Positions 1 through 64,000 of a stretch of DNA of 64,000 nucleotides are shown here, one piece after another. A program made the translations under genes and the position numbers. Below the pieces are notes generated by a model, which was not told the origin of the DNA, did no database searches, and saw nothing but the letters and a program-made list of their open reading frames with translations. The stretch lies in the NCBI GenBank assembly GCA_944393695.1, contig CALYAY010000005.1, positions 33,717 through 97,716 of the forward strand, in the 5' to 3' direction. Source of the DNA: an uncultured Alphaproteobacteria bacterium. GTDB lineage: Bacteria > Pseudomonadota > Alphaproteobacteria > RF32 > CAG-239. Numbering within the stretch: the first letter of the stretch is position 1; each line of letters begins with the position of its first letter.

Positions 1-768
1 TATTTTGACCAAAATCTGGCGGATCTGGATCCGTCCAAGACCCTTTGGAAAACCCTGTGTCATGAAGGTGATCATGTGTGGGTGCGCGGACAGTATAAAC
101 ATGTAGTGGCTTATCTGAAAGACTTTTTGTTTAAACCGGAACAGGCGCAATGTCCGGTAAGCGCCTTATCGGGCGGGGAAAAACGCCGTTTGATGCTGGC
201 TTTGGCTCTGGCTCAGCCCTCAAACCTGCTGGTACTTGATGAACCGACCAATGATTTGGATATGGATACAATCGACCTGTTGCAGGAAGTTTTGGATGAA
301 TATCAGGGAACAGCCCTGATTGTCAGCCATGACCGAGATTTTCTCGACCGGGTGGTTACCTCCGTGATTTATATGCCGGGAGACGGCAGCGCCACCGAAT
401 ATCCGGGCGGATACAGCGATATGGAAGCAAAATTATCCGGCAGGAACGAAAAGTCCCCCAAGGTTAAGGAAAACAGAGGGAATCCAGCAAAAGACAAAGC
501 TCCGGAGAAAACTCAGGAAACGAGAAAAACGGGCAGATTAAGTTATAATCAACAGCGGCTGCTGGAGGTTTTGCCGGAACAGATTAAACAGCTTGAAAAA
601 GAAATTGCCGAACTGATTGAAACACTCAGCAATCCGGATTTATATACCCGGGATCCGGAAAAATTCGACCAGGCCAGTCAGGAACTGGCTGACAAGCGGC
701 AGAAAGTTGAAGATTGTGAGAATCAGTGGCTGGAAATCCAATTGCTTAAGGAAGATTTGGAAAAATAA
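1..768 (+). CDS. ABC-F family ATPase (Uup-like), C-terminal portion; 5' end outside window
   Basis: Frame is open from base 1. ABC signature LSGGEKRRL, Walker B LLVLDEPTNDLD, H-loop SHDR, and a C-terminal coiled-coil/charged tail typical of ABC-F proteins. Confidence 0.8.
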   Translation, partial: YFDQNLADLDPSKTLWKTLCHEGDHVWVRGQYKHVVAYLKDFLFKPEQAQCPVSALSGGEKRRLMLALALAQPSNLLVLDEPTNDLDMDTIDLLQEVLDEYQGTALIVSHDRDFLDRVVTSVIYMPGDGSATEYPGGYSDMEAKLSGRNEKSPKVKENRGNPAKDKAPEKTQETRKTGRLSYNQQRLLEVLPEQIKQLEKEIAELIETLSNPDLYTRDPEKFDQASQELADKRQKVEDCENQWLEIQLLKEDLEK

Positions 769-802
769 AGCCCGGAAATATCCGGGCTTGGCTGGTATGG
801 GA

Positions 803-2788
803 TTAGAATTCGATGACAGGATGAACTGATGCTGTTATAGTGTTTTTATTGGAATATCGATCAGTGCTATAACTGTAGCATATTCCGTACTTGCATACAG
901 ATGAGGCACCTGCAGTCCAGACAAATGTTCCCGTTTTTTCAGTTGATGTCCATATAGTTTGTCTAATATAATTGGAATTTCCGGCCACTTTGCGGATGAC
1001 TGATTGGATAAGCTCTTCATTTTCTGGATATGCCCGGAATACACCAGCTGCCGGCAGGCACCAATCGCCAGATTTTGTTCCTTCTGTTTTATATTCGTGT
1101 GCAGCCCAGGCTGCCGGGTAATCATTTTTATTACCCATAGAAACAATTATATTTGTGTTTTCGCAACTTTGAAAATCTGTTGAGGCAGCTTCATAGCTAT
1201 CTTTATTGGGTATACTCAAATCAATTTGTTCTGTATTTGCTGAAGACCATGTATAACTTGTTTTAAAACTTTCTACAGATATAGCCTGGGCGCAGTTTCC
1301 GTCATCGCTTTTATAAATGACGACGGCGATGGGGGTTTTACCAGAGACGACAGTGGAAGCACAGGTTCCGTCACTGTAAAGAATATCGCCGATATTGCAG
1401 TTTTTAGCATAACCGTTACACTTTCCCCATTCTGCTTTAGGTTCTTCTTTGCAAATGCCGTCTTTCCATTCATAACCGCTGGCACAATTACAGGATTTGT
1501 ATTTTCCGTCACAGGCTTCACCAGAGCCGCCGGCGTAACCGGTGCCGGTGCAGGTGTATTGGTAGTCGGCTGAGCATTGCTTTGTGCAGGTTTGAGAGCC
1601 TGAGTTCCAGTCGTAGCCGGACTGGCAGCCGGTTTTGCAATATTTACCGGAGCAGTCTTCATAGCGGCAGGTGAAGGGTGAGGGGCAGCTGGTGTAAGTG
1701 CATTCATAGGCGCACTGTTTGGTGCAGGTCTTGGTATTTTCATTCCAGTCGTAGCCGGGTTGGCAGCCGGTTTTATAATAAAGACCGGAACAATCCTCGT
1801 AGGAGCAGGTGAAGGGTGCGGGACAGTAGGTGAGGCTGCCGAGATTGGGGCAGGCTTTGCAGTTATCGTATTTTATCTGATTTCCTGATTGGCAGGATTT
1901 TGCACCGATTTCGGGCCCCATGCTGCCGCAATCCATATATCCGTTGCAAGGATTGGGTTTGATTTTATATTTTGTTTGTCCGTTGCAATCCACACAGGCT
2001 TCGCCGTCTTGAACGTAACCGTCGGGAATGGTGGTGTTGTCATAACCGGCGCAGGTGTTGCAGCAGGTGCCGTAAGTATTGTCGTACGAGCAACGGTCGG
2101 AGCTTAATTGCTGGCCGGTGCCGCAGGTATTTGTATAGTTTGGATTTAATTCTTTGCAGGCGCGTTCGGTATCTTTTTCACAGGAGGCATATTTCCCGTC
2201 ACAGTCTTCACCGACGCCATAGTAGGGGACTTCACAGGTGACGTAATTGCTTGGACAGGAAGAAACACATTTTTCGAAATAATTGCTGTCGTAGGGGCAG
2301 GTGTTGACGGGTTCCTGACCTTCGGGACATGAGGTTTGGGTATAGCCTTCCTGACAGCAGCGCTCGGCATTGTCGAGGTCATAATCATCACCTCCGGGAG
2401 GTACGCCGCCGTCATCCTCATCGGCATTATTCCCCGCAAACTCATTGCCGGAACAGTTGGTTGTGTCGGTCACGAAACAGGCGGCTGCGAGTTTTATTTT
2501 TTCACCCTTTTCTTCCCTCCCTAAAGAGTTAGGGAGGGTAAGGGAGGGTTTGAAACCCTCTCTGTCTCTCCCTGAGTTTTCAGGGAGAGTAAGTTCGGCA
2601 AAATCTTCAGGTGAAGACAAATGTCCGGCCGTGAGGTGTGAAGTGTGTGTGGAAACGTGTGATTTAACTCCGGCGGGAATAAAAGACGGGGAAGTGTCAA
2701 AATGATTAAAGTCAGCGCAACACCAATCAGCTCCGGCAATAAGGGACATGCAGGAAGCCGACAACATGAGAATAGTCTTATTCATCAT
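803..2788 (-). CDS. Cysteine-rich secreted protein with C-terminal DUF1566 (Lcl-C-like) domain
   Basis: N-terminal signal peptide. More than 80 Cys in repeated CxxGYDW / CSG modules. C-terminus (GKTPIAVVIY...YPAAWAAHEYKTEGTKSGDWCLPAAG) matches the DUF1566 pattern and is paralogous to 19299..20123. N-terminal half is paralogous to 20414..21508. Confidence 0.75.
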   Translation of the reverse strand: MMNKTILMLSASCMSLIAGADWCCADFNHFDTSPSFIPAGVKSHVSTHTSHLTAGHLSSPEDFAELTLPENSGRDREGFKPSLTLPNSLGREEKGEKIKLAAACFVTDTTNCSGNEFAGNNADEDDGGVPPGGDDYDLDNAERCCQEGYTQTSCPEGQEPVNTCPYDSNYFEKCVSSCPSNYVTCEVPYYGVGEDCDGKYASCEKDTERACKELNPNYTNTCGTGQQLSSDRCSYDNTYGTCCNTCAGYDNTTIPDGYVQDGEACVDCNGQTKYKIKPNPCNGYMDCGSMGPEIGAKSCQSGNQIKYDNCKACPNLGSLTYCPAPFTCSYEDCSGLYYKTGCQPGYDWNENTKTCTKQCAYECTYTSCPSPFTCRYEDCSGKYCKTGCQSGYDWNSGSQTCTKQCSADYQYTCTGTGYAGGSGEACDGKYKSCNCASGYEWKDGICKEEPKAEWGKCNGYAKNCNIGDILYSDGTCASTVVSGKTPIAVVIYKSDDGNCAQAISVESFKTSYTWSSANTEQIDLSIPNKDSYEAASTDFQSCENTNIIVSMGNKNDYPAAWAAHEYKTEGTKSGDWCLPAAGVFRAYPENEELIQSVIRKVAGNSNYIRQTIWTSTEKTGTFVWTAGASSVCKYGICYSYSTDRYSNKNTITASVHPVIEF

Positions 2789-2915
2789 AATAACACCTCT
2801 TAGTCTTAAATTACATTTGTCTTCACGAATCTAATGATAACAGAAATTGAAATGGTTGTAAATAGATAATTTGGCTATATGACGGGAAATCTGACTAGAA
2901 GAAAATAAGGCTGAC
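2789..2915 (-). promoter_or_regulatory. Conserved 5' leader/promoter region shared by the two Cys-rich paralogs (tgtcttcacgaatctaatgataacag ... atgacgggaaatc)
   Basis: Near-identical blocks at 2790..2910 and 21510..21610, immediately upstream of paralogous start codons. RBS aagaggtg precedes the ATG. Confidence 0.35.
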
Positions 2916-3232
2916 ATTTGACCCCTCCGGCTCCCCTTTCTAAAGGGGAGAGGTCAATAAGGAAGATCCCTTGACGTTCAGGCTGGCGCTGAACGAGGGA
3001 TGACAGTTTTTTGAAAATGAAACCCTCCCCAACCTTCTGGCTCCGTAAGTGTTGCCAAGGGGCAACACTAAGTCGTTGCGGTCACTCGGTTTGTAACGCT
3101 CATTTCGCGTTGCTGCCGCTAGCTTATGAGCTAACAAACTCTCGCCTGTCGTTGAAAATATCTCCACCGGAGATATTTTCTGCCTCCGGCCCTGAGTTTT
3201 CAGGGAGGGGGAAGACAAGAAGGAGGATGGCT
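2916..3232. repeat. Composite REP/RPE-like palindromic mosaic repeat cluster (copy A)
   Basis: Modules include gacccctccggctcccctttctaaaggggagagg, cttgacgttcaggctggcgctgaacgagggatgac, gaaaccctcccc and a 120-bp unit. Full composite recurs at 21812..22200. Partial copies at 20140..20410 (inverted) and 43730..44150. Confidence 0.8.
3066..3187. repeat. About 120-bp structured repeat unit, copy 1 (candidate sRNA/structured element)
   Basis: 117/120 identical to 22039..22160. Contains hairpins tgttgccaaggggcaaca, gtaacgctcatttcgcgttgc and tatctccaccggagata. Confidence 0.5.
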
Positions 3233-3262
3233 AAAAAATAAAGCCCCGTTTCCGGGGCTTGG
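3233..3262 (-). terminator. Rho-independent terminator downstream of pyk
   Basis: Hairpin agccccgtttccggggct followed by a T-run on the minus strand. Confidence 0.6.
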
Positions 3263-3267
3263 AAGTT

Positions 3268-4692
3268 TTAAGGAATATACACCGTATGGAGCATATTGGT
3301 ACGGCCCTTTTTGCCCAAGGGGAAACCGGCGGTAATGATAATATGGTCTCCGGATTTGGCAAAACCATTTTCAACCGCAATTTTTACGGCCGTTTCTTCA
3401 ATTTTATCAAAACTGGCAAAAGTCTGTTTGTTTACAAAACTCTTGGCTCCCCAAACAATACCCAGACGGCGGGCAACCTCAATATTCGGCGTAATGGCCA
3501 AAATCGGCAGATTGGGGCGTTCTCGGGCGGTTAAAAACGTGGTCAGACCGGATGAAGTATAAGTTATTATCGCGGCTACGTTTTTCAACACACCGGCAAT
3601 ATCGCTGGCGGCAAAGGTAATCGAATCGGATTCACCGACACAACAGGGGTGCAGACGCTGGCTGTCCATTAATTTGTAAAACAGAGGATCAGCTTCAACT
3701 TCGGTGATAATATCGCGCATCATGCGCACGGCTTCCACCGGATATTTACCGGCGGCCGACTCTGCAGAAAGCATAACCGTATCGGCTCCGTCATAAACAG
3801 CGGTGGCCACATCAGAGGCTTCCGCACGGGTGGGGCCGGGATTATTAATCATGGATTCAAGCATTTGCGTGGCAATAATGACCGGACGGCCGAGTTTGCG
3901 GCAGGCGGCTACGATTTTTTTCTGCAATACGGGAACCTGCTGTATCGGACATTCGACTCCCAAGTCGCCCCGGGCCACCATGATACCGTCGGAGAGTTTG
4001 ATAATCTCATCAAGCTCGGCAATGGCACTCGGTTTTTCCAGTTTGGAAATAATCCAGGCCTTGTCGCCTATCAGTTCGCGCGCATAGCGGACATCGTCGG
4101 CTTTTTGCACAAAAGATAAAGAAATCCAGTCAAAACCCAGTTTTAAGGCAAATTTCAAATCATTCTTGTCTTTTTCGGTAATGGCGGAAATCGGCAAAGT
4201 GATATTCGGCAGATTAACGCCTTTATGACTGGACAGAGGGCCGCCCACTTCAACCTTGGTCCAGATATGCGAATCATCATGTTTTTCGACCCGGAGACGG
4301 ATGTTTCCGTCATTTAACAGCAAAAGGTCTTTGGGTTTAACGGCCTTGAATATCTCGGGATGAGGCAGCGGAACCCGTTTTTCGTCACCGGGGTCTTTGT
4401 CCATATCCAACAAAAACTTCTGCCCTTCTTTGAGCATAACCTCACCGTCTTTAAATTCACCAACCCGCAGCTTCGGCCCCTGCATATCGGCAATCAGCGT
4501 AATATGCAGCCCTTTTTCTTTGGCCAGTTTGCGAACAATTTCATAACGTTCTTTATGTTCTTCGTGGGTTCCGTGGCTGAAATTAAAGCGGAAAGCATCG
4601 GCGCCGGAATCAATCAGCCGTTCAATCACTTCGCGTGAGGCTGAAGACGGTCCGATGGTTGCCAGAATGTGAGTTTTTGTTTTATGCGGCAT
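3268..4692 (-). CDS. pyk: Pyruvate kinase
   Basis: N-terminal sequence MPHKTKTHILATIGPSS...RFNFSHG and motifs throughout. ATG at 4692 with aaaggg RBS; ORF-track start at 4707 is TTG. Confidence 0.9.
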   Translation of the reverse strand: MPHKTKTHILATIGPSSASREVIERLIDSGADAFRFNFSHGTHEEHKERYEIVRKLAKEKGLHITLIADMQGPKLRVGEFKDGEVMLKEGQKFLLDMDKDPGDEKRVPLPHPEIFKAVKPKDLLLLNDGNIRLRVEKHDDSHIWTKVEVGGPLSSHKGVNLPNITLPISAITEKDKNDLKFALKLGFDWISLSFVQKADDVRYARELIGDKAWIISKLEKPSAIAELDEIIKLSDGIMVARGDLGVECPIQQVPVLQKKIVAACRKLGRPVIIATQMLESMINNPGPTRAEASDVATAVYDGADTVMLSAESAAGKYPVEAVRMMRDIITEVEADPLFYKLMDSQRLHPCCVGESDSITFAASDIAGVLKNVAAIITYTSSGLTTFLTARERPNLPILAITPNIEVARRLGIVWGAKSFVNKQTFASFDKIEETAVKIAVENGFAKSGDHIIITAGFPLGKKGRTNMLHTVYIP

Positions 4693-4856
4693 AATAAACC
4701 CTTTCAATAATTAATCTCTGCCGATATAGTAATCAAAAATAATTTAACAATATATTACATTATCCGATTAATCCCCTAAATTTATTGCTTGTAAAATAAA
4801 TTTGATTTTGTTAGATTGAGGGGCAATGTTAACTTGTTTTTTAAGGAGCTTTAACT

Positions 4857-5099
4857 ATGAGTGACGTTGGGGGAATCGACAGTTCAAGACTGGCATCTCT
4901 GATTGAAAGAATTGAACATCTGGAAGAGGAAAAAGCGGCTATTGCCTCGGATATACGTGATATTTTTGCCGAAGCAAAGTCTGCCGGATTTGACGTTAAA
5001 ATCATGCGGGCGGTTTTGAAACTGCGCAAGATGAACGCTGCCGACCGCGATGAGCAGGAAATTTTGCTGGAGACTTATCGCAAGGCTTTGGATTTGTAG
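4857..5099 (+). CDS. gapR: GapR-like DUF2312 nucleoid-associated protein
   Basis: 80 aa. LIERIEHLEEEK...DIFAEAKSAGFDVKIMRAVLKLRK closely matches Caulobacter GapR/DUF2312. RBS aaggag upstream. Confidence 0.75.
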   Translation: MSDVGGIDSSRLASLIERIEHLEEEKAAIASDIRDIFAEAKSAGFDVKIMRAVLKLRKMNAADRDEQEILLETYRKALDL

Positions 5100-5125
5100 T
5101 CTTTAATATCAAAAAAAAAAATCAA

Positions 5126-5149
5126 CCTCCGCCGGGCGGAGGTTTTTTG
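5126..5149 (+). terminator. Rho-independent terminator after gapR
   Basis: Hairpin cctccgcc-g-ggcggagg followed by tttttt. Confidence 0.7.
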
Positions 5150-5154
5150 TTATA

Positions 5155-5646
5155 TTATAATCCCCAGCGGACATAACGGGGAAGTTTCATATAATTACAG
5201 CCTTCGGCGCCGAATTCAGGACAATCGGGCGAAACATAACTCATTTCAATATCCAACAGGTGATAAACCCCATAGCTATGACGAACGGCCCGCAGATAAA
5301 GCGGCATCATGGAAGTTTGGACGGCAATGTCACTGTAGGTGCTCTCATCGGTTACGGGGTTGGGACTTTTCAAAAACGGCAGACAGAGCCAAATGTCCTT
5401 TTCTCCGGCAGCCGGCGTGCAAGACAATGCATGGTTCAGATGATCGGAAAAAATGGTATTGTATTTATGCTGAGAACCGGCAGCAGCTTTAATTTTTCCA
5501 ACGGTCAAATCACCGTCAAAAACATTTCCCGGGCGGGGGTTGGTGTTTTGCCAGGTGCCATACATATTGCCGCTGCAGAAAAACAAAATCAACATCCCCA
5601 CACCTAATACGCCGGCAAGTGCATAAACTATATATTTGTTTTTCAT
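5155..5646 (-). CDS. Hypothetical secreted/membrane-anchored protein
   Basis: 163-aa ORF. N-terminal hydrophobic segment MKNKYIVYALAGVLGVGMLILFF. No recognisable domain. Confidence 0.5.
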   Translation of the reverse strand: MKNKYIVYALAGVLGVGMLILFFCSGNMYGTWQNTNPRPGNVFDGDLTVGKIKAAAGSQHKYNTIFSDHLNHALSCTPAAGEKDIWLCLPFLKSPNPVTDESTYSDIAVQTSMMPLYLRAVRHSYGVYHLLDIEMSYVSPDCPEFGAEGCNYMKLPRYVRWGL

Positions 5647-5658
5647 AGCCCTCTCCTT

Positions 5659-6177
5659 TTATAATTTTAATACCATTCCGACTCCGGCTGCAATCACGAT
5701 ATAAAGAATCGGACTGAAACGGAATTTGCGAATAATCACAAAAAACAATACAAACAACGCCGCATTTAACCAAGTGGTAAGCGAAAGTTTTCCGACTTCG
5801 GCACCGGCCATCAGAATCAGAGCAAGTACCGCCGGACGAATCCCGGACAAAACGCTGCGAACCCGCTCATCTTTACTATAACGGGACAAAAAACGGGCGA
5901 TTACAATAATGATCACGACCGAAGGAAACGTCAGTCCGGTAACGGCGCAAAAAGCCCCGGCAATTCCGGCGGTTTTGTAGCCAGCATAAACAGCCATGTT
6001 TACGCCCAAAGGCCCGGGCGTGGACTCGGAAACGGCAATCATGTTGCTCAATTCTTCGGTTGTAAACCAGGGGTAAGTTTCCGCCAGATCAAATAAAAAA
6101 GGAATGGTGACCAAACCGCCGCCGATGGCAAAAAGGCCGACCTTAAAAAATTCATAAAACAACAGCCAATAGATCAT
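5659..6177 (-). CDS. chrA: Chromate transporter family protein (short-chain CHR, second half of pair)
   Basis: CHR-family motifs FKVGLFAIGGG...TPGP, multiple TM segments. 4-nt overlap with the upstream partner. Confidence 0.75.
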   Translation of the reverse strand: MIYWLLFYEFFKVGLFAIGGGLVTIPFLFDLAETYPWFTTEELSNMIAVSESTPGPLGVNMAVYAGYKTAGIAGAFCAVTGLTFPSVVIIIVIARFLSRYSKDERVRSVLSGIRPAVLALILMAGAEVGKLSLTTWLNAALFVLFFVIIRKFRFSPILYIVIAAGVGMVLKL

Positions 6178-6710
6178 TTTTGCAGCCTCCGCCGGGTATA
6201 GGCATAAAGGAATCCGGCACAGCCGGCCGCAATCACCGCCCAGATGGCTGAGAGATTAAGACACAACAATCCGCCCAGCGTCAAAGCAAAAACAATATAA
6301 CCGAAGATGCCGTTCACCCCTTTGCGCCACATATCAATCAAGGTGTTGAAAATAAGCGCGGCAACCACGATGCGAATCCCGGCAAAAGCATGTATCAGCC
6401 AGGTGTTGTGCATAAAGCGCAAAAGGATGGAGGCAATCAGGCAGATAATGATGAATGACGGCAGAATGATGGCAACTGTTGCCATAACGCCTCCGAACCA
6501 ACCGTGAAGTTTGTAGCCGATGAAAGTGGCCACGTTTACGGCAATAATGCCCGGCGTGCACTGCCCGACGGAATAATAGTCCATTAGCTCCTCATCACTG
6601 GCCCAGCGGTTGCGGCGGACGATTTCGTCCTGTAAAAGAGGCAGCATGGCATAGCCGCCGCCAAACGTAAAAAGACCGATCTTAAAAAAAGTCAAAAAAA
6701 GCCTGAACAT
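6174..6710 (-). CDS. chrA: Chromate transporter family protein (short-chain CHR, first half of pair)
   Basis: FKIGLFTFGGGYAMLPLLQ...GQCTPGI, the conserved CHR N-terminal motif. Confidence 0.75.
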   Translation of the reverse strand: MFRLFLTFFKIGLFTFGGGYAMLPLLQDEIVRRNRWASDEELMDYYSVGQCTPGIIAVNVATFIGYKLHGWFGGVMATVAIILPSFIIICLIASILLRFMHNTWLIHAFAGIRIVVAALIFNTLIDMWRKGVNGIFGYIVFALTLGGLLCLNLSAIWAVIAAGCAGFLYAYTRRRLQK

Positions 6711-6798
6711 TTTTATTGCTCCGGTGGTTGGTTGACAAACCGATGAGTATTATATTATTCATAAACTACCGAGAGTCAAAATAAATTCAGAGGTTAAA

Positions 6799-7905
6799 AT
6801 GATTATTTGCGTTCCCAAGGAAATCAGAACCGGAGAAACCCGGGTGGCCATCGTTCCCGATACAGTAAAAAAGCTGACCGGGCTGGGAATCGAGGTTCAA
6901 ATTGAAAAATCCGCAGGAAAAGCTGCCGGGTTTGATGATGAGGAATACCGGCAGTCCGGAGCGGTTATCGGCAAGACGGCAGACAAAATTTATGAGGAAG
7001 CAGATATTGTTTTGAAAATCAATGCGCCGGAAGAAAGCGAATTTTCCAGATTAAGACAAGGATGCGTCATTATTGCCAATTTCCGGGGCAAAGACTCTGC
7101 CGAATACCTGAAAAAAGCGGCTCAGAGAAAAGTCAGTTGTCTGGCACTTGACCGGCTGCCACGCTTATCCAAAACGCAAAGTATGGATATTTTATCGTCG
7201 CAAAGCAATCTGGCCGGGTATGAAGCCGTGATTACCGCCGTTAAAGCCCTGAACAAGGCAGTGCCGATGATGATGACCGCTGCCGGAACCATTGCCCCGG
7301 CCAAAGTATTGGTTCTGGGGACGGGAGTTGCCGGGCTGCAGGCCATTGCCACGGCCAAGCGGCTGGGGGCCCAGGTTTTTGCCTCGGATGTGCGCCCGCA
7401 GATGAAAGAACAAGCGGAATCCCTCGGGGCGCGTTTTTTGGAGACCGGCAACAACGAAACATTTGAAACAGACAGCGGTTATGCAAAGGAAACTTCCCGG
7501 GAATATCAGCTGGAACAACAAAGAATCGTGGCCGAACAGCTCAAGAAAACCGATATTGTGATAACAACGGCTCTGCTTCCCGGAAAAAGAGCACCCATTT
7601 TGATTACCAAGAAGATGATAGAAAACATGCCCAAAGGCTCGGTTATTGTGGATCTTGCGGCAGCCGAAGGCGGAAATACGGAAGGGTGCGAAGATCAAAA
7701 GACGAACGAATATGCCGGGGTCAGCATCATCGGCGCGGGAAATCCGGCAACTGGGGTTCCTTATTCGGCCAGTCAGATGTTTTCCCGTAATCTGTTTAAT
7801 TTTCTGCAGCCATTTTACCGGGAGGAAAGCAGAAGTTTTGAATTTGATTATTCGGACGAACTGATACGTGCCGTCTGCCTTTTGAAAAGAGGAGAAATGT
7901 TATGA
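6799..7905 (+). CDS. pntAA: NAD(P) transhydrogenase subunit alpha part 1
   Basis: Alanine-dehydrogenase/PNT fold. GTGVAGLQAIATAKRLGA Rossmann motif. Overlaps pntAB start. Confidence 0.9.
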   Translation: MIICVPKEIRTGETRVAIVPDTVKKLTGLGIEVQIEKSAGKAAGFDDEEYRQSGAVIGKTADKIYEEADIVLKINAPEESEFSRLRQGCVIIANFRGKDSAEYLKKAAQRKVSCLALDRLPRLSKTQSMDILSSQSNLAGYEAVITAVKALNKAVPMMMTAAGTIAPAKVLVLGTGVAGLQAIATAKRLGAQVFASDVRPQMKEQAESLGARFLETGNNETFETDSGYAKETSREYQLEQQRIVAEQLKKTDIVITTALLPGKRAPILITKKMIENMPKGSVIVDLAAAEGGNTEGCEDQKTNEYAGVSIIGAGNPATGVPYSASQMFSRNLFNFLQPFYREESRSFEFDYSDELIRAVCLLKRGEML

Positions 7906-8216
7906 CTGAAATGTGGTTTCTGGCAACAATTTTAATGCTGGCCGGATTTACCGGATATTTTGCGGTGAAAGGGGTTACACCGGCACTGCATTCGCCGTTA
8001 ATGAGCGTAACCAACGCCATTTCGGGCATTGTAATCATCGGAGCCTTAATTACGGCCGGCAGTGCTGAAACGCAGACCGTTTCTTTTCCGGGACTGGCCG
8101 CAATCTTTCTGGCGGCGGTTAATATTTTCGGCGGATTTGCCGTTTCTCAGAGAATGCTGCTGATGTTCAAGAAAAAAGAAAACACCCGTCCGGAACAAAA
8201 AGGGGAAAAACAATGA
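7902..8216 (+). CDS. pntAB: NAD(P) transhydrogenase subunit alpha part 2 (membrane)
   Basis: 104-aa integral membrane protein, translationally coupled between pntAA and pntB. Confidence 0.85.
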   Translation: MTEMWFLATILMLAGFTGYFAVKGVTPALHSPLMSVTNAISGIVIIGALITAGSAETQTVSFPGLAAIFLAAVNIFGGFAVSQRMLLMFKKKENTRPEQKGEKQ

Positions 8217-9574
8217 TTATGCATTTGATTTCCGCGGCATATCTGATTTCTGCCGCTTTGTTTATCCTTGCCATCCGGGGATTAGCCAGTCCGGAAACCG
8301 CCCGGCGGGGTAATGTTTTGGGAATTGCCGGAATGTTTCTGGCGATCGGGGCAACTCTGTTTTTGCCGCAGATACATAATTATGCACTTTTGCTTGCGTT
8401 TTTGGCTGCCGGCGCGGCAGCGGGCCTGATACCGGCATTTAAAGTCAGGATGACTGCCCTGCCCCAGATGATTGCCGCGTTTAACGGACTGGGCGGATTG
8501 GCGGCCGTTTTGATTTCCCTGGCGGATATTATCGCCGGTTCGGAAATGCGAATCGAAAATACTCTCAGTGTCATTATCGGGGCAGTGGCTTTTTCCGGTT
8601 CGGTTATCGCCTTTGCCAAACTGCAGCGTCTGCTTCCGGCCAAACCATTGGTATTTCCGGGACAACGGCTGCTTAATCTGGCATTGTTTCTGGCAGTGGC
8701 AGGATTGGGAATAAAATTTGTTGTCAGTCAGGAGGTGAACGCTTTTTATCTGTTAACCGGCGGCGCAATTGTTTTGGGATTTTTGCTGGTGCTGCCTATC
8801 GGCGGGGCCGATATGCCGGTGGTTATTGCGGTATTAAATGCCTATTCCGGCTGGGCAGCAGCGGGAATCGGATTTTCACTCAACAATGTTCTGCTGATTA
8901 TCGTGGGAACCATCGTGGGAGCCAGCGGCATGATTCTCTCTTATATTATGACCAAGGCTATGAACCGTTCGCTGAGCAGCGTTATGCTGGGCGGCTTCGG
9001 CCTTAATAAGGAGAAAGATGTATCCGCCAACGGGGAAGAAAGAACCGTCCGAACGGGAAATCCGGAAGATGCGGCTTTTATCATGAAAAATGCCAATAAG
9101 GTTATTATCGTTCCCGGTTACGGTATGGCGGCGGCTCAGGCCCAGCATATTTTGCGGACAATGGGTAATGATTTGCAGCAAAAATACGGTGTGGACGTGA
9201 AATATGCCATTCATCCGGTGGCCGGGCGCATGCCGGGGCATATGAACGTGTTGCTGGCCGAAGCCAATGTTCCTTATGAAGAAGTGTTTGAGTTGGAAGA
9301 TATTAACCGTGAATTTGAAACCGCCGATGTGGCTTATGTTATCGGAGCTAATGATGTGACCAATCCCCTGGCCAAAAGCGATACTACCTCCCCTATTTAC
9401 GGTATGCCGGTGTTGGAAGCGGGAAAGGCCAAAACCGTGTTTTTTGTAAAACGCTCACTGGGAACCGGTTATTCCGGCGTGGAGAATCCGCTGTTTTTTG
9501 CCGATAACGTGTTTATGCTGTACGGTGATGCCAAGAAAGTGACGGAAGAGATTGTTTCTGTTCTGGAAAGATGA
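8213..9574 (+). CDS. pntB: NAD(P) transhydrogenase subunit beta
   Basis: N-terminal TM helices. C-terminal NADP-binding domain with VIIVPGYGMAAAQAQH...GANDVTNP. Confidence 0.9.
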   Translation: MIMHLISAAYLISAALFILAIRGLASPETARRGNVLGIAGMFLAIGATLFLPQIHNYALLLAFLAAGAAAGLIPAFKVRMTALPQMIAAFNGLGGLAAVLISLADIIAGSEMRIENTLSVIIGAVAFSGSVIAFAKLQRLLPAKPLVFPGQRLLNLALFLAVAGLGIKFVVSQEVNAFYLLTGGAIVLGFLLVLPIGGADMPVVIAVLNAYSGWAAAGIGFSLNNVLLIIVGTIVGASGMILSYIMTKAMNRSLSSVMLGGFGLNKEKDVSANGEERTVRTGNPEDAAFIMKNANKVIIVPGYGMAAAQAQHILRTMGNDLQQKYGVDVKYAIHPVAGRMPGHMNVLLAEANVPYEEVFELEDINREFETADVAYVIGANDVTNPLAKSDTTSPIYGMPVLEAGKAKTVFFVKRSLGTGYSGVENPLFFADNVFMLYGDAKKVTEEIVSVLER

Positions 9575-9576
9575 AA

Positions 9577-9601
9577 GGGAAGCGTGAAGCTTCCCTTTTT
9601 T
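9577..9601 (+). terminator. Rho-independent terminator after pntB
   Basis: Hairpin gggaagc-gtgaa-gcttccc followed by a T-run. Confidence 0.7.
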
Positions 9602-9845
9602 AGTGGTAGTCCCGAACAGAGTTGAACTGTTTACTCAGCTACGTCAAAGCTACGTGATAACCGTTTCACTACGGGACTAGCGAAAACTTTTATTTATGTA
9701 GCGTATATTTTGGTTAAATGCAAGTCTTTTTTTCATATCCGGATAAATTTAGAGAATAATTTCCGTCTCTCCTTGTTTTTATTTATTGATATTTTATTTA
9801 TTTTTGTATAATATAGAAGAAAACAACCATGAAGGAGGATGAATA

Positions 9846-10619
9846 ATGTCTGATTTTTTTGAACTTGCTTCTAAAGCCAAACGAATTGAATATGCTCCCT
9901 GTTCTAATGATCCACATAACACCGGCGGGAAAAATTCCCGGCAGGCATTAGGTTTTGACGAAAAAGGAAACTGTATTTTTAAGGCTTATTATGATGATGA
10001 CGGTAATTTTAGATTGGAAACCATTAAAGATAAAAACGGGATGAAAGAAAAACGGGACTTTGGCAGTGACGATTTGGAAAATGCTTCCACTTTTTGTCTA
10101 TCAGACAAGCAAATCAAGGAGTTGAAAGAGGCTCAAAATTTTGTTTCCGGACTAAAACAGAAAGAACCGAAATCATCACAACTCCCCCAAAGGAATCCTG
10201 CCGAAATGCTGAAAAACGGCATGAACGTTAAACTTTCAGAAAAATCCCGGCTGCCTTTTGCGCCGGATATAGAAGAACTGACAATCAGCAAAGGCGAAGA
10301 CGGTGTTTTGCGGATGAGAGGCATCAGCAAAGACGGAAAACAAAGCATTGACTTCAGTTACAGGGACGGAATTGCCCAATTTGAACTGACCGACGGCAAA
10401 ACAAAACGCAGTTATAATAACAAAATGGGCGGGAAATGGACATACCGCGACCTGACCAGTTCAAACGGAACCCGGTATTTTGACAGCGATTGCGGAGAAC
10501 TGGTGGCTTCAACCATGGGAAAAACGTTTGATAAGGTTAAACAGAAATATCTAGCACCGCAAAAATCACAAAATATGAATAAGGCTCTGTTCAGTTCCCG
10601 AGGGAAGGGAAAAGAATAA
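9846..10619 (+). CDS. Hypothetical protein (257 aa, hydrophilic, no signal peptide)
   Basis: Strong RBS gaaggagg 8 nt upstream. Long ORF in an AT-rich accessory stretch. No recognisable domain. Confidence 0.6.
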   Translation: MSDFFELASKAKRIEYAPCSNDPHNTGGKNSRQALGFDEKGNCIFKAYYDDDGNFRLETIKDKNGMKEKRDFGSDDLENASTFCLSDKQIKELKEAQNFVSGLKQKEPKSSQLPQRNPAEMLKNGMNVKLSEKSRLPFAPDIEELTISKGEDGVLRMRGISKDGKQSIDFSYRDGIAQFELTDGKTKRSYNNKMGGKWTYRDLTSSNGTRYFDSDCGELVASTMGKTFDKVKQKYLAPQKSQNMNKALFSSRGKGKE

Positions 10620-10706
10620 CTTTCAAAAAAGAAGGGGCGGACGAGGGATTCCTGAAGAAAAAGGATTTTCCGCCCCGTTTCCGGAGAAAGTTATGGTTTT
10701 TAACGA

Positions 10707-10775
10707 TTATAAACTCTGGGCAACGCTTTGAACACAAAACAGCACAAAGTAAATAATGATATTAAGTTTAGTCAT
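10707..10775 (-). CDS. Candidate 22-aa hydrophobic small peptide (MTKLNIIIYFVLFCVQSVAQSL)
   Basis: ATG preceded by aaaggagc at 7-nt spacing. Very short; could be spurious. Confidence 0.2.
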   Translation of the reverse strand: MTKLNIIIYFVLFCVQSVAQSL

Positions 10776-10888
10776 GGCTCGGCTCCTTTTGTTCTTAATT
10801 TGTTCTAAAGTGATTTATACATATCCGAAGACAAAAGTCAAGAGCAAAAGTTCTAACTTTGTTCTTTTTTTTCACTTTAAAACAAAAA

Positions 10889-10929
10889 ATCCCCTATTTT
10901 CCGGTTATTAGGAAAACAAGGGATTTTTC
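10889..10929. terminator. Bidirectional hairpin downstream of lipoprotein gene
   Basis: aaaaatcccctattttcc...ggaaaacaagggattttt imperfect stem flanked by A and T runs. Confidence 0.4.
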
Positions 10930-10930
10930 T

Positions 10931-11425
10931 TCAGCGCATGCTGTAACTTTCGAGCCGGGCATTGCCCCGTTTGAGATAAACGTAAACATTGCCGGGAATG
11001 GTTACAATCTGGACATCAAAATATTCGGCGATTCCCCGTCGGGGATCCCTGGCCTTAATCGTAAAGGGCTCGTAGCTGGCGTGATATCCTTTGGGAATCC
11101 GCTTGAACAGGCGGTATTTTCCGCGGCGCAGCTTATAAATTTCGATATGCCGGCCTTTGTTTTTTATCCAGGTATCTTCCCATTCCAAATCAAGCACAAT
11201 GCTGTGGTTGTAATTGTAATGGATACGGGTTCCGTTTGCTGACCGCTGATAGGGCATTTGAGCCTTAATATAGCGGTATTGGCGTTCATAAGCGTCAGCA
11301 ACCTGCATTCCCAGCTCATAGTTACCAATCGCCCGATCAACATGCCCCATGGCCCGGTCAAACGAAGCGCAGGAGCTTAAACACAACATCAATCCGGCGA
11401 ACAAAAATAATAATATATGTTTCAT
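10931..11425 (-). CDS. Hypothetical lipoprotein
   Basis: Lipobox LCLSSC after hydrophobic signal MKHILLFLFAGLM. 164 aa. Confidence 0.55.
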   Translation of the reverse strand: MKHILLFLFAGLMLCLSSCASFDRAMGHVDRAIGNYELGMQVADAYERQYRYIKAQMPYQRSANGTRIHYNYNHSIVLDLEWEDTWIKNKGRHIEIYKLRRGKYRLFKRIPKGYHASYEPFTIKARDPRRGIAEYFDVQIVTIPGNVYVYLKRGNARLESYSMR

Positions 11426-11523
11426 AAATGGAATAATTTTGATTTAAACAGGATATTAGCACAAAATTAGACAAATTACAAATAAAAAAAGCAGGCGCCG
11501 CAGCACCCGCTTAATTTTTTTTA

Positions 11524-12003
11524 TCAATCCCACAAATAGGTCATGATAATATCTTCGTCCGAGAACACCTCCACAATGTGGTTATGCCAAGGCTCATCCT
11601 CGGTTACAACCACATGAAGCACCCGGGAATAACGAACTTCGCCGTGTTTGTTTTCATGAAAGTCCGTTAACATGGTGAACCGGCAGCCGGCAATAAAATA
11701 GCCGCCATCACAAGGAGCATCTTTCGCATAGGCAAAGTTTTGATCACCTTTGTGAAATGTTGCCAGAGGAACATAACGTTCTTTGCACAACCGGCTGATA
11801 ACAAGTACGCCTTTGTCTTTATCAAGATAAAGCCGGAAGTAACCATTATCAGCGGTGCAAATGACCTGCCCTTTGGAATCGGGAGAAGTAAGCACGCTGT
11901 TGCAGGAATAATCGTATTCCGGAAAATAAAACTGCTGAACAGACTGAGCCTCAACTCCGGACATTGCAAAGAGCATAAATCCACAAAAAAATATTTTTTT
12001 CAT
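11524..12003 (-). CDS. Hypothetical secreted protein
   Basis: Signal peptide MKKIFFCGFMLFAMSGVEAQS. 159 aa. Confidence 0.55.
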   Translation of the reverse strand: MKKIFFCGFMLFAMSGVEAQSVQQFYFPEYDYSCNSVLTSPDSKGQVICTADNGYFRLYLDKDKGVLVISRLCKERYVPLATFHKGDQNFAYAKDAPCDGGYFIAGCRFTMLTDFHENKHGEVRYSRVLHVVVTEDEPWHNHIVEVFSDEDIIMTYLWD

Positions 12004-12124
12004 ATGATAATAAATTAGTTAATAATAAAAAATCGGAGTTGTTTATAGCACCTATTTTTTATTTTGTCCAATATTTTTTTTGTACATTTCAGGAGTGTCA
12101 AAAAAATTTTCAGAATTTCCAATC

Positions 12125-12152
12125 TTGACAAAGTCTTTCTGACGGTTATTAT
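12125..12152 (+). promoter_or_regulatory. Sigma-70-like promoter (TTGACA-N16/17-TATTAT) for the 12336 operon, leaving a ~180-nt leader
   Basis: ttgaca at 12125..12130 and tattat at 12147..12152. Leader contains a perfect hairpin tggcac-tttta-gtgcca at 12239..12256. Confidence 0.4.
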
Positions 12153-12335
12153 GTGGGGTGTTATTCATCATTCCGATGAATTCAGATTGCAGGAAAGTTA
12201 ATGTCTAAAGCTAATGATATATTAGTTTCTGTTTTTTTCTGGTGGCACTTTTAGTGCCATATTTTTCCGTATCTGAATTTTATATATCCGTAAAGTAGTT
12301 TTTAGTTAATTTTTTTATTCTGATGGAGATGAATA

Positions 12336-13949
12336 ATGTCTTTTCAATATGCCATTGAAAATTGTGGTCGTGTCAAAATGGCCGGAGGAACTTTTGCCAC
12401 TTATTATGACCTGGCCGGCGCGTTAGCCGGAGAGGAAAATCCTCATGCCGGACAAATTATTGAGGCTAACAATAATTTTAAGAATATCCGTAAACAGCCT
12501 CCTTTTGACCTGCTGCTGGCCTTTTTTCCCGATGATTATGCCAACATCCAATACCGGCTGCGCGGCGCCGGTGCATACCGTCATCTGAGGATGGATCAGG
12601 GACCGGGCGGAAATTTTACCCGTTTTGATTTGGGCGAGGATAAAAGCTTTCACTACCGGCTGCGGGAAGATGAAGGTTTTGCCCTGCCGGAAGAGCTGAT
12701 ATCAACTCAGCTGCGGGGAGGACGATATCCCCGACTGGCGGCACTGGCAGAAAAAATCCAGCAGCGTTTTGAGAAAAACGATTATAAAACCACGGCTCTG
12801 TTGGTAAATAAATTTAAATATCTTGCCGCAGAAGAAGGTCTGATTATGCATCAGGGAGAACATGTCGGCAGTAAAAGCGGTTTCTTTTTTATCCGACCGA
12901 CAGAAGCCGAACAAAATGTGACTTTTCCAATAAGTGAAATTCCGCAGCTAAGGGCAAAAATCGACGAGGCTCTGAGCAAAAGTTTGTCCCGGGCGGCTTA
13001 TATGCGCGAGGGCCTAAAGCAAAATATGAGCTTTGAACAGGCCGCTGCCTTTGCCGAGAAAAAATATGCCCAGAACGGCCCCGTTGAATATCCGGAAAAC
13101 GGCGCCCTTTATTTTCAACCGGACTGTTTTGTCGACCGCAACGGCAATATTGAAGTTGAAAAAATAAACATGCCGGATGTCGGGATGTTTCTGACCTTGC
13201 TAAACCGGCCATCCAACCTTTATTTGCAACGGGTGGTTAATGCCAATCTGTATTTGAAAGACCGGTTAAAAAAGGTGATGGCCGATTTTTTGCAAAAAGA
13301 TGAGATTGTGCTGGTTACCCGGCCGGAAGTGATAAAGGAATCGTCAGATACTCTGGAAATTATGGAAATCAGAGCCCTGAAAAAAATGCTGGAGAGCATC
13401 GGGAAAAAAGCAATCGTCAAAACGCCGGAAGAATATGAAAGCATCAGCCCCAAACAGGAGGTTTTGCTGTTGAATGTTGACAGCGGAGACAAGTCTTTCG
13501 GGAAATTTGCAGAACATATTGTTAAGCGGGATATTTCCTGTTTCAGCGACCCGCTGGCGTATTATTTCAAAGACAAAGCTTCGACGCTCAAAACCATACA
13601 GATTCCCGGAAAACATATGGAGCATTTTATGCAGCTGATAAAACCCAAAGACATTACTCAGAAAAATGCCGAAAATATTTATAATCGGCTGCAATATATC
13701 ATGAAACGTTTTGATATGACCGATGATATTATTTACGCCAACATCAGCGGTTATAAAATGCCGGTTCCGGTTTTTAAATATTCGCTTCATAGTTTCGGGC
13801 AGATTTATAAGGCCTACGACAAAATCAAAAATCCGCATGCCTCGGTCCAGCTTTCGGCGGTTCCGCTCAATATGCAAAATGCCGCTTTTGAAAAAGACGG
13901 GAATCCCCGGCTGGCCGCTTTTCGTTTTATGTGTACAAAGGAAAGGTAA
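12336..13949 (+). CDS. Hypothetical protein (537 aa), possibly an ATP-grasp-like enzyme
   Basis: Long ORF with RBS ggagatg. No confident domain assignment. 4-nt gap to the next ORF, so likely an operon. Confidence 0.6.
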   Translation: MSFQYAIENCGRVKMAGGTFATYYDLAGALAGEENPHAGQIIEANNNFKNIRKQPPFDLLLAFFPDDYANIQYRLRGAGAYRHLRMDQGPGGNFTRFDLGEDKSFHYRLREDEGFALPEELISTQLRGGRYPRLAALAEKIQQRFEKNDYKTTALLVNKFKYLAAEEGLIMHQGEHVGSKSGFFFIRPTEAEQNVTFPISEIPQLRAKIDEALSKSLSRAAYMREGLKQNMSFEQAAAFAEKKYAQNGPVEYPENGALYFQPDCFVDRNGNIEVEKINMPDVGMFLTLLNRPSNLYLQRVVNANLYLKDRLKKVMADFLQKDEIVLVTRPEVIKESSDTLEIMEIRALKKMLESIGKKAIVKTPEEYESISPKQEVLLLNVDSGDKSFGKFAEHIVKRDISCFSDPLAYYFKDKASTLKTIQIPGKHMEHFMQLIKPKDITQKNAENIYNRLQYIMKRFDMTDDIIYANISGYKMPVPVFKYSLHSFGQIYKAYDKIKNPHASVQLSAVPLNMQNAAFEKDGNPRLAAFRFMCTKER

Positions 13950-13953
13950 AAAT

Positions 13954-14367
13954 ATGCTGTATCAAATTGTAAATAATGACGAGGTTTTGATTAAGGTTAT
14001 CGGATTGGTTTCTTCCGCGCAAAAACAGTTAATCGTGGTTCAGGGGGAAGATGATCTCAGTCCGGTTCAGCCGGATGAAAATTATTTTGGAGCATTACGG
14101 GCTTTTTCAGAAAAAGGCGGACAGATTATCCGCTGCTATTTCGGCGACCGGGAAAATTTTTTGCAAGAGAAAAAAAACAACCCGGGAATCGAATATGTTT
14201 ATTGCGGAAAAATGGAAAACTATCAACGCGCCGTTATCAGTGACGGGCGATATGCCATGGCCAAAATCGGCGGTACATTTGTTTTCAGCACCAACCGGCT
14301 GTGGGTAAATATGCTCACAGCCTATCTGAAGGAATGTTCCCGAAAAAACTTTATGTTTTGCCGGTAA
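13954..14367 (+). CDS. Hypothetical protein (137 aa)
   Basis: ATG at 13954 with aaagg RBS, directly after the 12336 gene stop. Confidence 0.5.
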   Translation: MLYQIVNNDEVLIKVIGLVSSAQKQLIVVQGEDDLSPVQPDENYFGALRAFSEKGGQIIRCYFGDRENFLQEKKNNPGIEYVYCGKMENYQRAVISDGRYAMAKIGGTFVFSTNRLWVNMLTAYLKECSRKNFMFCR

Positions 14368-14381
14368 AAATAAATTCCGTA

Positions 14382-14852
14382 TCAGCTGATTTGTTTACAA
14401 ACATCAACCCAGCCGGCATTCCGGGTGTATTTGTCCAATTCTTCCGGTGTCAGTTCTATAGCGCTGTTGGAGCTTCCGCAAGCGGGAAAAACCGTTGAAA
14501 AGCGCTTTAAGGAAACATCCAGGCAGATTTTTACATTTTCCGGTACGGCAAACGGACAAACACCGCCAACCGCATGTCCGGTAAAGGCAAGGGCTTCTTT
14601 CGGGGTGAGCATTTTGGCTTTGGCATGAAACGTCTGCTTGTATTTGGCATTGTCAATTTTGCAATCACCAGCAGTTACCAAAAGCAAAGTTTCACCGTTG
14701 CAATTGAAAGAAAGCGTTTTGGCAATGCGAGCCGGTATACAGCCCAGGGCCTGAGCGGCCAGTTCAACCGTTGCACTGGATACGGGGAATTCCAGAATCC
14801 GTTCTTTTATACCGAAAGTCTGGAAATATGCGCGGACATTTTCTATTGACAT
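14382..14852 (-). CDS. ybaK: YbaK/ProX-type aminoacyl-tRNA editing (deacylase) domain protein
   Basis: 156 aa. HAVGGVCPFA and KIDNAKYKQ motifs of the YbaK/EbsC family. Confidence 0.7.
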   Translation of the reverse strand: MSIENVRAYFQTFGIKERILEFPVSSATVELAAQALGCIPARIAKTLSFNCNGETLLLVTAGDCKIDNAKYKQTFHAKAKMLTPKEALAFTGHAVGGVCPFAVPENVKICLDVSLKRFSTVFPACGSSNSAIELTPEELDKYTRNAGWVDVCKQIS

Positions 14853-14934
14853 CCTACCTAACCTTAATTGTTTTTTATTGTAATACCGTGACTTTGGTGT
14901 ACAAGCTGAAAAAATTTGTGTTAACAGAAAAATG

Positions 14935-14970
14935 AAAAAACACCCCGGCTAAAAGCACAGGGTGTTTTTT
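14935..14970 (-). terminator. Terminator downstream of autotransporter gene (bidirectional hairpin)
   Basis: aaaaaacaccc...gggtgtttttt stem with a 14-nt loop, flanked by A and T runs. Confidence 0.45.
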
Positions 14971-14982
14971 GCGGGACAAGGT

Positions 14983-17742
14983 TTAAAACTTGTACTTGGC
15001 GTTAATCAAACCGGTGTGGTCTTCATAGTTATCGCGGAATTTGCCTTCATAACCAAGCGAAAGTTCGACGTTATCGTTAACTTCCGCAGTTACACCCGCG
15101 CCAAACTCCATACCGAAACGGTCAAGGGCTTCGCCGTCAACCGCATAAGCTGAACCGTTAGCCAAAGTTACAACCGAGTTAACGTCGTCGTTAAACAAGT
15201 CGTAAGTTGCGGCAATACGGGCTTCCGGTTTAATCGACATACCATTGTCAAGCTCAAAGGTTTTGTTGACTTTTGCGCCGATAACGCCGGTTAAGATATC
15301 GCTGTCGTTGCCGGAGACTTTCTGGTCGGCAGAATCGGTATAAGCGTCCTGTTTAATATGAACATAACGCAATCCAACTTCCGGCGTAAAGCCAAAGCCT
15401 TTAACCTGCATGTCATAACCGGTCATGGCCTGTAAGCCCAAGGTTTCAACATCATAGTCAGCCTTAACGCCAACCCCGGCAACACTCTTGTCTTCGGAAT
15501 AATCAGACCAGCCGTAGGTGGCAATACCGTTGATATACCAGTTGTTCGGCTTGTATTCACCGTAAACAATCGCGGTATGGGTATCAACATCCGTACTTCT
15601 CATAAAGCCGTCAATATCGGTGTTAGTATAAGCATAACCGGCACCGACTTTGACCGTCCGGCCGATAATTTTTTCAATACCCATGGCAACACCGGCAGAA
15701 TCCGCATCAAAACCTTTGGCTTTGGATGTGTCATCCAGTTCGGAATGATTATACATACCCTGAACCCAGACAGCTGCGTCCGGATTAGTATCACCGGAAG
15801 ACATGCCCTGTGAACCGGTCGAAATTGACCCACCGGTTAAACGGGTTGATACGGCACTAAATACCTGGTTGGCGGTTTCGGTCTGGGTTTTCTGAACCAT
15901 CGGCGCAACTTCAGGAGCTACGGCAGTCAAGGCATCTACATAAGCTTTTTGTGAAGCACTGTCCGTACTGTTAGACAATTGTGCCAGTTTTTCAGCAACT
16001 GCCGCGGCAACCGGGCTGCTGTCGGAAGCGCTTACGCTGTCCCAGGCTTCGGCTGTTGAGGCATTTGAAGTTGTGCCTCCGGCATCCGCAACAATATCGG
16101 AAGCTGTCGTGCCGTTGGCCGTTACCGTATATGTGCCATCACCGTTATCGGCAAAATCATAACGGGAGTTTGAAGTTAAATTGGCGAATTTTCCTTCAAT
16201 TTCAACCGGAGTATCTTCGTCATTAAACAATTTAAGCGTCAGAGGATCATCCCCCGCAGATAAAGCAGCGCTGTTTAAGCTCATATCAAGTGTGGTGCCG
16301 TTTTCGCTGATATTGACATAATTGGCATAGATTTTGCCGTAGGTGTCTTTGTCTGTAACGGTAAATTTCAAAGTCGAATTGTCTTTGAAATGAACACCTT
16401 CGCCAGCAACTTCCTTTTCACCGCCAGAGTGCAATTCATTTGCACCGATGTCAAGCGTAGCTCCTTCACCAACCACAACGCTGGAGGCACCACCGTCAAG
16501 TTCCTTATCATAGGCCAGCGTTCCTTTTTGAATTTCAAAAATATCTAAGCCGCCAATGGTACCGGTTACGGCTTCACTTAAAACGTGGCTGTCTTCAAAT
16601 ATCAGGCTGGCACCTTCAACATTACCGTCGATTTTGGCGTTTGAGTTCTGAAGATGAATTTTGCCGCGGTCATCACCATCAATATTGGCGCTTAAGGTGC
16701 CACCAATGTTAAACTTTGTATCATTATCAGCAACTCTGAGTGTGGCTTTCTGCGCCTGGTCCATATCTTCGGCTGAAACTTTGGCATATAAGGTTGAACC
16801 GGAAGCAATATTAATCTCTGCGCCGTTGAATATATTTATATTCCCGGCAGAAGATATTTCCGCCGAAGAGCCGCTGACATTTATCTTCCCGCCGCTTATA
16901 TTTATGTCGCCCTCATTTTTATAAGTGGTAGAGATTCGAGCTCCGTCTTTCAGGTTAATCTCTCCTCCGCTGATATTAATACTTCCGTTTGAGGCATGAT
17001 ATGGCGATAAATCCAATTCATCTGGATTTAATCCGGCGCTGATAAAATCTTCACGTGAAGCTTCATCTGGATATTTACCAGCTTTCTGATGAAATTCTTC
17101 TTCACTCATAACACTGGTACCGTCTTTTTTGTATAACCAGGAGCTATCATAACCACCGCGTTCAACTTTAGCCATTTCTCCGGTTAAATTAATGGTTCCG
17201 CCGGAAATGTTTATATCGCCGTTTTGACCTTCATGCAAAATACCGCCGTTGTGTATATCTTTTCCACTCTGCCAGATAGCATTTTCCGGTGCTTCTTCAT
17301 TCTCAGGTTTTATACCGCTATAATCCATTGTAATATTAGCATTTCCGCCAATGTTCATATCGGCGTTACCGGTTAATGTAATTTCGCCGCCGTCTTTAAC
17401 TGTAATATCGCCGCCTGTAATATTCATTTCTGCGGCTAATGTATTATATTGTTCATCTTTTCCACTCGCATCAATACTGGCACCGTTTGACAAGGTTATG
17501 AAACCCCCGGTTATAGAAATTTCTTTTTGGTTTGTCCCGTCCGATATTTGCTTAATATCGCCGTCTGCAACAACATTACCGCCAGAAATTGATATATTTC
17601 CTGTCGTCTGGTAATCTTTTTGGTTTTCCATAGTTATTTGCGTGTCCTGATTAATGTTTATATCATCAGAAACTTGTGCATAGGCATTATGGCTGCAAGT
17701 CAGCGCCACCAATGCCGTTGTAATTAAAAGTTTATTTTTCAT
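14983..17742 (-). CDS. Autotransporter adhesin (pertactin-like beta-helix passenger plus C-terminal beta-barrel translocator)
   Basis: Signal peptide MKNKLLITTALVALTCSHNAYAQ (ATG at 17742 with RBS agaggaag). Repeated GG.INISGG.I motifs. C-terminal ~270 aa has alternating beta-strand pattern ending ...INAKYKF. Confidence 0.8.
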   Translation of the reverse strand: MKNKLLITTALVALTCSHNAYAQVSDDININQDTQITMENQKDYQTTGNISISGGNVVADGDIKQISDGTNQKEISITGGFITLSNGASIDASGKDEQYNTLAAEMNITGGDITVKDGGEITLTGNADMNIGGNANITMDYSGIKPENEEAPENAIWQSGKDIHNGGILHEGQNGDINISGGTINLTGEMAKVERGGYDSSWLYKKDGTSVMSEEEFHQKAGKYPDEASREDFISAGLNPDELDLSPYHASNGSINISGGEINLKDGARISTTYKNEGDINISGGKINVSGSSAEISSAGNINIFNGAEINIASGSTLYAKVSAEDMDQAQKATLRVADNDTKFNIGGTLSANIDGDDRGKIHLQNSNAKIDGNVEGASLIFEDSHVLSEAVTGTIGGLDIFEIQKGTLAYDKELDGGASSVVVGEGATLDIGANELHSGGEKEVAGEGVHFKDNSTLKFTVTDKDTYGKIYANYVNISENGTTLDMSLNSAALSAGDDPLTLKLFNDEDTPVEIEGKFANLTSNSRYDFADNGDGTYTVTANGTTASDIVADAGGTTSNASTAEAWDSVSASDSSPVAAAVAEKLAQLSNSTDSASQKAYVDALTAVAPEVAPMVQKTQTETANQVFSAVSTRLTGGSISTGSQGMSSGDTNPDAAVWVQGMYNHSELDDTSKAKGFDADSAGVAMGIEKIIGRTVKVGAGYAYTNTDIDGFMRSTDVDTHTAIVYGEYKPNNWYINGIATYGWSDYSEDKSVAGVGVKADYDVETLGLQAMTGYDMQVKGFGFTPEVGLRYVHIKQDAYTDSADQKVSGNDSDILTGVIGAKVNKTFELDNGMSIKPEARIAATYDLFNDDVNSVVTLANGSAYAVDGEALDRFGMEFGAGVTAEVNDNVELSLGYEGKFRDNYEDHTGLINAKYKF

Positions 17743-18129
17743 ATGATTAAACTTCCTCTTCTTTAATTGCAATTAAAACAAAACCACCTGGTAAGAGGTG
17801 GTCGGAGAGTTCATCAATCATATTGTCTTAAATGATTCTCTTAGCCTTTAAAGTCAAAAAAACTTCTGAACATACGCCAAAAGCTCCCCGACCATAGAAA
17901 CTATGAATCGGGGATATATTTATTGCCTGCCATGATGAGTGGCTGACAATATTACGATGTTATATCCTAACACCGAAGACAATAAGAGCCGATGAAAGCT
18001 CCGCACCATAAAAGTGCTAAATACTGAGTATCCTCAATATCTGTTTTGAGAGTATTAGCTGTTGGTTCGCAAGTCAAGATAAAAATAAAATTTATAATAT
18101 TTCTAACCGGCGGATATTTATCCAAGATA

Positions 18130-18165
18130 AAAAAATGGGTTGCAATTTCTTGCAACCCATTGAAA
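18130..18165 (-). terminator. Rho-independent terminator downstream of rpsI
   Basis: Perfect hairpin gggttgcaa-tttc-ttgcaaccc flanked by A/T runs. Confidence 0.7.
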
Positions 18166-18190
18166 ATATTTGATATTTTCCTGACACCAA

Positions 18191-18667
18191 TTAACGTTTG
18201 GAGAACTGGTAAGAACGGCGGGCTTTGGCTTTACCATATTTCTTACGTTCAACAACACGGTCATCACGAGTCAGGAATCCGGCTTTTTTCAGAACAGATC
18301 TGAGTTCCGGTTCATATTCGTTCAGAGCAATGGAAATACCGTGTTTGATGGCACCGGCCTGACCGGATAATCCACCGCCCTTAACCGTGCAGACAACATC
18401 GAATTCGTTTACACGATTGGTGATTTCGAACGGCTGAGCGATAATCATCTTCAAAACCGGACGGGCAAAATATTCATCAATCGATTTGTCGTTAATGGTG
18501 ATATTGCCTTTGCCGGGTTTGATCCATACGCGGGCAACGGCGTCTTTTCTCTTACCGGTAGCATAGGAACGTCCCTGTTTGTCTTTTACAGACTTGCGGA
18601 CTTTTACTTCTGCAGGAGCAGACACTGCGGACTTAATATCCTGTAAAGATTCAATTTTTTCAGCCAT
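18191..18667 (-). CDS. rpsI: 30S ribosomal protein S9
   Basis: Full-length match including C-terminal [17 protein letters not shown]. Confidence 0.95.
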
Positions 18668-19134
18668 TATAAAGCGCTCCTTTTATTCTTGTTGTTCAGG
18701 GAAGCCATATCCAAAACGATCGGGTTCTGAGCAGCATGCGGATTTTCGGATCCGGCATAAACTCTCAGCTTGGTCATCTGCTGACGGCCCAGCGGATTAC
18801 GCGAAATCATGCGTTCAACGGCCTTTTCAATAACTCTTTCAGGAAAACGGCCTGCCAAAATCTTGCCGGCAGTTGTTTCTTTAATTCCGCCGATCCATCC
18901 GGTGTGTTTGAAATATTTCTTGTCGGTCAGTTTTTTGCCGGTCAGTTTGACTTTGTCGGCATTAATAACAACGACATAGTCACCACAATCCAGATTGGGA
19001 ACAAAGCAGGGTTTGTGTTTGCCACGGAGCAGGCTGGCAACTTTGGCGGCCAGACGTCCGAGCACAACGCCTTCAGCGTCAACAACATACCACTTTCTTT
19101 CAATATCTGACGGTTTTGTTGCATATGTGTTCAT
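18667..19134 (-). CDS. rplM: 50S ribosomal protein L13
   Basis: [29 protein letters not shown]... is the L13 N-terminus. Stop/start coupling with rpsI. Confidence 0.95.
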
Positions 19135-19298
19135 AGTAACTCACTTCTTTGGTTAAAGGTTAAATTCGGTGTTAATATACAGAATGTTTTTTGTTTGTCA
19201 ACAATAAAAAACACTATATTTTCAATATTTTATTTTACGGTATTATTTTACCCTTTGTTATCTTGTTGATTTTTCGCGCTTTATGTGTAAGCAGCATC

Positions 19299-20123
19299 TT
19301 AGAATTCAAGGACGGGCCGGACCTCGTAGCGGTTAGGCTTATTGATGGTGTCGCTGCCGTACAACCCGTAGTCGTTGCTTAAATTCGAGTACCACGCGCT
19401 GCCGCCACGGTTCTCGGAAGACGACCAGAGGGAGGAACTTCTTCCTAACTGATCACCACCGGCCAATACAAACCCGGCATTAATCGCCGACATATTGTTT
19501 TTAATACTCGTCATAATACCGGCTGCCGGCAGACACCAATCCCCGGCATTAGTACCCTCTGTCTTATACTCATGTGCCGCCCAGGCAGCCGGATAAGTAC
19601 TCTTATTGCCAGCATTAGTAATAAGAATTGTATTGCTGCAACTCTTAACATCAGTTGCCGCCATCTCTGCACTACTCCAGTTGGTCAAAGTTGTAATATC
19701 CGTGCCGTATCCACTCCACGCATAATCTCCTATTTTTTTCAATGCCATGGCCTGACCACCGCCTGTTCCGTCAACATAAACCACCACACCAATCGGGGTT
19801 TTACCACTGATAACCTTACCATAAGAACAACTTATATCAGAATAAAAAATTGAACCTATGGCGCAATCTTTGGTATTACCACCTCCAATACCACCTTCTT
19901 CAATCACTTTTTTGATTTCCGTGATTTCGGTGGTGATTTCATTAATTTTATCTGCTAAGGTGCAGTTCCAGGCATTGCCGAAGGGACACTTAATCCCGCC
20001 TTCGCAGGATGATGAGCTTTCATAGCCCAAACTAGAACAACTCGGCGTCGGGATACATGCGGCATAAACACTTCCCGCACTTATCACCATTACCCCCACA
20101 CTCGCTAATAATATTTTCTTCAT
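19299..20123 (-). CDS. Secreted DUF1566 (Lcl-C-like) domain protein, paralog of C-terminus of 803..2788
   Basis: Signal peptide MKKILLASVGVMVISAGSVYAA. GKTPIGVVVYVD...YPAAWAAHEYKTEGTNAGDWCLPAAG shared with 803..2788. Nucleotide-level similarity is also visible. Confidence 0.7.
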   Translation of the reverse strand: MKKILLASVGVMVISAGSVYAACIPTPSCSSLGYESSSSCEGGIKCPFGNAWNCTLADKINEITTEITEIKKVIEEGGIGGGNTKDCAIGSIFYSDISCSYGKVISGKTPIGVVVYVDGTGGGQAMALKKIGDYAWSGYGTDITTLTNWSSAEMAATDVKSCSNTILITNAGNKSTYPAAWAAHEYKTEGTNAGDWCLPAAGIMTSIKNNMSAINAGFVLAGGDQLGRSSSLWSSSENRGGSAWYSNLSNDYGLYGSDTINKPNRYEVRPVLEF

Positions 20124-20139
20124 AACCTTTCTCCTTATA

Positions 20140-20410
20140 TTAGTTGTTAATAATATTTACCGTTCCCCTTTTTACCTCGCCCTTGAGGGGAGAGGTCGGA
20201 GCGTAAGCTCCGGGTGAGGGTGACAAAATAAACTGTCATCCCTCGTTCAGCGTCAGTCTGAACGTCAAGGGATCTTCCTTGCTGCTCTCTCCCCTTTTAA
20301 AAGGGGAGCCGGAGGGGTCAAATAGCGCCGCTTTATTCATCAGACTTGCATTCGCCATTCCACCCTCACCCTAACCCTCTCCCCTCAAGGGCGAGGGAAT
20401 AAAGAGCAAT
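20140..20410. repeat. REP/RPE-like palindromic mosaic repeat cluster (inverted orientation)
   Basis: Contains the reverse complement of unit 1 (gtcatccctcgttcagcg...aaaaggggagccggaggggtc) plus gggtgagggtg / ccctctcccctcaagggcgaggg palindromes. Confidence 0.8.
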
Positions 20411-20413
20411 CCC

Positions 20414-21508
20414 CTATCCGCCGCAGAAGTCACAATAATCCGCACAATTCGTCGCACAACCGGTGGCATACCATAAGCCCGAGCATTCTTCATACTGGCA
20501 TATGGTGCAGCTCGGACAGGTGGTGTATTCTCCCAAGTTCGGGCAGGCCTTACAATTGTCATACATGGTGGTTGTTCCCGACAAACAAGTCGAGGCTCCG
20601 GCTTCTCCGCCCATGGAGCCGCAGTCCATATATCCATCACACGGGTTGGGTTTTATCTTGTAATGTTCCTGACCGTCACAACCAAGGCAGCTCTCACCAT
20701 CCTGGACATAGCCGTCGGGAATACTCGTATTGTCGTATCCGGCACAAGTGTTGCAACAGGTGCCGTATAAACTGTCATAAGAACATCTGTCATCGCTTAA
20801 TTGTTGGCCGGTGCCGCATTCATCGACATAACCGGGGTTCAATTCCTGACAGGCGCGCTCAGTGTCTTTTTCACAAGAGGCATATTTCCCGTCGCAGGCC
20901 TCTCCCACGCCGTAATACGGAACTTCACAAGTGACATAATTTGAGGGACAGGAAGAAACACATTTTTCAAAATAAGTGCTGTCATAGGGGCAGGTGTTGG
21001 AAGGTTCCTGACCTTCGGGACAGGAGGTTTGGGTATATCCTTCCTGGCGGCAGCGTTCAGCATTGTCCAAATCATAATCATCGCCGTCTCCGGGACCGCC
21101 GGGAGCCCCGTGTCCGTCATCATCGGCATTATTGCCGCTAAACTCATTTCCCGAACAGGCTGAGGTATCGGTTACAAAACAGGTGGCTGCGAGTTGGGGA
21201 AGAGGGGTGTTGTGAAACCCTCCCCAGCCCCTCCCTAAGTTTTTAGGGAGGGGATAGAATAGATAGTTCCCTAAGTCTTTAGGGAGGGAATAGGATAGAT
21301 AGTTCCCTGAGTTTTCAGGGAGAGGATAAAAGGCAGAAGACAACAACATTTCTTCCGGGTGAGAGGTGTGTGTATAAGGTGTGTGGACAAATGTAACCGC
21401 CCCCGGAGTGTTGAGAGATGTTAGATTATGAATTGAAGCCAAACTGCCGCCGGGCATAAGAAACAGCCCGGAAACCGACAGCATTAATGCTTTGGATAAT
21501 TTCATCAT
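20414..21508 (-). CDS. Cysteine-rich secreted protein, paralog of N-terminal half of 803..2788
   Basis: Signal peptide. Near-identical central block (CFVTDT..CSGNEFSGNNADDD...NAERC.QEGYTQTSCPEGQEP.NTCPYDS.YFEKCVSSCPSNYVTCEVPYYGVGE.CDGKYASCEKDTERAC.ELNP). Lacks the DUF1566 domain. Confidence 0.7.
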   Translation of the reverse strand: MMKLSKALMLSVSGLFLMPGGSLASIHNLTSLNTPGAVTFVHTPYTHTSHPEEMLLSSAFYPLPENSGNYLSYSLPKDLGNYLFYPLPKNLGRGWGGFHNTPLPQLAATCFVTDTSACSGNEFSGNNADDDGHGAPGGPGDGDDYDLDNAERCRQEGYTQTSCPEGQEPSNTCPYDSTYFEKCVSSCPSNYVTCEVPYYGVGEACDGKYASCEKDTERACQELNPGYVDECGTGQQLSDDRCSYDSLYGTCCNTCAGYDNTSIPDGYVQDGESCLGCDGQEHYKIKPNPCDGYMDCGSMGGEAGASTCLSGTTTMYDNCKACPNLGEYTTCPSCTICQYEECSGLWYATGCATNCADYCDFCGG

Positions 21509-21610
21509 AATATCACCTGTCTGTTGTTGTCTTCACGAATCTTATGATAACAGATATTTTACAAATAATCAATGTGTATTTTAAATATAATGACGGGAAA
21601 TCGGACGAGG
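21509..21610 (-). promoter_or_regulatory. Conserved 5' leader/promoter region of Cys-rich paralog (copy 2)
   Basis: tgtcttcacgaatcttatgataacag and atgacgggaaatcgg blocks shared with 2789..2915. Confidence 0.35.
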
Positions 21611-22330
21611 TTTTAAAACCCCCTCTAACTCCCCCTAAAATATTAGGGGGAGGATATAAGGATACTTGATTGTCACCCTCACCCGACACGTTGTGTCGAC
21701 CTCTCCCCTTAAGGGCGAGGTGAAGAAATGGATGACTTTTTTGCCTAGATCCTCGGGTTAAACCCGAGGGTGACAGGGAAAAGGGAGGCTGAGAAAAGAT
21801 AAGGCTGATATTTGACCCCTCCGGCTCCCCTTTCTAAAGGGGAGAGGGCAATAAGGAAGATCCCTTGACGTTCAGACTGGCGCTGAACGAGGGATGACAA
21901 TTTTTATTTGTTTGAATATGAAACCCTCCCCGACCCTCCCTAAGACTTTAGGGAGGGAGATATATGAGTAGAGATTTTAGAGGGATGACATTGCCATACC
22001 CCCTCCAACTTTCTGGCTCCTACTAAGCTCACTACGTTTGCTAAGTCGCTGCGGTCACTCAGTTTGTAACGCTCATTTCGCGTTGCTGCCGCTAGCTTAT
22101 GAGCTAACAAACTCTCGCCTGTCGTTGAAAATATCTCCACAGGAGATATTTTCTGCCTCCAGCCCTATAACTATAGGGGGAGGGTGGGTTTGGGGGCAAA
22201 GGCTTTAGGGGGGGAAAGTATAAGGAAAGTTTTTTTCACCCTCACCCTGACCCTCTCCCCTCAAGGGAGAGGGAAGAATACGGGGAGGTTTTTGGGAGGG
22301 GAATATGGGGTTTAGAAAGGGTGGTAAGGA
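21540..22330. repeat. Large REP/RPE-like palindromic mosaic repeat cluster (includes composite copy B)
   Basis: Stacked palindromes: ccccctaaaatattaggggg, cctcgggttaaacccgagg, tcaccctcaccc...ctctcccc.taagggcgagg, tccctccctaagactttagggaggga. Also contains unit 1 (21816..21903) and the 120-bp unit. Confidence 0.8.
22039..22160. repeat. About 120-bp structured repeat unit, copy 2
   Basis: 3 substitutions relative to 3066..3187. Flanking 30 bp (cttctggctcc...) is also shared. Confidence 0.5.
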
Positions 22331-22475
22331 AAGAGGATGTGGTTGGGGGTGGAATTGTAGCTATTTGTGAAAAAATGGTTGTGAAAAGCTGTGAAGGTTA
22401 CAAAAAAAATTCATTTTTGCCAAAAATAAAGGGGCTTCAAAACGAAGCGCCCTTTTTACACTTTCTAAAAATTTC

Positions 22476-22922
22476 CTATTTCAAATTTTCAACTTTCCGA
22501 AGCAAATCTTCAGGAATTCGCACCGGACGTTTGCGCTTCAGACTTACATAAGCCAATTTAACGTCCAGAGTTGCCAACAATGTTTCGCCCCGGCGGATTT
22601 CCTGTTTCATTTCGGCTCCGGCACCTTTCATTTCCGTTAATTCGCAGGTCACTGTCAGCAAATCATCCAACACTGCCGGCGCTTTATATTCCACACTCAG
22701 GTTGCGTACCATAAATCCGTGCCGGTCATCTTCTTCCAGCGCCGCCTGCTGCTCCATGCCCAGCGCCCGGATAAGCTCCGTCCGCGCCCGCTCGGCAAAT
22801 TTCAGATAATTGGCATAATACACCACTCCGCCGGCATCCGTATCTTCATAATACACCCGGGCCGGAAACACAAAGACCCTGCCTTCAAAACGCCCTGCCG
22901 GCACCGCTACATCATAGTTCAT
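22476..22922 (-). CDS. ybgC: Acyl-CoA thioesterase YbgC (tol-pal-associated 4HBT family)
   Basis: [26 protein letters not shown] motif. ATG at 22922, 5 nt after the ruvB stop. Confidence 0.75.
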
Positions 22923-23997
22923 TTTCTTCTTCCTCAATAACACTCAACAAATCGAACTGCGCCGGTTCCGGGCGGATTCCCCGTTTAATCCGGGGCTTGC
23001 CAAGATATTCGCAGCCCAAATCAGAAATCACGCGTCCCCGCGGCGTCCGCTGTAAAAAACCAAGTTTCAGCAAAAACGGCTCTATCACTTCCTCAATCGT
23101 GTCGCGTTCTTCCGAAAGCGCCGCGGCCAGCGTATCGGCTCCTACCGGCCCGCCGCCATAATTATTCAAGATACAATTCAGATAACGACGGTCAAAAGCA
23201 TCAAGTCCGTAATTATCCACATCCAGACGCCGGAGGGCTTTATCGGCAATCTTGTTATCCACCTCACCGGCTCCGGCCACTGCACCGAAATCGCGTACCC
23301 GACGCAGCAGACGCCCGGCCACACGCGGGGTTCCGCGCGAACGTTTGGCAATTTCCTTTGCTCCGTCCTCCGAAATCGGCATTCCCAGCAGGGAAGCTCC
23401 CCGGATAACTATCTGCATCAATTCTTCCGGAGAATAAAAATCAAGCCGCAACGGAATTCCGAAACGCTCGCGCAAAGGCGTGGACAGCAATCCCGAACGG
23501 GTTGTCGCGCCGACCAGCGTGAACGGCTGCAAATCAATCCGCACCGACCGGGCAGAAGGCCCCTCGCCGATAATCAAATCGAGCTGAAAATCTTCCATTG
23601 CCGAATACAAAACTTCTTCAATTGCCGGATTCAGCCGGTGAATTTCATCAATAAACAGCACATCGTTGCGTTCCAGATTAGTCAGGATGGCGGCCAGGTC
23701 GCCGGATTTGGTAATCATTGGTGCCGAGGTGGCCCGAAAGCCCACACCCAACTCTTTGGAAATAATTGAGGCCAGCGTGGTTTTGCCCAGTCCCGGCGGG
23801 CCGAACAGCAAAACATGATCCAGCGCATCTCCCCGGCTTTTGGCCGCTTCGATAAACACTTTCAGGTTTTCGCACACCTGCCGCTGTCCGACAAACTCAT
23901 CCAGCGAATTCGGACGCAGGCTCACGGGGTTGGCGCTGCCGTTTTCATCTCCGTTTTGTTTTTTGGGGCTTACAATCCGTTCATCATCATTCATCAT
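22912..23997 (-). CDS. ruvB: Holliday junction branch migration ATPase RuvB
   Basis: [13 protein letters not shown]alker A, DEIHRL Walker B, full-length AAA+ RuvB. Confidence 0.95.
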
Positions 23998-24672
23998 TTA
24001 GATTTCTTTCGTCGCAAATTCTTTCAGCGCCAGCCGGATTAATTCCGGGACCCCGACATCGGGATTGTTTTTAAGCGCCAGGTTGACCGCCCGGTAAGCT
24101 TCAATCCGCTGATATCCCAGGTTTACCAAGGCCGAAATCGCATCATCGGTTTTGGAGCTGTCTTCATCGGCCTGCAGCTCGACCACGGCATCTTCATAGG
24201 CTTCTGTTTCTGTTCCGGCAGTCCCTTCAGTCACATTGTTCAGATCTGCTTTCACGCTTGCCTCCATCGGAATGGTTACAATCTTATCTTTTAACTCAGT
24301 CACAATACGCGCGGCCAGTTTCGGCCCCACACCGGCGGCACGGGTAAATGAGGCTTTGTCCTGCGCCGATACGGCCTGGGCCAGCTGATTGGGTGATAAT
24401 ACCGATAAAATAGCCAGACATACTTTGGCGCCCACGCCCTGCACTTTTGTCAGGGTCAGAAACCATTCTTTTTCCCAGGCATCGGAAAAACCAAAAAGCG
24501 AGATGCTGTCTTCCCGGACAATGGTTTCAATCAGCAATACGGCCGTTCCTCCCCGGTTCAGGCGCGATAATGTCTTGGCCGACGCAGAGACCAGATAGCC
24601 GACGCCGTTTACATCCAGAATACAGTAATCTTCGCCTATCGTATCGACAATCCCGCGCAATTTTGCAATCAT
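23998..24672 (-). CDS. ruvA: Holliday junction DNA helicase RuvA
   Basis: MIAKLRGIVD...GVGYLV N-terminal OB fold, HhH region, C-terminal domain. Abuts ruvB. Confidence 0.9.
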   Translation of the reverse strand: MIAKLRGIVDTIGEDYCILDVNGVGYLVSASAKTLSRLNRGGTAVLLIETIVREDSISLFGFSDAWEKEWFLTLTKVQGVGAKVCLAILSVLSPNQLAQAVSAQDKASFTRAAGVGPKLAARIVTELKDKIVTIPMEASVKADLNNVTEGTAGTETEAYEDAVVELQADEDSSKTDDAISALVNLGYQRIEAYRAVNLALKNNPDVGVPELIRLALKEFATKEI

Positions 24673-24835
24673 TTTTCCTACCTTAGTTTTTCTTTTGCCG
24701 GTTTCAGCCTACACAAAACTCCTTCCGACTGCAAGCTCTTTTTGCCTTTAAGAACGAAAAAAGAACAATTAATAAAAAACAAACCCCGTTTGCGGCGCGG
24801 TTTGTCCGGTTTTACATTTTGGAACAATTACTGCT

Positions 24836-25708
24836 TCAGGATAAATCCATGACCGCTTTTTGCAGTTTGCGGATTGAATTGAGCTCAATCTGCCGGACAC
24901 GTTCTTTGGAAATGTTATATACCCGGCTGAGGTCGTCAAGGGTCATGACGTTTTCAGTCAGGCGTCTTTTGCAGAGGATGTCTTTTTCGCGCTCGTTTAA
25001 ACAGCTGAGAGCCTGTTTGAATAATTTTCTGCGGTAACAATATACCTCGCTGCTGGCAAAGATTTCTTCCTGGTTGGGCTTTTTGTCGGCAATAAAATCC
25101 ATCCATTCGCTGCCGGTTTCGGAAGAAGAGTCAATCGTGGCATTGAGAGAGCCGTCATGAGCGGACAAACGACTGTTCATATCCGTGACATCCTGAATGC
25201 TGACATCAAGAGAATCGGCTATCAGGGCCAAAACAGGCGAAGACATTTCCCGGTCTTCGACCAAGTTCAGTTTATTTTTGACTTTACGCAGATTAAAAAA
25301 CAATTTTTTCTGAGCGGCGGTGGTGCCGATTTTTACCAGTGACCAGGAATTGAGAATATACTTTTGAACAGAAGCTTTAATCCACCATAGAGCATAGGTT
25401 GAAAAACGAAAACCTTTGTCCGGATCAAATTTATCTATGGCATAAAGCAAACCGATATTGCCCTCCGATATCATTTCTCCAACCGGAAGGCCGTATCCGC
25501 GATATTTGGAAACAACTTTAACAACAAGACGCAAGTGGGAAGTTATCAGTTTGTAGGCTATTTTTTCATCCCGGGTTTCAATATATGCCTTTGCCAGCAG
25601 AAATTCTTCCTCTTGATCCAGGATGGGGTATTTTCGGATGTTTTGCAAATATCTCGCCAAGTTAAGCTCTGGCGAAAAGTCAAGTCCATTAAGAGTCCAA
25701 GTATTCAT
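24836..25708 (-). CDS. rpoH: RNA polymerase sigma-32 factor RpoH
   Basis: Sigma-70 regions 2-4 plus the RpoH box (QKKLFFNLRK). Confidence 0.9.
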   Translation of the reverse strand: MNTWTLNGLDFSPELNLARYLQNIRKYPILDQEEEFLLAKAYIETRDEKIAYKLITSHLRLVVKVVSKYRGYGLPVGEMISEGNIGLLYAIDKFDPDKGFRFSTYALWWIKASVQKYILNSWSLVKIGTTAAQKKLFFNLRKVKNKLNLVEDREMSSPVLALIADSLDVSIQDVTDMNSRLSAHDGSLNATIDSSSETGSEWMDFIADKKPNQEEIFASSEVYCYRRKLFKQALSCLNEREKDILCKRRLTENVMTLDDLSRVYNISKERVRQIELNSIRKLQKAVMDLS

Positions 25709-25802
25709 TGGCTTAATCTCCCTTAACAGAACCGGATATTATCATATAAGAATAAAATAATTACGCAATATAAACTTTAGTTGTAGCTAATAAAAATTTT
25801 GC

Positions 25803-26786
25803 TTATTTAGATTTCAGCGCGGAAATCAGGGCCTGCATGTCTTGTGGAAAACCGCTTTCAAAATGCAATAAGGCGCCGCTGAGCGGATGGATGAAGCCCA
25901 GAGTGGCGGCATGAAGCGCCTGACGGGGAAAATCATTGACCAGCGTTTTGAGCGCAGAAGGCAGCACGACCGAGCTTTTGCCGCTTTTGGTATAAAGCTG
26001 ATCACCAACAAGGGCATTTCCCCGTGAAGAAAGATGAACCCTTATCTGGTGAGTGCGTCCGGTTTCCAGCCGGCATTGCACCAGAGATACGGCATTGTGA
26101 AAAACTTCCAGCGTCTGATAATTGGTGACGGCTCTTTTTCCGCCGCGCTCAACCACCGCCATTTTTTTGCGGTTAAAGGGACTGCGGCCGATGAGCGTTT
26201 CCATGCGGCCGGATAAAGGCGCAGGAACGCCGTAAACCACGGCAAAGTAAGTGCGTTCGACGGAATGTTCGGCAAACTGGGCGCTGAGGCCGCGATGCGC
26301 CGCATCGTTTTTGGCCACGACGAGAAGACCGCTGGTGTCTTTGTCAATCCGATGGACAATGCCCGGGCGCAAAACGCCGCCAATGCCGGACAGACTGTCG
26401 CGGCAATGGTACAACAAAGCATTAACCAAAGTTCCGTCCCAGGCTCCGGCCGCGGGATGAACCGTCATGCCGGCCGGTTTATCGACAACCAGGATATCCG
26501 CATCTTCGTAAACAATGTTTAAGGGAATGTTTTCCGGACGGGGGACGGCCTCAACCGCCGGCGGAATCTCCAGAGTAAAAGAATCTCCAGGCCGAATCCG
26601 GAAAGAATTATCCAGAGCAAGGTCATCATCGGCAGAAACACAGCCGGATTTGACAAGCTGCTGAATCCGGGAACGGGAAAATTCAGGAAAACAGCCGGAC
26701 AAAAAACGATCAAGCCGCATTCCCCGGTCGGAATCGGCTGCCGGCGGACTGATTAAGATGTTGTTTTTGAGGTTATCCATTGGCAA
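25803..26786 (-). CDS. rluD: 23S rRNA pseudouridine synthase RluD
   Basis: S4 domain (RLDRFL), catalytic HRIDKDTSGLLVVAK motif. rluD-rpoH synteny. Confidence 0.85.
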   Translation of the reverse strand: MPMDNLKNNILISPPAADSDRGMRLDRFLSGCFPEFSRSRIQQLVKSGCVSADDDLALDNSFRIRPGDSFTLEIPPAVEAVPRPENIPLNIVYEDADILVVDKPAGMTVHPAAGAWDGTLVNALLYHCRDSLSGIGGVLRPGIVHRIDKDTSGLLVVAKNDAAHRGLSAQFAEHSVERTYFAVVYGVPAPLSGRMETLIGRSPFNRKKMAVVERGGKRAVTNYQTLEVFHNAVSLVQCRLETGRTHQIRVHLSSRGNALVGDQLYTKSGKSSVVLPSALKTLVNDFPRQALHAATLGFIHPLSGALLHFESGFPQDMQALISALKSK

Positions 26787-26860
26787 AACCGAAAATTTGT
26801 TATAAAATTAACTTTAATTCAGTAAATACATGTTATTGATTTTTTTGCAAGGGAAATGAT

Positions 26861-27148
26861 ATGAACAAGCTGAAATTGATAAAAACCATTGTGGTGGTGC
26901 TGACTTTTTTGCTGGTGTTCGGCAGCCTTATGGCACTGACCGCGATTTACCGTCAGATTAAAAGCAGCAAACAACCGGAACCAACAGGAATATCCGACCT
27001 GAACGAACCGCAGGGAAGCCGCATTAACTCTATGTTAGAATATAAGGGCTATTTATATATTCTGGTAAAAGACGGCGGGGAAAGCGACCGGATTGTGGTG
27101 TTTGACACGCAAAAGGGACAGCCGGTCTCAAAAATCAAACTCAACTGA
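26861..27148 (+). CDS. Small membrane-anchored protein (95 aa)
   Basis: Single N-terminal TM segment (IVVVLTFLLVFGSLMALTAIY). Precedes the 27163 operon by 14 nt. Confidence 0.5.
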   Translation: MNKLKLIKTIVVVLTFLLVFGSLMALTAIYRQIKSSKQPEPTGISDLNEPQGSRINSMLEYKGYLYILVKDGGESDRIVVFDTQKGQPVSKIKLN

Positions 27149-27162
27149 AGAGGAAAACACTC

Positions 27163-28086
27163 ATGGCAGAAGAATTGGAAACAAAAGAAAATGACGACGA
27201 AGTTTTTGAAAAACTGCTGAATGAGTTTATTACAACGCAGCTGAAAGATGTGGACGACGTTGAAAAGAGTCAGCCGGAACCCCAACCACGGCAAGAAGAA
27301 GACGTGAGCATTTTTGCCAATCATGACGAGCAAAAAGCCGCCGATGACGAATGGGAAGGGGATGAGGAAGAGGAGGAAGAAGACAATCCGGAACTGGCCA
27401 TGCTGAAAAGCAATGAAAAAGCTTTATATAAAGCTTATGCCAATTTTCAGGAAGCTATCGACATGCTGGCAGAGGAAATCAAGGCCAAACCGGTAAAATT
27501 CAAAATTGTTCCGCAGTCTTTGTATCCGAACTATAAGCCCAGCACCGGTAAAATGATTGCCGAAGATATTTCGTCCGGCTGGGAGCTGCTGATTAAGGCC
27601 GAACCGGAAATGGTGGGAAGAATCTCGCCCAACGGCAGCGACGAAGAACTGCTGGCTTTTGCCGAAGAAAGCGAAAATGACGCCGTGCAATTTGCCTTAA
27701 TCTCATATGTGGAAATCCTGATTGAAATGGAAGGCTGCGAAATCGTTTATAAAGAGCGCCTGCTGAAATATGAGCAAAAACGCCTGGAAAGAGAAATTTA
27801 TGAAGAACATGAAAAAAGAATCAGGCGCATTAACCGCTATATTGAAGCCATCAAAGCCAAAAAATTTCCGGTGGATGCGGAAAAACTGGTGAAAAATTAT
27901 TTCAAAACCGCGGCCAAAGACGCCGAAGGGGCGTTTCAGGTGCTGACGCATAATCCGGCCATATTCTCACCGATAGAATTCAGCAAAATCAAGCCCCGGC
28001 TGTTCGGACTGCTGAAAGTCAAGCCCAGCGACGGCATTCGTATTAATCATTCCCTGGGAGAATTTTTGCGGAAATTAAAGGTTTAG
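27163..28086 (+). CDS. Acidic hypothetical protein (307 aa, Glu/Asp-rich, poly-E tract)
   Basis: EDVSIFANHDEQKAADDEWEGDEEEEEEDNPE. Predicted coiled-coil C-terminal half. RBS gaggaaaacactcATG. Confidence 0.6.
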   Translation: MAEELETKENDDEVFEKLLNEFITTQLKDVDDVEKSQPEPQPRQEEDVSIFANHDEQKAADDEWEGDEEEEEEDNPELAMLKSNEKALYKAYANFQEAIDMLAEEIKAKPVKFKIVPQSLYPNYKPSTGKMIAEDISSGWELLIKAEPEMVGRISPNGSDEELLAFAEESENDAVQFALISYVEILIEMEGCEIVYKERLLKYEQKRLEREIYEEHEKRIRRINRYIEAIKAKKFPVDAEKLVKNYFKTAAKDAEGAFQVLTHNPAIFSPIEFSKIKPRLFGLLKVKPSDGIRINHSLGEFLRKLKV

Positions 28087-28165
28087 ATATTTTTAGAAAA
28101 ATATGGACAAAATATGTTTTTAATGATAGAATGAGTTAAACAGCAAAAAACCGGCAGGTGGAAAG

Positions 28166-29620
28166 ATGAATGAAAATAACGACGAAATGGTAATTGACGA
28201 AAACAGCAACCAGGATACACGGGAAAAAGAAGTGACTGTTGACGAGGCGCTGAAGGAAACAACCGTCAATGAAGAAATGAAGGAAACGACCGTCAACGAA
28301 GAGGCGAAAGAAACAACCTTTAATGAAAACGCCAAAGAGACAACTTTTAACGAACATCCGGCAGAAAACCGCGTTCCGGAAAATTCCGACGAGCAAGATA
28401 ATCTTGATGATGAAAAACAAGGCGATATCGAAAATCTGGAAGACGACAGGATTAATCCTCCGGACGAGGAAGGAAAAGGGCCGTTTGAAGAAGGCGATAT
28501 TATTGCTTATATGTATAAGAACTGGCTGATTGCCGGGATGAATTATGCCTGGGTATCAGCGGCAAAACGTATTAAAGCGGAGTCATATAAAAGGAAATAT
28601 CAAAAAAACCGCCGAAAAGCCGAGAAAAACAAGGATAAAGAAGTTAAACGCTATGATACGTATAAAATGCGGGATACTTATGAGAAAAAAGCAAATACCG
28701 AAATGGAGAAGAAGGAAGCTCAGATTATCGGGAACCGCAGCCTGATTAACCTGGCGGAAAAGGTGCGCGAGGGCAAATATGAAGAGGCCGGGCTGAGTCC
28801 GGAAATGCAGGATGTTGTCAAAAATATGCCCAAGAAGCAATTTGATGAAATGTTTGCCGAGAAAAACGTGAAAAAATATCAGAAAAACATTAATGACACC
28901 CTGATTTCGGCGAACCAGTTTGCTCATATGTACGCCCAGTTGTCCATGCTGGAAACCAAAGCCAAAGACGCCAATGACCCGATGTTTCAAAACGGAAACG
29001 ACCCGGCTTATCAGGCTCAGGTGAAGGAAGGCCTGATTCTTTATGCCAAAGCCATGGGCAGAGAAGCCGAGCAAGGCGGCGATACAAGAAAATTCAGCGG
29101 CAAGTTATTAGATCAGGCAAAGAATGCTCTGGATGTTACCCGTAAAAATATAGAAAAAGGGAATTTTAACGGTTATCACAAAAAACGCCGTTTCAGAAAA
29201 GACATTATCGGCGAACGCAAGGAAAACAAAGAGTTTGACAAACTGCTCAAAACGCTCAACGGGATTGATACCAACGAGCCTGCGGCCAATATGTTTGAAG
29301 CAATTATCCGCAGCCAGGCTTTTGACAAAGAAAAAGCGGCCCAATTGGTTGAAAATCAAAATCAGGAGCGAATTCTGGCGGCCAGACGCCAACGCAACGA
29401 CGACAGACGGCGGCGGCTGCAGGAAGCTAAAGACAGGATGGATCCGACCCGCAGGGCTCAGCGGGAAGCCAAAAACGCCGAAAGAGAGGCCAAGCGCCAG
29501 AAAAGAATTAAGAATCTGGAAAATCCGGATTATGTCATGACAGATTCCAAAGGCAATAAGAATCAAGAAGAGACCAATAAGTGGCGCCAGTTTTACAGAG
29601 ACCGGGGAATGATGAGGTAA
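28166..29620 (+). CDS. Highly charged hypothetical protein with tandem 11-aa repeats (KETTVNEEM x4)
   Basis: 484 aa, K/E/R-rich, C-terminal RRQR..RRRRLQEAKDR basic stretch. Translationally coupled (1-nt gap) to 29622. Confidence 0.6.
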   Translation: MNENNDEMVIDENSNQDTREKEVTVDEALKETTVNEEMKETTVNEEAKETTFNENAKETTFNEHPAENRVPENSDEQDNLDDEKQGDIENLEDDRINPPDEEGKGPFEEGDIIAYMYKNWLIAGMNYAWVSAAKRIKAESYKRKYQKNRRKAEKNKDKEVKRYDTYKMRDTYEKKANTEMEKKEAQIIGNRSLINLAEKVREGKYEEAGLSPEMQDVVKNMPKKQFDEMFAEKNVKKYQKNINDTLISANQFAHMYAQLSMLETKAKDANDPMFQNGNDPAYQAQVKEGLILYAKAMGREAEQGGDTRKFSGKLLDQAKNALDVTRKNIEKGNFNGYHKKRRFRKDIIGERKENKEFDKLLKTLNGIDTNEPAANMFEAIIRSQAFDKEKAAQLVENQNQERILAARRQRNDDRRRRLQEAKDRMDPTRRAQREAKNAEREAKRQKRIKNLENPDYVMTDSKGNKNQEETNKWRQFYRDRGMMR

Positions 29621-29621
29621 G

Positions 29622-30113
29622 ATGGCGAAATTCGGCAAAATTCTGAAGGCAATTATCGTGGGTTCGTTATGGACCTGCGTTTTGCTGTTTGCCGGCAACA
29701 AAATTACCCTGTTTTTCTGGAAATTTAATCTGCTCAGTGCTGCCGACTGGCAATTGATTGCCGGCTTTTGGAATCGGGGCGGCGTGATTAAAACCGCATC
29801 CGATTATCTGTTTGTATCCACCCTGTTTCTGATTCCGATTATATGGATTGGTGGCTGGAAAAGGCTGATGAAGGTGAAAATCGGGGCTTTGCTGCTGCGG
29901 CCTTTTGAGGCATACAGCGACTGGCAGGCAAAAAAATATGAAAACAATTCGCGAATCGTGTTGAAAAATATGGGAACAACTTCGGTAAAAGAAACACCGA
30001 AAGAAAAAATCAAATCCGACCTCAAAAAAATAGAAAAACAGATTGATAACAATAAAGAAACCGCTAAAATAAGAGAAAATATCGGCGAAAAAATCTCCCG
30101 TCTGAAAAAATAA
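29622..30113 (+). CDS. Two-TM membrane protein (163 aa), paralogous to N-terminus of 30172..31497
   Basis: TM1 - FWKFNLLSAADWQLIAGFW - TM2 (LFLIPIIWIGGW). Aligns with NWHFDIFQSAHWHHAWTLW - TM - LTFIPLWLSGW of the next protein. Confidence 0.6.
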   Translation: MAKFGKILKAIIVGSLWTCVLLFAGNKITLFFWKFNLLSAADWQLIAGFWNRGGVIKTASDYLFVSTLFLIPIIWIGGWKRLMKVKIGALLLRPFEAYSDWQAKKYENNSRIVLKNMGTTSVKETPKEKIKSDLKKIEKQIDNNKETAKIRENIGEKISRLKK

Positions 30114-30171
30114 ACAGTTATTAACCATATTTGTGTTATTATCGGAAAAAATTTATTAAGGATTAAATGAT

Positions 30172-31497
30172 TTGAAACCCTTGATTGTGTTAACCAGAAT
30201 TATGACCGTCGGTCTGATATGGAGTGTTTTCTTCATTGAAAGCATCAGGGTTATCATGCTTAAAAACTGGCATTTTGACATTTTTCAGTCGGCACACTGG
30301 CATCATGCCTGGACATTGTGGTTGTCGGGATGGGTTATCAATACCCCGAAGGAATGGGCGTTTGTTCTGATTATCCTGACTTTTATCCCGCTGTGGCTGT
30401 CGGGATGGGCGGGGCTGAGCCTGATTAAATGGGAAAGACTGCTCGCCAGAATTATGCGCTGGCCGCTGGAAATGCTGCGGCAATTTTTTTTCCGTCCGGT
30501 AAAAATTATTGCAAAGTCAACGACAAGCGGCCCGGTTAAAAAGAAAAAATCTTATAAAGAAGTGCGGCCGAGAAGCCTGCGGCTGCCTCTTGACGACAGA
30601 CCGGAACCGGTCAACCAGTCAAAGCTCATCAGTGCCAATTCGCGCACGGTTCCCCTGACACCGGCAGTGGCGGCGGCCGAAACACCCAGTCCGAGCGCCA
30701 TGGCGGCGGCTTCGACACTTAAGCCTCAGGCCGAACCCAAGAGTTTTGAACATTCGCTGTTTAAAATAGACAGCAGTGAGGATGAGGATTTTGATTTTAA
30801 CTTTGACGAATTTGATTTGGAGAAAGATTCCCAAGAGACAAAAAAAGCCGCTCCCGAGCCCGAGCCAAAACGTTCGCTGACGGCCGGAAACCGGCCCCCT
30901 GCCCCGGCAGCACGTAAAGAAAACAATTCACGCGAGGCCGTTAAAGGCAAAAAGAACGGGAACACGCCGAAAAACAATAGTCAACCGCGGGCAAACAGCG
31001 GAAATTCCATTCTGGATGTCATCCGGCAGCATAAATACGAAACAATCAACGGAGCCACTATCCGCAACACTCTGATTGATTTTATCGGCGTGGCCAAAAA
31101 TCAGATTATCCTCTGTCTGATTGACAGGGAACCGGGCGACTGGCTGGCAGACGAAGAGCGTTTTAACGATGAAGAGCCTTTATGGTTTTCAGAGAGCAGC
31201 CACCGGATTTCGCCGGTGCGGAAGGTGGATATTGCCCGAAAGGTTTTGGAAGAAAAAATTGCCGAAGCCGGTTTGAACTTTACGGTCAAGCCTTATGTTA
31301 TTATATCCATCGGCAATATCATCAATGCCGAGGATATGTTTGAAATATGGGACGGGCTGGGGGTTAACGTGGCCCGCATCGACCGGGGAACGCCCAAAGA
31401 AATAAAATTGTTTGCCAAGGCACTGGACGATGCCGAAGCCCCGATCAGCCGCGATGATTTTGAAAAAGTCAAAAAACTTATCAGAAACAATGCTTAA
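30172..31497 (+). CDS. Membrane protein (441 aa): N-terminal 2-TM module, Pro/Ala-rich acidic linker, C-terminal ~190-aa globular domain
   Basis: TTG start with aagga RBS. Architecture is reminiscent of T4CP-partner proteins such as DotM/IcmP, but this is unproven. Confidence 0.55.
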   Translation: MKPLIVLTRIMTVGLIWSVFFIESIRVIMLKNWHFDIFQSAHWHHAWTLWLSGWVINTPKEWAFVLIILTFIPLWLSGWAGLSLIKWERLLARIMRWPLEMLRQFFFRPVKIIAKSTTSGPVKKKKSYKEVRPRSLRLPLDDRPEPVNQSKLISANSRTVPLTPAVAAAETPSPSAMAAASTLKPQAEPKSFEHSLFKIDSSEDEDFDFNFDEFDLEKDSQETKKAAPEPEPKRSLTAGNRPPAPAARKENNSREAVKGKKNGNTPKNNSQPRANSGNSILDVIRQHKYETINGATIRNTLIDFIGVAKNQIILCLIDREPGDWLADEERFNDEEPLWFSESSHRISPVRKVDIARKVLEEKIAEAGLNFTVKPYVIISIGNIINAEDMFEIWDGLGVNVARIDRGTPKEIKLFAKALDDAEAPISRDDFEKVKKLIRNNA

Positions 31498-31518
31498 GCC
31501 AGGTGAGAGGAAATTACG

Positions 31519-33726
31519 ATGAGCGAGAAAAGAGGCGAAGAATGGGAAGAATATGACAAGGCCGTGCAATGGATGGTGATTACGGTCATTATCTCGCTGG
31601 TTTTGACAATCTTTCTGGCGGTGATGGCTCTGCCGCTGGGATATCTGGTGGGCAGCGGCATATCAAAAGACAGCATCAGCACCGTATCGCGCTTTGTGCA
31701 GGCGGTGTTTGAAAATCCGTCATATCTGACCTCACGCTACTGGCACTGGTTTAATCAGCTGTCCAATTATATCGGTCCGTTTTCGTTCAGTCTGTGGCTG
31801 CCGATTTTGCCATTCATCACCCTGCCGCTCGGGCTGATTTTGGGAATGCTGACCAATCCGTATCGGTTTCAGTCAAATATTCACGGTTCGGCACGACTGG
31901 CCACGGAAAAAGACATCAAGAAAATGCCTTTGCTGGGTTTTGACGGATTTTGCCAGGTGGTGGGAAAATTTAACGGCAAACTGCTAATGCTCAAGGAAAC
32001 GCTGGCAACCCTGTGCTGCGCGCCTCCGGGAACCGGTAAAACGGCGGGGGTGGTTATTCCGACGATTTTTAACTCCCGCGGACTGAGTATTATCGTAAAC
32101 GACCCCAAGCCCGAATTGTGTTACAGCACGACGGGCGCCCGGGCAAAGGAAGGCCCGGTGTTTGTCATTAACTGGGGGGCGGAAGACAACCCGGCGGAGG
32201 GAATCTATTATCCCAGCTGGAACCCGCTGTCGCCGAATGCATTGCCCATGCCGGGGCCGGACCGGGACATGTATGTTGATTCCATGTGCAATATTCTGGT
32301 GGAAGATCCGAAAGGCGGCGCCGACCCGCACTGGTCAAAAACCGGCCGTTCGGCTTTGACCGGATTTATTCACTTTGTTTCGTTCAAATGCGAAAAAGCC
32401 CGGGCCAATGATTATTTTATCGGCCGTATTTATGAGGGAAAGCTTGATGACGAAGACAAGCGCGTGCTGGAAAGCTATTATCTGGAAATGCACGACCCGA
32501 TGGCGGCCAGAGCCATTCAGGATTTGCGCAACGGGACGCTGACCATTGATAATTATCTGCCAATCGGCAGCTGGGCTCTGCTTCCGGAAAAATGGATCGG
32601 GCATGAACCTTGTCTGGCAATGATTTTGGAGTGGATTACCGAAGCGCAGATTAAACAATCGGAAGAAATCAAACGCCGGCTGGACGAAGGCGACCAGATG
32701 GCGGCAATGGCCGACCCGATGCGCAATATGCTGGAAGAGGCTATCGAGGAAGCCCGAAAATTCGGCTATTCGCAACGCTGCATCGTGGAATTGAGCCAGT
32801 TGAGCGCCATGCCGGACAAAGAAAGAGGTTCGGTTCTGTCAACCGGTTTGTCGGGTATCGGTATTTTCAAAAACTCGGCGGTGGTTTCCCGAACCAGTTT
32901 TTCTGATTTGCAGTTTAAGGATTTGCGCGGCATGAAAGACCCGGTGACGGGAGAATGGAAACCGATTTCGGTTTATCTGTCGGTTAACCAGGTTGATGCC
33001 CGCGCCCTGGGTATCATCAGCGGAACATTTATTGAGCTGATGTCTTCTTACCTGATTGCCAATCCGCCCAAGTTTAAAAATAAAACCGACGGGGTGATGG
33101 GACCTTTTCCGGCATTGTTCGTGCTGGACGAGTTTCCGCAGATGCCTAAGCTGAAAGCCATTATCGACGGACCGGCGGTGGGCCGCGGACAAAAGGTTTC
33201 ATACCTGCTTATCGGACAAGATCTGGGGCAAATCTCGGGAAAATACGGAAAAGATGATTTGGAAACCGTGATTTCAACGACGGCCTGTAAGGTTATTTTG
33301 TCGCAGAACAACGAAGTGACCGCCCAGCGCTTTTCCAAAATGATCGGCAATAAGACCGTGCAGACAACCTCTTTTTCAAAACAAGAGGGACTGAGCAAAG
33401 GAAGCAATCCTTTTTCGAAAAACGTTTCTTATCAGCTGCAGGGGACTTCGGTTATCAGTACGACCCAGCTGCTGAGCCTGCCGATGCTGAAGCAGGTTGT
33501 ACTGATGCAGGGCTCAATCGACCGACCGATTATGGCAGACTCGCCCCGGTGGTATCTGGATAAAAAGATGAAGGCCCTGGCTGCGCTGCCGCCGGCACCC
33601 AATGTTCCCGACTGGATTGTGGCACAGCGTGAGGATATTAACGAGGATATGCTCTCCAAGCTGGGAATCGAGTATTCGCCCGATGAAGACGATTTTGAAC
33701 CGGACGAAGACGAAAACGATGCCTAA
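31519..33726 (+). CDS. Type IV secretion coupling protein (VirD4/TraG/DotL family ATPase)
   Basis: Two N-terminal TM helices. Walker A CAPPGTGKTAGVVIPTIF (compare VirD4 APTRSGKGVGLVIP). Walker B region FVLDEFPQMPKL...LLIGQDLGQI. Acidic C-terminal tail EDDFEPDEDENDA. Confidence 0.8.
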   Translation: MSEKRGEEWEEYDKAVQWMVITVIISLVLTIFLAVMALPLGYLVGSGISKDSISTVSRFVQAVFENPSYLTSRYWHWFNQLSNYIGPFSFSLWLPILPFITLPLGLILGMLTNPYRFQSNIHGSARLATEKDIKKMPLLGFDGFCQVVGKFNGKLLMLKETLATLCCAPPGTGKTAGVVIPTIFNSRGLSIIVNDPKPELCYSTTGARAKEGPVFVINWGAEDNPAEGIYYPSWNPLSPNALPMPGPDRDMYVDSMCNILVEDPKGGADPHWSKTGRSALTGFIHFVSFKCEKARANDYFIGRIYEGKLDDEDKRVLESYYLEMHDPMAARAIQDLRNGTLTIDNYLPIGSWALLPEKWIGHEPCLAMILEWITEAQIKQSEEIKRRLDEGDQMAAMADPMRNMLEEAIEEARKFGYSQRCIVELSQLSAMPDKERGSVLSTGLSGIGIFKNSAVVSRTSFSDLQFKDLRGMKDPVTGEWKPISVYLSVNQVDARALGIISGTFIELMSSYLIANPPKFKNKTDGVMGPFPALFVLDEFPQMPKLKAIIDGPAVGRGQKVSYLLIGQDLGQISGKYGKDDLETVISTTACKVILSQNNEVTAQRFSKMIGNKTVQTTSFSKQEGLSKGSNPFSKNVSYQLQGTSVISTTQLLSLPMLKQVVLMQGSIDRPIMADSPRWYLDKKMKALAALPPAPNVPDWIVAQREDINEDMLSKLGIEYSPDEDDFEPDEDENDA

Positions 33727-33733
33727 AAGGACA

Positions 33734-33765
33734 AAGGCCTGTTTCATGAAAGCAGGCCTTTTGTT
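33734..33765 (+). terminator. Rho-independent terminator after T4CP gene
   Basis: aaaggcctg-tttcatgaaag-caggccttt followed by tgtt. Confidence 0.6.
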
Positions 33766-33837
33766 ATCCGTAAAATTTTAGATGTTTTTTAATTTTATAT
33801 CCGTTATAATCATTCATTAATAAAATAAGGGAAAGAC

Positions 33838-33993
33838 ATGGAAAAACAAGAAACATCCAATAAACAAAAAAAACGCAGCCAGATCCGTATTGAAAAAGAA
33901 GCGGCCGCCCTGCAGCGCAACCTGATTAAACGCAAAAAACAGGTGGCGGAACGGGCCAGACTGAAAGCGGAAAAGCAAAAAGAATCGAACTAA
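33838..33993 (+). CDS. Candidate small basic protein (51 aa, K/R-rich, helical)
   Basis: aaggga RBS 7 nt upstream of ATG. Below the ORF-track length cutoff. Sits between the T4CP terminator and murA. Confidence 0.3.
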   Translation: MEKQETSNKQKKRSQIRIEKEAAALQRNLIKRKKQVAERARLKAEKQKESN

Positions 33994-34007
33994 GACAGGA
34001 TTTTAAC

Positions 34008-35300
34008 ATGGATAAAATAAAAATTACCGGCGGAAAGGTACTTAACGGGGAAATTTATATCAGCGGGGCCAAAAATGCCGCCCTGCCGCTTATTTGCGCC
34101 AGCCTGCTGACCGATGAAACAGTAACGCTGACCAATATGCCGATTTTATCAGACATCCGGGCTATGAACGCCTTGCTGGTGTCTATCGGAACGCAGATTG
34201 ACGAGTTTGACGACTTTGTTGACGGGCATCCGACCAAAACTTATTCTTACCGGACAAAGGAATTCAGCAGCCTGATTGCCCCGTATGATTATGTCCGGAA
34301 AATGCGGGCATCCTATTACGTCTTAGGGCCGATTTTGGCGCGGGAAGGACATGTTGAGCTTTCATTGCCGGGAGGGTGTGCCATCGGCGCCCGGCCAATG
34401 GATATTCATCTGGCGGCATTGGAACAGATGGGAGCCAGAATCGAGATTAAAAACGGCTATGTGCATGCCGATGTCGACGGGCGGCTGAAAGGTGCACATA
34501 TTATCTTTCGTTTTGCCTCAGTCGGGGCTACCTGCAACATCTTAATGGCGGCAGCTTTGGCAGAAGGAACCACAATTATTGAAAACGCTGCCAAAGAACC
34601 TGAAATCGGCGATCTGGTGGATTTGCTCAATGACATGGGGGCCAAAATCAGCGGTAAAGATACATCCGTTTTGACGATTGAAGGAGTAGACAAGCTGCAC
34701 GGCGCCCGGCACAAGGTGATTGCCGACCGTATTGAGGCCGGTTCGTATGCAGTGGCAGCGGCCATTACCCGGGGAAGAATCGAGCTAATCAACGCGCGGG
34801 CGGCGAATCTGCAAACGCCTCTGAATATTTTGCGCAATGCCGGTGTTTTGATTCAGGAAAAGGAAAACAGCATTGTGGTTGACGCCGTGGGGCGGACACT
34901 GACCGGACAAGATATTATGACCGACGTATATCCCGGTTTTCCGACTGATTTGCAGGCGCAATTCCTGGCACTGATGTTAACTGCAGAAGGCGCGGCCATG
35001 GTGACGGAAACAATTTTTGAAAACCGCTTTATGCATATTCCGGAACTGCTGCGCATGGGGGCAAATATTAACGTGCACGGACATGCTTCGGCTATTGTCC
35101 GGGGAGTCAGCAAACTTTACGGCGCACCGGTGATGGCTACGGATTTGAGAGCATCATTTGCCTTGATTTTGGCAGGTCTGGCGGCTGAAGGCGAAACCAT
35201 CGTCTCACGTGTTTATCACCTTGACCGCGGTTATGAGCGTCTGGAAGAAAAACTGCGCGGCGTGGGTGCAGATATTGAACGAATTAAAGAAACAGATTAA
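34008..35300 (+). CDS. murA: UDP-N-acetylglucosamine 1-carboxyvinyltransferase
   Basis: Full-length MurA. Active-site Cys in the LPGGCAIGARP motif. Confidence 0.95.
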   Translation: MDKIKITGGKVLNGEIYISGAKNAALPLICASLLTDETVTLTNMPILSDIRAMNALLVSIGTQIDEFDDFVDGHPTKTYSYRTKEFSSLIAPYDYVRKMRASYYVLGPILAREGHVELSLPGGCAIGARPMDIHLAALEQMGARIEIKNGYVHADVDGRLKGAHIIFRFASVGATCNILMAAALAEGTTIIENAAKEPEIGDLVDLLNDMGAKISGKDTSVLTIEGVDKLHGARHKVIADRIEAGSYAVAAAITRGRIELINARAANLQTPLNILRNAGVLIQEKENSIVVDAVGRTLTGQDIMTDVYPGFPTDLQAQFLALMLTAEGAAMVTETIFENRFMHIPELLRMGANINVHGHASAIVRGVSKLYGAPVMATDLRASFALILAGLAAEGETIVSRVYHLDRGYERLEEKLRGVGADIERIKETD

Positions 35301-35318
35301 AAGATACGGGAAAAATTT

Positions 35319-35747
35319 ATGGCCGATAAAAAAGAAATTGAAGAAACGGAACAGCTTTTGATGCAGGCACTGGCCATGCAGTCACCCGAACCGGCAGAAG
35401 AATTTGCGGTGCATGCGGGGAAAGAAAAGCCGGCTGATGAGAAAAATGCCTCAAAAGAAGATATTATTGAGGCGTTGAAAACGGTTTGCGATCCGGAAAT
35501 TATGATTAACGTTTATGACATGGGGTTGATTTATGACATCCGCCAGCAGGAAAACGGAGATGTGGACATAGACATGACGCTGACCGCACCGGGATGCCCG
35601 GTGGCCGGAATTCTGCCCCAGCAGGTTGCCGACGCGGCTGCATTAGTCGAAGGGGTCGGAAGAGTTGAGGTCAGAGTGGTGTGGGAGCCGGCCTGGAGCC
35701 TGGAGAGACTGAGCGATGACGCGCGGGCGATGATGGATATGTTTTAG
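35319..35747 (+). CDS. DUF59 (MIP18/SufT-like) Fe-S cluster assembly protein
   Basis: DPEI..NVYDMGLIYDI...TLTAPGCPVAG motif. Confidence 0.75.
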   Translation: MADKKEIEETEQLLMQALAMQSPEPAEEFAVHAGKEKPADEKNASKEDIIEALKTVCDPEIMINVYDMGLIYDIRQQENGDVDIDMTLTAPGCPVAGILPQQVADAAALVEGVGRVEVRVVWEPAWSLERLSDDARAMMDMF

Positions 35748-35756
35748 GAGATAAAA

Positions 35757-36653
35757 ATGACAGGTGACGGCGAAATTGTTTATATGGAATGTCAAAGTCT
35801 TCCCCATGCCAGCTGCCGGACTTTTATGGTCGCAGACAAGCTGGTGCAGCCGCTGCTGGACGAGGGGGAAAAAGTCTGTATAACAATTAAGCCCGAAGAA
35901 ATATTCCGGCTGCGCGGGCCTGTCAAGCCGGCAATCAGTGCGCCGCTGATTGCCATTCTGCTGGCCCGGGAAGCTGAAAATTATTCAATTGACGAGCCTT
36001 ATGTGCAGGCGGTTTTGATGACCGGGGCAAATGTTAAGTTTATTCATTATCAAAATCCGGCCGAACAAGCCGCGGATGCAGACGGGCTTTTGCTGCCCGG
36101 CGGTTTTTTTCCCACGCCCGTAGAATGGTATGCAAATCCCGATGAAGACGACGGTACGCCCCCTTCCCCGCGCACCCTGGCTTATATGGAACTGATAAAA
36201 TTTGCCGAAGAAAAAAAATTGCCGATGCTGGGGATTTGCGGCGGCATGCAGATGATGGCCGGAATGCGCGGAGCCAAGCTCAGCCGGGTTATTCAGCCGA
36301 TGGTAAAGACTTCTGTTGAGCATCGCGCCATTTGTGCCAACGAATATGCCCATGAGGTGGCATTGGCGGAAAACAGCCTGCTGCGGGAGATGGCCGGAAC
36401 GGCAAACATCCGGGTTAATTCCCGTCATTCGGAAGCAGTGACGGCGGTTCCCGGCGACAGGCTGAGGGTGACGGCGGCGGCTCCGGACGGAATTGCCGAA
36501 GCTATTGAGTTCCGGAATTATGACGGGTATGCACTCGGCGTGCAGTGGCATCCGGAACGCATGGCGGTGCAACAGGAAAAATTTTCCATGAGAATTTATC
36601 AATCACTGACTGATGCGGCCGGGGCTTACAAAAAACATAAAGCACAAAATTGA
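35757..36653 (+). CDS. Class I glutamine amidotransferase-like protein (peptidase C26 / gamma-glutamyl hydrolase family)
   Basis: GICGGMQMM nucleophile elbow. VQWHPE motif. Confidence 0.65.
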   Translation: MTGDGEIVYMECQSLPHASCRTFMVADKLVQPLLDEGEKVCITIKPEEIFRLRGPVKPAISAPLIAILLAREAENYSIDEPYVQAVLMTGANVKFIHYQNPAEQAADADGLLLPGGFFPTPVEWYANPDEDDGTPPSPRTLAYMELIKFAEEKKLPMLGICGGMQMMAGMRGAKLSRVIQPMVKTSVEHRAICANEYAHEVALAENSLLREMAGTANIRVNSRHSEAVTAVPGDRLRVTAAAPDGIAEAIEFRNYDGYALGVQWHPERMAVQQEKFSMRIYQSLTDAAGAYKKHKAQN

Positions 36654-36700
36654 CAAGCGGCTTTTTCGGAATATAATATTGCCGAAACGGGGATGAAAAA

Positions 36701-37114
36701 ATGGAAATCGAAGAGCTTGAAGAAAATTTCGAACTGTTGGAAGACTGGGAAGACAAGTATCGCTACCTGATTGATTTAGGCGAAAAAAATACAGATTTTC
36801 CGACAGAACTGCATCTGGACAAATGGAAGATAAACGGCTGTCAGTCACAGGTGTGGATTGTTCCGGAAGTGAAGGAAGTCAGCGGCGAAAAAAGACTGTT
36901 TTTTATCGGAGACAGCGATGCGGCCATTGTCAAGGGAATCGTGACCATCGTAACCGGACTGTGTTCCGGACGCAGCGGCAAAGAAATTTGTTCGCTTGAC
37001 ATCGACGGGGTGTTTGAAAAAATCGGACTGCATGAACATCTCAGTCCCAGCCGACGCAACGGACTGGGCGCAATGATTGAAAAAATCAAATCTTACGGAC
37101 AGGCGTTGGGATAA
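36701..37114 (+). CDS. sufE: Cysteine desulfuration protein SufE
   Basis: CQSQVWI active-site motif. Length 137 aa. Confidence 0.85.
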   Translation: MEIEELEENFELLEDWEDKYRYLIDLGEKNTDFPTELHLDKWKINGCQSQVWIVPEVKEVSGEKRLFFIGDSDAAIVKGIVTIVTGLCSGRSGKEICSLDIDGVFEKIGLHEHLSPSRRNGLGAMIEKIKSYGQALG

Positions 37115-37118
37115 AAAA

Positions 37119-38330
37119 ATGAACATTCACGAGTATCAGGCCAAAAAAATTTTAAACCGTTACGGAATTTATATTCCGCGCGGAAAAATAGCCTATACTC
37201 CCAACGAAGCAAAAAAATCAGCCATTCATGTTTCCATGCGCGGCCCGTGGATGTTGAAAGCACAAATTCAGTCAGGAGCCCGGGCCAAAGGACATTTTCT
37301 GGAAGCCAAGGCCGGCAGTAAAGGCGGAATCAGGCAGGTTAAACGCCGCCGGGACATTGCCGTCGAAGCCGAAAAAATGCTGGGGGCAACGTTGTGTACG
37401 CCGCAGACGGGGCCGAAAGGAAAATTTGTCAGCCGGATTTATGTTGAGGCTTTTCAAAAAGTTGAAAAAAAATTTTATATCGGGTTGGTTATCAACCGCC
37501 TGGAGGCAAAGATTACGCTGCTGGTTGCAAAAATTGAAGACAAAGGGAAAGATATTGCCGTTATTGCGGTGGAAAATCCGGAAAAAATACTTAAACTTCC
37601 CCTGGATTTGGAACAGGGCGCCAGCAAGGAACAAATTGCGCAGGTCAGGCAATTTCTGAATCTGGAGGAATTCAGCATCAGGCATTTGAGCCGGATGATT
37701 AACGGTATGCACCGCGCTTTTGTGGAAAATGACGCAACCATGATTGAGATTAATCCGGCAGGCGTGACCCGGCGCGGGCAGATTCTGGCGCTGGACGCCA
37801 AGATGTCTTTTGATGACAAGGCATTGTTCCGGCATCCGGAAATCAAACAGCTGCAAGATGAATATGAACAGGACGACCGTACACTCCGGGCCGGAAAATT
37901 CGGTTTTCAATATCAGGAATTTGACGGCGGAAACATCGGCTGTATTGTCAACGGTGACGGTATTGCCCTGACCGCCATGGACTTAATCAGCAGCAAAGGC
38001 CAGGGAACAACATGTTTTCTAAATGTTAAAGGCGGTGTGGACAAAGACAAGATTGCCGCCGGAATCAAGATTATTATGACCAACCCCAAGGTGGAAGGCA
38101 TTTTGATTAATATTCTGGGCGGATTTCTGCGCTGCAACCTGATTGCCGACGGAATTGTGGCCGCGGCCTCGGAAGTGGGGCTGAACGTGCCGCTGGTGGT
38201 CAGGTTTGAGGGAACGAACAAAGACGAAGCCCGGGAAATTTTGCAATCATCAAAATTGCCGCTGATTATTACCGACAACATGGAAGATTCCGTTGACAAG
38301 CTGATTCAGGCCATTGAGGAGAGTGAGTAG
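37119..38330 (+). CDS. sucC: Succinyl-CoA synthetase beta subunit
   Basis: MNIHEYQAKKIL N-terminus and ATP-grasp domain. ATG at 37119 after the sufE stop. Confidence 0.95.
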   Translation: MNIHEYQAKKILNRYGIYIPRGKIAYTPNEAKKSAIHVSMRGPWMLKAQIQSGARAKGHFLEAKAGSKGGIRQVKRRRDIAVEAEKMLGATLCTPQTGPKGKFVSRIYVEAFQKVEKKFYIGLVINRLEAKITLLVAKIEDKGKDIAVIAVENPEKILKLPLDLEQGASKEQIAQVRQFLNLEEFSIRHLSRMINGMHRAFVENDATMIEINPAGVTRRGQILALDAKMSFDDKALFRHPEIKQLQDEYEQDDRTLRAGKFGFQYQEFDGGNIGCIVNGDGIALTAMDLISSKGQGTTCFLNVKGGVDKDKIAAGIKIIMTNPKVEGILINILGGFLRCNLIADGIVAAASEVGLNVPLVVRFEGTNKDEAREILQSSKLPLIITDNMEDSVDKLIQAIEESE

Positions 38331-39212
38331 ATGTCGATTTTGGCTAATAAAAACACCAGGGTTTTGATTCAGGGGATTACCGGAACGCAGGCGTCGTTTC
38401 ATGTGCGGCGTTCGCTTGATTACGGAACGAATATTGTCGGCGGCGTTACTCCCGGCAAAGGCGGGCAGGAACATCTGGGGCTGCCGGTGTTTAATACGGT
38501 GAAAGAAGCCATTGAGGCGACGGGGGCCAACGCTTCGGTGTTGTTTGTGCCGGCAACGGCAGTAAAAAGCGCGGTCAGAGAAGATGCCGAGGCCGGGCTG
38601 GAGCTGGCAGTGTGTATTTCGGACAACGTACCGGTGCGGGATATGCTGGAAATAAAAAATATTCTGAGGGGCGGAAAAACCATTTTCGTGGGGCCGAATA
38701 CGCCGGGGATTATTACTCCGGGAGAGGCGCGACTGGGGATTTTTCCGGAAAATATCCACCGCAAAGGAAAGGTGGGGATTGTTTCGCGCTCGTCGACACT
38801 GACTTATGAGGCGGTTTTGGAGACCAACCGCGCCGGACTGGGACAATCAACGGTTATCGGTCTGGGCGACGATATGCTTATCGGCATGGATTATATTGAG
38901 GCATTGGAGCGTTTCAGCGCCGATGACGAGACGGAGGCGGTTATTCTTATCGGGCAGCTGGGCGGACGGTTTGAGGAAATGGCGGCAGAGCATTATAAAA
39001 ACATGACCCGGAAGAAGCCGGTTTTGGCCTTTGTGGCGGGAAATGCCATGCCTTTCGGACATAAAATGGGGTATGCCGGGGATATTATGTCGGGCGGTAA
39101 GGTTTCGGCTCTGGACAAGCAAAACTGTATGCGCGAGGCGGGGATGACGGTGGTGGAAAAAATTAATCAGATCCATGAAGAACTGCAAAAAATTCAAAGA
39201 CTTTATGCCTAA
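38331..39212 (+). CDS. sucD: Succinyl-CoA synthetase alpha subunit
   Basis: VLIQGITGTQASFH...; CoA-binding and phospho-His loop motifs. Confidence 0.95.
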   Translation: MSILANKNTRVLIQGITGTQASFHVRRSLDYGTNIVGGVTPGKGGQEHLGLPVFNTVKEAIEATGANASVLFVPATAVKSAVREDAEAGLELAVCISDNVPVRDMLEIKNILRGGKTIFVGPNTPGIITPGEARLGIFPENIHRKGKVGIVSRSSTLTYEAVLETNRAGLGQSTVIGLGDDMLIGMDYIEALERFSADDETEAVILIGQLGGRFEEMAAEHYKNMTRKKPVLAFVAGNAMPFGHKMGYAGDIMSGGKVSALDKQNCMREAGMTVVEKINQIHEELQKIQRLYA

Positions 39213-39939
39213 AATCCTTTCAAAACTGCTGAATCTTATTTTGCCGCCGCGCTGTAAAAAATGCGGCAAAATTGTCAGCGACGACAACAGCCTGTGCGAA
39301 GAATGTTTTAATTCCATCAATTTTATCAGTGCGCCTTATTGTTCCAAATGCGGACGGCCTTTTGAGCAAACCGGTTTTGCCGAAAATAAGCATAAAATGA
39401 TATGTGCGGTCTGTGCCAGAGAAAAGCATCCGTGGTTCAGGCTGTGCCGCTCTGCGGTTAAATATGACGACAACAGCAAGCCGCTGATTATTGCTTTTAA
39501 ATTTCATGACTGTACCGATGACGCGGCGCTAATGGCAAAATGGCTGAAAAACGCCGGGCGGGATATCTGGGCAGCCGGCGCGGAAGTGATTGTACCGGTG
39601 CCGCTGCATTATACCCGGCTGATTAAGCGCCGTTACAACCAATCGTCGTTGATTGCTAAAGAATTATCAAAGCTGACGGGGCTTCCGGTGGATTACAGTT
39701 CGCTCATCCGTCACCGGAAAACCCGGCCGCAGGTGGAATTTTCGGGAAAAATCAGAATACGCAACGTGAAAGACGCGTTCAGCGTGAGAAAGCCGGAACG
39801 CATTAAAGGCCGGCGGGTGGTTTTGATTGATGACGTGATGACAACCGGTTCCACGCTCAAAGAATGTGCCAAAGCCCTGCGCCGGGCAAGGGCTTTGTCG
39901 GTAGACGCCCTAACAGTGGCCCGGGTTTGTAAATATTAA
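39205..39939 (+). CDS. comF: ComF family phosphoribosyltransferase-domain protein
   Basis: N-terminal Cys4 zinc ribbon (CKKCGK...CEEC...CSKCG). C-terminal PRTase motif VVLIDDVMTTGST. Confidence 0.8.
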   Translation: MPKILSKLLNLILPPRCKKCGKIVSDDNSLCEECFNSINFISAPYCSKCGRPFEQTGFAENKHKMICAVCAREKHPWFRLCRSAVKYDDNSKPLIIAFKFHDCTDDAALMAKWLKNAGRDIWAAGAEVIVPVPLHYTRLIKRRYNQSSLIAKELSKLTGLPVDYSSLIRHRKTRPQVEFSGKIRIRNVKDAFSVRKPERIKGRRVVLIDDVMTTGSTLKECAKALRRARALSVDALTVARVCKY

Positions 39940-39963
39940 AAAAGCCCGGAGCAACCGGGCCTT
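39940..39963 (-). terminator. Terminator downstream of fliC (hairpin gcccgg-agcaa-ccgggc, T-run on minus strand)
   Basis: Lies between convergent comF and fliC. Confidence 0.55.
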
Positions 39964-39984
39964 ACATGTCAGATGAAATCTCAA

Positions 39985-41118
39985 TCAGCCAAAGAGCTGC
40001 AAGACACTCTGGGCAGCCTGAGAAGCCAGGCTCAGAGAGTTAATGGCCAGCTGCTGTCTGGTCTGAAGGGCCAGCATGTTGGCGGATTCTTCGTTCATAT
40101 CGGCCAGAATCAGGTTGTCGGAACCTTCTTCCAGAACGTTAATCAGATTTTCGGTAAAGTCCTGGCGGGTCTGGACGATAGAATAATTGTTACCAAAGAC
40201 AGAAGCCATATCGCGCAGTTCGTTGATCGCGCCTTCAATGTCTTCAATTACGGCGTCAACGGCTTCATTGGTGTTCCAGTCGGTGGCCGGACTTAATCCC
40301 AGACCATTGGAAGACGCGTCATCGCCTTTGATTTCAAGATAAGATGAACGGTCTTCGTTAAAGACAACTTTCAGGTCGTCATTACGCAACAGGTTGACAC
40401 CTTTATAGGAAGCATCGGAAGCCAGCTGGTCTATCTGTACCAAGATGTCGTTATACTGCTGCATGGAGCTGTCGCGCAGGGTGTTGTCCAGCTTTCCGGA
40501 AAGGCTGATGCCCAGTTGTCCGGCGCCTTCCAGACTGATGGCCTGGTCAGCCAGCTTGGTGTCTTCCTTCACATTTATGATAAGTTTACCTTCATCCGCA
40601 CCGGTTCCGGCTTCGATGGTGAAACCAGAATCGTCATAAGCGGTCTGGTTTGCCCCGGTTGTCAGAGCCGTTACCAAATCATCCAAATCAGAAGTATCGG
40701 CAAAACCTGTGGCAGTCAGTGTTACATCACCAATCGTTAAAGTGACATCGGTGGTTTTTCCCGCATCCAATTTGTTTTCAAAAGTTCCGTTGCTTTTGGC
40801 AACAGCTTTGGCCGAGGTATCACGGGCGGTGTTGGCAACGGCTTTGGCCTGTTGCACAAAAGCGGTGATTGACTCAATGCCTTCATTGGCGGCTTTGATG
40901 GTCTGGATGCCCTGCCCCATGCTGTCAAGCAAATCTTCCAAATCACCGGCACGGTTGGTCAGGCTCTGGGAAGTGTAATAAGACATCGGGTTGTCAATGG
41001 CCGAGTTTACCTTTTTGCCGGTGGACAGGCGATCCTGCGTTCTGTCCATTAAAGACTGCGTACTCTGTAGAGAAAGCAGATTTGAACGCATGCTGGCGGT
41101 TAATGAAATGTCTGACAT
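39985..41118 (-). CDS. fliC: Flagellin
   Basis: Conserved flagellin N-terminus (MSDISLTASMRSNLLSLQSTQ...) and C-terminus (LALQTRQQLAINSLSLASQAAQSVLQLF). ATG at 41118 with ggaga RBS. Confidence 0.85.
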   Translation of the reverse strand: MSDISLTASMRSNLLSLQSTQSLMDRTQDRLSTGKKVNSAIDNPMSYYTSQSLTNRAGDLEDLLDSMGQGIQTIKAANEGIESITAFVQQAKAVANTARDTSAKAVAKSNGTFENKLDAGKTTDVTLTIGDVTLTATGFADTSDLDDLVTALTTGANQTAYDDSGFTIEAGTGADEGKLIINVKEDTKLADQAISLEGAGQLGISLSGKLDNTLRDSSMQQYNDILVQIDQLASDASYKGVNLLRNDDLKVVFNEDRSSYLEIKGDDASSNGLGLSPATDWNTNEAVDAVIEDIEGAINELRDMASVFGNNYSIVQTRQDFTENLINVLEEGSDNLILADMNEESANMLALQTRQQLAINSLSLASQAAQSVLQLFG

Positions 41119-41369
41119 GGTTAATCTCCAAATTAACGATATTTTTTCAGCCATCAGGGCTTTATGGTTTAATATTAGTAATTTATTAACTTTTAGCAAG
41201 CGGTGATTGTTCCTTGTGCATAACTATGTTTTTTTTCTGAGGGAAAGGCCGCATTTTGAATATTGACGAACGCGCCGATTGCGGTTAAATTAAATAGGTT
41301 GGCGGCCCGGTTTGTTTCCGGCGGTCATTTGCATGATGAATAAAAAAAGTTATTACAGGGGAGAGAACC

Positions 41370-42056
41370 TTGGCTGATTTTTGCAAGAAAAATATTATCT
41401 GGGATCTGGACAACACATTATACCGCATTACGCCGGAATTTGCCGATATGCTGGACGAGGCGACGGCGCTGGCCGCCATTCACGACCTGGGGATCAAGCT
41501 GAGTTTTGACGAGGCCAAGGCCAAGGTGAAGCAGTCTTATATGACTTATCGCGACGGCGGCGAAATCTTTGTCAGGGAATACGGCATTTCACCCAAAGAT
41601 ATGTTTTTTGCTTATCACAAACGCAAACCGATTGCCCCGATTGTGCCTTATGAGGGGATTTTGGAAAAGCTGGAAAAGCTTCCCTGCCGGCAATATATTT
41701 TTTCAACCAGCACCCGCGATGTATGCGAAAAAATTTTGAAGCATATCGGATTGTATGACTTTTTTAAGGGAAAATTCTTTTCGGTGGAAGATTTCGGAAC
41801 TTATAAGAAAAACGAAAACGCTGACGTTTACATCAAACTCTGCCAGAAGATTAACGTTGACCCGAAAGACTGTATTTTTGTGGATGACAGTTATTCAAAT
41901 CTGGAATTTGCCAAGCAAATCGGCATGACAACGGTGCGGATTTATTATAACCAAAACTCGGCCAAAGACAAAACTTATATTGACGCGGCTTATAAGGGTG
42001 TGCAGAGCTTTTTGGATGATTTTCCGCGGCAGCTGCAAAAATGCGCCAATATATAA
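41370..42056 (+). CDS. HAD-superfamily hydrolase
   Basis: IIWDLDNTLY (DxDxT motif I). Later VDDS motif. Confidence 0.7.
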   Translation: MADFCKKNIIWDLDNTLYRITPEFADMLDEATALAAIHDLGIKLSFDEAKAKVKQSYMTYRDGGEIFVREYGISPKDMFFAYHKRKPIAPIVPYEGILEKLEKLPCRQYIFSTSTRDVCEKILKHIGLYDFFKGKFFSVEDFGTYKKNENADVYIKLCQKINVDPKDCIFVDDSYSNLEFAKQIGMTTVRIYYNQNSAKDKTYIDAAYKGVQSFLDDFPRQLQKCANI

Positions 42057-42752
42057 TCAGCGCCGGTGGTTCTGATTGTAATAACGGCAGAGGCTGCCCT
42101 CCAGCTGATAGTTTTCGTGATTGTCAAGTTTGCTTTGTTCACGCAGAAGTTCGGCCTTGAAAAAATTTATCAGGGGCTCAAGCTGAGCCGAATAAGTGTG
42201 AACAAACTGCCGGGTGGCGGCGTCAATCTGTCCGGAATTATCAATCCGCTGCGGCGGGACATTGTTTAGGACGGAAAGGGCGGCGCTTTTTAACCGGGGA
42301 ATAAAATATTCCAGCGCGGCCGTGTTTATCTGCTGGTGGGTTTGTTCATGACGCAAAACCACATTATATTCGCAGGAACCTTCCTCCAGTTCTTTGGATA
42401 TGTAGATTATCGGATTTTGATAGCCGATGAACAGCTCAACACGGACGGGAATGACGCAGATGCCGCCGTCGGCGGCCACGCGGCTAGCGGTGTTGACCGA
42501 AACATGATAATTGACGCCGACCAGCGCCAGACCGGAAGCAAAAAGCCCCTGCTCGACTATTCCGAACTGTTTGCCGATGTCTGTCAGCTGCTGTTGATTG
42601 CGGCTCCGGTCATAGACCAATTTGCCGTAAGAAGTGGAAAAAACAAGCTCTGGCATCGTTTTGTAGCGCAGGCAGACATCATCTTTGCCGGCGGCAAAAG
42701 TCAAAGACGGGAAGAAAATCAAAAATATTAATATAAAAAAAAGCTTTTTCAT
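42057..42752 (-). CDS. Secreted protein with HExxH motif (putative Zn-metallopeptidase-like, DUF922-like)
   Basis: Signal peptide MKKLFFILIFLIFFPSLTFAAG. HEQTH motif. Confidence 0.45.
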   Translation of the reverse strand: MKKLFFILIFLIFFPSLTFAAGKDDVCLRYKTMPELVFSTSYGKLVYDRSRNQQQLTDIGKQFGIVEQGLFASGLALVGVNYHVSVNTASRVAADGGICVIPVRVELFIGYQNPIIYISKELEEGSCEYNVVLRHEQTHQQINTAALEYFIPRLKSAALSVLNNVPPQRIDNSGQIDAATRQFVHTYSAQLEPLINFFKAELLREQSKLDNHENYQLEGSLCRYYNQNHRR

Positions 42753-42795
42753 GGATTATAACTTAAAGAAGATTTGTTAATTTTGGGTTACGGAA

Positions 42796-43251
42796 ATGTT
42801 TTTGAGGAAGCTCATTATTCTGGCGGGACTGGCGGTGATTGCGGGAAGCAGCGCGGCAGAGGCTCAGTATCAGCGCAAACAGCTGCAGCCTGATTTTTTT
42901 GTTCCGGCCGGTGAAATAAATCCGCAGGAAAAACTGCCGCCGTTTAAGCAGACGGGTGGAAGCCTGCCTGCGGCTGAGACAGTAAAGAAAGTGAGCATAA
43001 AAGATGAAACACCGGAAATCAGGGACAGTGAGGCCCTGACCTTGAGCGCAGATAATCCGGTGGAACAATATGATATGGAAAAGCATATCACTAATCACAA
43101 ATTTGATGCTTCGCCGGATTATAAGCAAAAATACGATGCCTATGTTAATGATCTGAAAATTATTGCCGAGACGGGAAAGGCTCCGGAAAACAAGCAATTG
43201 CAACAGGATTTGGCCAAGATGAATTCGAATGAGCGCTTTGTGGTGAAATAG
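42796..43251 (+). CDS. Hypothetical secreted protein (151 aa)
   Basis: Signal peptide MFLRKLIILAGLAVIAGSSAAEA. Confidence 0.5.
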   Translation: MFLRKLIILAGLAVIAGSSAAEAQYQRKQLQPDFFVPAGEINPQEKLPPFKQTGGSLPAAETVKKVSIKDETPEIRDSEALTLSADNPVEQYDMEKHITNHKFDASPDYKQKYDAYVNDLKIIAETGKAPENKQLQQDLAKMNSNERFVVK

Positions 43252-43483
43252 GGCGTTTTGTATTTTCTTTCTTGCAATATTAATTTCTTTCTTTTATCAT
43301 TGGTTTTGCCGGTGAGAGGTCACCGGTGGTGTCTACAAAATACCTTTTACAAGATTGTATCTCCGCTTTGGGCGGGGTGCTGGTAATATATTGAATAACA
43401 GCGACTGACTTGTAACAGTTTTGTAGCTCCGCCTGCTTTGCATTTTGTGAGGCAGGTTTTGTTTTAGGTAACAGATTAAAGGA

Positions 43484-43726
43484 GTGAGAATTATGGTTTC
43501 CAAAAAGAAAATTAAATATCGGATTTTTTGTATCAAACGGGATATGGGTGTTCGTTTGAAGTTTTTGCGTAATAAGAAAGAGTTGAGTTTGCCCGAGGTG
43601 TCGGAGGCCTGCGGAATTTCAGTCTGTCATATTGAGATGATAGAAAACGGGCGTTCGTTTTCGCTGAAGCATCTTCTTATGTTGGCGTCGGTGTACGGGG
43701 TTCGGGTGAAGATTTTGATTAAGTGA
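43484..43726 (+). CDS. XRE-family helix-turn-helix protein (80 aa)
   Basis: LRNKKELSLPEVSEACGISVCHIEMIENGR HTH_3-like. RBS aaaggag. Confidence 0.6.
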   Translation: MRIMVSKKKIKYRIFCIKRDMGVRLKFLRNKKELSLPEVSEACGISVCHIEMIENGRSFSLKHLLMLASVYGVRVKILIK

Positions 43727-43729
43727 GGG

Positions 43730-44150
43730 GGATTTTAAAACCCCCTCTAACTCCCCCTAATATTTTAGGGGGAGAGATATTAGGCTGGATTTGTTACCTG
43801 GGTCCTCGGGTTAAACCCGAGGATGACAGAGGGAGAAGGATGACAGTGTCTCTTTCCCACCTCTCCCTTGAGGGGAGAGGTCGCAGAACGGAGTGACGCG
43901 GGTGAGGGTGAGAGGGGTAAGGCAGGTATTTGCTCTCCCCGGCCCTCTCATCTATGAAAGGGTGACAAATTTGAAGATCCCCTGACGTTCAGGCTGGCGC
44001 TGAACGAGGGATGACAGTTTTTATTTGGATATGAAACCCTCCTACTCCCCCTAAATTTTTAGGGGGAGGGTGATTTGGAGGACTAAGACTTTAGGGGAGA
44101 GATATAGGGGAAACAAAAAAATCCCCTCGAGGGGAGGGGAAATTTTGTTA
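43730..44150. repeat. REP/RPE-like palindromic mosaic repeat cluster
   Basis: Shares ccccctaatattttaggggg, cctcgggttaaacccgagg, cctctcccttgaggggagagg, gggtgagggtgag, and the 3' half of unit 1 (gaagatcccctgacgttcaggctggcgctgaacgagggatgacag) with the other clusters. Confidence 0.8.
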
Positions 44151-44798
44151 TTCAGAAGCTTTTTTCTTTTTGGCTTTGGCCGCGGCAGGCTTCTTTTTGG
44201 CTTTAGCGGCCTCTTTTTTGGCTTTTTTGCGGGCAACGGCTTCCGCAATCCTGGCTTCTTTTGCGGCTAAGGCCTCAGCTTTGGCCCGGGCCGAATTGAT
44301 AGCGGCTTCCAAATCGCGTTCCGAACAAAGGCCGATGGCAACCGGATTTTTGGGACGAATAACAGCTGCATCGCGGTGGGTGCCGTCACGAACCGACTGA
44401 ATCGTCGGTTTGGTGGTGCCGACGAGCTTGCAAATCTGCGTATCGCTGATTTCGGGACAATTTTTCAAAATCCAGGCAATGGCGTTGGGTTTGTCATTGC
44501 GTTGCGACGGGGACAAAACCTTTTTGGCCTTGGCATTCTGCTCACGGACGTTCAGCTCCATTTTGCTGGCCTGCAGGCGAGCCGAAGAATCCTGCTCGCA
44601 ACGGTGAATTTCATCCCAGGTGAGCTGGTTGGTGTCAACCGGGCTGATGCCCATGATATTAAAAGCGATATCACCATCGGCAATGGCCTGAACCTCGAGC
44701 TCGTGGAGTTCGCAAAATTCGGCAATCTGAATAAAACTCAGGGTCGTGTTGTCAACAAGCCAAACAGCCGTTGCTTTTGGCATTAAAGGCGCTGTCAT
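44148..44798 (-). CDS. DUF1013 domain protein with C-terminal K/A-rich histone H1-like tail
   Basis: KATAVWLVDNTTLSFIQIAEFCELHELEVQAIADGD matches alphaproteobacterial DUF1013. C-terminal ~45 aa is AK-rich. Confidence 0.7.
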   Translation of the reverse strand: MTAPLMPKATAVWLVDNTTLSFIQIAEFCELHELEVQAIADGDIAFNIMGISPVDTNQLTWDEIHRCEQDSSARLQASKMELNVREQNAKAKKVLSPSQRNDKPNAIAWILKNCPEISDTQICKLVGTTKPTIQSVRDGTHRDAAVIRPKNPVAIGLCSERDLEAAINSARAKAEALAAKEARIAEAVARKKAKKEAAKAKKKPAAAKAKKKKASE

Positions 44799-44895
44799 TT
44801 TTCTTATTTCCTTTCAGCAATCTAAAAAAACATTCTTTATTGCTGAGAATAAAGAATGTTTGCGTATTATACAAGTTATTTTTTAAGATTTAGGC

Positions 44896-45729
44896 CTAAT
44901 TTTTACGAGAATTGTAAATATTGGCCATGTTCAGATAACCGACTTCCAGCATCTGGGCGGTGGCCTGATAGCGCTGAGCCTGAATTTGCAAAGCATTGAC
45001 CGAAGACAGCGTTCCCGACGCACTTGTCTGGGTCAACGGAACATTGGTGTTGCGCTTGTTTTTGGTATCTTCGGAAGAGGCTTCCTTGGTCATATAGTCA
45101 TGTTTGTAGTTGCTGCCCTGTTTAATTTGCAACAGATAGGGAACTTCCTCGCGGGAATCAAAGTCTTCCGAGCGGCTGATGCGAATATAGTAATCACCTT
45201 TTTTGGCGCGGTATTCACCATTGAGAATTTTTTCCATATTGGCATATTCGTCACTGTCTTTGTCTGCCGTTGAATCGCCGACCAAAACCTCTTTGCCGTT
45301 TTTGACCATGTAGACCTGAATCTGCAGGCCTTCACCGGCTTCGCCCAGCAAACCGTAAGCTTCGGCTTTTTTGGCTTTTTCTTCCTGCTCTTTGGCGTAA
45401 CCTTCCGGGTCATTTTGTTTTTTCAGCTCATCAAGTTTGGCCTGGTATTCCGACAAATTCAATACGCTGGCATCTTCGTCTTCGGTGCCGCTGCGCAGGG
45501 CTATGCTCAGCTTGCCGTTGGACTGAACCTGAATTTTGTAATAATCCTCGGCATCATATTCCGCCAGCTGGCCGATGGTATTTATACGCGCGTAATTAAG
45601 CCGCATGTATCCCAAATCGCGGGCATTGGAAAATTTTTCATCAATATCATTAACATCCGTAACGGTCTTTTCCCAGTGGCTGACACCGTTATCATCTACG
45701 TTGGTGGCACTTGAAATGCTGTTAACCAT
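44896..45729 (-). CDS. Hypothetical protein (277 aa)
   Basis: Long ORF with coding-like composition. No recognisable domain. Confidence 0.5.
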   Translation of the reverse strand: MVNSISSATNVDDNGVSHWEKTVTDVNDIDEKFSNARDLGYMRLNYARINTIGQLAEYDAEDYYKIQVQSNGKLSIALRSGTEDEDASVLNLSEYQAKLDELKKQNDPEGYAKEQEEKAKKAEAYGLLGEAGEGLQIQVYMVKNGKEVLVGDSTADKDSDEYANMEKILNGEYRAKKGDYYIRISRSEDFDSREEVPYLLQIKQGSNYKHDYMTKEASSEDTKNKRNTNVPLTQTSASGTLSSVNALQIQAQRYQATAQMLEVGYLNMANIYNSRKN

Positions 45730-45806
45730 GATAAAGCCCTCTCTTCTTTCCTTAACCTTTGATTATTTTAACATAAAAAAAGCCTGAAAACAATATTTTT
45801 TCAATG

Positions 45807-47432
45807 TTATACATTCCGCAGACGATAAAGCCCGGCTTTATTGTTTGTTCTTTCAAGTTTTTTTTCGCCCAGGAATTCGAATTTCGGCGCATTGTCGCCA
45901 AGTTTTTCATAAATGCCGCCGTCGGTAAGGATTTCTCCGTCATAGGTATGGTCAAATAAATCCTGAATATAGTTTTTTTTGTCAGGCAATTCATTTCCCT
46001 GCCCTTCAACCAGGCAAAGACGTTCGGCAACAATCAGGTTTTCGTCGGAAAGTTCATCGATGTAGGTGTCGGCATCTTTCAAAAATTCCTGTCCGAAAAT
46101 CAATGCCTTCCCTACATCGGAAAACTGAATGCCGATAAATTCGGGCAAAGAGGTTTCTTGGGGAATGCCGCTGTATTTTCCGGTGAGGTTTTGAATTATA
46201 TTATTCATGGATGAACGGATTTCCTGCTCGTATTCTTCACTATTTTTGGCGGTTCCGTTGTAAAGGACGCGGATTAAGATATTTAACAATACGCTGATAT
46301 GCACCGGGGCGGTATTTTTTTCTTCTTTTTCGGGAAGAACTGCCGCTTTCGGACTTTCGTAGCGGTGAGAAATGTTATTCAGCACGCTCCAACGGTAAAA
46401 GGCCAGACGGACAAAGTTTTTATCCAGCGTTTTTTCGGAAAGCAGCTGAGACATGGCGGAAGCTCCTACACCCACCAAGAACACGGCTTCCTTAGTGTCT
46501 TTATAGGTGCGTTTGGCATCATAAAATGCAGCAACATCAACATGATCGGAGCCGTCGATTATGGAAAAAGCTTCATATAAAAGCGAATTGGCCTGGGCAA
46601 TGTTCAGACGACTGTGCAAAGCCAGCTGCATGCAGCCGCCGTATACCAACAGGCGTAACCCCAGACGGTTAAAATCATCCGACAAGGACAGAGTGCTGTC
46701 CAAACAGGCAATCAGGTTGCTTAAATAGTTAACGATATAACGTTTATATTCCAATGAGGCTTCGGGAAAAGACGGAACCACCCCTTCCTGATAATCATCA
46801 TTAAGATTATAGAGGTTAATCAGTTTTTCAGCTTTATTAAAATAACGACGTTCGGCCTGAGGCGTAATCTTCGGCCGGCGGCGGAAACCGAAAACCTGCC
46901 ACGGAATTTTTTTCAAAATCAACGGGGTGGAGACGATGATGAACAAACTGAAGAAAAACAGAAACAATAAGGTTTTGGTGGCTTCTTCATTGAAAAAGTC
47001 TTCAAAAAGCGGGGCGCTCAGATTTACGATAATATTGGCAAACAAAAGGCTGAACAAAATAATCAGTATCAATTTGGCCAAGGCTATTGCGATGTTGTGC
47101 GGGGAATTGTAGCTTTCGTCAATCGCATTAAAAATATTATTGCCGCCGGCAGAAAAATTTTCACCGCTGGTGAAAAAATTGTTATCTTTTTCAGAATGCT
47201 GTCTGGCGGCTTCCTTTTTTTTGTTGGGCAGGCTGACGTATTCTATTGTTTCCTGATAATTGTTGTCCAGGACATCAAATTTTTCGCGGATGAGTTTGAC
47301 GGCAATATTGTCGTGTTCTTTTTCCCGGGTATATTTTATGGCTGCATCCCGCTGATCCGCAGGAAAGCGCTCTTCCAGCTTCCAGCCCGTGCCTCTGTCG
47401 GTATAAACTTCATAGTGTGTGATATCAACCAT
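45807..47432 (-). CDS. Hypothetical membrane protein (541 aa)
   Basis: Central cluster of TM helices (IIILFSLLFANIIVNL..., LFLFFFSLFIIVSTPLIL). Confidence 0.5.
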   Translation of the reverse strand: MVDITHYEVYTDRGTGWKLEERFPADQRDAAIKYTREKEHDNIAVKLIREKFDVLDNNYQETIEYVSLPNKKKEAARQHSEKDNNFFTSGENFSAGGNNIFNAIDESYNSPHNIAIALAKLILIILFSLLFANIIVNLSAPLFEDFFNEEATKTLLFLFFFSLFIIVSTPLILKKIPWQVFGFRRRPKITPQAERRYFNKAEKLINLYNLNDDYQEGVVPSFPEASLEYKRYIVNYLSNLIACLDSTLSLSDDFNRLGLRLLVYGGCMQLALHSRLNIAQANSLLYEAFSIIDGSDHVDVAAFYDAKRTYKDTKEAVFLVGVGASAMSQLLSEKTLDKNFVRLAFYRWSVLNNISHRYESPKAAVLPEKEEKNTAPVHISVLLNILIRVLYNGTAKNSEEYEQEIRSSMNNIIQNLTGKYSGIPQETSLPEFIGIQFSDVGKALIFGQEFLKDADTYIDELSDENLIVAERLCLVEGQGNELPDKKNYIQDLFDHTYDGEILTDGGIYEKLGDNAPKFEFLGEKKLERTNNKAGLYRLRNV

Positions 47433-47512
47433 AATTCCTGTCTTTCCTGCATAAAAAACCGGTTTTAGTTCAGCATACTAAAACCGGGTTAATAAAAATT
47501 AAAATTTTCTGA

Positions 47513-47755
47513 TTATTTGGAAACAGAAGTATCGGTTTTGATTCCGAAAGCAGCAAATTTGCTGTTAAATTTGGAAACCTGGCCGCCGGTATCAACCATG
47601 CGGTGTACACCCGTCCATGCCGGATGAGACTTCGGATCAATTTCCAAATTCATTTTGTCACCGGCTTTGCCCCAGGTGCTTTTTGTCTTACATTCCGTTC
47701 CGTCCGTCATTACATAAGTAATTTCATGATAATCGGGATGAATACCTTTTTTCAT
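47513..47755 (-). CDS. rpmE: 50S ribosomal protein L31
   Basis: [19 protein letters not shown]...; ggaga RBS before the ATG at 47755. Confidence 0.85.
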
Positions 47756-47868
47756 TGTTATTTCTCCAAAACTTTTTTTCTGTTGAATCGTCAATTTAGT
47801 GTCCTTATACATTAGAGTCTAAAATAACGCAAGCATAATTTTACATTTTTTTAATTTTTTTCGAAAAA

Positions 47869-48855
47869 TCAGAATAATTCTTTAATTTCTACCGTATCTG
47901 CCCGTTCATCGTTTTCCGGAACATTGACAATTTTGATGCTGTAGTTTTTGTATCCCTGATTCAGAAGATAAGTCCGGACATTAACCGCGCGGTTAAGACT
48001 GGTGCGTTTGCGGCGGAAGGCATTGGCCCCGCCATCAACATTATAGGCCGTAACGGCAATTTTATTGTCATGAGGATTTTGAAAACCGGCAATAACGGCA
48101 TCAATCTGCTTTTTATCGGCGTCCGTCAATTCGCTTTCATCTCCGTCAAAGTGAACCGAGGCACTGACGTCCGGAGAGGTTTCGGCCGGAGCAGGCTGAT
48201 TATCAGCAGAAGAAACGGCATTTTCCGGCATAGCGGCGACATCGGAAGAAGAAGGAACTTCCGGAGCATAGACCTGATTTTTGGCCGGCGTAATCAGTTC
48301 CGATTTCAGTCCCAGACCGGTTTCGACTTCATCAGTCTGCTGCGCGGAGGCTTTAACCGGAGCTTCCGGCTTTAACGGCTGCGAAGCTGCCGGCTGAGGC
48401 AAGATTTCGGAAGCAACGGCCGGCTGTTCGGTTGCCGGAGCCGGGGATGTTTCAGGCTTTTGGTCTGCCTGAGGAACATAAACTTCCGCCGTATTTTCAG
48501 TTTTTTTCTCAACCGGGGAAACAGTCTTGCTTTCAGCGGCAGGAGCCGGAGATTTTACGGCATCTGTTTTAACAACAGTTTTTTCCGGTGTTTTCAAGGC
48601 GGCTTCAGGTTGTTCTTTTTTGACTTCATCTTTGACTGTCCGGGGACGGGAGGCCGGTTTGGTCTTAACCGCCGGGGCTTTTTTGTGAACGACGGGGAAA
48701 AGCGGCTGAGGAGCGCTCATGGCCGGAGAAGCAGACTGCTGCAGCCCGTTCAGCACGGACAAATCAACATAAACATCATCTTCAGCCCGGGCCGGAACCA
48801 CGGCCATCAACAGACCGAAACTCAATATCGAAATATATTCCAAATGACGGCGCAT
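47869..48855 (-). CDS. OmpA-like domain protein with Pro/Ala-rich linker
   Basis: Signal peptide, low-complexity PA-rich middle, C-terminal OmpA-like block (FDGDESELTDADKKQIDAV...NRAVNVRTYLLNQG). Confidence 0.65.
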   Translation of the reverse strand: MRRHLEYISILSFGLLMAVVPARAEDDVYVDLSVLNGLQQSASPAMSAPQPLFPVVHKKAPAVKTKPASRPRTVKDEVKKEQPEAALKTPEKTVVKTDAVKSPAPAAESKTVSPVEKKTENTAEVYVPQADQKPETSPAPATEQPAVASEILPQPAASQPLKPEAPVKASAQQTDEVETGLGLKSELITPAKNQVYAPEVPSSSDVAAMPENAVSSADNQPAPAETSPDVSASVHFDGDESELTDADKKQIDAVIAGFQNPHDNKIAVTAYNVDGGANAFRRKRTSLNRAVNVRTYLLNQGYKNYSIKIVNVPENDERADTVEIKELF

Positions 48856-48882
48856 TTTCTTTTCCTTGTCGTTCAGTTAAAC

Positions 48883-49689
48883 CTACTTATTAAGTAAGTC
48901 ATAAAGCCTGTTGTTTAAATTAGCATTAACAGCCCAGATATTTCCGCCGTTCAGCACTGCAGACAAATCTTCCGTGCGGATGTCTTTCTGGCCGAGTTCA
49001 TAGATATAGCCGCCGGCTTCCTTAACCAGCAGCATACCGGCAGCAATCCGGGAAGGCAACAAAGACATGCCGACAAAAATATCCGCCTTGCCGGAAGCCA
49101 GCGCGGCTAATTCGAGAGCAGAATCGCCCCAGAGGCGGGTTGCCGAAACATTGCTTTCAATGCAGCTGCGCAGGCGGATGTTATCGGCATTTTCTTCTTT
49201 TGCATCTTCCGAATCGATGAAAGCAACGGCTTCGGCCAGTTCCTTGCGGGCAGAAACACGCAGGCGTTCATGGCTGCGGAAACCTTCTTTGTAAGCTCCC
49301 ATGCCTTTTTCGGCAAAGTAAAGCTCATCAAGCACCGGATTATAGATGACCGAGCTGACGACCGTGCCGTTTTCGCAAATGGCAACGGATACCGAAAAAT
49401 AAGGAATGCCGCGGACAAAGTTGGTCAGACCGTTTAAGGGAGAAACGATAAAGCTCCAGCCTTCCGGCAGGGGTTTGTTATCTTCGGCAAAAGCATAGCC
49501 CGGACGGAAACGGGACAATTCGGTTTTCAGCGTCCGTTCAACCTTGTTGTAAGCGTTGATTACGAAATTGCGGTAATCGCGAACCGAAGACTGAAGTTTT
49601 TCAATTTCGCTGAAATCACGCCCGAGCGAGGCGGCCGATTTTTTTACCGCTGCAATCAGGTTGGTCAGAGAGGGGGAAATGTATGACAT
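48883..49689 (-). CDS. suhB: Inositol monophosphatase family protein
   Basis: IMPase motifs (WSFIVSPLNGLTNFVRGIPYFSVSVA; WGDSALELAALASGKAD). Confidence 0.85.
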   Translation of the reverse strand: MSYISPSLTNLIAAVKKSAASLGRDFSEIEKLQSSVRDYRNFVINAYNKVERTLKTELSRFRPGYAFAEDNKPLPEGWSFIVSPLNGLTNFVRGIPYFSVSVAICENGTVVSSVIYNPVLDELYFAEKGMGAYKEGFRSHERLRVSARKELAEAVAFIDSEDAKEENADNIRLRSCIESNVSATRLWGDSALELAALASGKADIFVGMSLLPSRIAAGMLLVKEAGGYIYELGQKDIRTEDLSAVLNGGNIWAVNANLNNRLYDLLNK

Positions 49690-50264
49690 TACTTGGCTCT
49701 TTCTACATAATTGGCTTCGGCCGTTCCGACAACGATTTTATCTCCGGCACTGATAAACGGCGGAACCATAACACGGACACCGTTGTCCAGAATGGCCGGT
49801 TTATATGACGAGGCGGCAGTCTGCCCTTTGACGACAGGTTCGGTTTCGGCAACGGTACAGGTTACCTGCAGCGGCAGTTCGACCGAAATGGGTTTGCCGT
49901 CAATAAAGCTGATGACAACGGTCATGCCGTCGGTCATAAACGGACGAGAATCGCCCAAGATGTCGCCGGGCAGGGTAAACTGGTCAAAAGTTTCGCTGTC
50001 CATAAAGGTGAGGCCGGTTCCGTCTTCAAACAAAAACTGGCAGTCTTTTTCTTCTACCATCAGCTTTTCGACCGTGTCTTCGGTTCTGAAACGTTCGTTG
50101 GTTTTGGTGCCTTCTTCAACGGCTTTCATCTCAACCTGCATAAACGCGCCGCCCTTGCCGGGTTTGATGTGCATGGCCTTAACCACCGTCCAGGGTTTTC
50201 CTTTGTATTCAATTACCCAACCAATTCTGATTGAACCTGCTAACTGTTTCATGTGTGTCTCCAT
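49689..50264 (-). CDS. efp: Elongation factor P
   Basis: GKGGAFMQVEMK loop and three OB-like domains. efp-suhB synteny. Confidence 0.9.
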   Translation of the reverse strand: METHMKQLAGSIRIGWVIEYKGKPWTVVKAMHIKPGKGGAFMQVEMKAVEEGTKTNERFRTEDTVEKLMVEEKDCQFLFEDGTGLTFMDSETFDQFTLPGDILGDSRPFMTDGMTVVISFIDGKPISVELPLQVTCTVAETEPVVKGQTAASSYKPAILDNGVRVMVPPFISAGDKIVVGTAEANYVERAK

Positions 50265-50297
50265 ATTTACAATGTTAAAAGTGATTTTTTTAGCAAA

Positions 50298-50840
50298 TTA
50301 ATCTAAACTTTTATTTTTCGCAACTAAAATCGTATAATCCGTATCATTTATTATAAAAATATCGGCAGGATAAGACAAAACCTCCGCCGAAAAAGTCTGC
50401 GGCATAACCGCCGACTGGATTAAAAACAGGCTGCCGTACCAGGCGATAAGCTCACGGTTTGCCGCCGTATCATCCGACCAGACCCGGAATATCAGGAAAT
50501 CAGGCTCGGCCTCGCTGAGAAGCATGGCTTCATGCCGGCGGTTACGGCTGATGAGACCGAGAACCAGGTCTTTGGTTTCGCGCCGCAGCGCTGCCGCTGC
50601 CCGGCCGGGATCTTCTTCCGCGCTTAAATCGGCCACAATGCCGTCCAGATGATGTTTCCGACAACAGGCCAAAGCCCCCTCGCCTTCGGCCAAAACAATT
50701 TTTCCGGCTGCCGCCGCGCGGCGGGCAAACCCGGCAATAAAAGAATCGGGTAAATCTGCCGGCAGCAAAAAGCATTCAAGCTCTTCTTTTTCAAGAAGAG
50801 AAAAATCGGCGGCGGTTTGTCTGATAATAAATTTCGGCAT
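50298..50840 (-). CDS. Hypothetical protein, weakly ThiE/TenI-like
   Basis: 180-aa ORF between efp and zapA. Assignment uncertain. Confidence 0.35.
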   Translation of the reverse strand: MPKFIIRQTAADFSLLEKEELECFLLPADLPDSFIAGFARRAAAAGKIVLAEGEGALACCRKHHLDGIVADLSAEEDPGRAAAALRRETKDLVLGLISRNRRHEAMLLSEAEPDFLIFRVWSDDTAANRELIAWYGSLFLIQSAVMPQTFSAEVLSYPADIFIINDTDYTILVAKNKSLD

Positions 50841-50941
50841 ATCTTTGTTTGCTGCTTGAAAAATTCGGTTATTATATTATGATTGTTTCAGTCGGGTTTA
50901 ATAATAGGCCTAAAATCTTTGAAAAGAAAGAAAAATTTGTC

Positions 50942-51211
50942 ATGGAAACAAAAAAAATTACGCCGGAAGACATTGCCGATGCCGCAGCCAGGCTGAATAA
51001 TGCCCTGACGGGGCTGGAAGAAGCCATTGAGATAAAAAACCGGGAAATCAAGGACCGGGAACAAACGAATCTGCAAGCTGCCGTCGAAAAAGACAAACAA
51101 AACCAAACTCTGAAGGCCGCTTCGGAAAAAGCCCTGCGTAATATGGAATCGATTATTAACAAACTTAACAGCGTGTTGGAAACAGATGGCTCAGGTAACA
51201 ATAACAATTAA
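50942..51211 (+). CDS. Small coiled-coil protein upstream of zapA (possible ZauP/ZapB-like partner)
   Basis: 89 aa, heptad-rich. Overlaps the zapA start by 26 nt. Confidence 0.45.
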   Translation: METKKITPEDIADAAARLNNALTGLEEAIEIKNREIKDREQTNLQAAVEKDKQNQTLKAASEKALRNMESIINKLNSVLETDGSGNNNN

Positions 51212-51530
51212 TGCCCGGGAATATGCCGTGGCCTGCGAAGACGGACAGGAATTGCGCATCATGCAGCTGGCCCGTATTCTTGACGACAAAGCAAAAATGC
51301 TGACCCAGGGCGGGCAGCAGGTTAACGAAAATATGCTGCTGGCCATGGTGGGGTTGCTGGTGGCCGACGAACTCAGCGAGTTGAAAAAAAATAATCCCGA
51401 GGCGGCAAAAGCTTCGGCAGCAGCAGCCGAAGAAGAAAAAAATGCCAAACTTTACGAGCAGACGCTCAAACTGCTGCAAAATGCCGAAGAGCAAATAAAA
51501 ACTATTGCAAATAAAATCGAATCATTGTAG
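51186..51530 (+). CDS. zapA: Cell division protein ZapA
   Basis: MAQVTITINAREYAVACEDGQE...LARILDDKAKML matches the ZapA N-terminus. C-terminal coiled coil. Confidence 0.8.
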   Translation: MAQVTITINAREYAVACEDGQELRIMQLARILDDKAKMLTQGGQQVNENMLLAMVGLLVADELSELKKNNPEAAKASAAAAEEEKNAKLYEQTLKLLQNAEEQIKTIANKIESL

Positions 51531-51537
51531 AGTATAG

Positions 51538-51758
51538 GGCATAGAGAAGAGCTGTCCGGTGCGTAGTTCCCGCAAGTCTTCCGAGCCAACATTATCTTTA
51601 AGGGAACTGTCACTGAGCAAATCGTGGTTTGTTTATATGGTGCCCACCTATTTGACAGCGGTTCGTGTGGAATGCACTAGATACGGCTGTGACGGCCCTT
51701 CTCGCCAGTTTTTAATTTTAACATGACGAAAATCCCCGGTTCGGGATTTTCGTGTTTT
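51538..51758 (+). ncRNA. ssrS: Candidate 6S RNA (SsrS) with intrinsic terminator
   Basis: Immediately downstream of zapA (conserved zapA-ssrS synteny). 5' gagaagagc pairs with 3' gcccttctc (closing stem). Terminator hairpin aaaatccc-cggttc-gggatttt plus T-run at 51729..51758. Confidence 0.5.
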
Positions 51759-51776
51759 AAATACGGGATTGTTCTT

Positions 51777-52559
51777 TTGAGATTTATTTATTGCGGAGAT
51801 GTTGTCGGACGGCCGGGACGGGAAGCCGTCCTGAACAATATTGATTTCATCCGGAAAAAATATGTCCCGGACGCGGTTATCGTCAATGTGGAAAATGCAG
51901 CACACGGTTTCGGCGTTACTCCGGGAATCTGTCGTGATTTTCTGGATAAGGGAATCGACGGGCTGGTGACCGGAAATCATGTGTGGCAGCAGCGGGATAT
52001 TTTAAGCTTTTTAAACGAAAACAAGCGGATTATCCGCCCGCTGAATTATCCGGAAGATTTGCCCGGCAGAGGCTGTATGGAAATTAATCTGCCGGACGGG
52101 CGGAAAATCGTGGTGGTACAGGTGCTCGGCCGGCTATATATGGAAGCGGTCGACTGTCCGGTGCAGGCGATTAACAAGGTTTTGAAAAATTATGTTCTGG
52201 GGAAAAACGCAGCGGCCATCCTGGTGGATATTCATGCCGAGGCAACTTCGGAAAAACTGGCTTTCGGCTATTATCTGGACGGCAAGGTTTCGGCCGTGGC
52301 CGGAACGCATACCCATGTGCCGACGGCTGATGCGCGCATTCTGCCGCAGGGAACCGCTTATATTACCGATGTCGGCATGTGCGGTAATTATGATTCCGTA
52401 CTGGGGTTTGACATTCAGGAGCCGATAAACCGGCTGGCCAGGCGTTATACCGGAATGCGGCTAAGTCCGGCAACCGGCAAGGGAACTTTATGGGGAATCG
52501 TTGTCGATACCGATGACAACAGCGGACTGGCCACGGCCATTGAACAAATAAGCATTTAA
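51777..52559 (+). CDS. YmdB-like metallophosphoesterase (TIGR00282 family)
   Basis: CGDVVGRPGR, GNH and GTHTHV metal-binding motifs. Start must lie after the 6S terminator (TTG 51777 proposed). Confidence 0.7.
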   Translation: MRFIYCGDVVGRPGREAVLNNIDFIRKKYVPDAVIVNVENAAHGFGVTPGICRDFLDKGIDGLVTGNHVWQQRDILSFLNENKRIIRPLNYPEDLPGRGCMEINLPDGRKIVVVQVLGRLYMEAVDCPVQAINKVLKNYVLGKNAAAILVDIHAEATSEKLAFGYYLDGKVSAVAGTHTHVPTADARILPQGTAYITDVGMCGNYDSVLGFDIQEPINRLARRYTGMRLSPATGKGTLWGIVVDTDDNSGLATAIEQISI

Positions 52560-52562
52560 GAT

Positions 52563-53831
52563 TTACAAAAGCGGGCGGGAACCGGTCGGAGCCGGGGCCG
52601 GAGCGGCAGGTGCAGATTGCGGAACGTTTTGCACGGCGGGCTGCGGGGTCTGAGGCATCAGGTCATCAATATAATGATAAATATCATAGCCAAAGGTTTT
52701 GCGAATATACGTTGTCAGTTCCTTGGGTTGATCTTTAAATTTTTCGGCCTCGGCCTGAGCCTGTAAAATGTTTTCGATTTTCAGAACCTTTTCCAGCTCG
52801 TCACGTTTGGCCGCCGCTTCGGCAACGCCGCGGTTAGAGGCTATATTATACATGATATAAGCCTGATAAACGTTTTGGGGATAAACCGTGCCTTCGGCAA
52901 AAATATCGGCCAGCCGGACCATGGCATTGATATTGCCCTGCATAAAAGCATTGCCCAGATATTTGACCGCATTGCCATAGTTTTTGGTAATGCCGTTGCC
53001 GTCCAGATACATCAAGCCCATAAAATACTGGGCATCGTCATATCCGGCCTTGGCGGCATCACGCATAAGCTCAAAAGCTTTCTGATAATTTTGCGGCACC
53101 ATGAATCCCCGGTAGTAAGCATAACCCAACATGTATTGCGCGGTGTAATTTCCTTCGTTTGAGGCCTTGGCCAGGTAGTTCATGGCCCGGGCGCCGTCCT
53201 GTGCGACACCGCTGCCGCTGAGATAAAGAAAGGCCAGATTGACCGAAGCCTCGACATTGCCCATATCGGAAGCTTTTTTGAATAATTCAGCAGCTTTATA
53301 AGGATTTTTCTTGGTGCCGATACCGCTGTAATAAAGACTGCCGAGATTATTGACGGCAACATTATCATTCTGGGCCGCGGCCATGGAATAATAATTCAGG
53401 GCCTGTTTATAATCCTGAGTTACATTGTTTTCTTTATCGCCGTACAAATACATATATCCCAGCGAAACCTGAGCGTCGACATTGCCTTCTTCGGCCTTGC
53501 GGGTCAGAGTCTGTAAAAAGGTCTCATGATTTGCTTCGGCTTCTTTGGCTACATCAGGGTGTTTTTTCTTAAAAAACGAAAAATCAAAAATAGAAAACAA
53601 ACCGCCGGAATCGCCGTCTTTGCCTTCCGGCTGGGAAATGGCGGCCTGTGCCGCGGCCGAAGAGGCTGCCGTCGGAGCATTATGTTCCAAGTCACGGATG
53701 GGGGCCAGATTTTCGACTTTAGGCTCCGCCTCCACGCCCAAATCAATAACCGGCTGCGCTTTGGCGGCAAAAGCACAAAACAAACCGGCAGTCGTCAGCA
53801 TCAAAAATTTGCGCATAAAAAACTTCCTCAT
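52563..53831 (-). CDS. Sel1-repeat (TPR-like) secreted protein
   Basis: Signal peptide. At least 7 Sel1 repeats (...A..YY..AA.QG...A...LG..Y..G.GV..D). Confidence 0.75.
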   Translation of the reverse strand: MRKFFMRKFLMLTTAGLFCAFAAKAQPVIDLGVEAEPKVENLAPIRDLEHNAPTAASSAAAQAAISQPEGKDGDSGGLFSIFDFSFFKKKHPDVAKEAEANHETFLQTLTRKAEEGNVDAQVSLGYMYLYGDKENNVTQDYKQALNYYSMAAAQNDNVAVNNLGSLYYSGIGTKKNPYKAAELFKKASDMGNVEASVNLAFLYLSGSGVAQDGARAMNYLAKASNEGNYTAQYMLGYAYYRGFMVPQNYQKAFELMRDAAKAGYDDAQYFMGLMYLDGNGITKNYGNAVKYLGNAFMQGNINAMVRLADIFAEGTVYPQNVYQAYIMYNIASNRGVAEAAAKRDELEKVLKIENILQAQAEAEKFKDQPKELTTYIRKTFGYDIYHYIDDLMPQTPQPAVQNVPQSAPAAPAPAPTGSRPLL

Positions 53832-53970
53832 CCGTTTACAAATGAATTTTATTTATTTTAACAACTTATCCGCAATTGGCAAGTAAATAAAATCTGACAA
53901 ATTGCTTTTGTATTGTCCGTTATTAAACAGCCAGGAATTCCGGGATCATATAAAAATTATCGTTATAACT

Positions 53971-54849
53971 TCAGGCTTCAGCGTTCAAAAATCCGGCCGA
54001 ATTTTTCTTCAACCAATCAAGAAGCGGCCGGAGTTTCCGGGTATTGCCCGGCAGGTAAGAGAGCCAGTAAACCGCCGTTATTCCGGAATCGGTCAGCGGA
54101 ACGATAATGCGATTGTCGCCGTCATGGCGGTACTGACGAACCAGACGGGTGGTAAAAGTGGCTATCGGCTTTTGCTCCAGCAGCTGGCGAAAGACAAAAT
54201 AATCATCGTAAATTTTTACCGCATGCCTGTCTGCCAGCCAGTCAAGCAAAGGTTTAAGCTGGCGGACATAAGCGCCGGAACCGCAATAGACCGCCAGCTC
54301 GACGTCTTTTTCAGCATGCAGGCAAATTTCTTTTTTCTGCGCCCAGGGATGATTTTCCGGAACGGAAAGCATTAATGTTTCCCGTGCAAAAGGAATCGTT
54401 TTTAAAGCGGGATTTTCTGATTTTTGCAAGGAAATCACGGCATCATATTTACGGGACAACAATAAATCGGCAAGACTGTTCTCATCAGCAAAAATTTCCG
54501 AAGTTACATTTATATCAGGATTATCCCGCTGGAAAAGAGGAACCGAAAAGCGCATTGGTCCGGGATCGCAAAAACCGAGCGAAAGCAAAAGATTTTCGGC
54601 ATTGAAAGCGTTTTTCATTTCAGCCGCGGCGGACAAAACCGTTTCCGCGAGTTTAAGAGCCCGGCGGCCGGCCTCATTCAACAACACTTTATTTTTGCGG
54701 CGTTCAAACAACTGTACGCCGAGCTCTTCTTCAAGCTTTTTGACGGCCACACTCAGCGCCGGTTGGGAAACATGCAGTTCTTCCGCCGCCTGTGACAAAT
54801 TATTGCACAGGGCAACGGTTTTAAAATAATGCAATTGCACCAGCTCCAT
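53971..54849 (-). CDS. LysR-family transcriptional regulator
   Basis: N-terminal HTH (MELVQLHYFKTVA...LHVSQPALS). C-terminal substrate-binding domain. Confidence 0.8.
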   Translation of the reverse strand: MELVQLHYFKTVALCNNLSQAAEELHVSQPALSVAVKKLEEELGVQLFERRKNKVLLNEAGRRALKLAETVLSAAAEMKNAFNAENLLLSLGFCDPGPMRFSVPLFQRDNPDINVTSEIFADENSLADLLLSRKYDAVISLQKSENPALKTIPFARETLMLSVPENHPWAQKKEICLHAEKDVELAVYCGSGAYVRQLKPLLDWLADRHAVKIYDDYFVFRQLLEQKPIATFTTRLVRQYRHDGDNRIIVPLTDSGITAVYWLSYLPGNTRKLRPLLDWLKKNSAGFLNAEA

Positions 54850-54966
54850 TTTTCTCTCACTATAAATTTTAGTTATAGTCATATAAAAAAACGATATTAG
54901 ACTTTTGGCTCCGTGTCAAATATTATAAAAATACAGGGAGAGAAAATAATTAAAGGAGCAATATTT

Positions 54967-55830
54967 ATGAAACTGTCAACATTTATCCTGGCGTTCGGCT
55001 TATTTTTTCCGCTGACGCTCCAGGCTCAGGAAAAGGAGGAACCGGTTATGACCCGTATTCAGCTTGCCGATGAAAAATATGAAGACTTATTTGCGGCCCG
55101 GCGCACGCCCGGCCAGACGGATCCGGAATTTATGAATATTTTGCAAAATTTTATTTTCGGCGAAGTTTTTTATGTCGGGAATCTGGATGATAAAACCCGG
55201 GAACTTATTACGGTCGTGTCACTGACCACCATACAGACATTGCCGCAGCTTAAGGCTCATATCAACGCCGCGCTCAATGTCGGCAATACGCCGGCGGAAA
55301 TCCGCGAAGCCATTTACCAATGCGCGCCGTTTATCGGCTTTCCCCGGACGCTGAACGCCATCGGCACGTTCAATGAAGTTATGAATGAAAGAGGCATCAA
55401 ACTGCCGCTTGAAGAAGCCGGAACAATTACGGAAGAAAACCGGCATGACAAAGGTGCGGAAATTCAAAACCTGTTATACGGCGACGAAGTCAAACGGGCG
55501 ATGAAAACCCTGCCCGGCGAATATAAAAATGCGGTTCCCGATATTCTGACTAATTTCTGTTTTGGGGATTTTTATACCAGAAAGGGACTGACGCTCAAGC
55601 AAAAAGAACTTCTGTCGTTCGTAACGCTAACCGCCTTGGGGGCAGAAAAACAATTAAAAGCGCATATCGTCGGCAATATAAAAGCCGGTAATAATAAAGA
55701 AACCCTGCTGGCGGCAATGGTGCAGACAATTCCGTATATCGGCTTGCCCAACGCCCTGACCGCCATCAACCTGATTAAAGAAACAGAGGTTGACAATTAC
55801 AAACCGATTTATGAGGAGCAGTCCTTATGA
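54967..55830 (+). CDS. Secreted carboxymuconolactone decarboxylase (CMD/AhpD-like) family protein, tandem CMD domains
   Basis: Signal peptide MKLSTFILAFGLFFPLTLQA. Two CMD-like halves. aaggag RBS. Confidence 0.65.
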   Translation: MKLSTFILAFGLFFPLTLQAQEKEEPVMTRIQLADEKYEDLFAARRTPGQTDPEFMNILQNFIFGEVFYVGNLDDKTRELITVVSLTTIQTLPQLKAHINAALNVGNTPAEIREAIYQCAPFIGFPRTLNAIGTFNEVMNERGIKLPLEEAGTITEENRHDKGAEIQNLLYGDEVKRAMKTLPGEYKNAVPDILTNFCFGDFYTRKGLTLKQKELLSFVTLTALGAEKQLKAHIVGNIKAGNNKETLLAAMVQTIPYIGLPNALTAINLIKETEVDNYKPIYEEQSL

Positions 55831-56276
55831 AAAAAAGTTTAATCATTCCGGCCCTGGTGTTGTGGGCCGGCCTGGCCAACAGTCAGAATATACAGAAAGA
55901 GAGCGACATGAAAATCAAAATGAAATTTGAGGACAAGGAAGTTATTGTCCGGATGTATGACAATCCGGCAGTCAGACAAATTGTCGGGCTGCTGCCGGCC
56001 GAGTTTGAATTTATTGATTTTGCCGGCGAAGAAAAAATTACCAATTTTGCCAAGCCGTTGTCCTTAAAAGATGCGCCCCGGGGAATGGTGGCCTCAGCGG
56101 GGACGATGTTTATTTATGCCCCGTGGGGAAATATGGGCTTTTTCTATAAAGATCACGGAACAAAAACAGACAACAGTTTGATTCCGCTTGGAAAAATTGA
56201 GAGCGGGTTGGAATATCTGACGGAACAAAAAGGCGGATTTACGGCGGAAATGTCGGTTATAACAGGGAAAGAATAA
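55827..56276 (+). CDS. Secreted cyclophilin-like fold protein
   Basis: Signal peptide MKKSLIIPALVLWAGLANS. 4-nt overlap with the upstream gene. Confidence 0.5.
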   Translation: MKKSLIIPALVLWAGLANSQNIQKESDMKIKMKFEDKEVIVRMYDNPAVRQIVGLLPAEFEFIDFAGEEKITNFAKPLSLKDAPRGMVASAGTMFIYAPWGNMGFFYKDHGTKTDNSLIPLGKIESGLEYLTEQKGGFTAEMSVITGKE

Positions 56277-56278
56277 TT

Positions 56279-56905
56279 ATGAAGCGACGGGATTTTATTA
56301 AAACGACTCTGGCAGCGGCCGCATTGTCCGCCCTGCCCGGATTTGCAACAGCAACAACAAAGGAGAGCAAAATGAAAATACTGGTTTTGACGGGAAGTCC
56401 GCGCAAAGGCGGCAACTCCAACACTTTGGCGGATAATTTCATCAGAGGGGCGGAAGAAGCCGGACATCAGGTTTTTCGTTTTGACGCGGCGTTTAAAGAG
56501 GTTCATCCCTGTATCGGCTGCAATAAATGCGGGATGAACGGCCCGTGTATTTTTAAAGACGATTTTGAATTTGTACGGCAGCATATTGTTGACGCGGATA
56601 TGGTGGTTTTTGCCACGCCGATGTATTATTTTGGCATTTCGGCGCAGTTAAAAGCCGTTATTGACCGTTTTTATGCCATAAACGGACAAATCCACCGTCC
56701 GAAAAAATCGGCACTGATTATGACTTATGCCGACAATTCTCTGGAAAAAGAAAATGTTATCATTAACCATTATAAGGTTTTGCTGAATTATCTCGGCTGG
56801 CAGGATGCCGGGCAGATTATTGCCGCCGGGGTCTGGCCGGTTGGAGCGGTTAATAATACCGATTATCCCCGCAGGGCTTGTGAATTGGGAAAATCTTTGG
56901 GATAA
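56279..56905 (+). CDS. Tat-secreted flavodoxin-like NAD(P)H-dependent FMN reductase
   Basis: Twin-arginine signal MKRRDFIKTTLAAAALSALPGFA. LVLTGSPRKGGNS flavodoxin-like motif. Confidence 0.7.
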   Translation: MKRRDFIKTTLAAAALSALPGFATATTKESKMKILVLTGSPRKGGNSNTLADNFIRGAEEAGHQVFRFDAAFKEVHPCIGCNKCGMNGPCIFKDDFEFVRQHIVDADMVVFATPMYYFGISAQLKAVIDRFYAINGQIHRPKKSALIMTYADNSLEKENVIINHYKVLLNYLGWQDAGQIIAAGVWPVGAVNNTDYPRRACELGKSLG

Positions 56906-57031
56906 GTGAACTTTATATTAAAATATTTTGAGCCTGCGTTTTGCGGGCTTTTTTGTGGATAATAGTCTTAATATTATTTTTTTGTCCCATATTGTTGCTA
57001 TCCTTGGTCATTATTAACAAGGGAGAGCGGC

Positions 57032-57967
57032 ATGGTTGAAATTTCGGTAATCGTTCCGGCATATAATGCGGAAAAATATTTAAGCGTTATGATAAAAAGC
57101 ATTTTGGAACAAACCTTTAGAGATTTTGAACTGATTTTGGTTAATGACGGCAGTATCGACAGGACACCGGAAATTATGGCCGAATTTGCCGCCAAAGATT
57201 CCCGGATAAAAATTATTAATCAAAAAAACAAAAAACTTCCCGGAGCGAGGAATGCCGGAATGAAAATTGCTGCGGGAAAATATCTTTATTTTGCCGATGC
57301 CGATGACATTCTTCATCCGCAGCTGCTGGAGCAATTGTATCAGGCTGCCGAAAAAGAAAATGCCGATTTTGCCTGCTGTGATTTTATAACCATACGAGAG
57401 GGCGAAGTTCCGGATATGCCGGTTTATAAAGAGGCGCCGGCGCTTTGTGCTTTTGACAATCCGTTGGAATATATGTGTTTTCACCGGAAAATGGTAAGCA
57501 ATAATGTTTGGACAAAGCTTTATAAAGCAAAAGCGTTAAAAGGTTTGATTTTTGCCGATAATCAGGGAGTTGAGGATTTATATTTTAACCTTTGGGCTAT
57601 GCGTCATTTTTCTAAAGGAGTTTATGTTCCGCTAGCTTTATATTACTATGTTTTGTCTTCGGGGTCAATTTCCCGCAGCGATTTAAAATATGAACATCTC
57701 CAGACTTATATGAATTTTTTTCTGCAAATACAAAAAGAATTTTCCGATATGCCCCAGATGAAGAACATAATAAAAGAAAATATTCTTAACCGTACTTTTT
57801 ACAGGCTGGTTCAAACCGTTTCAAGGCTCAAAAATAAAGAAAACAAACAAAAAATGAAAGCGGAATGGCTGCCGCAGGTGAAAAAGTTTATGCAGGCCGG
57901 GATTATCGGAACAGAGGGATTGTCTTTACGCAAGAAATTGAAATTGTTTTTATTTTTGCATTTTTAA
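57032..57967 (+). CDS. Glycosyltransferase family 2
   Basis: ISVIVPAYNAEKYL, DGSID and DADD motifs. Confidence 0.8.
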   Translation: MVEISVIVPAYNAEKYLSVMIKSILEQTFRDFELILVNDGSIDRTPEIMAEFAAKDSRIKIINQKNKKLPGARNAGMKIAAGKYLYFADADDILHPQLLEQLYQAAEKENADFACCDFITIREGEVPDMPVYKEAPALCAFDNPLEYMCFHRKMVSNNVWTKLYKAKALKGLIFADNQGVEDLYFNLWAMRHFSKGVYVPLALYYYVLSSGSISRSDLKYEHLQTYMNFFLQIQKEFSDMPQMKNIIKENILNRTFYRLVQTVSRLKNKENKQKMKAEWLPQVKKFMQAGIIGTEGLSLRKKLKLFLFLHF

Positions 57968-58058
57968 CTGTCCGAAGATGTGTTGAAAACACAAGAAGTA
58001 TTTGACGCTATATTAAAAATGGCTTATTCTTTTTGCCAAGAAAAGAGAGGAAAAGGCT

Positions 58059-58940
58059 ATGAAAAAAGTTTGGGCTTTCGGCAAATATGTACGCTTGTTG
58101 TTGAATAATCTCATCATCCGGCTTCTGCCTGCCCGGAAAATGCTTCCGAAGAAATATTATCTTTCGTTATGCTCGATATTTAAAAACGAGGGAAAATATT
58201 TGAAGGAATGGCTTGATTTTCATTTGATTGTCGGGTTTGAGCATTTTTATCTTTATAACAATTTTTCATCGGACAATTACAAAAAAGTTTTGAAGCCTTA
58301 TATTGAAAAAGGGTTGGTGACCCTGACCGAATGGCCGCATCAGCACGGGCAGATGGGAGCTTACAACGACTGCGTCCGCCGTTTTAAGGATGAGAGCAAC
58401 TGGATTGCGTTTATGGATCTGGACGAATTTGCCGTGCCGCTTAAATATGACAATGTGCCGGCCTGGCTGAAAAATTATGAAAAATTTCCCTGCGTTCTGG
58501 GGTTTTATAAAAATTTTTCGTCTTCCGGGCGGATGAAAGAAGATGAAGATAAACCAATAATCGAGCAGTTTGTGGTTTGTTCGGATTTTATCTCGCCATC
58601 CATGTTTTTAAACACTTCCTGGGCGGGGCGGATTAAAAAATTTACCATAACACATTTTTGCCGTTTTAAGTTTTTTAACAAGGTTTGTCCGGAAAATCCG
58701 GGGTTCTTCTGTCATTGGCACAAGCAGCCGCGAAAAATTGATTTTCAGTTTAACCATTATCACAGCAAAAGTTTTGACTATTATGCCCGCAAAAAAATTC
58801 CGGGCGGGGATGCTTTCAGCGCAGAGCTTCGCTATTCCCTGGACGGGTTTTATCAAAATGAGCAAAAATGCGGGCAGACGGATTATAATGCTTATCGCTA
58901 TCTGATTAAGCTGAAAAATTTTAAGCTGGACGATTATTGA
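58059..58940 (+). CDS. Glycosyltransferase family 92 (DUF23)-like
   Basis: EWLDFHLIVGFEHFYLYNNFSSD...WIAFMDLDEF pattern characteristic of GT92. Confidence 0.6.
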   Translation: MKKVWAFGKYVRLLLNNLIIRLLPARKMLPKKYYLSLCSIFKNEGKYLKEWLDFHLIVGFEHFYLYNNFSSDNYKKVLKPYIEKGLVTLTEWPHQHGQMGAYNDCVRRFKDESNWIAFMDLDEFAVPLKYDNVPAWLKNYEKFPCVLGFYKNFSSSGRMKEDEDKPIIEQFVVCSDFISPSMFLNTSWAGRIKKFTITHFCRFKFFNKVCPENPGFFCHWHKQPRKIDFQFNHYHSKSFDYYARKKIPGGDAFSAELRYSLDGFYQNEQKCGQTDYNAYRYLIKLKNFKLDDY

Positions 58941-59053
58941 GTTTTGCCGCCGGGAGCGGCTTTTTTTATTGACCGAAAGCGGGAAATAACTTATAAAAGG
59001 CATAGTTTTTTTAGATTTATGTTAATATTGTGTCACATAAAAAATTATTACGT

Positions 59054-59557
59054 ATGAAAAATTTTTCATTGCTCCGGTTTGATAAAAGCTGCGGGATTTT
59101 CGGCTGTTTTTATCGGGATTGTTATGACTATCCCATTGCGTATGAAGACGGGCTGGTCAGTCGCTTCAAATCAGTGGCGGCCGGACGAAAAGTCTGGGGT
59201 TTTGTTTTGAAAGGCTATGTTATTTCCGTCTATCCGATCCTTGACAAGACGCCGGCCGAGGCTGCAGACTACTGTCAGGATAAAACTTTTGCGGGGAGGT
59301 CTTATTGCCTGGTTCCGCTGTCAGTGATGAACAAAGTCGTGCGGGATATTGCCGGGTTTAACATACTGATTGAACATTTGGGCGGAAAACCGCTGGAAAG
59401 CAGATGGTATATGGCCCAAAATGATAAATGGCTTACGCCTGAGTGGCGGCTGGATGAGCGGGTTTACGGCGTCAACCCTGCTTTTTTTGATGAAGGAACG
59501 GCGTCTTTTATCGACAAAGATATGACAGCGGCGTTTTATCCGGCAGTTAAAATTTGA
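59054..59557 (+). CDS. Hypothetical protein
   Basis: ORF in the glycosyltransferase cluster. No domain recognised. Confidence 0.4.
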   Translation: MKNFSLLRFDKSCGIFGCFYRDCYDYPIAYEDGLVSRFKSVAAGRKVWGFVLKGYVISVYPILDKTPAEAADYCQDKTFAGRSYCLVPLSVMNKVVRDIAGFNILIEHLGGKPLESRWYMAQNDKWLTPEWRLDERVYGVNPAFFDEGTASFIDKDMTAAFYPAVKI

Positions 59558-59683
59558 ACCGAAAGCGGCAGGAATTTTTATTCTGCCGCTTTTTTGCGGA
59601 ATCAGGTTAAATCATTCTTGCTTTTGCCCCGAGAATCAATAAACTGTAGGCAGTTTTCAATTTTTATATGAAGGAGTATTTTG

Positions 59684-60211
59684 TTGGTATATGGTCAGGA
59701 TATTATCTGCATCCGTCAGGAGACCCCGGCTGATTATGATATTGTTTACCAAGTTGTAACAAAGGCTTTTGAAAATGCCGAACATTCCGACGGACAGGAA
59801 CAAAACCTGGTTGTCAGACTGAGGAAAAGCAGGAATTTTATTCCGCAATTATCTTTGGTGGCCGAAGTTGAAAATAAAATCGCCGGCTATATTCTGTTTA
59901 CAAAATTAAAAGCAGGCTCCACAATCCAGCTGGCTCTGGCGCCCCTGGCCGTTTTGCCCGAGTGGCAGAAGCAAGGTATCGGCGGCCGACTGATTGCAGA
60001 AGGGCATCGTATTGCCAGAGAACTTGGCTATGAATTTTCCATATTAATAGGATATCCCTCTTATTATTCCCGCTTTGGCTATGTTGCTGCCGCCGAGTTC
60101 GGATTTTCAACAGACTGGGATTTGCCGTCAGGGGTTTTTATGGCCTGTGATCTGCAAAACAGCGGCCGAAAGATTAATGCCAAAGTTGAATATTCCGAAG
60201 AATTTTTTTGA
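59684..60211 (+). CDS. GNAT-family N-acetyltransferase
   Basis: QKQGIGGRLI acetyl-CoA-binding motif. aaggag RBS. Confidence 0.75.
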   Translation: MVYGQDIICIRQETPADYDIVYQVVTKAFENAEHSDGQEQNLVVRLRKSRNFIPQLSLVAEVENKIAGYILFTKLKAGSTIQLALAPLAVLPEWQKQGIGGRLIAEGHRIARELGYEFSILIGYPSYYSRFGYVAAAEFGFSTDWDLPSGVFMACDLQNSGRKINAKVEYSEEFF

Positions 60212-60233
60212 ACAATGATTTTCGGAGAGATAT

Positions 60234-60749
60234 ATGACCGAAAAAGAAACCGGAAACCAGAAACGGCAAATGTTAAAGGCCATTATCATTTTACCCGGCA
60301 ATGTTCTGATTACTATCCCGGGGCTCATCGTTTATTTTAGCAAATTTGCTTTGATAACGCCCGGACAGACGGCTGCTTTTATCCTGATGCTATTGTGTTT
60401 TGCAGGCGGGCTGTTTTTAACCGTGTGGAGCCTAAAGCTGTTTGCCGATGCTGGAAACGGCTCTCCGGCGCCTTGGAATCCGGTCGGGAAATTAATCATC
60501 ACCGGGCCGTATGCTTATATGCGCAACCCCATGCTCACCGGGGTATTTTTGATTTTGCTCGGAGAGGCGCTTTTGTTTCAAAGTCGGGCATTGGGATGGT
60601 ATTGGCTTATTTTTGTTATGATTAACGCTTTTTATTTTCCGCTGTCGGAAGAAAAAGGATTGTTAAAGCGCTTCGGGAAAGAATATGAAACTTATAAAAA
60701 CAACGTTCCCCGCTTTATTCCCCGGTTGTCTCCTTATAAGAAAAAATAA
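60234..60749 (+). CDS. Isoprenylcysteine carboxyl methyltransferase (ICMT/PEMT)-family membrane methyltransferase
   Basis: Multi-TM protein. GPYAYMRNPMLTG motif typical of the ICMT/NnrU family. Confidence 0.65.
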   Translation: MTEKETGNQKRQMLKAIIILPGNVLITIPGLIVYFSKFALITPGQTAAFILMLLCFAGGLFLTVWSLKLFADAGNGSPAPWNPVGKLIITGPYAYMRNPMLTGVFLILLGEALLFQSRALGWYWLIFVMINAFYFPLSEEKGLLKRFGKEYETYKNNVPRFIPRLSPYKKK

Positions 60750-60839
60750 AGTTAGTTTTCATACTAACCTTATTTTAATCCGGTTTATATTATAAATTTT
60801 AACAATATCCGATTTAACTTAAATCTACCGGTAAAACAA

Positions 60840-61283
60840 ATGAAACTGATTGAAATAAAAACTCGAGATTCTGCATTAATTGAAAAGCTGTTACAGGTGT
60901 GGGAGAGTTCTGTCAGAGCAACACATCTTTTTTTATCAGACGAAGAGATAAACAATATTAAACAGTATGTCCCGCAGGCTTTGAAGGATATTCCGGTTTT
61001 GGTGGTTGCGGAAAATGAAGACGGAAATCCGGCAGGCTTTATGGGTATCGCGGAACAAATGCTTGAAATGCTGTTTATTTCTGCGGATTACCGGGGACAA
61101 GGGACCGGAAAACAACTGCTGCAATACGGTATTGAAAATTATTCCGTAAACAAATTGGCCGTAAATGAACAGAATCCCCTTGCCAAAGGATTTTACGAAC
61201 ATATGGGGTTTACCGTTTATAAAAGAACGGAGTCAGACGAACAGGGAAACCCGTATCCGTTGTTGTATATGAAAAGGAATTGA
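60840..61283 (+). CDS. GNAT-family N-acetyltransferase
   Basis: RGQGTGKQLL motif. Confidence 0.75.
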   Translation: MKLIEIKTRDSALIEKLLQVWESSVRATHLFLSDEEINNIKQYVPQALKDIPVLVVAENEDGNPAGFMGIAEQMLEMLFISADYRGQGTGKQLLQYGIENYSVNKLAVNEQNPLAKGFYEHMGFTVYKRTESDEQGNPYPLLYMKRN

Positions 61284-61411
61284 GCGGGGAAATGAGATGT
61301 TTGAGGGCATACAGAAAACCTGAATTATTGGTAATCTGATTTTATTATGTAAATTTTAGCAATTTTATACTAAACTATTAGTTAATAAGATTCTATGGAG
61401 CTTTCGTATAT

Positions 61412-62257
61412 ATGCAAAACGATATTAAACTTTTTGAACAGAAGAAAATTCGGTCTGTTTATGATGAAGAAAAAGATATTTGGTATTTTTCTGTTGTTGA
61501 TGTTATCTCCATTTTAATTGAAAAAGATTATCAAAGTGCCCGTAAATATTGGAATAAATTATCTGAACGCTTGAGAAATGAAGGTGCCGCTGAGTCGGTG
61601 ACAAATTGTCACCAACTGAAATTGAAAGCAGCGGATGGTAAAAAATATTTAACCGCTGTTGCTGATGCTGAAACCATGTTACGTATTGTGCAATCTGTTC
61701 CTAGTCCCAAAGCTGAACCCATTAAACAATGGCTGGCTAGGGTTGGTTATGAACGGATGAAAGAAACGGCAGATCCGTCATTAAGTATCGACCGGGCTCG
61801 TGAAAACTGGCAAAAACTCGGTCATTCCGAAAAATGGATTCAGCAACGCATGATGGGGCAAGAAACCCGCAATAAATTAACTGATTATTGGAAAGAGCAT
61901 GAAATTACCAAAGATGAAGAATATGCAATTCTGACAAATATTATTCATCAAGAATGGTCTGGATTATCCGTTAAAGAACATAAACAGTTAAAAGGTTTAA
62001 AATCTCAAAATTTACGTGACCACATGAGCGAAGCAGAGTTAATCTTTACTGCTTTTAGCAGAGTTATCAACTCGTCAGGTAGCTGAAAATACCAATGCAA
62101 CCGGAATGAAAGAAAATAAACAAGCGGCCAAAATCGGCGGTAATATCTCCAAACGCGCCCGAGAAGATTTTGAAGAACGTACAGGCCAAAAAGTTGTAAC
62201 CGATGAAAACTATTTACCTGAAAATAAAAAGCAAAAAAGACTGCACACAAAAATCTA
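61412..62257 (+). pseudogene. DinD-like Bro-N domain protein (phage antirepressor family), disrupted by a frameshift near 62066..62086
   Basis: Bro-N N-terminus (IRSVYDEEKDIWYFSVVDVISIL). C-terminal 50 aa continue in another frame (ELSTRQVAENTNATGMKENKQAAKIGGNISKRARED...). Frames overlap 62043..62086. Confidence 0.55.
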
Positions 62258-62693
62258 AGAATGTATATTCCCATTGGCTGAGCCAACGGGCCCCTTTCGC
62301 GCCGTAAGCCTCAAGCTTCGTATTTCGCTAAGCTAAAAGCTAAAGCTCAACACTCGCTTTCGACAACTATCCGCTCCGGACGTTACTTCGTAAGTCCGCT
62401 TCTAACGGCCTCAGGCATTTATCAAAAAAGCCCCCTTGCGGAGGCTTTTCTGATAAATGGTGCGCGATACTGTGCAATTATCGGACTAATGAGTATGATG
62501 ATTTTAAGGAATTAATAAGAAAAATTGAGCTGTTTGAAGATAGTGTCTTAAAATAAAATTATGCAAAAATTTCTGTATGAAGTTGCATTTTAGAAGAATC
62601 TTAGTAGAATTGACTAACAATATAAATCGGCAAATGAAGAATTTTTGATTACGACAGGTTTACCATTGGATACGGCTATGAAGGAGGTATAAA

Positions 62694-63671
62694 ATGTATC
62701 AACCACCATTTGAAATTACCCCAAAAATAATTGAGCTGATTTCCAATATTTCAGAAAAGGTTGGTGAGATAAATTCACTTCAAAATAGTCCTTACCAAAT
62801 TAAATTAAGAAAAGAAAACAGAATAAAAACTATTCATTCTTCTCTGGCTATTGAAAATAACAGCTTAAGTTTAGAACAAATAACCGCAATAATTGATGGA
62901 AAGCGAGTTTTAGGAAATCCTAATGAAATAACAGAAGTAAAAAACTCTATTCAAGCATACGACTTACTTTTATCGCTTAAACCATATCAAGAAAAAGATT
63001 TGCTTAAAGCACATAAACTAATGATGCAGGGCTTGGTAGATAAAAGCGGAGAGTACAGAACAGATGATGTTGGCGTATTTAACGGAAAAGAAGTTGTCCA
63101 TCTTGCTCCTCCGGCTAGTCGTGTTCCTTTGCTTATGCTAGATTTGTTTAAATGGTTAAAAAATAGTGACATTCATCCACTCATAAAAAGTTGCGTGTTC
63201 CATTATGAATTTGAGTTTATTCATCCTTTTCAAGACGGTAATGGTCGAATGGGGCGTTTATGGCAAACTGTCATCTTAAAAGAATGGAAGGAAGTTTTCG
63301 CTTGGCTTCCTGTTGAAACTTTGGTAAAAGAAAATCAGAAAGAATATTATAATGCTTTGGGTAAGAGTGATGCTGCCGGTGATAGTACTCGCTTTATTGA
63401 ATTTATGCTTACATTAATTTTTACTACGATAGAAGAAATTATTAGATCAGAAAAAAAGGTTACTGTAAAGGTTAGTGCAAAGGTTACTGTAAATCAGCAA
63501 AAAATTATGGATGCGATAAAAGTTAATCCTTTTATAACACAAGAGGAATTGGTTGATATTGTTGGAATTGCTAAAAAAAATATCATTGCAAATATGAAAA
63601 AGTTACAGACAAACGGCTTAATAAAGCGTATTGGGGCTGATAAAAATGGTCATTGGCAGATTGAAGAATAA
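62694..63671 (+). CDS. Fic-family protein (class II with intramolecular inhibitory helix; C-terminal winged-helix domain)
   Basis: Fic motif HPFQDGNGRMGRLW. Inhibitory SxxxEN motif (SLAIEN) at residues ~50. Confidence 0.85.
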   Translation: MYQPPFEITPKIIELISNISEKVGEINSLQNSPYQIKLRKENRIKTIHSSLAIENNSLSLEQITAIIDGKRVLGNPNEITEVKNSIQAYDLLLSLKPYQEKDLLKAHKLMMQGLVDKSGEYRTDDVGVFNGKEVVHLAPPASRVPLLMLDLFKWLKNSDIHPLIKSCVFHYEFEFIHPFQDGNGRMGRLWQTVILKEWKEVFAWLPVETLVKENQKEYYNALGKSDAAGDSTRFIEFMLTLIFTTIEEIIRSEKKVTVKVSAKVTVNQQKIMDAIKVNPFITQEELVDIVGIAKKNIIANMKKLQTNGLIKRIGADKNGHWQIEE

Positions 63672-63692
63672 AAATAGCAAATAATTTTTTGT

Positions 63693-64000
63693 TTATGGTA
63701 ACATTCTTTCAATAAACCGTCTTAAAGTGCTGCGTTGGACGCCGAGGATTTTAGCGATTTGGGATTTGGAGATGCCTTTGGCGAGTAGATTCCGCACTTT
63801 TTTAGCATTTTTTGAGAGTTTGAGCTTTTTTGACTCTGCGGAGAATGGACGGCCAAGCTTTTTGCCGGATGCTTTAAGATTAGCCAAAGATGATTTTGTG
63901 CGTTGAGAAATTAAGTTTCTTTCAATTTCAGCTGCCAGACTGAAAGCAAATGCCAGAACTTTACTTTGTATGTCATTGCCGAGGCGGTAGTTTTCTTTCA
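63693..64000 (-). CDS. Serine recombinase/resolvase (C-terminal part; N-terminus beyond window end)
   Basis: Frame open to the window end. ...FAFSLAAEIERNLISQRTKSSLANLKASGKKLGRP plus C-terminal HTH (ISKSQIAKILGVQRSTLRRF). Confidence 0.7.
   Translation of the reverse strand, partial: KENYRLGNDIQSKVLAFAFSLAAEIERNLISQRTKSSLANLKASGKKLGRPFSAESKKLKLSKNAKKVRNLLAKGISKSQIAKILGVQRSTLRRFIERMLP

Follow-up and report, generated by a model that had tools for sequence, protein, structure and literature searches.

Organization of the host gene and its product

The window analysed here is the whole 64,000-nt stretch of DNA from an uncultured alphaproteobacterium. Close to its left end lies a gene on the minus strand, surrounded by the following features.

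803..2788, minus strand: gene for a secreted Cys-rich protein (ORF, 661 aa)
2834..2862, minus strand: promoter-like site upstream of the gene, TTTACA, 17-nt spacer, TG-TATCAT (consensus scan only)
2794..2801, minus strand: Shine-Dalgarno AAGAGGTG, 5 nt 5′ of the ATG at 2788 (read from the sequence)
2714..2788, minus strand: signal-peptide-like N-terminus MMNKTILMLSASCMSLIAGADWCCA, end approximate (hydrophobic core conserved in kind across the family)
2600..2713, minus strand: conserved pre-insert segment, residues 26-63, with THTSH and LSS(P)EDF motifs (34-sequence alignment)
768..789, minus strand: terminator-like hairpin right behind the stop codon

As judged by an AlphaFold2 model and a fold search, the product starts with a signal peptide and a low-confidence linker, continues with EGF/TNFR-like Cys-rich repeats and ends in a C-terminal domain similar to that of Legionella Lcl. 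For the C-terminal domain, Foldseek returned 8q4e_A (E = 6e-4, TM to target 0.57) and 4eps (E = 6e-7), in both cases from the same model (pTM 0.40). Residues 1-137 have pLDDT below 50, which is consistent with disorder. The signal peptide is a prediction; in distant paralogs the signal-peptide-like N-terminus ends in AxA. T47, H48, S58 and S59 are nearly invariant among the 34 aligned sequences and Cys104/Phe105 are invariant across the family. The 5′ UTR of the gene also recurs in paralogs.

The protein has 312 homologs and belongs to a secreted, adhesin-like, expanded family with at least 20 paralogs per MAG. A Pfam scan of the protein and both paralogs gave nothing significant, and an exact-protein look-up returned no record for the window protein or for the homolog P0006.

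A three-hairpin insert in the linker

The first-pass annotation had reported two palindromes in this gene, within 2505-2600. Both were found, CCCTCCCTAAAGAGTTAGGGAGGG and (C)TCTCCCTGAGTTTTCAGGGAGA(G), together with a third one located between them, and the reported span is close to that of an inserted block delimited by comparison with a relative carrying an empty site.

2510..2599, minus strand: in-frame insert A64-E93, AELTLPENSGRDREGFKPSLTLPNSLGREE, made of three palindromic modules, 90 nt = 30 codons (blastn breakpoints against the empty-site locus L067)
2566..2589, no strand assigned: hairpin module 1, CTCTCCCTGA-GTTT-TCAGGGAGAG, palindrome (C)TCTCCCTGAGTTTTCAGGGAGA(G), read as LPENSG
2544..2560, no strand assigned: hairpin module 2, GAGGGTTT-G-AAACCCTC, palindrome GAGGGTTTGAAACCCTC, read as EGFKP
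2515..2538, no strand assigned: hairpin module 3, CCCTCCCTAA-AGAG-TTAGGGAGGG, palindrome CCCTCCCTAAAGAGTTAGGGAGGG, read as LPNSLG

As RNA, the 116-nt segment with these three near-perfect hairpins folds at -52 kcal/mol (z = -5.64), and as DNA with z = -5.80; none of 200 shuffles folded equally well. The 18-mer CCCTGAGTTTTCAGGGAG had 5 matches with at most 3 mismatches where 0.03 were expected, and the 24-mer had 3 (0.00 expected).

The insert reads ...EDF-AELTLPENSGRDREGFKPSLTLPNSLGREE-KGEKIKLAAACF... and is located between ...EDF and KGxK. Among the three sense frames only the one in use is free of stops, in agreement with the in-frame insertion proposed at first reading. The annotation also had the palindromes translated just after the signal peptide. 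They do lie within the ORF and read as quoted, but their position is further downstream: the insert starts at residue 64, approximately 40 residues past the predicted signal peptide and behind the conserved THTSH...LSS motif. Naming the linker a 'pro-region' is speculation, since there is no sign of its being cleaved off. No damage is seen in the remaining 560 residues, which retain every invariant cysteine. Peptides to be expected from the predicted product include DFAELTLPENSGR and EGFKPSLTLPNSLGR.

The modules belong to a family of intergenic palindromes

A repeat map of the window at k = 12 was dominated by chance matches, and k = 15 was therefore used. Palindromic modules occur in four intergenic clusters and in a paralog of the host gene.

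2870..3240, no strand assigned: mosaic cluster of palindromic modules, between the pyruvate kinase terminator and the promoter of the 803..2788 gene (modules recur at about 2817-3207)
3036..3193, plus strand: 159-nt four-hairpin element (fold z = -6.35)
20175..20396, no strand assigned: intergenic module cluster
21527..22272, no strand assigned: intergenic module cluster, upstream of paralog 20414..21508
43733..44135, no strand assigned: intergenic module cluster, adjoining no member of the Cys-rich gene family
20414..21508, minus strand: in-window paralog of the N-terminal and Cys-rich part, 364 aa
21194..21334, minus strand: in-frame 141-nt module insert AFYPLPENSGNYLSYSLPKDLGNYLFYPLPKNLGRGWGGFHNTPLPQ of this paralog, at the same protein position as in 803..2788

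The insert of the 803..2788 gene is connected to these clusters by an exact 18-mer also found at intergenic 3190-3207 and by a composite module of approximately 45 nt, T[GC]AAACCCTCCC..CCCTCCCTAA-N6-TTAGGGAGGG, also present at intergenic 21920-21963 and 44025-44075. The earlier assignment of insert and clusters to one repeat family was thus borne out. Most intergenic clusters of the window adjoin family genes. Their module copies occur in both orientations, and some modules (the 159-nt element, GATCCCTTGACG... hairpins) stand there without coding context. The 159-nt element has a second copy at 22041-22167 and is found in frame within the linker of other family members; its ends are direct TTCTG[GC]CTCC, not inverted repeats. 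It matched neither Rfam nor a plasmid, distant blastn of the intergenic cluster against PLSDB gave no match, and no Rfam family was found at the modules with gathering or E-value thresholds. Weak Rfam miRNA/snoRNA matches at 2495-2598 were dismissed as generic hairpin noise. Gene calling produces spurious small ORFs over the intergenic clusters, and family genes are places where contigs break.

In the paralog, the insert holds a 36-nt x 2.7 tandem array (21232-21328) and a single one of its six frames is open. The composite module is read in the sense orientation in 803..2788 (GFKPSLTLPNSLGRE) and antisense in the paralog (LPKNLGRGWGGFHN), so that its opposite orientations give unrelated peptides. 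A search over the coding sequences of the window found modules only in these two members of the Cys-rich family. When approximately 63 kb of close-relative loci were included, all intragenic copies were again in this family, barring a spurious 60-aa ORF call. A protein search with a 131-aa module-only peptide returned 9 short ORFs or fragments and missed known family members, and is therefore not usable as a negative census of other invaded families.

Empty, filled, nested and broken sites among homologs

All comparison sequences were metagenome assemblies. Relatives lacking the insertion were found, including an orthologous pair of empty and filled sites, L067 and L068, which have in common a 3-kb downstream flank at 97.6% identity. 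L067, without insert, matches the window at 97.2% identity as far as the base where the insert begins. Alignments of empty and filled sites placed the 90-nt block in the position of AAT, or alternatively 101 nt in the position of 23 nt; the junctions showed no clear target-site duplication and no terminal inverted repeats. Homologs P0006, P0027, P0029, P0075 and P0101 have an empty site. The L064 gene carries, in addition to the window insert, an in-frame stretch of 156 nt that copies the 3036-3193 element at 93% identity, and the 36-nt unit varies from 1 to 4 copies.

Modules were present in 78 of the 120 best homologs (of 312), in 72 distinct in-frame linkers of 35 lengths (30-144 aa); shared ancestry and gene conversion mean that these linkers do not each stand for a separate event, and part of the 72 architectures could be chimeric, because short repeats in near-identical paralog 5′ ends can mis-join. 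Switching inside a module would preserve the frame. The inserts recur at the same position, around codons 64-93, in all paralogs.

Modules and inserts are lineage-specific and are missing from more distant relatives. A GTDB genome scan gave 55 loci, none of the window's own species, which were used as module-free outgroups: the 330 kb around these distant paralogs had no match to four of five module patterns and one match to the fifth, and their linkers are 8-12 aa long. Related species without modules still keep the family expanded. A JGI metagenome scan gave 6 distant loci only, of no use for the linker.

Frame preservation and integrity of the filled genes

All 78 module-bearing homologs were continuous with a signal-peptide-like N-terminus, and a break within the module region was found in two of the 120 best homologs (2 of 80 module-bearing). 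At the nucleotide level, L065 has one additional C in a C-run that breaks the frame, L066 an out-of-frame deletion and L067 a 74-nt deletion. Frame preservation is therefore not absolute, as L065 and L066 show. Conservation of the frame nevertheless suggests that the insert is translated.

One could instead suppose that the repeats are a 5′ UTR or leader, with the true start downstream and a fortuitous long upstream ORF. Di Nocera et al. have indeed argued that many REPs predicted in ORF N-termini are truly extragenic, with translation starting further downstream (PMC3733652), and gene callers set starts inside or after the module region in the broken copies P0026 and P0099. The first-pass annotation had itself named a downstream start as one outcome that would overturn its reading. 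In the 803..2788 gene, however, the start signals are upstream and no ATG, GTG or TTG occurs from the insert to Cys104/Phe105. The sole in-frame start-like codon past the insert, GTG106, comes after these invariant residues and lacks a Shine-Dalgarno. The mature Cys-rich protein has to be exported, and no signal peptide other than the upstream one is present; M1 and the THTSH/LSS motifs are conserved even in paralogs differing by 50%. Finally, 78 of 80 module-bearing homologs hold one frame over 30-144 aa while the other frames are stop-rich. We consider a leader so improbable that it hardly deserves weight.

The filled genes might also be pseudogenes or assembly artefacts, the insert being absent from the functional gene in the living cell. 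Family genes are often at contig ends, broken copies exist (L065, L066, L067) and assembly errors are known from repeats (PMC6868369). Against this, an independent ENA assembly (L001, 99.5% over 2.2 kb) contains the window insert without a single base changed, and a Brazilian sample (P0002/L069) has it at the protein level. The protein outside the insert is complete, as described above, and intact frames in 78 of 80 homologs are far above what decay would be expected to leave. An artefact or a pseudogene is thus very unlikely.

The linker peptide probably follows the DNA palindrome

The peptide content of the linkers was compared with that of the intergenic clusters. Exact 5-mers from the six-frame-translated intergenic clusters of the window (approximately 2.1 kb) covered 1424 of 6603 linker residues, compared to 15-190 for control segments in the same test. 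Within LPxxxG units, K..L pairs numbered 58 and E..S pairs 45, with only 2 mispaired cases, and the stems in coding copies of the modules were 93/104 paired. This palindrome-driven covariation of amino acids is exactly the one that base pairing requires.

These data bear on another reading, in which the protein family has the LPxxxG-type units as a functional peptide repeat of its own (a stalk, processing or anchoring motif) and the intergenic copies are decayed gene fragments. In its favour, the units keep to one frame and form tandem arrays with a period of 36 nt (12 aa), and most intergenic clusters of the window lie beside family genes. Yet cluster 43733-44135 adjoins no family gene, intergenic copies are found in both orientations and include modules without coding context, and the composite module is translated in opposite orientations into unrelated peptides in the two paralogs. 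The K..L / E..S covariation matches base pairing and the DNA stems stay paired, and the empty-site and distant homologs manage without any LPxxxG-type units. A native peptide repeat is accordingly highly improbable. The linker peptide is most likely carried along by the DNA palindrome rather than itself selected, and its content may be tolerated because the linker is apparently unstructured.

Comparison with known palindromic repeats

BIMEs of E. coli are extragenic mosaic arrays of a few palindromic units and spacer motifs. The modules resemble them in that several palindromic unit types and linker motifs are associated in variable order and orientation, in the four intergenic clusters and in the linkers, and in the build-up of new units at existing clusters. 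In contrast to BIMEs, which are extragenic, the equivalent mosaic here also lies inside coding sequence and is kept in frame.

Intragenic in-frame insertions of REPs and RPEs are documented, including clusters encoding 43-82 aa (PMC3733652, PMC3184786, PMC10969869). RPEs (Ogata et al. 2000) are palindromic, are located between genes and in frame inside ORFs, and give rise to a tolerated peptide (reviewed in PMC10969869, PMC3184786). The modules are likewise alphaproteobacterial palindromic repeats, both intergenic and in frame within ORFs with the frame preserved. However, RPEs are single units of approximately 100-150 bp, each forming one long hairpin, whereas here we find 17-24-nt hairpins, a composite of approximately 45 nt and a 159-nt element of four hairpins. 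RPEs are found in many unrelated housekeeping genes; here, as far as sampled, one site in one paralogous family is occupied. While RPEs are largely fixed between species, the modules vary greatly between copies and form mosaics, and their host, an uncultured alphaproteobacterium that is free-living or associated with the gut, is not a Rickettsia. We therefore use 'RPE-like' as an analogy, not to denote membership.

The palindromes of intragenic REPs in the GTAG/CGTC-tagged superfamilies (Di Nocera et al. 2013) measure 20-40 bp and frequently come as dimers or groups; they encode 20-30 aa and favour DNA-repair and replication genes (PMC3733652). The modules share with them a short length, imperfect palindromy, a high copy number and a mainly extragenic location, often in pairs or clusters. 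They differ in carrying no GTAG/CGTC tag (the stems are CTCCCT.../CCCTCCCT..., and GTAAG recurs nearby) and in their target, a signal-peptide-proximal linker with inserts of up to approximately 130 aa. No RAYT or transposase was found among the ten unassigned small ORFs of the window.

In-frame fusions are also described for MITEs and similar elements (Nezha/Anabaena MITEs, ERIC, BOX, Correia; PMC3184786, PMC10969869), which are, like the modules, small non-autonomous repeats with open frames fused to host ORFs. Unlike MITEs, the modules have no terminal inverted repeats or target-site duplications detectable at the empty/filled junctions. Finally, length-variable in-frame repeats in an unstructured stalk recall VNTRs of surface and secreted proteins, except that the gene shares its repeat units with a genome-wide intergenic palindrome family.

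A model for module turnover in the linker

Taken together, these observations make it likely that REP/BIME-like modules colonised a permissive linker of a secreted adhesin-like family and have since been turning over under a filter that retains in-frame, stop-free variants. Short GC-rich palindromic modules (hairpins of approximately 17-45 nt and the 159-nt element) form REP/BIME-like intergenic mosaics in this lineage and would also have colonised one site, the low-confidence linker from the signal peptide/THTSH motif to the first conserved cysteine. In 803..2788, the inserted 90-nt block of three hairpins would be transcribed and translated as part of the protein. Clusters would grow by insertion of new modules beside or into existing hairpins, and would be remodelled as units duplicate in tandem and blocks are deleted; blocks are probably exchanged among paralogs. 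Selection would purge variants that shift the frame or introduce stops, and each hairpin would therefore almost always be read in a single stop-free frame (LPxxxG). As no clear target-site duplication or terminal inverted repeat was seen at the junctions, and no transposase/RAYT gene among the ten unassigned ORFs of the window, transposition is only one candidate mechanism; recombination or template switching would account for the pattern just as well.

Could the cluster be adaptive? It might be a recombination-prone cassette for stalk length or antigenic variation, or an mRNA structure slowing ribosomes at codons 64-93 as the signal peptide emerges, thereby aiding Sec targeting. The extreme variability at one site in an expanded, adhesin-like, host-associated family (at least 20 paralogs per MAG), the high stability of the hairpins and the location common to all paralogs would fit with this. 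Nevertheless, empty-site alleles and entire related species do without modules while the family is still expanded, and the module content merely mirrors that of the intergenic clusters. We thus regard an adaptive cluster as unlikely. It is equally doubtful, if conceivable, that the linker is a dedicated landing pad, where hairpins attract modules from the genome pool and promote exchange among the at least 20 paralogs, continually generating in-frame variants of the adhesin stalk; the hairpins might secondarily pause translation approximately 40 codons past the signal peptide. If true, this would be a repeat-driven diversity generator built from 'junk' intergenic palindromes.

The best-known examples of genes invaded in frame by palindromic repeats come from Rickettsia, and the phenomenon has passed for an oddity of reduced intracellular genomes. 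Colonisation of a permissive linker, as favoured here, would bring this type of phenomenon to an uncultured human-gut alphaproteobacterium in another form, a BIME-like mosaic in one linker of an expanded family. By analogy, it may be seen as a Rickettsia-like case of repeats inside genes with an unusually variable hot spot, because related genes hold dozens of different mosaics, or none, at the same spot. At the practical level, such linkers are bound to mislead both gene calling and assembly. A natural series can still be seen here: filled and empty states of orthologous sites, insertions nested in others, units amplified in tandem and, now and then, a broken frame. This series lets one ask how the modules move, what makes a site permissive, and whether the encoded peptides are carried along neutrally or serve as a source of surface variation.

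Three in-frame hairpins within gene 1

Gene 1, encoding a secreted Cys-rich protein, contains three adjacent near-perfect palindromes at 2495-2610, inside its ORF (803..2788, minus strand, 661 aa) and read in frame as ...SSPEDF-AELTLPENSGRDREGFKPSLTLPNSLGREE-KGEKIKLAAACFVTDT..., so that the first-pass annotation was accurate on the position of the ORF, the palindromes quoted and their reading. Folding of the mRNA-sense strand of this region returned exactly these three hairpins (RNA -52 kcal/mol, z = -5.64; DNA z = -5.80), and matches to the palindrome motifs in the window were far over chance (5 vs 0.03 expected and 3 vs 0.00 expected).

Features of gene 1
2862-2834, minus strand: sigma-70-like -35/extended -10 site, upstream of the gene
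5 nt before the ATG at 2788, minus strand: Shine-Dalgarno AAGAGGTG
2566-2589: palindrome 1, CTCTCCCTGA/TCAGGGAGAG
2544-2560: palindrome 2, GAGGGTTT/AAACCCTC
2515-2538: palindrome 3, CCCTCCCTAA/TTAGGGAGGG
789-768, minus strand: hairpin and T-run terminator

As judged by its sequence, gene 1 appears to possess a complete set of expression signals (promoter-like site, Shine-Dalgarno and terminator). Its N-terminus, MMNKTILMLSASCMSLIAGADWCCA, resembles a Sec signal peptide, and the equivalent segment of distant paralogs closes with a canonical AxA (for example ...LLPMSAMA followed by N). Export is probably required, because the mature part of the protein is rich in invariant cysteines.

Translation could alternatively start downstream of the repeats, which would then be 5' UTR, a possibility already raised in the first pass. 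The region preceding the insert includes T47, H48, S58 and S59, at least 90% conserved in 34 family members of only 49-78% overall identity. From the insert to C104 and F105, the earliest residues that are invariant, no ATG, GTG or TTG occurs, and the nearest start-like codon past the insert, GTG106, has no Shine-Dalgarno. Of the three sense frames of the 96-nt segment over the insert (codons 61-92), only that of the gene lacks stop codons; the paralog at 20414..21508 carries a 141-nt insert that is open in one frame of six. Given the upstream conservation, the lack of a start codon before C104 and the single open frame, we rejected the downstream start, which we regard as extremely improbable.

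The insert and the intergenic clusters share modules

In a repeat map of the window at k = 15, multi-copy DNA was confined to four intergenic clusters, the inserts of gene 1 and its paralog, and ordinary paralog homology.

Intergenic modules
about 2817-3207: module cluster
20175-20396: module cluster
21527-22272: module cluster
43733-44135: module cluster
3036-3193: four-hairpin 159-nt element (RNA fold z = -6.35), with a second at 22041-22167

Identical copies of the 18-mer CCCTGAGTTTTCAGGGAG occur in coding sequence at 2570 and, in the paralog, at 21305, and in intergenic DNA at 3190. Similarly, a composite of ~45 nt, T[GC]AAACCCTCCC-NN-CCCTCCCTAA-N6-TTAGGGAGGG, runs in sense in gene 1 and in antisense in the paralog, and aligns with intergenic copies at 21920 and 44025. 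The identical 18-mer and this composite confirm the proposed kinship of intragenic and intergenic palindromes. Cluster 43733-44135 has an HTH gene on one side and an unrelated gene on the other, so the modules are not debris of the Cys-rich gene family. No sequences similar to the modules were present in Rfam or PLSDB, and the 159-nt element, flanked by direct TTCTG[GC]CTCC, had no match in Rfam or plasmids. This element is intergenic in the window and in frame (156 nt, ...ATLSRCGHSVCNAHFALLPLAYELTNSRLSLKISPPEIFSAS...) within at least seven family genes elsewhere.

A search of other coding sequences, suggested in the first pass, found modules in the window and ~63 kb of close-relative loci only in Cys-rich family genes, except for one spurious ORF call of 60 aa that covers an intergenic cluster. 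Gene callers predict such small ORFs (60-111 aa) over intergenic clusters (L002:3547-3729; proteins P0122, P0124 and P0126), and these end up in protein databases as hypothetical proteins.

The linker is extraordinarily variable

All 312 homologs of the gene 1 protein come from metagenomes or MAGs. GTDB representatives with the family are 'uncultured Alphaproteobacteria' MAGs with at least 20 paralogs each (loci L003-L057, including BRZ_SN__bin90 and BRZ_RF__bin97), and other hits are labelled human gut metagenome. Family matches in L003-L057 often lie at contig ends, suggesting that short-read assemblies routinely break at these genes.

From the LSS motif to the CFVTD anchor, the linker varies enormously between homologs. 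It measures 8-12 aa in distant paralogs (S(S)DEIKLAA) and 16-17 aa in close relatives lacking modules (LEDFNKGDNKxIQLAA; P0006, P0027, P0029, P0075 and P0101), insertion-free homologs of the kind that the first pass had recommended for alignment. Among the best 120 of the 312 homologs, 78 proteins carry module-bearing linkers of 30-144 aa, with 72 distinct sequences and 35 distinct lengths. Recurrent peptides correspond to translated modules: TSPL[KR]GEV to ACCTCTCCCCTTAAGGGCGAGGTG, LDPR[IV]K[SP]EDD to GATCCTCGGGTTAAACCCGAGG, and ATLSRCGHSVCNAHFALLPLAYELTNSRLSLKISPPEIFSAS to the 159-nt element of 3036-3193. Exact 5-mers from the six-frame translation of the window's intergenic clusters (~2.1 kb) covered 1424 of 6603 linker residues, compared with 15-190 for 20 control segment sets. 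These sequence matches indicate that the linkers are translated intergenic modules. In 330 kb around 55 distant paralogs, four of five module patterns had no match and the fifth had one; the inserts are therefore limited to the same lineage as the repeat family. The linkers of P0037, P0123 and P0128 contain a longer translated module type, ...RRKENNPVNCFLTTGAELLICDPATATEANVTVAADRSKLVLP..., with no counterpart in the window.

Empty sites, filled sites and turnover

The close-relative locus L067, with an empty linker, matches the window at 97.2% identity across the 5' UTR and the N-terminal codons, as far as the last base ahead of the insert, and the alignment picks up again at AAGGGTGA...; the 90 nt of the window (2510-2599) therefore replace AAT of L067. 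L067 and the filled locus L068 have 3 kb of downstream flank in common (97.6% identity) and are alleles of one locus from two samples. The L068 mosaic differs from that of the window and occupies 101 nt vs 23 nt in L067. In L064, the gene contains the window insert (100% identity over 73 nt), three additional module types and, nested at the foot of hairpin 3, a 156-nt in-frame version of the 159-nt element that matches 3036-3193 at 93% identity. The paralog carries a tandem array within its coding sequence (21232-21328; 36-nt or 12-codon period, 2.7 copies, 86% matches) of a hairpin plus spacer, encoding NYL[SF]Y[SP]LPK[DN]LG, and homologs have 1-4 copies of this unit. Several insertion points occur within ~10 codons (after EDF, EDFNKDD or LSS).

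Frames are broken in L065:2760-3165 by an extra C in a module's CCC run and in L066:1-300 by out-of-frame deletion of the whole module block, and a deletion in L067:2900-3030 removes 74 nt of the signal-peptide region. These copies may represent pseudogenes, phase-variable states or misassemblies. Because genes with broken linkers would still be recovered via their ~550-aa C-terminal ORF, the count of 78 intact against 2 broken module regions, although these are not independent, is a reasonable sign that selection keeps the frame open.

The relatives all come from short-read metagenome assemblies, and some linker architectures may be chimeric, because paralogs have near-identical 5' ends and short repeats. 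However, the window insert was reproduced in the independent ENA assembly ERZ28614156 (L001), within a copy that is 99.5% identical and likewise flanked by pyruvate kinase and ABC-F. That the insert reflects a pseudogene or an assembly artefact is very unlikely.

The palindrome, rather than the peptide, as the probable conserved unit

In LPxxxG units, the first loop-side residue covaries with the fifth as base pairing requires: K (AAA)-L (TTA) in 58, E (GAA)-S (TCA) in 45 and N (AAC)-L in 13, with 2 mispaired. In coding copies with DNA available, 93 of 104 stem positions were paired, and the ~45-nt composite yields unrelated peptides in its two orientations. The covariation, the paired stems and these unrelated peptides suggest that what is inherited is the palindrome, as DNA or RNA, and that the peptide is probably a by-product. 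We give very little credence to the converse reading, a native functional peptide repeat.

A probably tolerant site in a putative adhesin

In the AlphaFold2 model (34-sequence alignment), pLDDT stays under 50 over residues 1-137, and the fold becomes confident from about residue 138 on. In a Foldseek search, the C-terminal domain appeared related to that of Legionella Lcl (8q4e) and to a fimbrial protein of Bacteroides (4eps), and the Cys-rich repeats are weakly akin to EGF/TNFR-like modules. These models suggest an adhesin, secreted or at the surface, whose flexible N-terminal stalk should accept added unstructured residues without harm.

The family also exists in a two-gene version, with the N-terminal Cys-rich part in the paralog (20414-21508, minus strand, 364 aa) and a separate 274-aa protein (19299-20123, minus strand) with its own lipoprotein-like signal peptide and an Lcl-like C-terminal domain; cluster 20175-20396 lies between them. 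This pair is kept in L064 (16602-17852 and 18161-19000). Another paralog (P0036, 663 aa; L064:10001-11992, ERZ28614156 scaffold_2155) is located between rplO (L15) and secY in an otherwise canonical ribosomal-protein/secY/adk operon, and a pair of 416 aa and 279 aa comes after rpoA. The window also encodes a 6S RNA (51546-51702, plus strand; Rfam RF00013, 69.2 bits).

Origin of the mosaic and known systems

Palindromic repeats that lie in frame within genes are well documented for Rickettsia RPEs and GTAG/CGTC REPs, and intragenic clusters encoding 43-82 aa are on record (PMC3733652, PMC3184786, PMC10969869). By analogy, the linker modules would work alike, a likeness short of demonstrated membership in either group: they differ from RPEs in unit size and in the absence of scattered targets, and lack both the tag of the GTAG/CGTC superfamilies and the hallmarks of MITEs.

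Most likely, and with good confidence, REP/BIME-like modules entered the linker, nucleated more and were frame-filtered by selection. The first hairpins would have served as a nucleus around which further modules were inserted, duplicated in tandem, deleted and exchanged among paralogs, with selection retaining only in-frame, stop-free outcomes. No target-site duplication or terminal inverted repeat was found at the junctions in the L067 and L068 comparisons, nor a RAYT gene among the ten unassigned small ORFs of the window; the modules could as plausibly move by hairpin-directed template switching or by recombination as by transposition. An adaptive role of the inserts, in variation or translational pausing, seems rather unlikely.

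We found no description in the literature of such a single-site, single-family hypervariable mosaic. The distinctive architecture here is a full mosaic cluster found at just one site in one expanded family of secreted proteins, hypervariable among paralogs and strains, with nested insertions and inserts of up to about 130 aa.

Follow-up and report, generated by a model that had tools for sequence, protein, structure and literature searches.

Two paralogous loci of a stalk-and-head protein family in uncultured gut Alphaproteobacteria, with two long-standing gene formats and young palindromic repeats

We analysed a 64-kb stretch of DNA, referred to here as the window. Our reading, to which we assign a probability of roughly 0.75, is as follows. 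The window contains two paralogous loci of a multi-copy, so far uncharacterised, Sec-exported protein family of uncultured gut Alphaproteobacteria. Two formats of this family, a single chain with stalk and head and a pair of genes encoding these parts separately, are both long-standing. Conversely, the palindromic repeats found at both loci are young. The proposed function is glycan binding.

Three open reading frames, here named A661, B364 and B274, were confirmed (Table 1). The initial annotation held that the two short genes match the two ends of the long one, and alignments agree. Residues 1-342 of A661 align with B364 (63% identity, E 7e-132) and residues 462-661 align with B274 aa 85-274 (42% identity, E 4e-37). 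The similarity is not confined to low-complexity cysteine spacing; the stalk cores (A661 aa 101-342 compared with B364) are 80% identical and truly homologous. The described arrangement, one fused locus and one two-gene pair divided by a palindromic repeat cluster, was also confirmed. The locus encoding B364 and B274 is rplM-proximal.

Table 1. Features of the two loci and of their repeats in the window.
Feature	Position (nt)	Strand	Description
A661	803..2788	-	ORF; fused stalk and head gene, 661 aa, 54 Cys
A661 signal peptide	2788-2723	-	
A661 linker	2722-2489	-	disordered, repeat-derived
Hairpin elements within A661 CDS	2505..2600	-	three, perfect; in-frame translation includes TLPENSGRDREGFKPSLTLPNSLGRE; DNA fold z -6.0
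A661 stalk core	2488-1763	-	Cys-rich
A661 mid region	1762-1409	-	tandemly duplicated Cys modules
A661 head	1408-806	-	Lcl_C-like
A661 upstream region	2789..3267		terminator-like hairpin after pyk, T5, T3+T2 unit, promoter-proximal block
Promoter-proximal block, A661	2781-2898		conserved
T3+T2 unit upstream of A661	2897-3037		
T5 upstream of A661	3068-3193		about 126 bp
B274	19299..20123	-	head gene, 274 aa
B274 signal peptide	20123-20061	-	own signal-peptide-like N-terminus, MKKILLASVGVMVISAGSVYA followed by A
B274 Cys module	20060-19962	-	single, small
B274 neck	19961-19872	-	Ile-rich helix or coiled coil
B274 head	19871-19302	-	Lcl_C-like
B364-B274 intergenic repeat cluster	20124..20413		290 bp; two inverted T1 copies enclosing T2 and T3
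B364	20414..21508	-	stalk-only gene, 364 aa, 31 Cys
B364 signal peptide and linker	down to about 21191	-	linker repeat-derived
Hairpin elements within B364 CDS	21220..21330	-	three; translated LPENSGN, LPKDLGN and LPKNLGRGWGG; DNA fold z -4.9
B364 core	21190-20417	-	Cys-rich; ends in conserved tail ATNCADYCDFCGG and stop
B364 upstream region	21509..22475		repeat elements in same order as upstream of A661, plus T1 copies
Promoter-proximal block, B364	21501-21609		conserved
T4+T3+T2 upstream of B364	21792-21938		89% identical to counterpart upstream of A661
T5 upstream of B364	22041-22166		97% identical to T5 upstream of A661
Third intergenic repeat cluster	43727-44147		unrelated to the others

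The family design would be a conserved, disulfide-rich stalk bearing an exchangeable head that evolves fast. The stalk, we propose, is a string of small beta-hairpin Cys modules spanning about 250 aa, and tandem module duplication has lengthened it in some members. A661 contains an internal tandem duplication (1574-1694 and 1712-1832; 77% identity). The single-chain format would be that of A661. In the paired format, a stalk-only protein (B364) would come first; the second gene would encode the head protein (B274), which begins with a separate signal peptide and continues through a single Cys module and a short, Ile-rich helical neck. The AF2 model of A661 has pLDDT below 50 at aa 1-136, mostly 72-90 in the stalk blocks (aa 282-310 are below 50) and 77-96 in most head blocks. 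For B274, pLDDT is mostly above 90 in the head and a helix is modelled at aa 55-75. This helix is Ile-rich and heptad-like, which hints at oligomerisation, and the coiled-coil neck may oligomerise the head. Foldseek also returned weak matches to NELL2 EGF, Pfs25 and TNFR, none of them significant (E 4e-3 to 1). A weak Pfam match was to RANK_CRD_2 (E 0.022). Eukaryotic EGF/TNFR-type Cys-rich arrays are likewise rod-like strings of small disulfide-bonded modules, and a helix before a lectin-like head, as in B274, recalls the collectin neck. Both likenesses are structural analogies; there is no evidence of homology.

The initial annotation labelled the head DUF1566/Lcl. None of the three window proteins supports this label directly. 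No match to PF07603 (Lcl_C) was obtained at E<1, the gathering threshold being 34.9 bits, and searches of Pfam, NCBIfam and PHROGs gave no usable match to these proteins. What remained was a weak match of B274 aa 171-271 to TIGR02145 (E 0.043; 14.5 bits against a cut-off of 41.65). Similarly, the family profile found nothing among PDB sequences. The label nevertheless holds as a statement of remote homology. Weak Lcl_C matches at E<1 were found for 26 of 62 family members (best 3.7e-5). Furthermore, one relative passes the PF07603 gathering score outright (50.2 against 34.9 bits, E 3.8e-13). This protein, L008:8895-10259, is the syntenic counterpart of B274 in a distant MAG, where its gene follows one for a stalk-only protein; its alignment with B274 spans aa 1-274 (37% identity, E 9e-49). 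Hence, the family connects to Lcl_C transitively. Structure is consistent with this. The B274 model matched 4EPS (E 6.4e-6) and 8Q4E_A (E 8.7e-5, TM 0.61 on target) with probability 1.0, and the same two entries were the top matches of the A661 model, again with probability 1.0 (4EPS E 1.1e-6). Both models adopt the C-type-lectin-like fold of the Lcl C-terminal domain. We conclude that the head is a remote Lcl_C/DUF1566 homologue, and its fold would be C-type-lectin-like throughout the family.

Lcl of Legionella pneumophila (8Q4E; PF07603, formerly DUF1566) is a surface-associated trimer secreted by the T2SS, and its DUF1566-containing C-terminal domain binds sulphated glycosaminoglycans (PMC11162425). 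Like the proteins described here, it is exported and has a stalk and a C-terminal globular head. In B274, the helical neck before the head can be likened to the stalk through which trimeric Lcl oligomerises (PMC11162425). The differences are equally clear. Sequence identity is about 20%. Collagen-like repeats make up the Lcl stalk; in the family this part consists of disulfide-rich beta-hairpin modules or of a short helix. Four Cys are nearly invariant in the family head, but the Lcl C-terminal domain is without disulfides (PMC11162425). Even among species of Legionella, the lysines through which Lcl binds GAGs are not conserved (PMC11162425). The family is hosted by gut commensal MAGs, all of them uncultured Alphaproteobacteria; Legionella-like pathogens are not among them. 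The best structural match of both models, BACOVA_04982 of Bacteroides ovatus (4EPS), shares the gut setting but has an unrelated N-terminal part. FISUMP proteins (Fibrobacter succinogenes major paralogous domain, TIGR02145) are DUF1566-related and form large paralogous exported families, though their phylum and N-terminal architecture differ and the B274 score falls far under the cut-off.

A homologue search identified at least 312 stalk-bearing proteins (298 representatives at 50% clustering). Among 139 sequences in hand, 80 have stalk, mid region and head, 35 have stalk and mid region with another C-terminus, 17 are stalk only and seven are head-type. When Pfam was applied to the alternative C-termini, the single match was sub-threshold (Pectate_lyase_5, E 1.6e-4). 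The scan of genome contigs for homologues returned distant species only, at up to 64% identity; the species of the window itself was absent. The initial annotation described a modular family with a secreted Cys-rich stalk and an Lcl_C/DUF1566-like head. The ORFs, alignments and fold matches bear this out. Exchange of modules, also proposed there, is evident in the mosaic identity of A661 and its closest homologues. Against the P0002 and P0005 genes, nucleotide identity starts at 96-100% (codons 1-90), drops to 71-92% across the stalk core and is lowest, at 46-67%, in the head. The family would diversify by segmental recombination among its members, in which heads can be replaced at the stalk/head junction. 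The closest homologues of A661-type genes lie in differing flanks. Hence, positional orthology is unusable. The gene pair also occupies differing genomic flanks in different MAGs, so orthology or paralogy of single copies is uncertain.

The stalk is under strong purifying selection. Between the B364 core and that of its L017 orthologue, dN is 0.058 and dS is 0.81. In the same relative, dN/dS is about 0.07 for the stalk and about 0.26 for the head. The pair is conserved in the close relatives L017, L019 and L020. It also occurs in the distant MAGs L003 and L008, where the ORFs were read and the spacers are 1-15 nt; a stalk-match/head-match layout of the same kind is present in L004, L005, L007 and L010. 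B364 and B274 are probably co-transcribed, since no promoter- or terminator-like site was found in the intergenic region between them and the gap is so short in distant relatives. A strong Shine-Dalgarno sequence, AAGGAG, lies upstream of B274. From the adjacency of the two genes, we infer that their products may interact physically.

The initial annotation envisaged a recent event, in which insertion of the palindromic cluster split a fused stalk and head gene, after which a signal peptide was added to the downstream half. The cluster indeed sits exactly between B364 and B274. In addition, the relatives L020 and L021 have lost the stalk core in a deletion bounded by two repeat copies, so the same repeat families demonstrably border a deletion inside such a locus. 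The age of the genes does not fit. Synonymous sites are saturated between the two loci, in the stalk cores (pS = 0.78) and in the heads (pS = 0.81, dN 0.59), which share just 42% identity. A661 aa 343-460, its middle 118 aa, are found in neither B364 nor B274. Hence, B364 and B274 together do not account for the fused gene. B274 aa 1-84 and the B364 tail, ending DYCDFCGG, have no counterpart in A661. Stalk-only orthologues keep this conserved tail and end at an identical position in at least nine sequence clusters; the stop codon is TAG in the window and TGA in L017. The head gene does carry its own signal peptide, as annotated, but the idea that it gained this peptide is not supported: at least 1,331 stand-alone B274-type proteins have the same signal peptide, Cys module and helix. 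This N-terminal layout, and the length of mostly 259-283 aa, were read from the best 120 of them. Finally, the pairs of L003 and L008 have spacers of 1-15 nt, no T1-T5 element occurs in these or the other distant pair loci, and the split state is thus not limited to lineages with a repeat at the junction. A recent split is highly improbable, and the claim that repeats caused it fails.

The opposite direction of change fares better. Here the pair is ancestral and A661-type chains are fused operon partners, in which the head lost its signal peptide, Cys module and helix and the mid region arose by tandem duplication of the last stalk module. The mid region is such a duplicate. Stand-alone heads, with at least 1,331 matches, far outnumber the proteins that bear a stalk, with at least 312. 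In a neighbour-joining tree, stalk-only orthologues form one monophyletic clade that nests among stalks with long C-termini and is not derived from the clade of A661. That tree, however, has no meaningful root, and distant MAGs such as L001 have fused forms too. Hence, both formats are old. We regard an ancient fusion as possible but tentative. It refines, and does not contradict, the preferred reading of two long-standing formats, in which neither would be a recent derivative of the other.

The repeats have a different history. Five element types (T1-T5) were recognised, with two to five copies each in three window clusters. They were seen by BLAST-short, regex and folding; a strict repeat search gave one spacer hairpin only. 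Rfam identified just 6S RNA and one tRNA in the window, and the repeats match no RNA family. The initial annotation gave the cluster between B364 and B274 as 270 bp. A palindromic cluster is present there, but its length is 290 bp. Its predicted folding energy (-135.9 kcal/mol, z -9.0) is far better than that of shuffled sequences. The elements are REP/MITE-like, being short palindromic units with dispersed copies, intergenic clustering and in-frame copies in coding sequence. In-frame copies lie in the A661 and B364 linkers, and T5 is in frame in the L017 orthologue. One of the three hairpins inside B364 also scores as terminator-like. T1-T5 are present in close loci, but none occurs in any of the 15 distant ones. 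The two window loci share upstream repeats of 89-97% identity although their genes are synonymously saturated. Hence, the repeats are much younger than the gene architecture. They would represent a young, lineage-specific invasion of the two loci, with landing sites in the spacer of the pair, in upstream regions and, in frame, within the disordered linker that follows the signal peptide. The cluster between B364 and B274 entered the spacer of the pair later; the homologous pairs read in distant MAGs have spacers of 1-15 nt. The contribution of the repeats would be variation in linker length and occasional deletions.

RPEs and enterobacterial REP/BIME clusters are similar in being short, dispersed palindromic repeats clustered intergenically, but no sequence relationship to the window repeats was found. 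RPEs invade coding and non-coding regions alike (PMC1166351), and the window repeats likewise lie in frame inside protein-coding genes. Unlike RPEs, they reside in a free-living gut alphaproteobacterial lineage, and their in-gene copies in the window are confined to the disordered linker of two paralogues. A further, rather speculative proposal is that the pair is a two-component surface adhesin with parts exchanged by recombination. Here, the repeats would tune the adhesin through in-frame linker length and through deletion of the stalk core between direct copies, giving 'stalk+head' or 'head only' forms as in L020 and L021. We consider this improbable as a whole. If true, repeats would drive the variation of a family of surface proteins in gut Alphaproteobacteria.

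The exported stalk would present the lectin-like head, which could bind a glycan or another ligand of gut surfaces in an adhesin-like manner, as Legionella Lcl does. By analogy, the proteins are probably glycan-binding adhesins, and a role in host interaction is plausible. No secretion genes adjoin either locus. Alternatively, the Lcl-like fold could be merely a scaffold, and the proteins could act extracellularly as secreted toxins or effectors, phage-receptor decoys or structural envelope components. Function is here wholly inferred, with no family assigned by Pfam, PHROG or NCBIfam; the GAG-binding lysines vary even within Legionella (PMC11162425) and some stalks bear other, unannotated C-terminal domains. 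Even so, the traits seen here, namely a stalk with a lectin-like head, a multi-copy mosaic family with fast-evolving heads and life in the gut, are typical of surface proteins that bind ligands. Of the two nearest structures, one is an adhesin domain (Lcl) and the other was deposited as a fimbrial protein of Bacteroides. One alternative C-terminus is itself weakly like a 'pectate lyase-like adhesive domain' (the Pectate_lyase_5 match, below cut-off). A non-adhesin role is therefore unlikely. A separate question is whether a diversity-generating retroelement (DGR) targets the heads and makes them hypervariable, their low identity resulting from mutagenic retrohoming. Among the variable proteins of DGRs in human microbiomes, DUF1566 was the domain annotated most often, and a target of this kind was modelled on 4EPS (PMC4159848), the best fold match here. 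The gut setting is shared, and our heads also diverge much faster than the stalk or the remainder of the protein. The candidate was rejected after a reverse transcriptase motif scan and a search for adenine-biased TR/VR pairs, covering the 64-kb window and locus flanks, were negative. The sole YxDD match in the window belongs to a Sel1-repeat protein. Neither the window nor 23 related loci contain a template-repeat copy of head DNA or an adenine-biased repeat pair. Moreover, head divergence is domain-wide with saturated pS, and not limited to a C-terminal variable region. We give this explanation almost no weight; variation in the family is by recombination and ordinary divergence, not adenine-targeted mutagenesis.

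Our analysis corrects an attractive but wrong account of a recent gene split mediated by repeats. What the repeats actually do is different: they are translated inside a disordered linker and are able to delete the core of a gene, an RPE-like phenomenon outside Rickettsia. The work also gives a large and so far unnamed family, which has no precomputed Pfam annotation, a place in structural and evolutionary terms. Clustered at 90% identity, its head-type proteins number more than 1,300; for the stalk, clustering at 50% identity leaves about 300 representatives. The stalk is conserved and the Lcl-like heads are swappable; together with the many copies per genome and the mosaic recombination, this makes the family resemble a variable repertoire of surface lectins. 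Its members are concrete candidates for the attachment of gut Alphaproteobacteria to mucus, host cells and other microbes.

The initial annotation described three reading frames, and each is present on the minus strand where it was placed (see table). A661 fuses a Cys-rich stalk to a C-terminal Lcl_C/DUF1566-like head. B364 is a stalk-only gene and B274, downstream of it, encodes a separate head. B364 aligned with A661 residues 1–342 at 63% identity (E 7e-132), rising to 80% in the stalk core (A661 residues 101–342). Hence, the likeness is real homology that goes beyond Cys spacing. B274 residues 85–274 aligned with A661 residues 462–661 (42% identity, E 4e-37). Judged by eye, all three proteins resemble Sec-type signal peptides at their N-termini, which are basic and lead into at least 12 hydrophobic residues and an AxA-like site. 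One fused locus and one two-gene locus, as first observed, are therefore confirmed. Just past the signal peptide is a short motif, THTSH...LSS, in A661 (residues 46–59) and B364 (residues 46–58). Distant MAGs (loci L003 and L008) keep it as LHTHL. It may serve in sorting or processing, or as a metal site.

Features of the two loci and their repeats, with segments of the comparison between A661 and P0002, its closest homolog
Feature	Position	Strand	Details
A661	803..2788	minus	661 aa, 54 Cys
B364	20414..21508	minus	364 aa, 31 Cys
B274	19299..20123	minus	274 aa, 9 Cys
Post-signal-peptide motif, A661	~2653-2612		
Post-signal-peptide motif, B364	~21373-21335		
Tandem 46-aa Cys module, A661	1574-1694 / 1712-1832		77% nt identity
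Three perfect hairpin elements in A661 CDS	2505-2600	minus	fold z -6.0
Three perfect hairpin elements in B364 CDS	21220-21330	minus	fold z -4.9
Upstream repeat pair	3068-3193 / 22041-22166		97% identity
Upstream repeat pair	2897-3037 / 21792-21938		89% identity
Promoter-proximal block	window 2781-2898, 21501-21609; L017 2904-2980; L020 3700-3754		
A661 vs P0002	first 90 codons		96-100% nt identity, pS ~0.03
A661 vs P0002	stalk core		71-92% nt identity, pS 0.48
A661 vs P0002	end of core + mid (codons ~301-450)		90-99% nt identity, pS 0.30 (mid)
A661 vs P0002	head		46-67% nt identity except one conserved block, pS 0.66

Homologs are exclusively unnamed metagenomic proteins. The 15 loci found in species-representative genomes are all in uncultured Alphaproteobacteria MAGs; BRZ_ bins, UMGS63 ('uncultured Azospirillum sp.'), HGM16780 and one 'uncultured proteobacterium' bin. 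At least seven copies occur in one bin, several at contig ends. Searched exhaustively with HMMER, 1.84 billion representatives yielded 298 stalk relatives at E ≤ 1e-3 (200 at E ≤ 1e-10), which makes the stalk family modest in size. No Pfam family was found for the stalk, and in a structure search with the A661 model the stalk drew only EGF/TNFR-like fold matches, none significant. In this model, residues 1–136 (signal peptide, linker and an acidic Gly-rich stretch) are disordered. Residues 140–460 form strings of short beta-hairpins leading to the head, with block-mean pLDDT mostly 72–90 (below 50 for residues 282–310). The mid region (residues 343–460) holds a tandemly duplicated Cys module that lengthens the A661 stalk. 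About one in four of the examined stalk proteins (P0013, P0022, P0023, P0043 and others) has a different, unannotated C-terminal region in place of the Lcl-like head. One is weakly like Pfam Pectate_lyase_5, a 'putative pectate lyase-like adhesive domain' (E 1.6e-4, below cut-off). The same stalk may thus carry alternative heads.

The DUF1566/Lcl label is right as remote homology, but the window proteins themselves lack a PF07603 match. Pfam searches with A661, B364 and B274 found no match to PF07603 (Lcl_C, formerly DUF1566) at E < 1. The sole related signal among window proteins was a weak match of B274 to TIGR02145 FISUMP (E 0.043). We assign remote homology because Lcl_C was matched at E < 1 by 26 of 62 aligned family members (best 3.7e-5), a gene of the distant locus L008 passes Pfam, and the protein models match known structures. 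The L008 gene (8895-10259), which encodes two heads, follows a stalk-only gene and aligns to full-length B274 (E 9e-49). It exceeds the PF07603 gathering score (50.2 versus 34.9 bits, E 3.8e-13). In the AlphaFold2 model of B274, head pLDDT is mostly above 90. The model matched 4EPS (E 6.4e-6), which was deposited as a fimbrial protein of Bacteroides ovatus, and the C-terminal domain of Legionella Lcl, 8Q4E_A (E 8.7e-5, probability 1.0, TM 0.61 on target). The same structures were the top two matches of the A661 model. The Lcl domain is C-type-lectin-like, trimeric, GAG-binding and without disulfides (PMC11162425). In contrast, the head of this family has four nearly invariant Cys.

According to the initial annotation, recent domain shuffling, apparently mediated by the repeats, separated the two halves, and the DUF1566 gene gained its own signal peptide. 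The central claim of this evolutionary reading is wrong. A recent, repeat-mediated split is contradicted by saturated synonymous sites, non-additive genes, stand-alone heads and repeat-free distant pairs. Between the two window loci, synonymous sites are saturated in both the stalk core (pS 0.78, dN 0.17) and the head (pS 0.81, dN 0.59). B364 and B274 do not sum to A661. In alignments, A661 residues 343–460 are missing from both; A661 in turn lacks a counterpart of B274 residues 1–84 (signal peptide, Cys module and helix) and of the B364 tail ATNCADYCDFCGG*. Stand-alone B274-type proteins number at least 1,331. The best 120 are mostly 259–283 residues long, and nearly all cover 100% of B274 at 63–97% identity. 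Stalk-only orthologs of at least nine clusters share the same end residue, with TAG as the stop codon in the window and TGA in locus L017. They form one clade, separate from that of A661, in a tree of stalk cores.

The same gene pair occurs in close relatives (L017, L019 and L020), with repeat-bearing spacers of 189–389 bp. It is also found in distant MAGs (L003 and L008), with spacers of 1–15 nt, a Shine-Dalgarno sequence and a head gene with its own signal peptide. In L004, L005, L007 and L010, the same pair of stalk and head matches lies ~30 nt apart. Repeat types T1–T5, palindromic REP/MITE-like elements defined here, are present in close loci and absent from all 15 distant loci. The upstream repeats of the window loci are collinear and 89–97% identical, while the adjacent coding DNA is saturated at synonymous sites. 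Hence, the repeats are young and the genes old. These data show that both formats, single chain and gene pair, are old.

Comparison of A661 with the P0002 gene (L022 2163-4118) produced a mosaic identity profile that breaks at about residues 451–460. P0005 gave a different mosaic. The comparison also covers L023 4001-5986. Such profiles indicate segmental recombination, with head replacement at about residues 451–460. Across homologs, stalk cores are 44–90% identical to A661 and heads 24–57%. Against L017 orthologs, dN/dS is ~0.07 for the stalk and ~0.26 for the head. Domain shuffling, as initially proposed, holds insofar as modules are exchanged by recombination between members, but not as a recent split made by repeats. 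Among the annotated target domains of DGRs in human microbiomes, DUF1566 was the most frequent, and 4EPS served as the model for one such target (PMC4159848). We rejected DGR diversification of the heads after searching the 64-kb window and the locus flanks. No RT motif was found in the window, where the sole YxDD ORF encodes a Sel1-repeat protein. Neither a template copy of head DNA nor an adenine-biased repeat pair was found in the window or 23 loci.

The B364–B274 spacer (20124..20413) is indeed a palindromic cluster, but of 290 bp rather than the 270 bp first claimed. Folded as RNA, it reaches -135.9 kcal/mol, whereas shuffles reach -90 (z -9.0). The spacer showed neither promoter- nor terminator-like sites, which is compatible with possible co-transcription. 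The upstream repeats, in the same order and 89–97% identical, suggest gene conversion or a composite element that spread recently. The same families (T1, T3 and related) form a third cluster (43727-44147) between two convergent, unrelated genes, one a small HTH-like ORF and the other a 216-aa ORF rich in lysine. Thus, intergenic clustering is a general habit of these repeats. A promoter-proximal/5'-UTR block (...ctgttatca[t/a]aagattcgtgaagacaa...) is kept ahead of stalk-bearing genes across paralogs and relatives, and may be a promoter or regulatory site that they share. Rfam matched nothing in the window other than 6S/SsrS RNA (51546-51702, plus strand, 69.2 bits) and one tRNA (9607-9678, minus strand).

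Repeats also occur inside genes. The hairpins of A661 and B364 are read in frame, as LPENSG, LPKDLGN or LPKNLGRGWGG, in the disordered linker past the signal peptide. When orthologs of the stalk-only gene are compared, only this linker is hypervariable, and it differs by whole elements. In P0090 (L017 3230-3390), a ~126-bp T5 lies in frame within the linker, adding ~55 residues; T5 is intergenic in the window. Such behaviour recalls Rickettsia palindromic elements, described as invaders of coding and non-coding regions (PMC1166351), here outside Rickettsia. L020 contains an intact pair (3754-5810) whose linker and spacer each hold a T4. A second copy, on the minus strand (9445-8148), runs from the promoter through the signal peptide and linker up to T4 and there passes directly into the spacer tail and head gene. 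The whole Cys-rich core is gone exactly between the two direct T4 positions, leaving a 103-aa signal-peptide and linker ORF ahead of the head gene. An identical junction in L021 (4420-3202), from a different, independent sample, argues against an assembly artefact. Repeats can also delete the stalk core between direct copies.

The architecture shown by our data starts with export signals and a disordered linker built from repeats, followed by a conserved stalk rich in disulfides and a fast-evolving, exchanged Lcl-like head. The stalk would hold the head away from the cell. By analogy with Lcl, the head may bind a glycan or other surface ligand in an adhesin-like role. B274 has an Ile-rich helix with hydrophobic 3–4 spacing, read by eye, which might oligomerise the head, much as in trimeric Lcl, where the stalk has this role. 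B364 and B274 may work together. We conclude that these genes represent an uncharacterised stalk-and-lectin-head family of gut Alphaproteobacteria, with mosaic members and with loci that young palindromic repeats have invaded and at times remodelled.

Follow-up and report, generated by a model that had tools for sequence, protein, structure and literature searches.

The intrastrand-triplex motif known as BoxC, PIT or TMECO has been described in Escherichia coli and in more than 260 other proteobacterial genomes (PMC4666352) and, 30 years on, is still without an accepted function or spreading mechanism. The triplex of E. coli TMECO was found in vitro but went undetected in vivo (Holder et al. 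2015, PMC4666352). The same authors reported no mobility genes near the E. coli copies, which in strain K-12 are reportedly always intergenic (PMC4666352).

Here we describe a 64-kb stretch of DNA (hereafter the window) from an uncultured alphaproteobacterium of the human gut (46% GC), in which structured repeats crowd four intergenic clusters and the interiors of two ORFs. Between genes, the repeats fill only 4 of the ~15 gaps of 150 nt or more, and they comprise three kinds of unit: triple-block units, plain hairpins and a ~155-nt module designated B. Most units are akin to the 'triplex motif' BoxC of E. coli. The clusters are probably a BIME-like mosaic of repeats of a known kind in a new lineage, remodelled by recombination, and module B is the part that is genuinely unexplained.

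Repeat units and their arrangement

A first-pass annotation of this DNA had proposed a family of short structured repeats in composite clusters of varying unit order, with six palindrome types at 2916-3232, 20140-20410, 21540-22330 and 43730-44150. This is borne out: all six lie at or adjoin those positions, far more often than by chance, and further copies that had not been listed occupy the ORF interiors (2497-2589 and 21211-21339; Table 1). The window has 81 pyrimidine-arm hairpin seeds, where 30 dinucleotide shuffles average 1.9; it also has 10 exact three-block seeds with mirror geometry (0 in dinucleotide shuffles) and 2 matches to the TMECO consensus (0 expected), so chance is excluded.

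A ~300-bp composite had also been described as duplicated at 2916-3232 and 21812-22200. Its A and B parts are indeed present twice (2902-3011 and 21796-21905, 95% identical; 3068-3193 and 22041-22166, 97% identical), but not as one contiguous duplicate, the second copy having an extra ~90 nt (one more unit plus junction) between the two parts. The '120-bp unit' named as part of that composite is no palindrome but the distinct ~155-nt module B. The plain hairpins are bordered by a conserved GAT...ATGACAG.

Table 1 Repeat units and motifs in the 64-kb window
Feature	Position	Strand	Remarks
Motif ccccctaa..ttaggggg	21632, 43754, 44048		
Motif cctcgggttaaacccgagg	21751, 43804		
Motif gggtgagggtg + ccctctcccc..gggagaggg	20174-20226, 20358-20402, 21670-21722, 22237-22275, 43858-43912		
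Motif ccctccctaag..tttagggaggg	2515, 21934		
Hairpin gacgttcag..ctgaacgagggatgac	about 2964-3004, 21858-21898, 43975-44015; inverted 20235-20275		
Motif gacccctccggctcccc..ggggag	2920, 21814; inverted 20291-20324		
Two head-to-head triple-block (TM-type) units	2497-2589		inside ORF 803-2788(-), translated ..LTLPENSGRDREGFKPSLTLPNSLGREEKGEK..; identical in strains L041 and L042
A-unit (parts a1 + a2)	2905-3011	+	cluster 1; present there in 11 of 11 strains compared
a1 triple block	2922-2950		CCCCTC-CGG-CTCCCC-tttctaaa-GGGGAG
a2 imperfect hairpin	about 2964-3006		gatCCCTtgaCGTTCAG-gctggcg-CTGAACGAGGGatgacag
Block 1 (gaaaCCCTCCCCaac) of triple-block unit hosting module B	3019-3034	+	same unit without B in L050
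Module B copy 1, ~155 nt	3035-3189	+	covariance-model match 175.6 bits
Hairpin + G-block (CCCTgagttttcAGGGAGGGGG) of triple-block unit hosting B copy 1	3190-3215	+	
BoxC/TM-type unit, long form	20160-20226	-	16-nt inner hairpin (cggagcgtaagctccg) between duplex and third block
A-unit, inverted copy	20230-20324	-	between two halves of second paralogue
BoxC/TM unit	20358-20402	-	exact published TMECO consensus at 20363-20397
One full triple-block unit + 36-nt tandem unit x3	21211-21339		inside ORF 20414-21508(-), translated ..YPLPENSGNYLSYSLPKDLGNYLFYPLPKNLGRGWGG..
Triple-block unit, type C	21611-21662	+	CCCCCTC-TAA-CTCCCCC-taaaatatta-GGGGGAG; hairpin part missing in L007-L010
BoxC/TM-type unit, long form	21664-21726	+	inner hairpin cgacacgttgtgtcg
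Hairpin E (gatCCTCGGGttaaaCCCGAGGgtgacag)	21745-21776	+	same place in other strains: ACTCCGG..CCGGAGT
A-unit copy 2	21796-21905	+	95% identical to 2902-3011
Triple-block unit, type F	21916-21972	+	CCCTCCCC-GA-CCCTCCC-taagacttta-GGGAGGG
Second host triple-block unit (CCCCCTCC..CCCTataactatAGGGGGAGGG)	21998-22185	+	carries module B copy 2; absent or replaced in L007-L010; same unit without B in L030
Module B copy 2	22011-22162	+	covariance-model match 168.7 bits
BoxC/TM unit	22234-22282	-	exact TMECO consensus at 22239-22273
Triple-block unit, type C, second copy	43733-43785	+	95% identical to 21611-21652
Hairpin E, second copy	43800-43829	+	followed by atgacag tail
BoxC/TM-type unit, long form	43846-43912	-	inner segment gcgtcactccgttctgcg
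A'-unit	43913-44022	+	a2 hairpin as in A-unit; a1 swapped for another mirror variant, CTCTCCC-CGG-CCCTCTC-atctat-GAaAGGG (GAGAGGG in other strains)
Triple-block unit, then degenerate unit	44027-44110	+	CCCTC-cta-CTCCCCC-taaattttta-GGGGGAG

Triple-block units and the BoxC triplex motif

The triple-block units, of which there are ~14, share a single design: a C-block is followed, 2-3 nt further on, by its mirror image, and then by an A/T loop and the complementary G-block. Judged on sequence, they are the BoxC/PIT/TMECO intrastrand-triplex motif. The published consensus, CCCTCNCCC-N3-6-GGGNGAGGG-N3-GGGNGAGGG, is matched exactly twice in the window, and three further copies fit it save for an insert of 15-19 nt in the N3 loop. 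When used as a blastn query, the unit at 22232-22297 is matched at 85-95% identity over ~40 nt in 4273 of 5426 E. coli genomes and also, among others, in Klebsiella, Azospirillum, Sinorhizobium and Variovorax replicons.

Mirror symmetry is kept across five distinct cores (CTCTCCC, CTCCCC, CCCCTCCC, CTCCCCC and CCCTCTC). Where a unit has asymmetric arms as well as a third block, the arrangement is mirror in 24 cases and direct in 2, both of the latter being alignment artefacts. That the five diverged, lineage-specific variants are all mirror-plus-palindrome amounts to natural covariation evidence that the three-block geometry is either selected or generated by the underlying mechanism. From this design and the literature on E. 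coli TMECO, the units in the window may be predicted to form triplexes, and the variants of this one genome offer a ready panel for triplex assays.

Strain polymorphism and origin of the mosaic

Exact-protein look-ups with pyruvate kinase and the 661-amino acid protein returned no record, and a look-up with GapR was used in their place. Closely related strains differ at three of the four clusters, through replacement or insertion of whole units or changes in copy number. Cluster 1 occurs as at least five structural alleles in 11 strains whose flanks are nearly identical, cluster 3 has alleles with B and others with 24 nt or a type-C unit in its stead, and cluster 4 has alleles with an additional 308-nt A'-B-A', an additional 56-nt unit or a 16-nt deletion, although some 'alleles' (that of L037, for example) may be assembly artefacts, as metagenome contigs can be chimeric at repeats. 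The in-ORF array at 21211-21339 is one 36-nt unit shorter in L010, with the frame intact. Metagenome contigs often end inside the repeats (7 of 10 in cluster 3, 6 of 10 in cluster 4), which we take as a sign that these are multi-copy; in this gut lineage, short-read assemblies break at the clusters.

Differing cassette by cassette between strains, the clusters thus mark hot spots of genome change, and the earlier suggestion that they are sites of recombination and rearrangement agrees with the structural differences found there. The active proliferation mechanism that had been proposed alongside it is not borne out by them: the differences resemble recombinational replacement of cassettes and copy-number change, not clean transposition. 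Turnover can be read directly from near-identical gut-metagenome strains as cassette replacement, tandem accretion and, in genes for secreted proteins, in-frame expansion.

How might such a mosaic arise? It is unlikely that a nearby transposase gene accounts for the movement of single units. Portable homology could come from the many short C/G blocks and junction motifs (..CCTTAT.., ..TGACA..) that the units share, and the potential of the blocks to form hairpins or triplexes might stall or break replication. We propose that the two together allow the clusters to exchange, acquire or shed entire units in the course of gene conversion, unequal recombination or slippage. Such a process would fit the cassette-for-cassette replacement between fixed flanks, the tandem A'-B-A' accretion and the in-frame 36-nt change seen among strains, and also the 95-97% identity of the A and B repeats, compared with only 73% for the flanking paralogous genes. 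One paralogous gene family borders three of the four clusters, so part of this similarity could reflect gene conversion driven by the paralogues and not dispersal across the genome. Module B would be a passenger of separate history: a gene for a small structured RNA, or else the conserved arm of a family of miniature elements that integrate at tRNAs. We put at roughly 0.6 the probability that clusters and in-ORF patches together form a mosaic of BIME type, specific to this lineage and built from non-autonomous structured DNA repeats, that recombination remodels and in which B is a separate passenger. Turnover by recombination alone does not explain how units first arrived at unrelated loci, in a phage-like contig and in other species.

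Module B

Module B lies within triple-block units, in their spacer ('loop 2'). It comprises a variable 5' hairpin, a conserved long hairpin, single-stranded TCGCCTGTCGTTG and a hairpin made up of an A-tract, a 12-bp stem and a T-tract, and ends ..ttctgcctccgg. The fold is conserved in 14 variants drawn from several species (GC 42-51%): 99.4% of cells are paired, double, compensatory changes occur at 10 pairs, and compensatory cells number 45, compared with 14.4 +/- 3.2 in shuffles (0 of 500 reach 45) and at most 5 in slid controls. In related gut genomes, B sits between 48-67-nt duplications of tRNA 3' ends, and it recurs directly 5' of a CC(C/T) run with which a hairpin arm, or a tRNA T-stem or acceptor strand, begins.

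Rfam 15, searched with the whole window at the gathering threshold, returned no family that covers B or any other unit, and in E-value mode up to 10 (2850-3300, L036 and L032) nothing covered B or another unit. The sole Rfam match nearby is a weak, mmgR/suhB-like one at 3226-3292(-), in the region of the pyruvate kinase terminator. Module B, a structured element whose covariation is strong and which has no assigned family, ties the triplex repeats to tRNA-end duplications. It may be a new sRNA or a new miniature integrative element, and is a concrete candidate for either.

A tentative reading of B is that it is a small non-coding RNA gene of ~110-155 nt, ending in a hairpin that resembles an intrinsic terminator. 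The conserved fold argues for this, as do invariant G-U pairs that are possible only on the given strand and a final hairpin with A-tract, 12-bp stem and U-tract; B would be multi-copy because it is carried by recombining clusters and tRNA-adjacent duplications. Against it, B matches no Rfam family and has no conserved upstream promoter, its left flanks all being different, and a simple terminator scan missed the 3' hairpin, so that 'terminator-like' is description only.

B may instead, and here too we lean against rather than towards the idea, be the conserved (attP-proximal) arm of miniature, integrase-less, CIME-like elements at tRNA 3' ends, with the integrase supplied in trans and the triple-block copies representing secondary sites. 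An intact tRNA with its trailer precedes B at tRNA-Val (L028), tRNA-Gly (L029, L038), tRNA-Lys (L036) and tRNA-Pro (L040). After B comes a 48-67-nt direct repeat running from the T-loop, anticodon loop or acceptor strand to beyond the tRNA end; the right end of B (..ctgcctccag) always adjoins this repeat, and L029 has a tandem array of two units. A direct-repeat footprint at tRNA 3' ends is reportedly that of classical tyrosine-integrase integration. Every B flank examined, however, lacks an integrase. In addition, covarying stems and conserved G-U pairs suggest that selection acts on the folded strand, as is uncommon in arm-type protein-binding sites, and in triple-block contexts B has no flanking direct repeat, 4-6 nt being replaced rather than duplicated.

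It is rather doubtful that B is an undescribed, gene-free mobile element of ~155 nt with a folded core, inserting directly 5' of C-rich hairpin arms with the triplex clusters as landing pads and moved by a recombinase that recognises the folded module in trans or by way of a guide-like RNA that the module encodes. Were this so, its targets would be loop 2 of the triplex repeats and the T- and anticodon loops of redundant tRNA 3' fragments.

Other identities were considered for B and either rejected or left open. For a PATE of the IS200/IS605 type, it does have subterminal hairpins, but they differ from each other, the 5' one is unconserved and no target is conserved beyond GGG/AGG. A GTTC target, as for an IS91 element, is present at only one site. 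An IS110 bridge-RNA mini-element is not suggested by targets without a shared 11-14-nt identity and would leave the 48-67-nt repeats unexplained. The ends of B are direct rather than inverted repeats, unlike a retron msr/msd, and for a type I toxin peptide there is no conserved ORF. A tmRNA and a tRNA intron were also among the identities considered.

Dispersal of the repeats

Returning to the mosaic as a whole, the first-pass annotation had called it REP/RPE-like. It would then be a REP/REPIN family mobilised by a RAYT, a single-copy HUH Y1 transposase encoded elsewhere in the genome that binds and cuts the hairpins in single-stranded form. We consider this improbable. The label could suit a minority of units: hairpins a2 and E are imperfect palindromes of 30-40 nt with a conserved CTGTCAT/ATGACAG border comparable to the REP GTAG tetranucleotide, differing stem sequences occupy the same site with pairing kept (hairpin E across strains), and the units are extragenic and clustered. 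Most units, however, are triple blocks with mirror-plus-palindrome design, not REPs, and no inverted REPIN doublets of a2 or E are present in the window or related loci. A RAYT had been suggested as something to look for, but the ~69 ORFs of the window contain no Y1 transposase (PF01797); Pfam identified no transposase, RAYT or integrase either there or in the flanks of B copies (L005, L028, L033-L036, L040). The lack of mobility genes near E. coli TMECO copies (Holder et al. 2015) also speaks against it.

Whether the repeats are dispersed or the product of local duplication alone had been posed as a check, and copies were found at other loci and in other species, so the family is not purely local. 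A podovirus-like contig from another species carries one A-unit copy. A scan for the a2 pattern gave a single match (L005) in 185,579 representative genomes and none in JGI metagenome contigs. Repeats are under-represented in MAGs. The a2, a1 and B patterns had no match in viral contigs, and cluster 1 had none in a plasmid collection. Record MT837050, an unverified 'phage' with a copy of B, encodes LPS/sugar genes and tRNA-Pro and is thus probably bacterial.

That the pattern is purely local, the leftovers of segmental duplication around a cysteine-rich protein gene homogenised by gene conversion, is very improbable and largely refuted by unrelated loci: clusters 1, 2 and 3 do flank paralogues (803-2788 and 19299-21508) that share a conserved promoter, and the L028 and L030/L031 copies also lie upstream of such a promoter, but cluster 4 (HTH/TrcR genes) is unrelated to them, other copies lie away from paralogues (at an aminoacyl-tRNA synthetase gene in L027, at tRNA loci in L029, L036, L038 and L040, and in L032-L035 and L039), a phage-like contig of another species also carries a copy and the BoxC-type unit is pan-proteobacterial.

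Comparison with known systems

Like the BIMEs of enterobacteria, the clusters are intergenic and draw on a small vocabulary of structured units and linkers in varying order and orientation, but this vocabulary lacks Y/Z PU-type REPs and the host is an alphaproteobacterium. The RIMEs and Sm-repeats of rhizobia are likewise alphaproteobacterial intergenic mosaics built of palindromes. RIMEs are fixed composites of ~100 nt, and apart from BoxC-type matches in Sinorhizobium and Azospirillum replicons, we found no sequence similarity to either. With Rickettsia palindromic elements (RPEs) the window shares units inside protein-coding genes, frame kept and copy number changing in frame. RPEs, however, are single palindromes of 100-150 nt, whereas the units here are triple-block or hairpin units of 36-45 nt, BoxC-like, unrelated in sequence and in a host other than Rickettsia.

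In the manner of REP/REPIN-RAYT systems, a2 and E are short imperfect hairpins with a conserved flanking motif, extragenic and multi-copy; they differ in having no GTAG-type head, in forming a minority of the units and in the lack of a RAYT in the window. Module B alone recalls tRNA-targeting islands and CIMEs: an intact tRNA is followed by an element and then by 48-67 nt of the tRNA 3' part repeated directly, and there is tandem accretion. Unlike these, the 'element' is only 155-250 nt and gene-free, its conserved part shows structure covariation and it is also found in triple-block repeats without direct repeats.

The closest relative is the BoxC/PIT/TMECO motif (Bachellier; Hoyne & Maher 2000; Holder et al. 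2015), which has the same three-block design and to which five of the window units are near-identical in sequence. The loop-2 variants TTA and CCG correspond to TMECO types A and B, and both systems show inverted pairing of units, strain-variable loci and no mobility gene nearby. The window differs in having at least five further sequence variants in one genome, with mirror symmetry kept in all of them, in a longer loop 1 (8-10 nt, A/T-rich and self-pairing), in a loop 2 with room for a hairpin of 15-19 nt or for module B (155 nt), and in the packing of units into mosaics with other repeat types. It differs finally in that copies occur not only between genes, as reported for E. coli K-12, but also inside ORFs (2497-2589 and 21211-21339), where they sit in a low-complexity linker behind a signal peptide and the reading frame is kept in all strains, indels being of 3 or 36 nt.

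Inventory and genomic setting of the repeats

Comparison of the cluster sequences with the whole window places related sequence in only six places: four intergenic clusters, which occupy 4 of the ~15 intergenic gaps of 150 nt or more, and two patches inside open reading frames (ORFs) that the first-pass annotation did not list (see the table). All six palindrome types that it did list are present at, or next to, the places it gave for them. The window has 81 hairpin seeds in which one arm is purely pyrimidine, whereas 30 dinucleotide shuffles gave 1.9 on average and 8 at most. It has 10 exact three-block seeds, and dinucleotide shuffles have none; since these counts far exceed those of the shuffles, a chance origin of the repeats is excluded.

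Coordinates of repeat units and other features in the window
Feature	Position	Remarks
Cluster 1	2905-3215	intergenic; self-comparison
Cluster 2	20160-20402	intergenic; self-comparison
Cluster 3	21611-22282	intergenic; self-comparison
Cluster 4	43733-44110	intergenic; self-comparison
In-ORF patches	2497-2589; 21211-21339	self-comparison
Triple block CCCTCTC-TGT-CTCTCCC..GGGAGAG	2556	
Triple block CCCTCCCC-AG-CCCCTCCC..GGGAGGGG	21218	
Triple block CCCCCTC-TAA-CTCCCCC..GGGGGAG	21619; 43741	
Triple block CCCCTC-CGG-CTCCCC..GGGGAG	2922; 21816; 20300	inverted at 20300
Triple block CTCTCCC-CGG-CCCTCTC	43932	
Module B, ~155 nt	3035-3189; 22011-22162	
A part of duplicated composite	2902-3011; 21796-21905	95% identity
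B part of duplicated composite	3068-3193; 22041-22166	97% identity
Cysteine-rich paralogues	803-2788; 20414-21508 plus 19299-20123	no Pfam family
6S RNA gene	51546-51702	adjoins zapA; 69 bits; like the tRNA gene below, an ordinary landmark
Single tRNA gene	9607-9678	

The window, of ~46% GC, is alphaproteobacterial, with TrcR (PF06242), GapR and a 6S RNA; residue-for-residue copies of its RuvB, TrcR and GapR occur on dozens of ENA and Logan metagenome-assembly contigs. Paralogous genes, 73-80% identical to each other in DNA, adjoin clusters 1-3 and encode cysteine-rich proteins with a signal peptide. The second copy is divided between two ORFs, on either side of cluster 2, and both of them encode a signal peptide. 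The N-termini and parts of the body of these proteins are mosaic between strains (L007, L008 and the window; L-numbers denote loci or contigs fetched from other strains, species or metagenomes). Most repeat clusters found (window, L028, L030/L031) lie directly upstream of the conserved promoter of cysteine-rich-protein genes, and cluster 4 has an HTH gene on one side and trcR on the other.

A weak, sub-threshold Rfam match to mmgR/suhB, an alphaproteobacterial sRNA family (25.6 bits, gathering score 41, E = 0.003), lies on the minus strand at 3226-3292, overlapping the terminator downstream of pyruvate kinase. The region 27163-33726 holds four consecutive ORFs without a Pfam family (307, 484, 163 and 441 aa) and then a TraG/VirD4 coupling protein of type IV secretion (PF02534, PF12696), and may be a conjugative-element remnant. 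At 60000-64000 the GC content falls to 36-39%; because this coincides with a BRO-N domain protein (61412-62086), Fic/DOC plus wHTH (62694-63671) and a 607-nt gap, the stretch may be an island or prophage remnant. From the stretch 6799-9678, the pntAA-pntAB-pntB transhydrogenase operon, possibly together with the adjacent tRNA, is apparently missing in strains L042 and L046, where a chromate transporter gene is followed by ~410 nt and then the 257-aa ORF found at 9846 in the window.

Triple-block units and plain hairpins

Three classes of unit make up the clusters: triple-block units, plain hairpins and module B. In a triple-block unit, a second C-rich block lies 2-3 nt upstream of the C-rich arm of a hairpin and is the mirror image of that arm. 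Most of the 'palindromes' of the first-pass annotation carry this additional element, and membership of the REP/RAYT class that it proposed is unsupported. The count covered every fetched locus as well as the window and was confined to units with asymmetric arms and a recognisable third block; that block is in mirror orientation in 24 and direct in 2, with five distinct cores represented, and the two direct ones are artefacts of register. Mirror as well as inverted symmetry is needed for an intrastrand triple helix.

The plain hairpins are a2 (gatCCCT-tga-CGTTCAG-7nt-CTGAACG-AGGGatgacag) and E (gatCCTCGGG-ttaaa-CCCGAGGgtgacag), the flanks of which are alike (GAT...(A/G)TGACAG). At the position of E, other strains have ACTCCGG-cctga/tttaa-CCGGAGT, a different stem sequence with the pairing retained. 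Hairpin a2 also forms, with one triple block (a1), a fixed composite, the A-unit.

When cluster 3 was compared by blastn with plasmids and large replicons, only the unit at 22232-22297 matched, at 85-95% identity over ~40 nt, in E. coli, Klebsiella, Enterobacter, Azospirillum, Sinorhizobium, Variovorax and others. It matches 4273 of 5426 complete E. coli genomes at 1-6 places each, for example in the yihS-yihR spacer. The BoxC motif, also known as the PIT element or TMECO, has the consensus CCCTCNCCC-N3-6-GGGNGAGGG-N3-GGGNGAGGG (PMC4666352). Holder et al. (2015; PMC4666352) reported 23 copies in E. coli MG1655 and 3610 in 262 proteobacterial genomes, with a triplex that formed in vitro and was undetected in vivo, neither promoter nor terminator activity, no mobility genes nearby and an association with strain-variable loci. 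The window holds two exact matches to the consensus (0 expected) and three further copies in which a 15-19-nt insert, itself a small hairpin in two of them, replaces the N3 loop; its loop-2 sequences TTA and CCG are those of TMECO types A and B. Judged by sequence and design, the triple-block units belong to BoxC/PIT/TMECO.

TMECO has been reported in E. coli as intergenic only, whereas the units in the window also lie within ORFs. Both paralogues open with a good ribosome-binding site and a signal peptide, after which the reading frame crosses triple-block/hairpin units (..LPENSG.., ..LPKDLG.., ..LPKNLG..) and reaches the cysteine-rich domain. The frame across the repeats is open in all strains and the indels are of 3 nt or, once, of a whole 36-nt unit (two versus three tandem copies), which argues that the region is translated. 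Rickettsia RPEs, to which the repeats had also been likened, offer a parallel as in-frame repeats within genes, an analogy that is functional only.

Module B

The ~300-bp composite described earlier as duplicated is in fact two separate repeats, both of them duplicated: the A and B parts adjoin in the first copy and are separated in the second by ~90 nt containing one more unit and a junction. Its '120-bp unit' is a separate, non-palindromic module of ~155 nt. Using a spurious ORF that overlaps B (2940-3218, minus strand) as a protein query, we recovered six other spurious ORFs, the contigs of which gave new B loci; a scan of metagenome contigs with a conserved B 26-mer gave eight more, on contigs labelled human gut metagenome, and blastn against phage records gave one further copy, in MT837050, an unverified record that looks bacterial.

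Fourteen distinct variants were aligned over 160 columns and folded with RNAalifold. The predicted structure begins with a long hairpin, the invariant part of which is GGTTTGT/ACAAAC and the variable part of which covaries (GCTCAT/ATGAGC, GCTTGT/ACAAGC, ACTGGCG/CGCCAGT, ACCGGCG/CGCCGGT), followed by an invariant single-stranded TCGCCTGTCGTTG and a final hairpin (A-tract, 12-bp stem, T-tract), whose stem also covaries (ATATCTCC/GGAGATAT, AACTTCC/GGAAGTT, ATTCTCC/GGAGAAT). In this alignment 99.4% of cells are paired and both sides change at 10 pairs; there are 45 compensatory cells, compared with 14.4 +/- 3.2 in column shuffles (0 of 500 reach 45); sliding the partners by 1-3 columns leaves no more than 5. 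Three G-U pairs, invariant or nearly so, are possible only on the given strand. B matches no Rfam family; its own covariance model finds 17 strong copies (130-178 bits) and one weak copy (25 bits, L005) among the loci compared.

B occupies the space between block 1 and the hairpin of triple-block units, of which at least four kinds, each with its own loop, act as hosts: gagttttc (cluster 1, L027, L030), ataactat (cluster 3), aattcttt (L017, cluster 4) and, in another species (L032-L035, L039), the hairpin CCTCCCCC-acctc-GGGGGAGG. Two filled/empty pairs, CCCCCTCC-aac[B]CCCTataactatAGGG in cluster 3 versus CCCCCTCC-tactcc-CCCTataactatAGGG in L030, and CCCTCCCC-aac[B]CCCTgagttttcAGGG in cluster 1 versus CCCTCCC-tttccct-CCCTgagttttcAGGG in L050, indicate that B substitutes for loop 2 and 4-6 nt of block 2, without target duplication.

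In a second context, an intact tRNA with its trailer is followed by a short linker, B and a direct repeat of 48-67 nt. The tRNAs are tRNA-Val (L028), tRNA-Gly-CCC (L029, L037, L038), tRNA-Lys (L036) and tRNA-Pro (L040, with B reversed), and in L029 two such units stand in tandem. For Val and Lys the direct repeat starts in the T-loop, for Gly where T-stem and acceptor meet, and for Pro in the anticodon loop; from there it extends over the tRNA end and into the trailer. In both contexts, CC(C/T) always follows the right end of B, ..ctgcctccag. No integrase or transposase was found in any examined flank of the B copies. Module B is about equally likely to be a small RNA gene or the conserved arm of miniature tRNA-targeting integrative elements, readings that are not exclusive.

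L037 joins the tRNA-Gly left flank of L038 across B to the right flank of an L032-type locus; B has recombined there, or else this low-coverage (2.3x) assembly is chimeric. In L028 (1-5263), tRNA-Val and B adjoin a low-GC (40%) block that resembles a defence or modification islet and encodes an SNF2-like helicase, a PAPS reductase/DUF3440 protein and a ParB_N protein. At its opposite end the contig has the same gene start (MMKLSKALML..) as window 21508, so that what lies upstream of this gene, or of a close paralogue, is wholly different in that strain. In L029 (3980-4380, minus strand), the interval from the SHMT gene to tRNA-Gly holds unrelated direct and inverted repeats (..gtacttctatgtac.., ..taaaagtgcgctct..).

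Strain polymorphism and dispersal

Strains were found by exact-protein look-up, up to ten others per cluster. Their flanking genes are near-identical throughout while clusters 1, 3 and 4 differ unit by unit, which bears out the suggestion that the clusters are sites of rearrangement. At cluster 1 the A-unit is present in 11 of 11 sequences, and what follows it comes in at least five structural alleles. In some of these B is present; in others there is an intact triple-block unit, a long BoxC unit (with an inner hairpin in loop 2, either of two) and hairpin E'; yet others show one additional tandem unit, a short form or, upstream of A, an additional insertion. At cluster 3, the window and L011-L015 have B and the neighbouring unit; in their place L007-L009 have a 24-nt segment and L010 a type-C unit (the CCCCCTC-TAA-CTCCCCC triple block). 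L007-L010 lack the type-C hairpin close to the start of the gene, hairpin E alternates between two stem versions and the BoxC-type unit between long and short loop-2 forms. Cluster 4 has an additional 308-nt A'-B-A' arrangement in L017 and L021 (A' being an A-unit with another a1), an additional 56-nt triple-block unit in L020 and a 16-nt deletion in L019. Cluster 2 is identical in the three strains spanning it. Contigs end inside cluster 3 in 7 of 10 cases and inside cluster 4 in 6 of 10, as would be expected of units that a genome carries in multiple copies; at cluster 1, 8 of 10 cross the cluster and stop in the 5' part of the 661-aa gene.

A further A+B composite (95% identity) lies in L027, downstream of a class II aminoacyl-tRNA synthetase gene, and L030/L031 have one, rearranged, between the RF-1 gene and the paralogue promoter. 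The a2 pattern has no match in JGI metagenomes or IMG/VR and a single hit in 185,579 representative genomes, a full A-unit at 6680-6790 of L005 (JAZQTW010000048.1), a contig of an AT-richer (36% GC) alphaproteobacterial MAG. Since L005 1-8000 encodes a head-fibre protein and a podovirus portal (PF12236), the A-unit sits in phage-like DNA; the weak B-like element is at 808-963. Triple-block units adjoin B in the other species too. With copies in all these places, the family is not limited to one locus or species, and is more than a local duplication.

Mechanism and comparison with known systems

We infer that recombination is the main force remodelling the clusters. Short blocks and junction motifs, shared in large numbers, would serve as sites of gene conversion, unequal exchange and slippage, events probably favoured by hairpins or triplexes that form on single strands when the DNA replicates. 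Such recombination would account for replacement between fixed flanks, for tandem accretion and for A and B parts 95-97% identical beside paralogues only 73% identical, but leaves unexplained the first arrival of units at unrelated loci, in phage DNA and in other species. For this reason a structure-specific enzyme acting in trans is possible; no mobility genes were found in the ~200 kb examined (window and fetched flanks).

New features are several covarying triplex-type variants together in one genome, a loop 2 enlarged to hold hairpins or a 155-nt module, in-ORF copies with in-frame copy-number variation, cassette-by-cassette allele differences among near-identical strains, and module B itself. 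The closest known systems are the BoxC/PIT/TMECO motif, with which the units share sequence and design, and BIME-type mosaics, which work alike but of which the clusters are not members. Module B could be new in kind; the rest follows a known kind of repeat mosaic.
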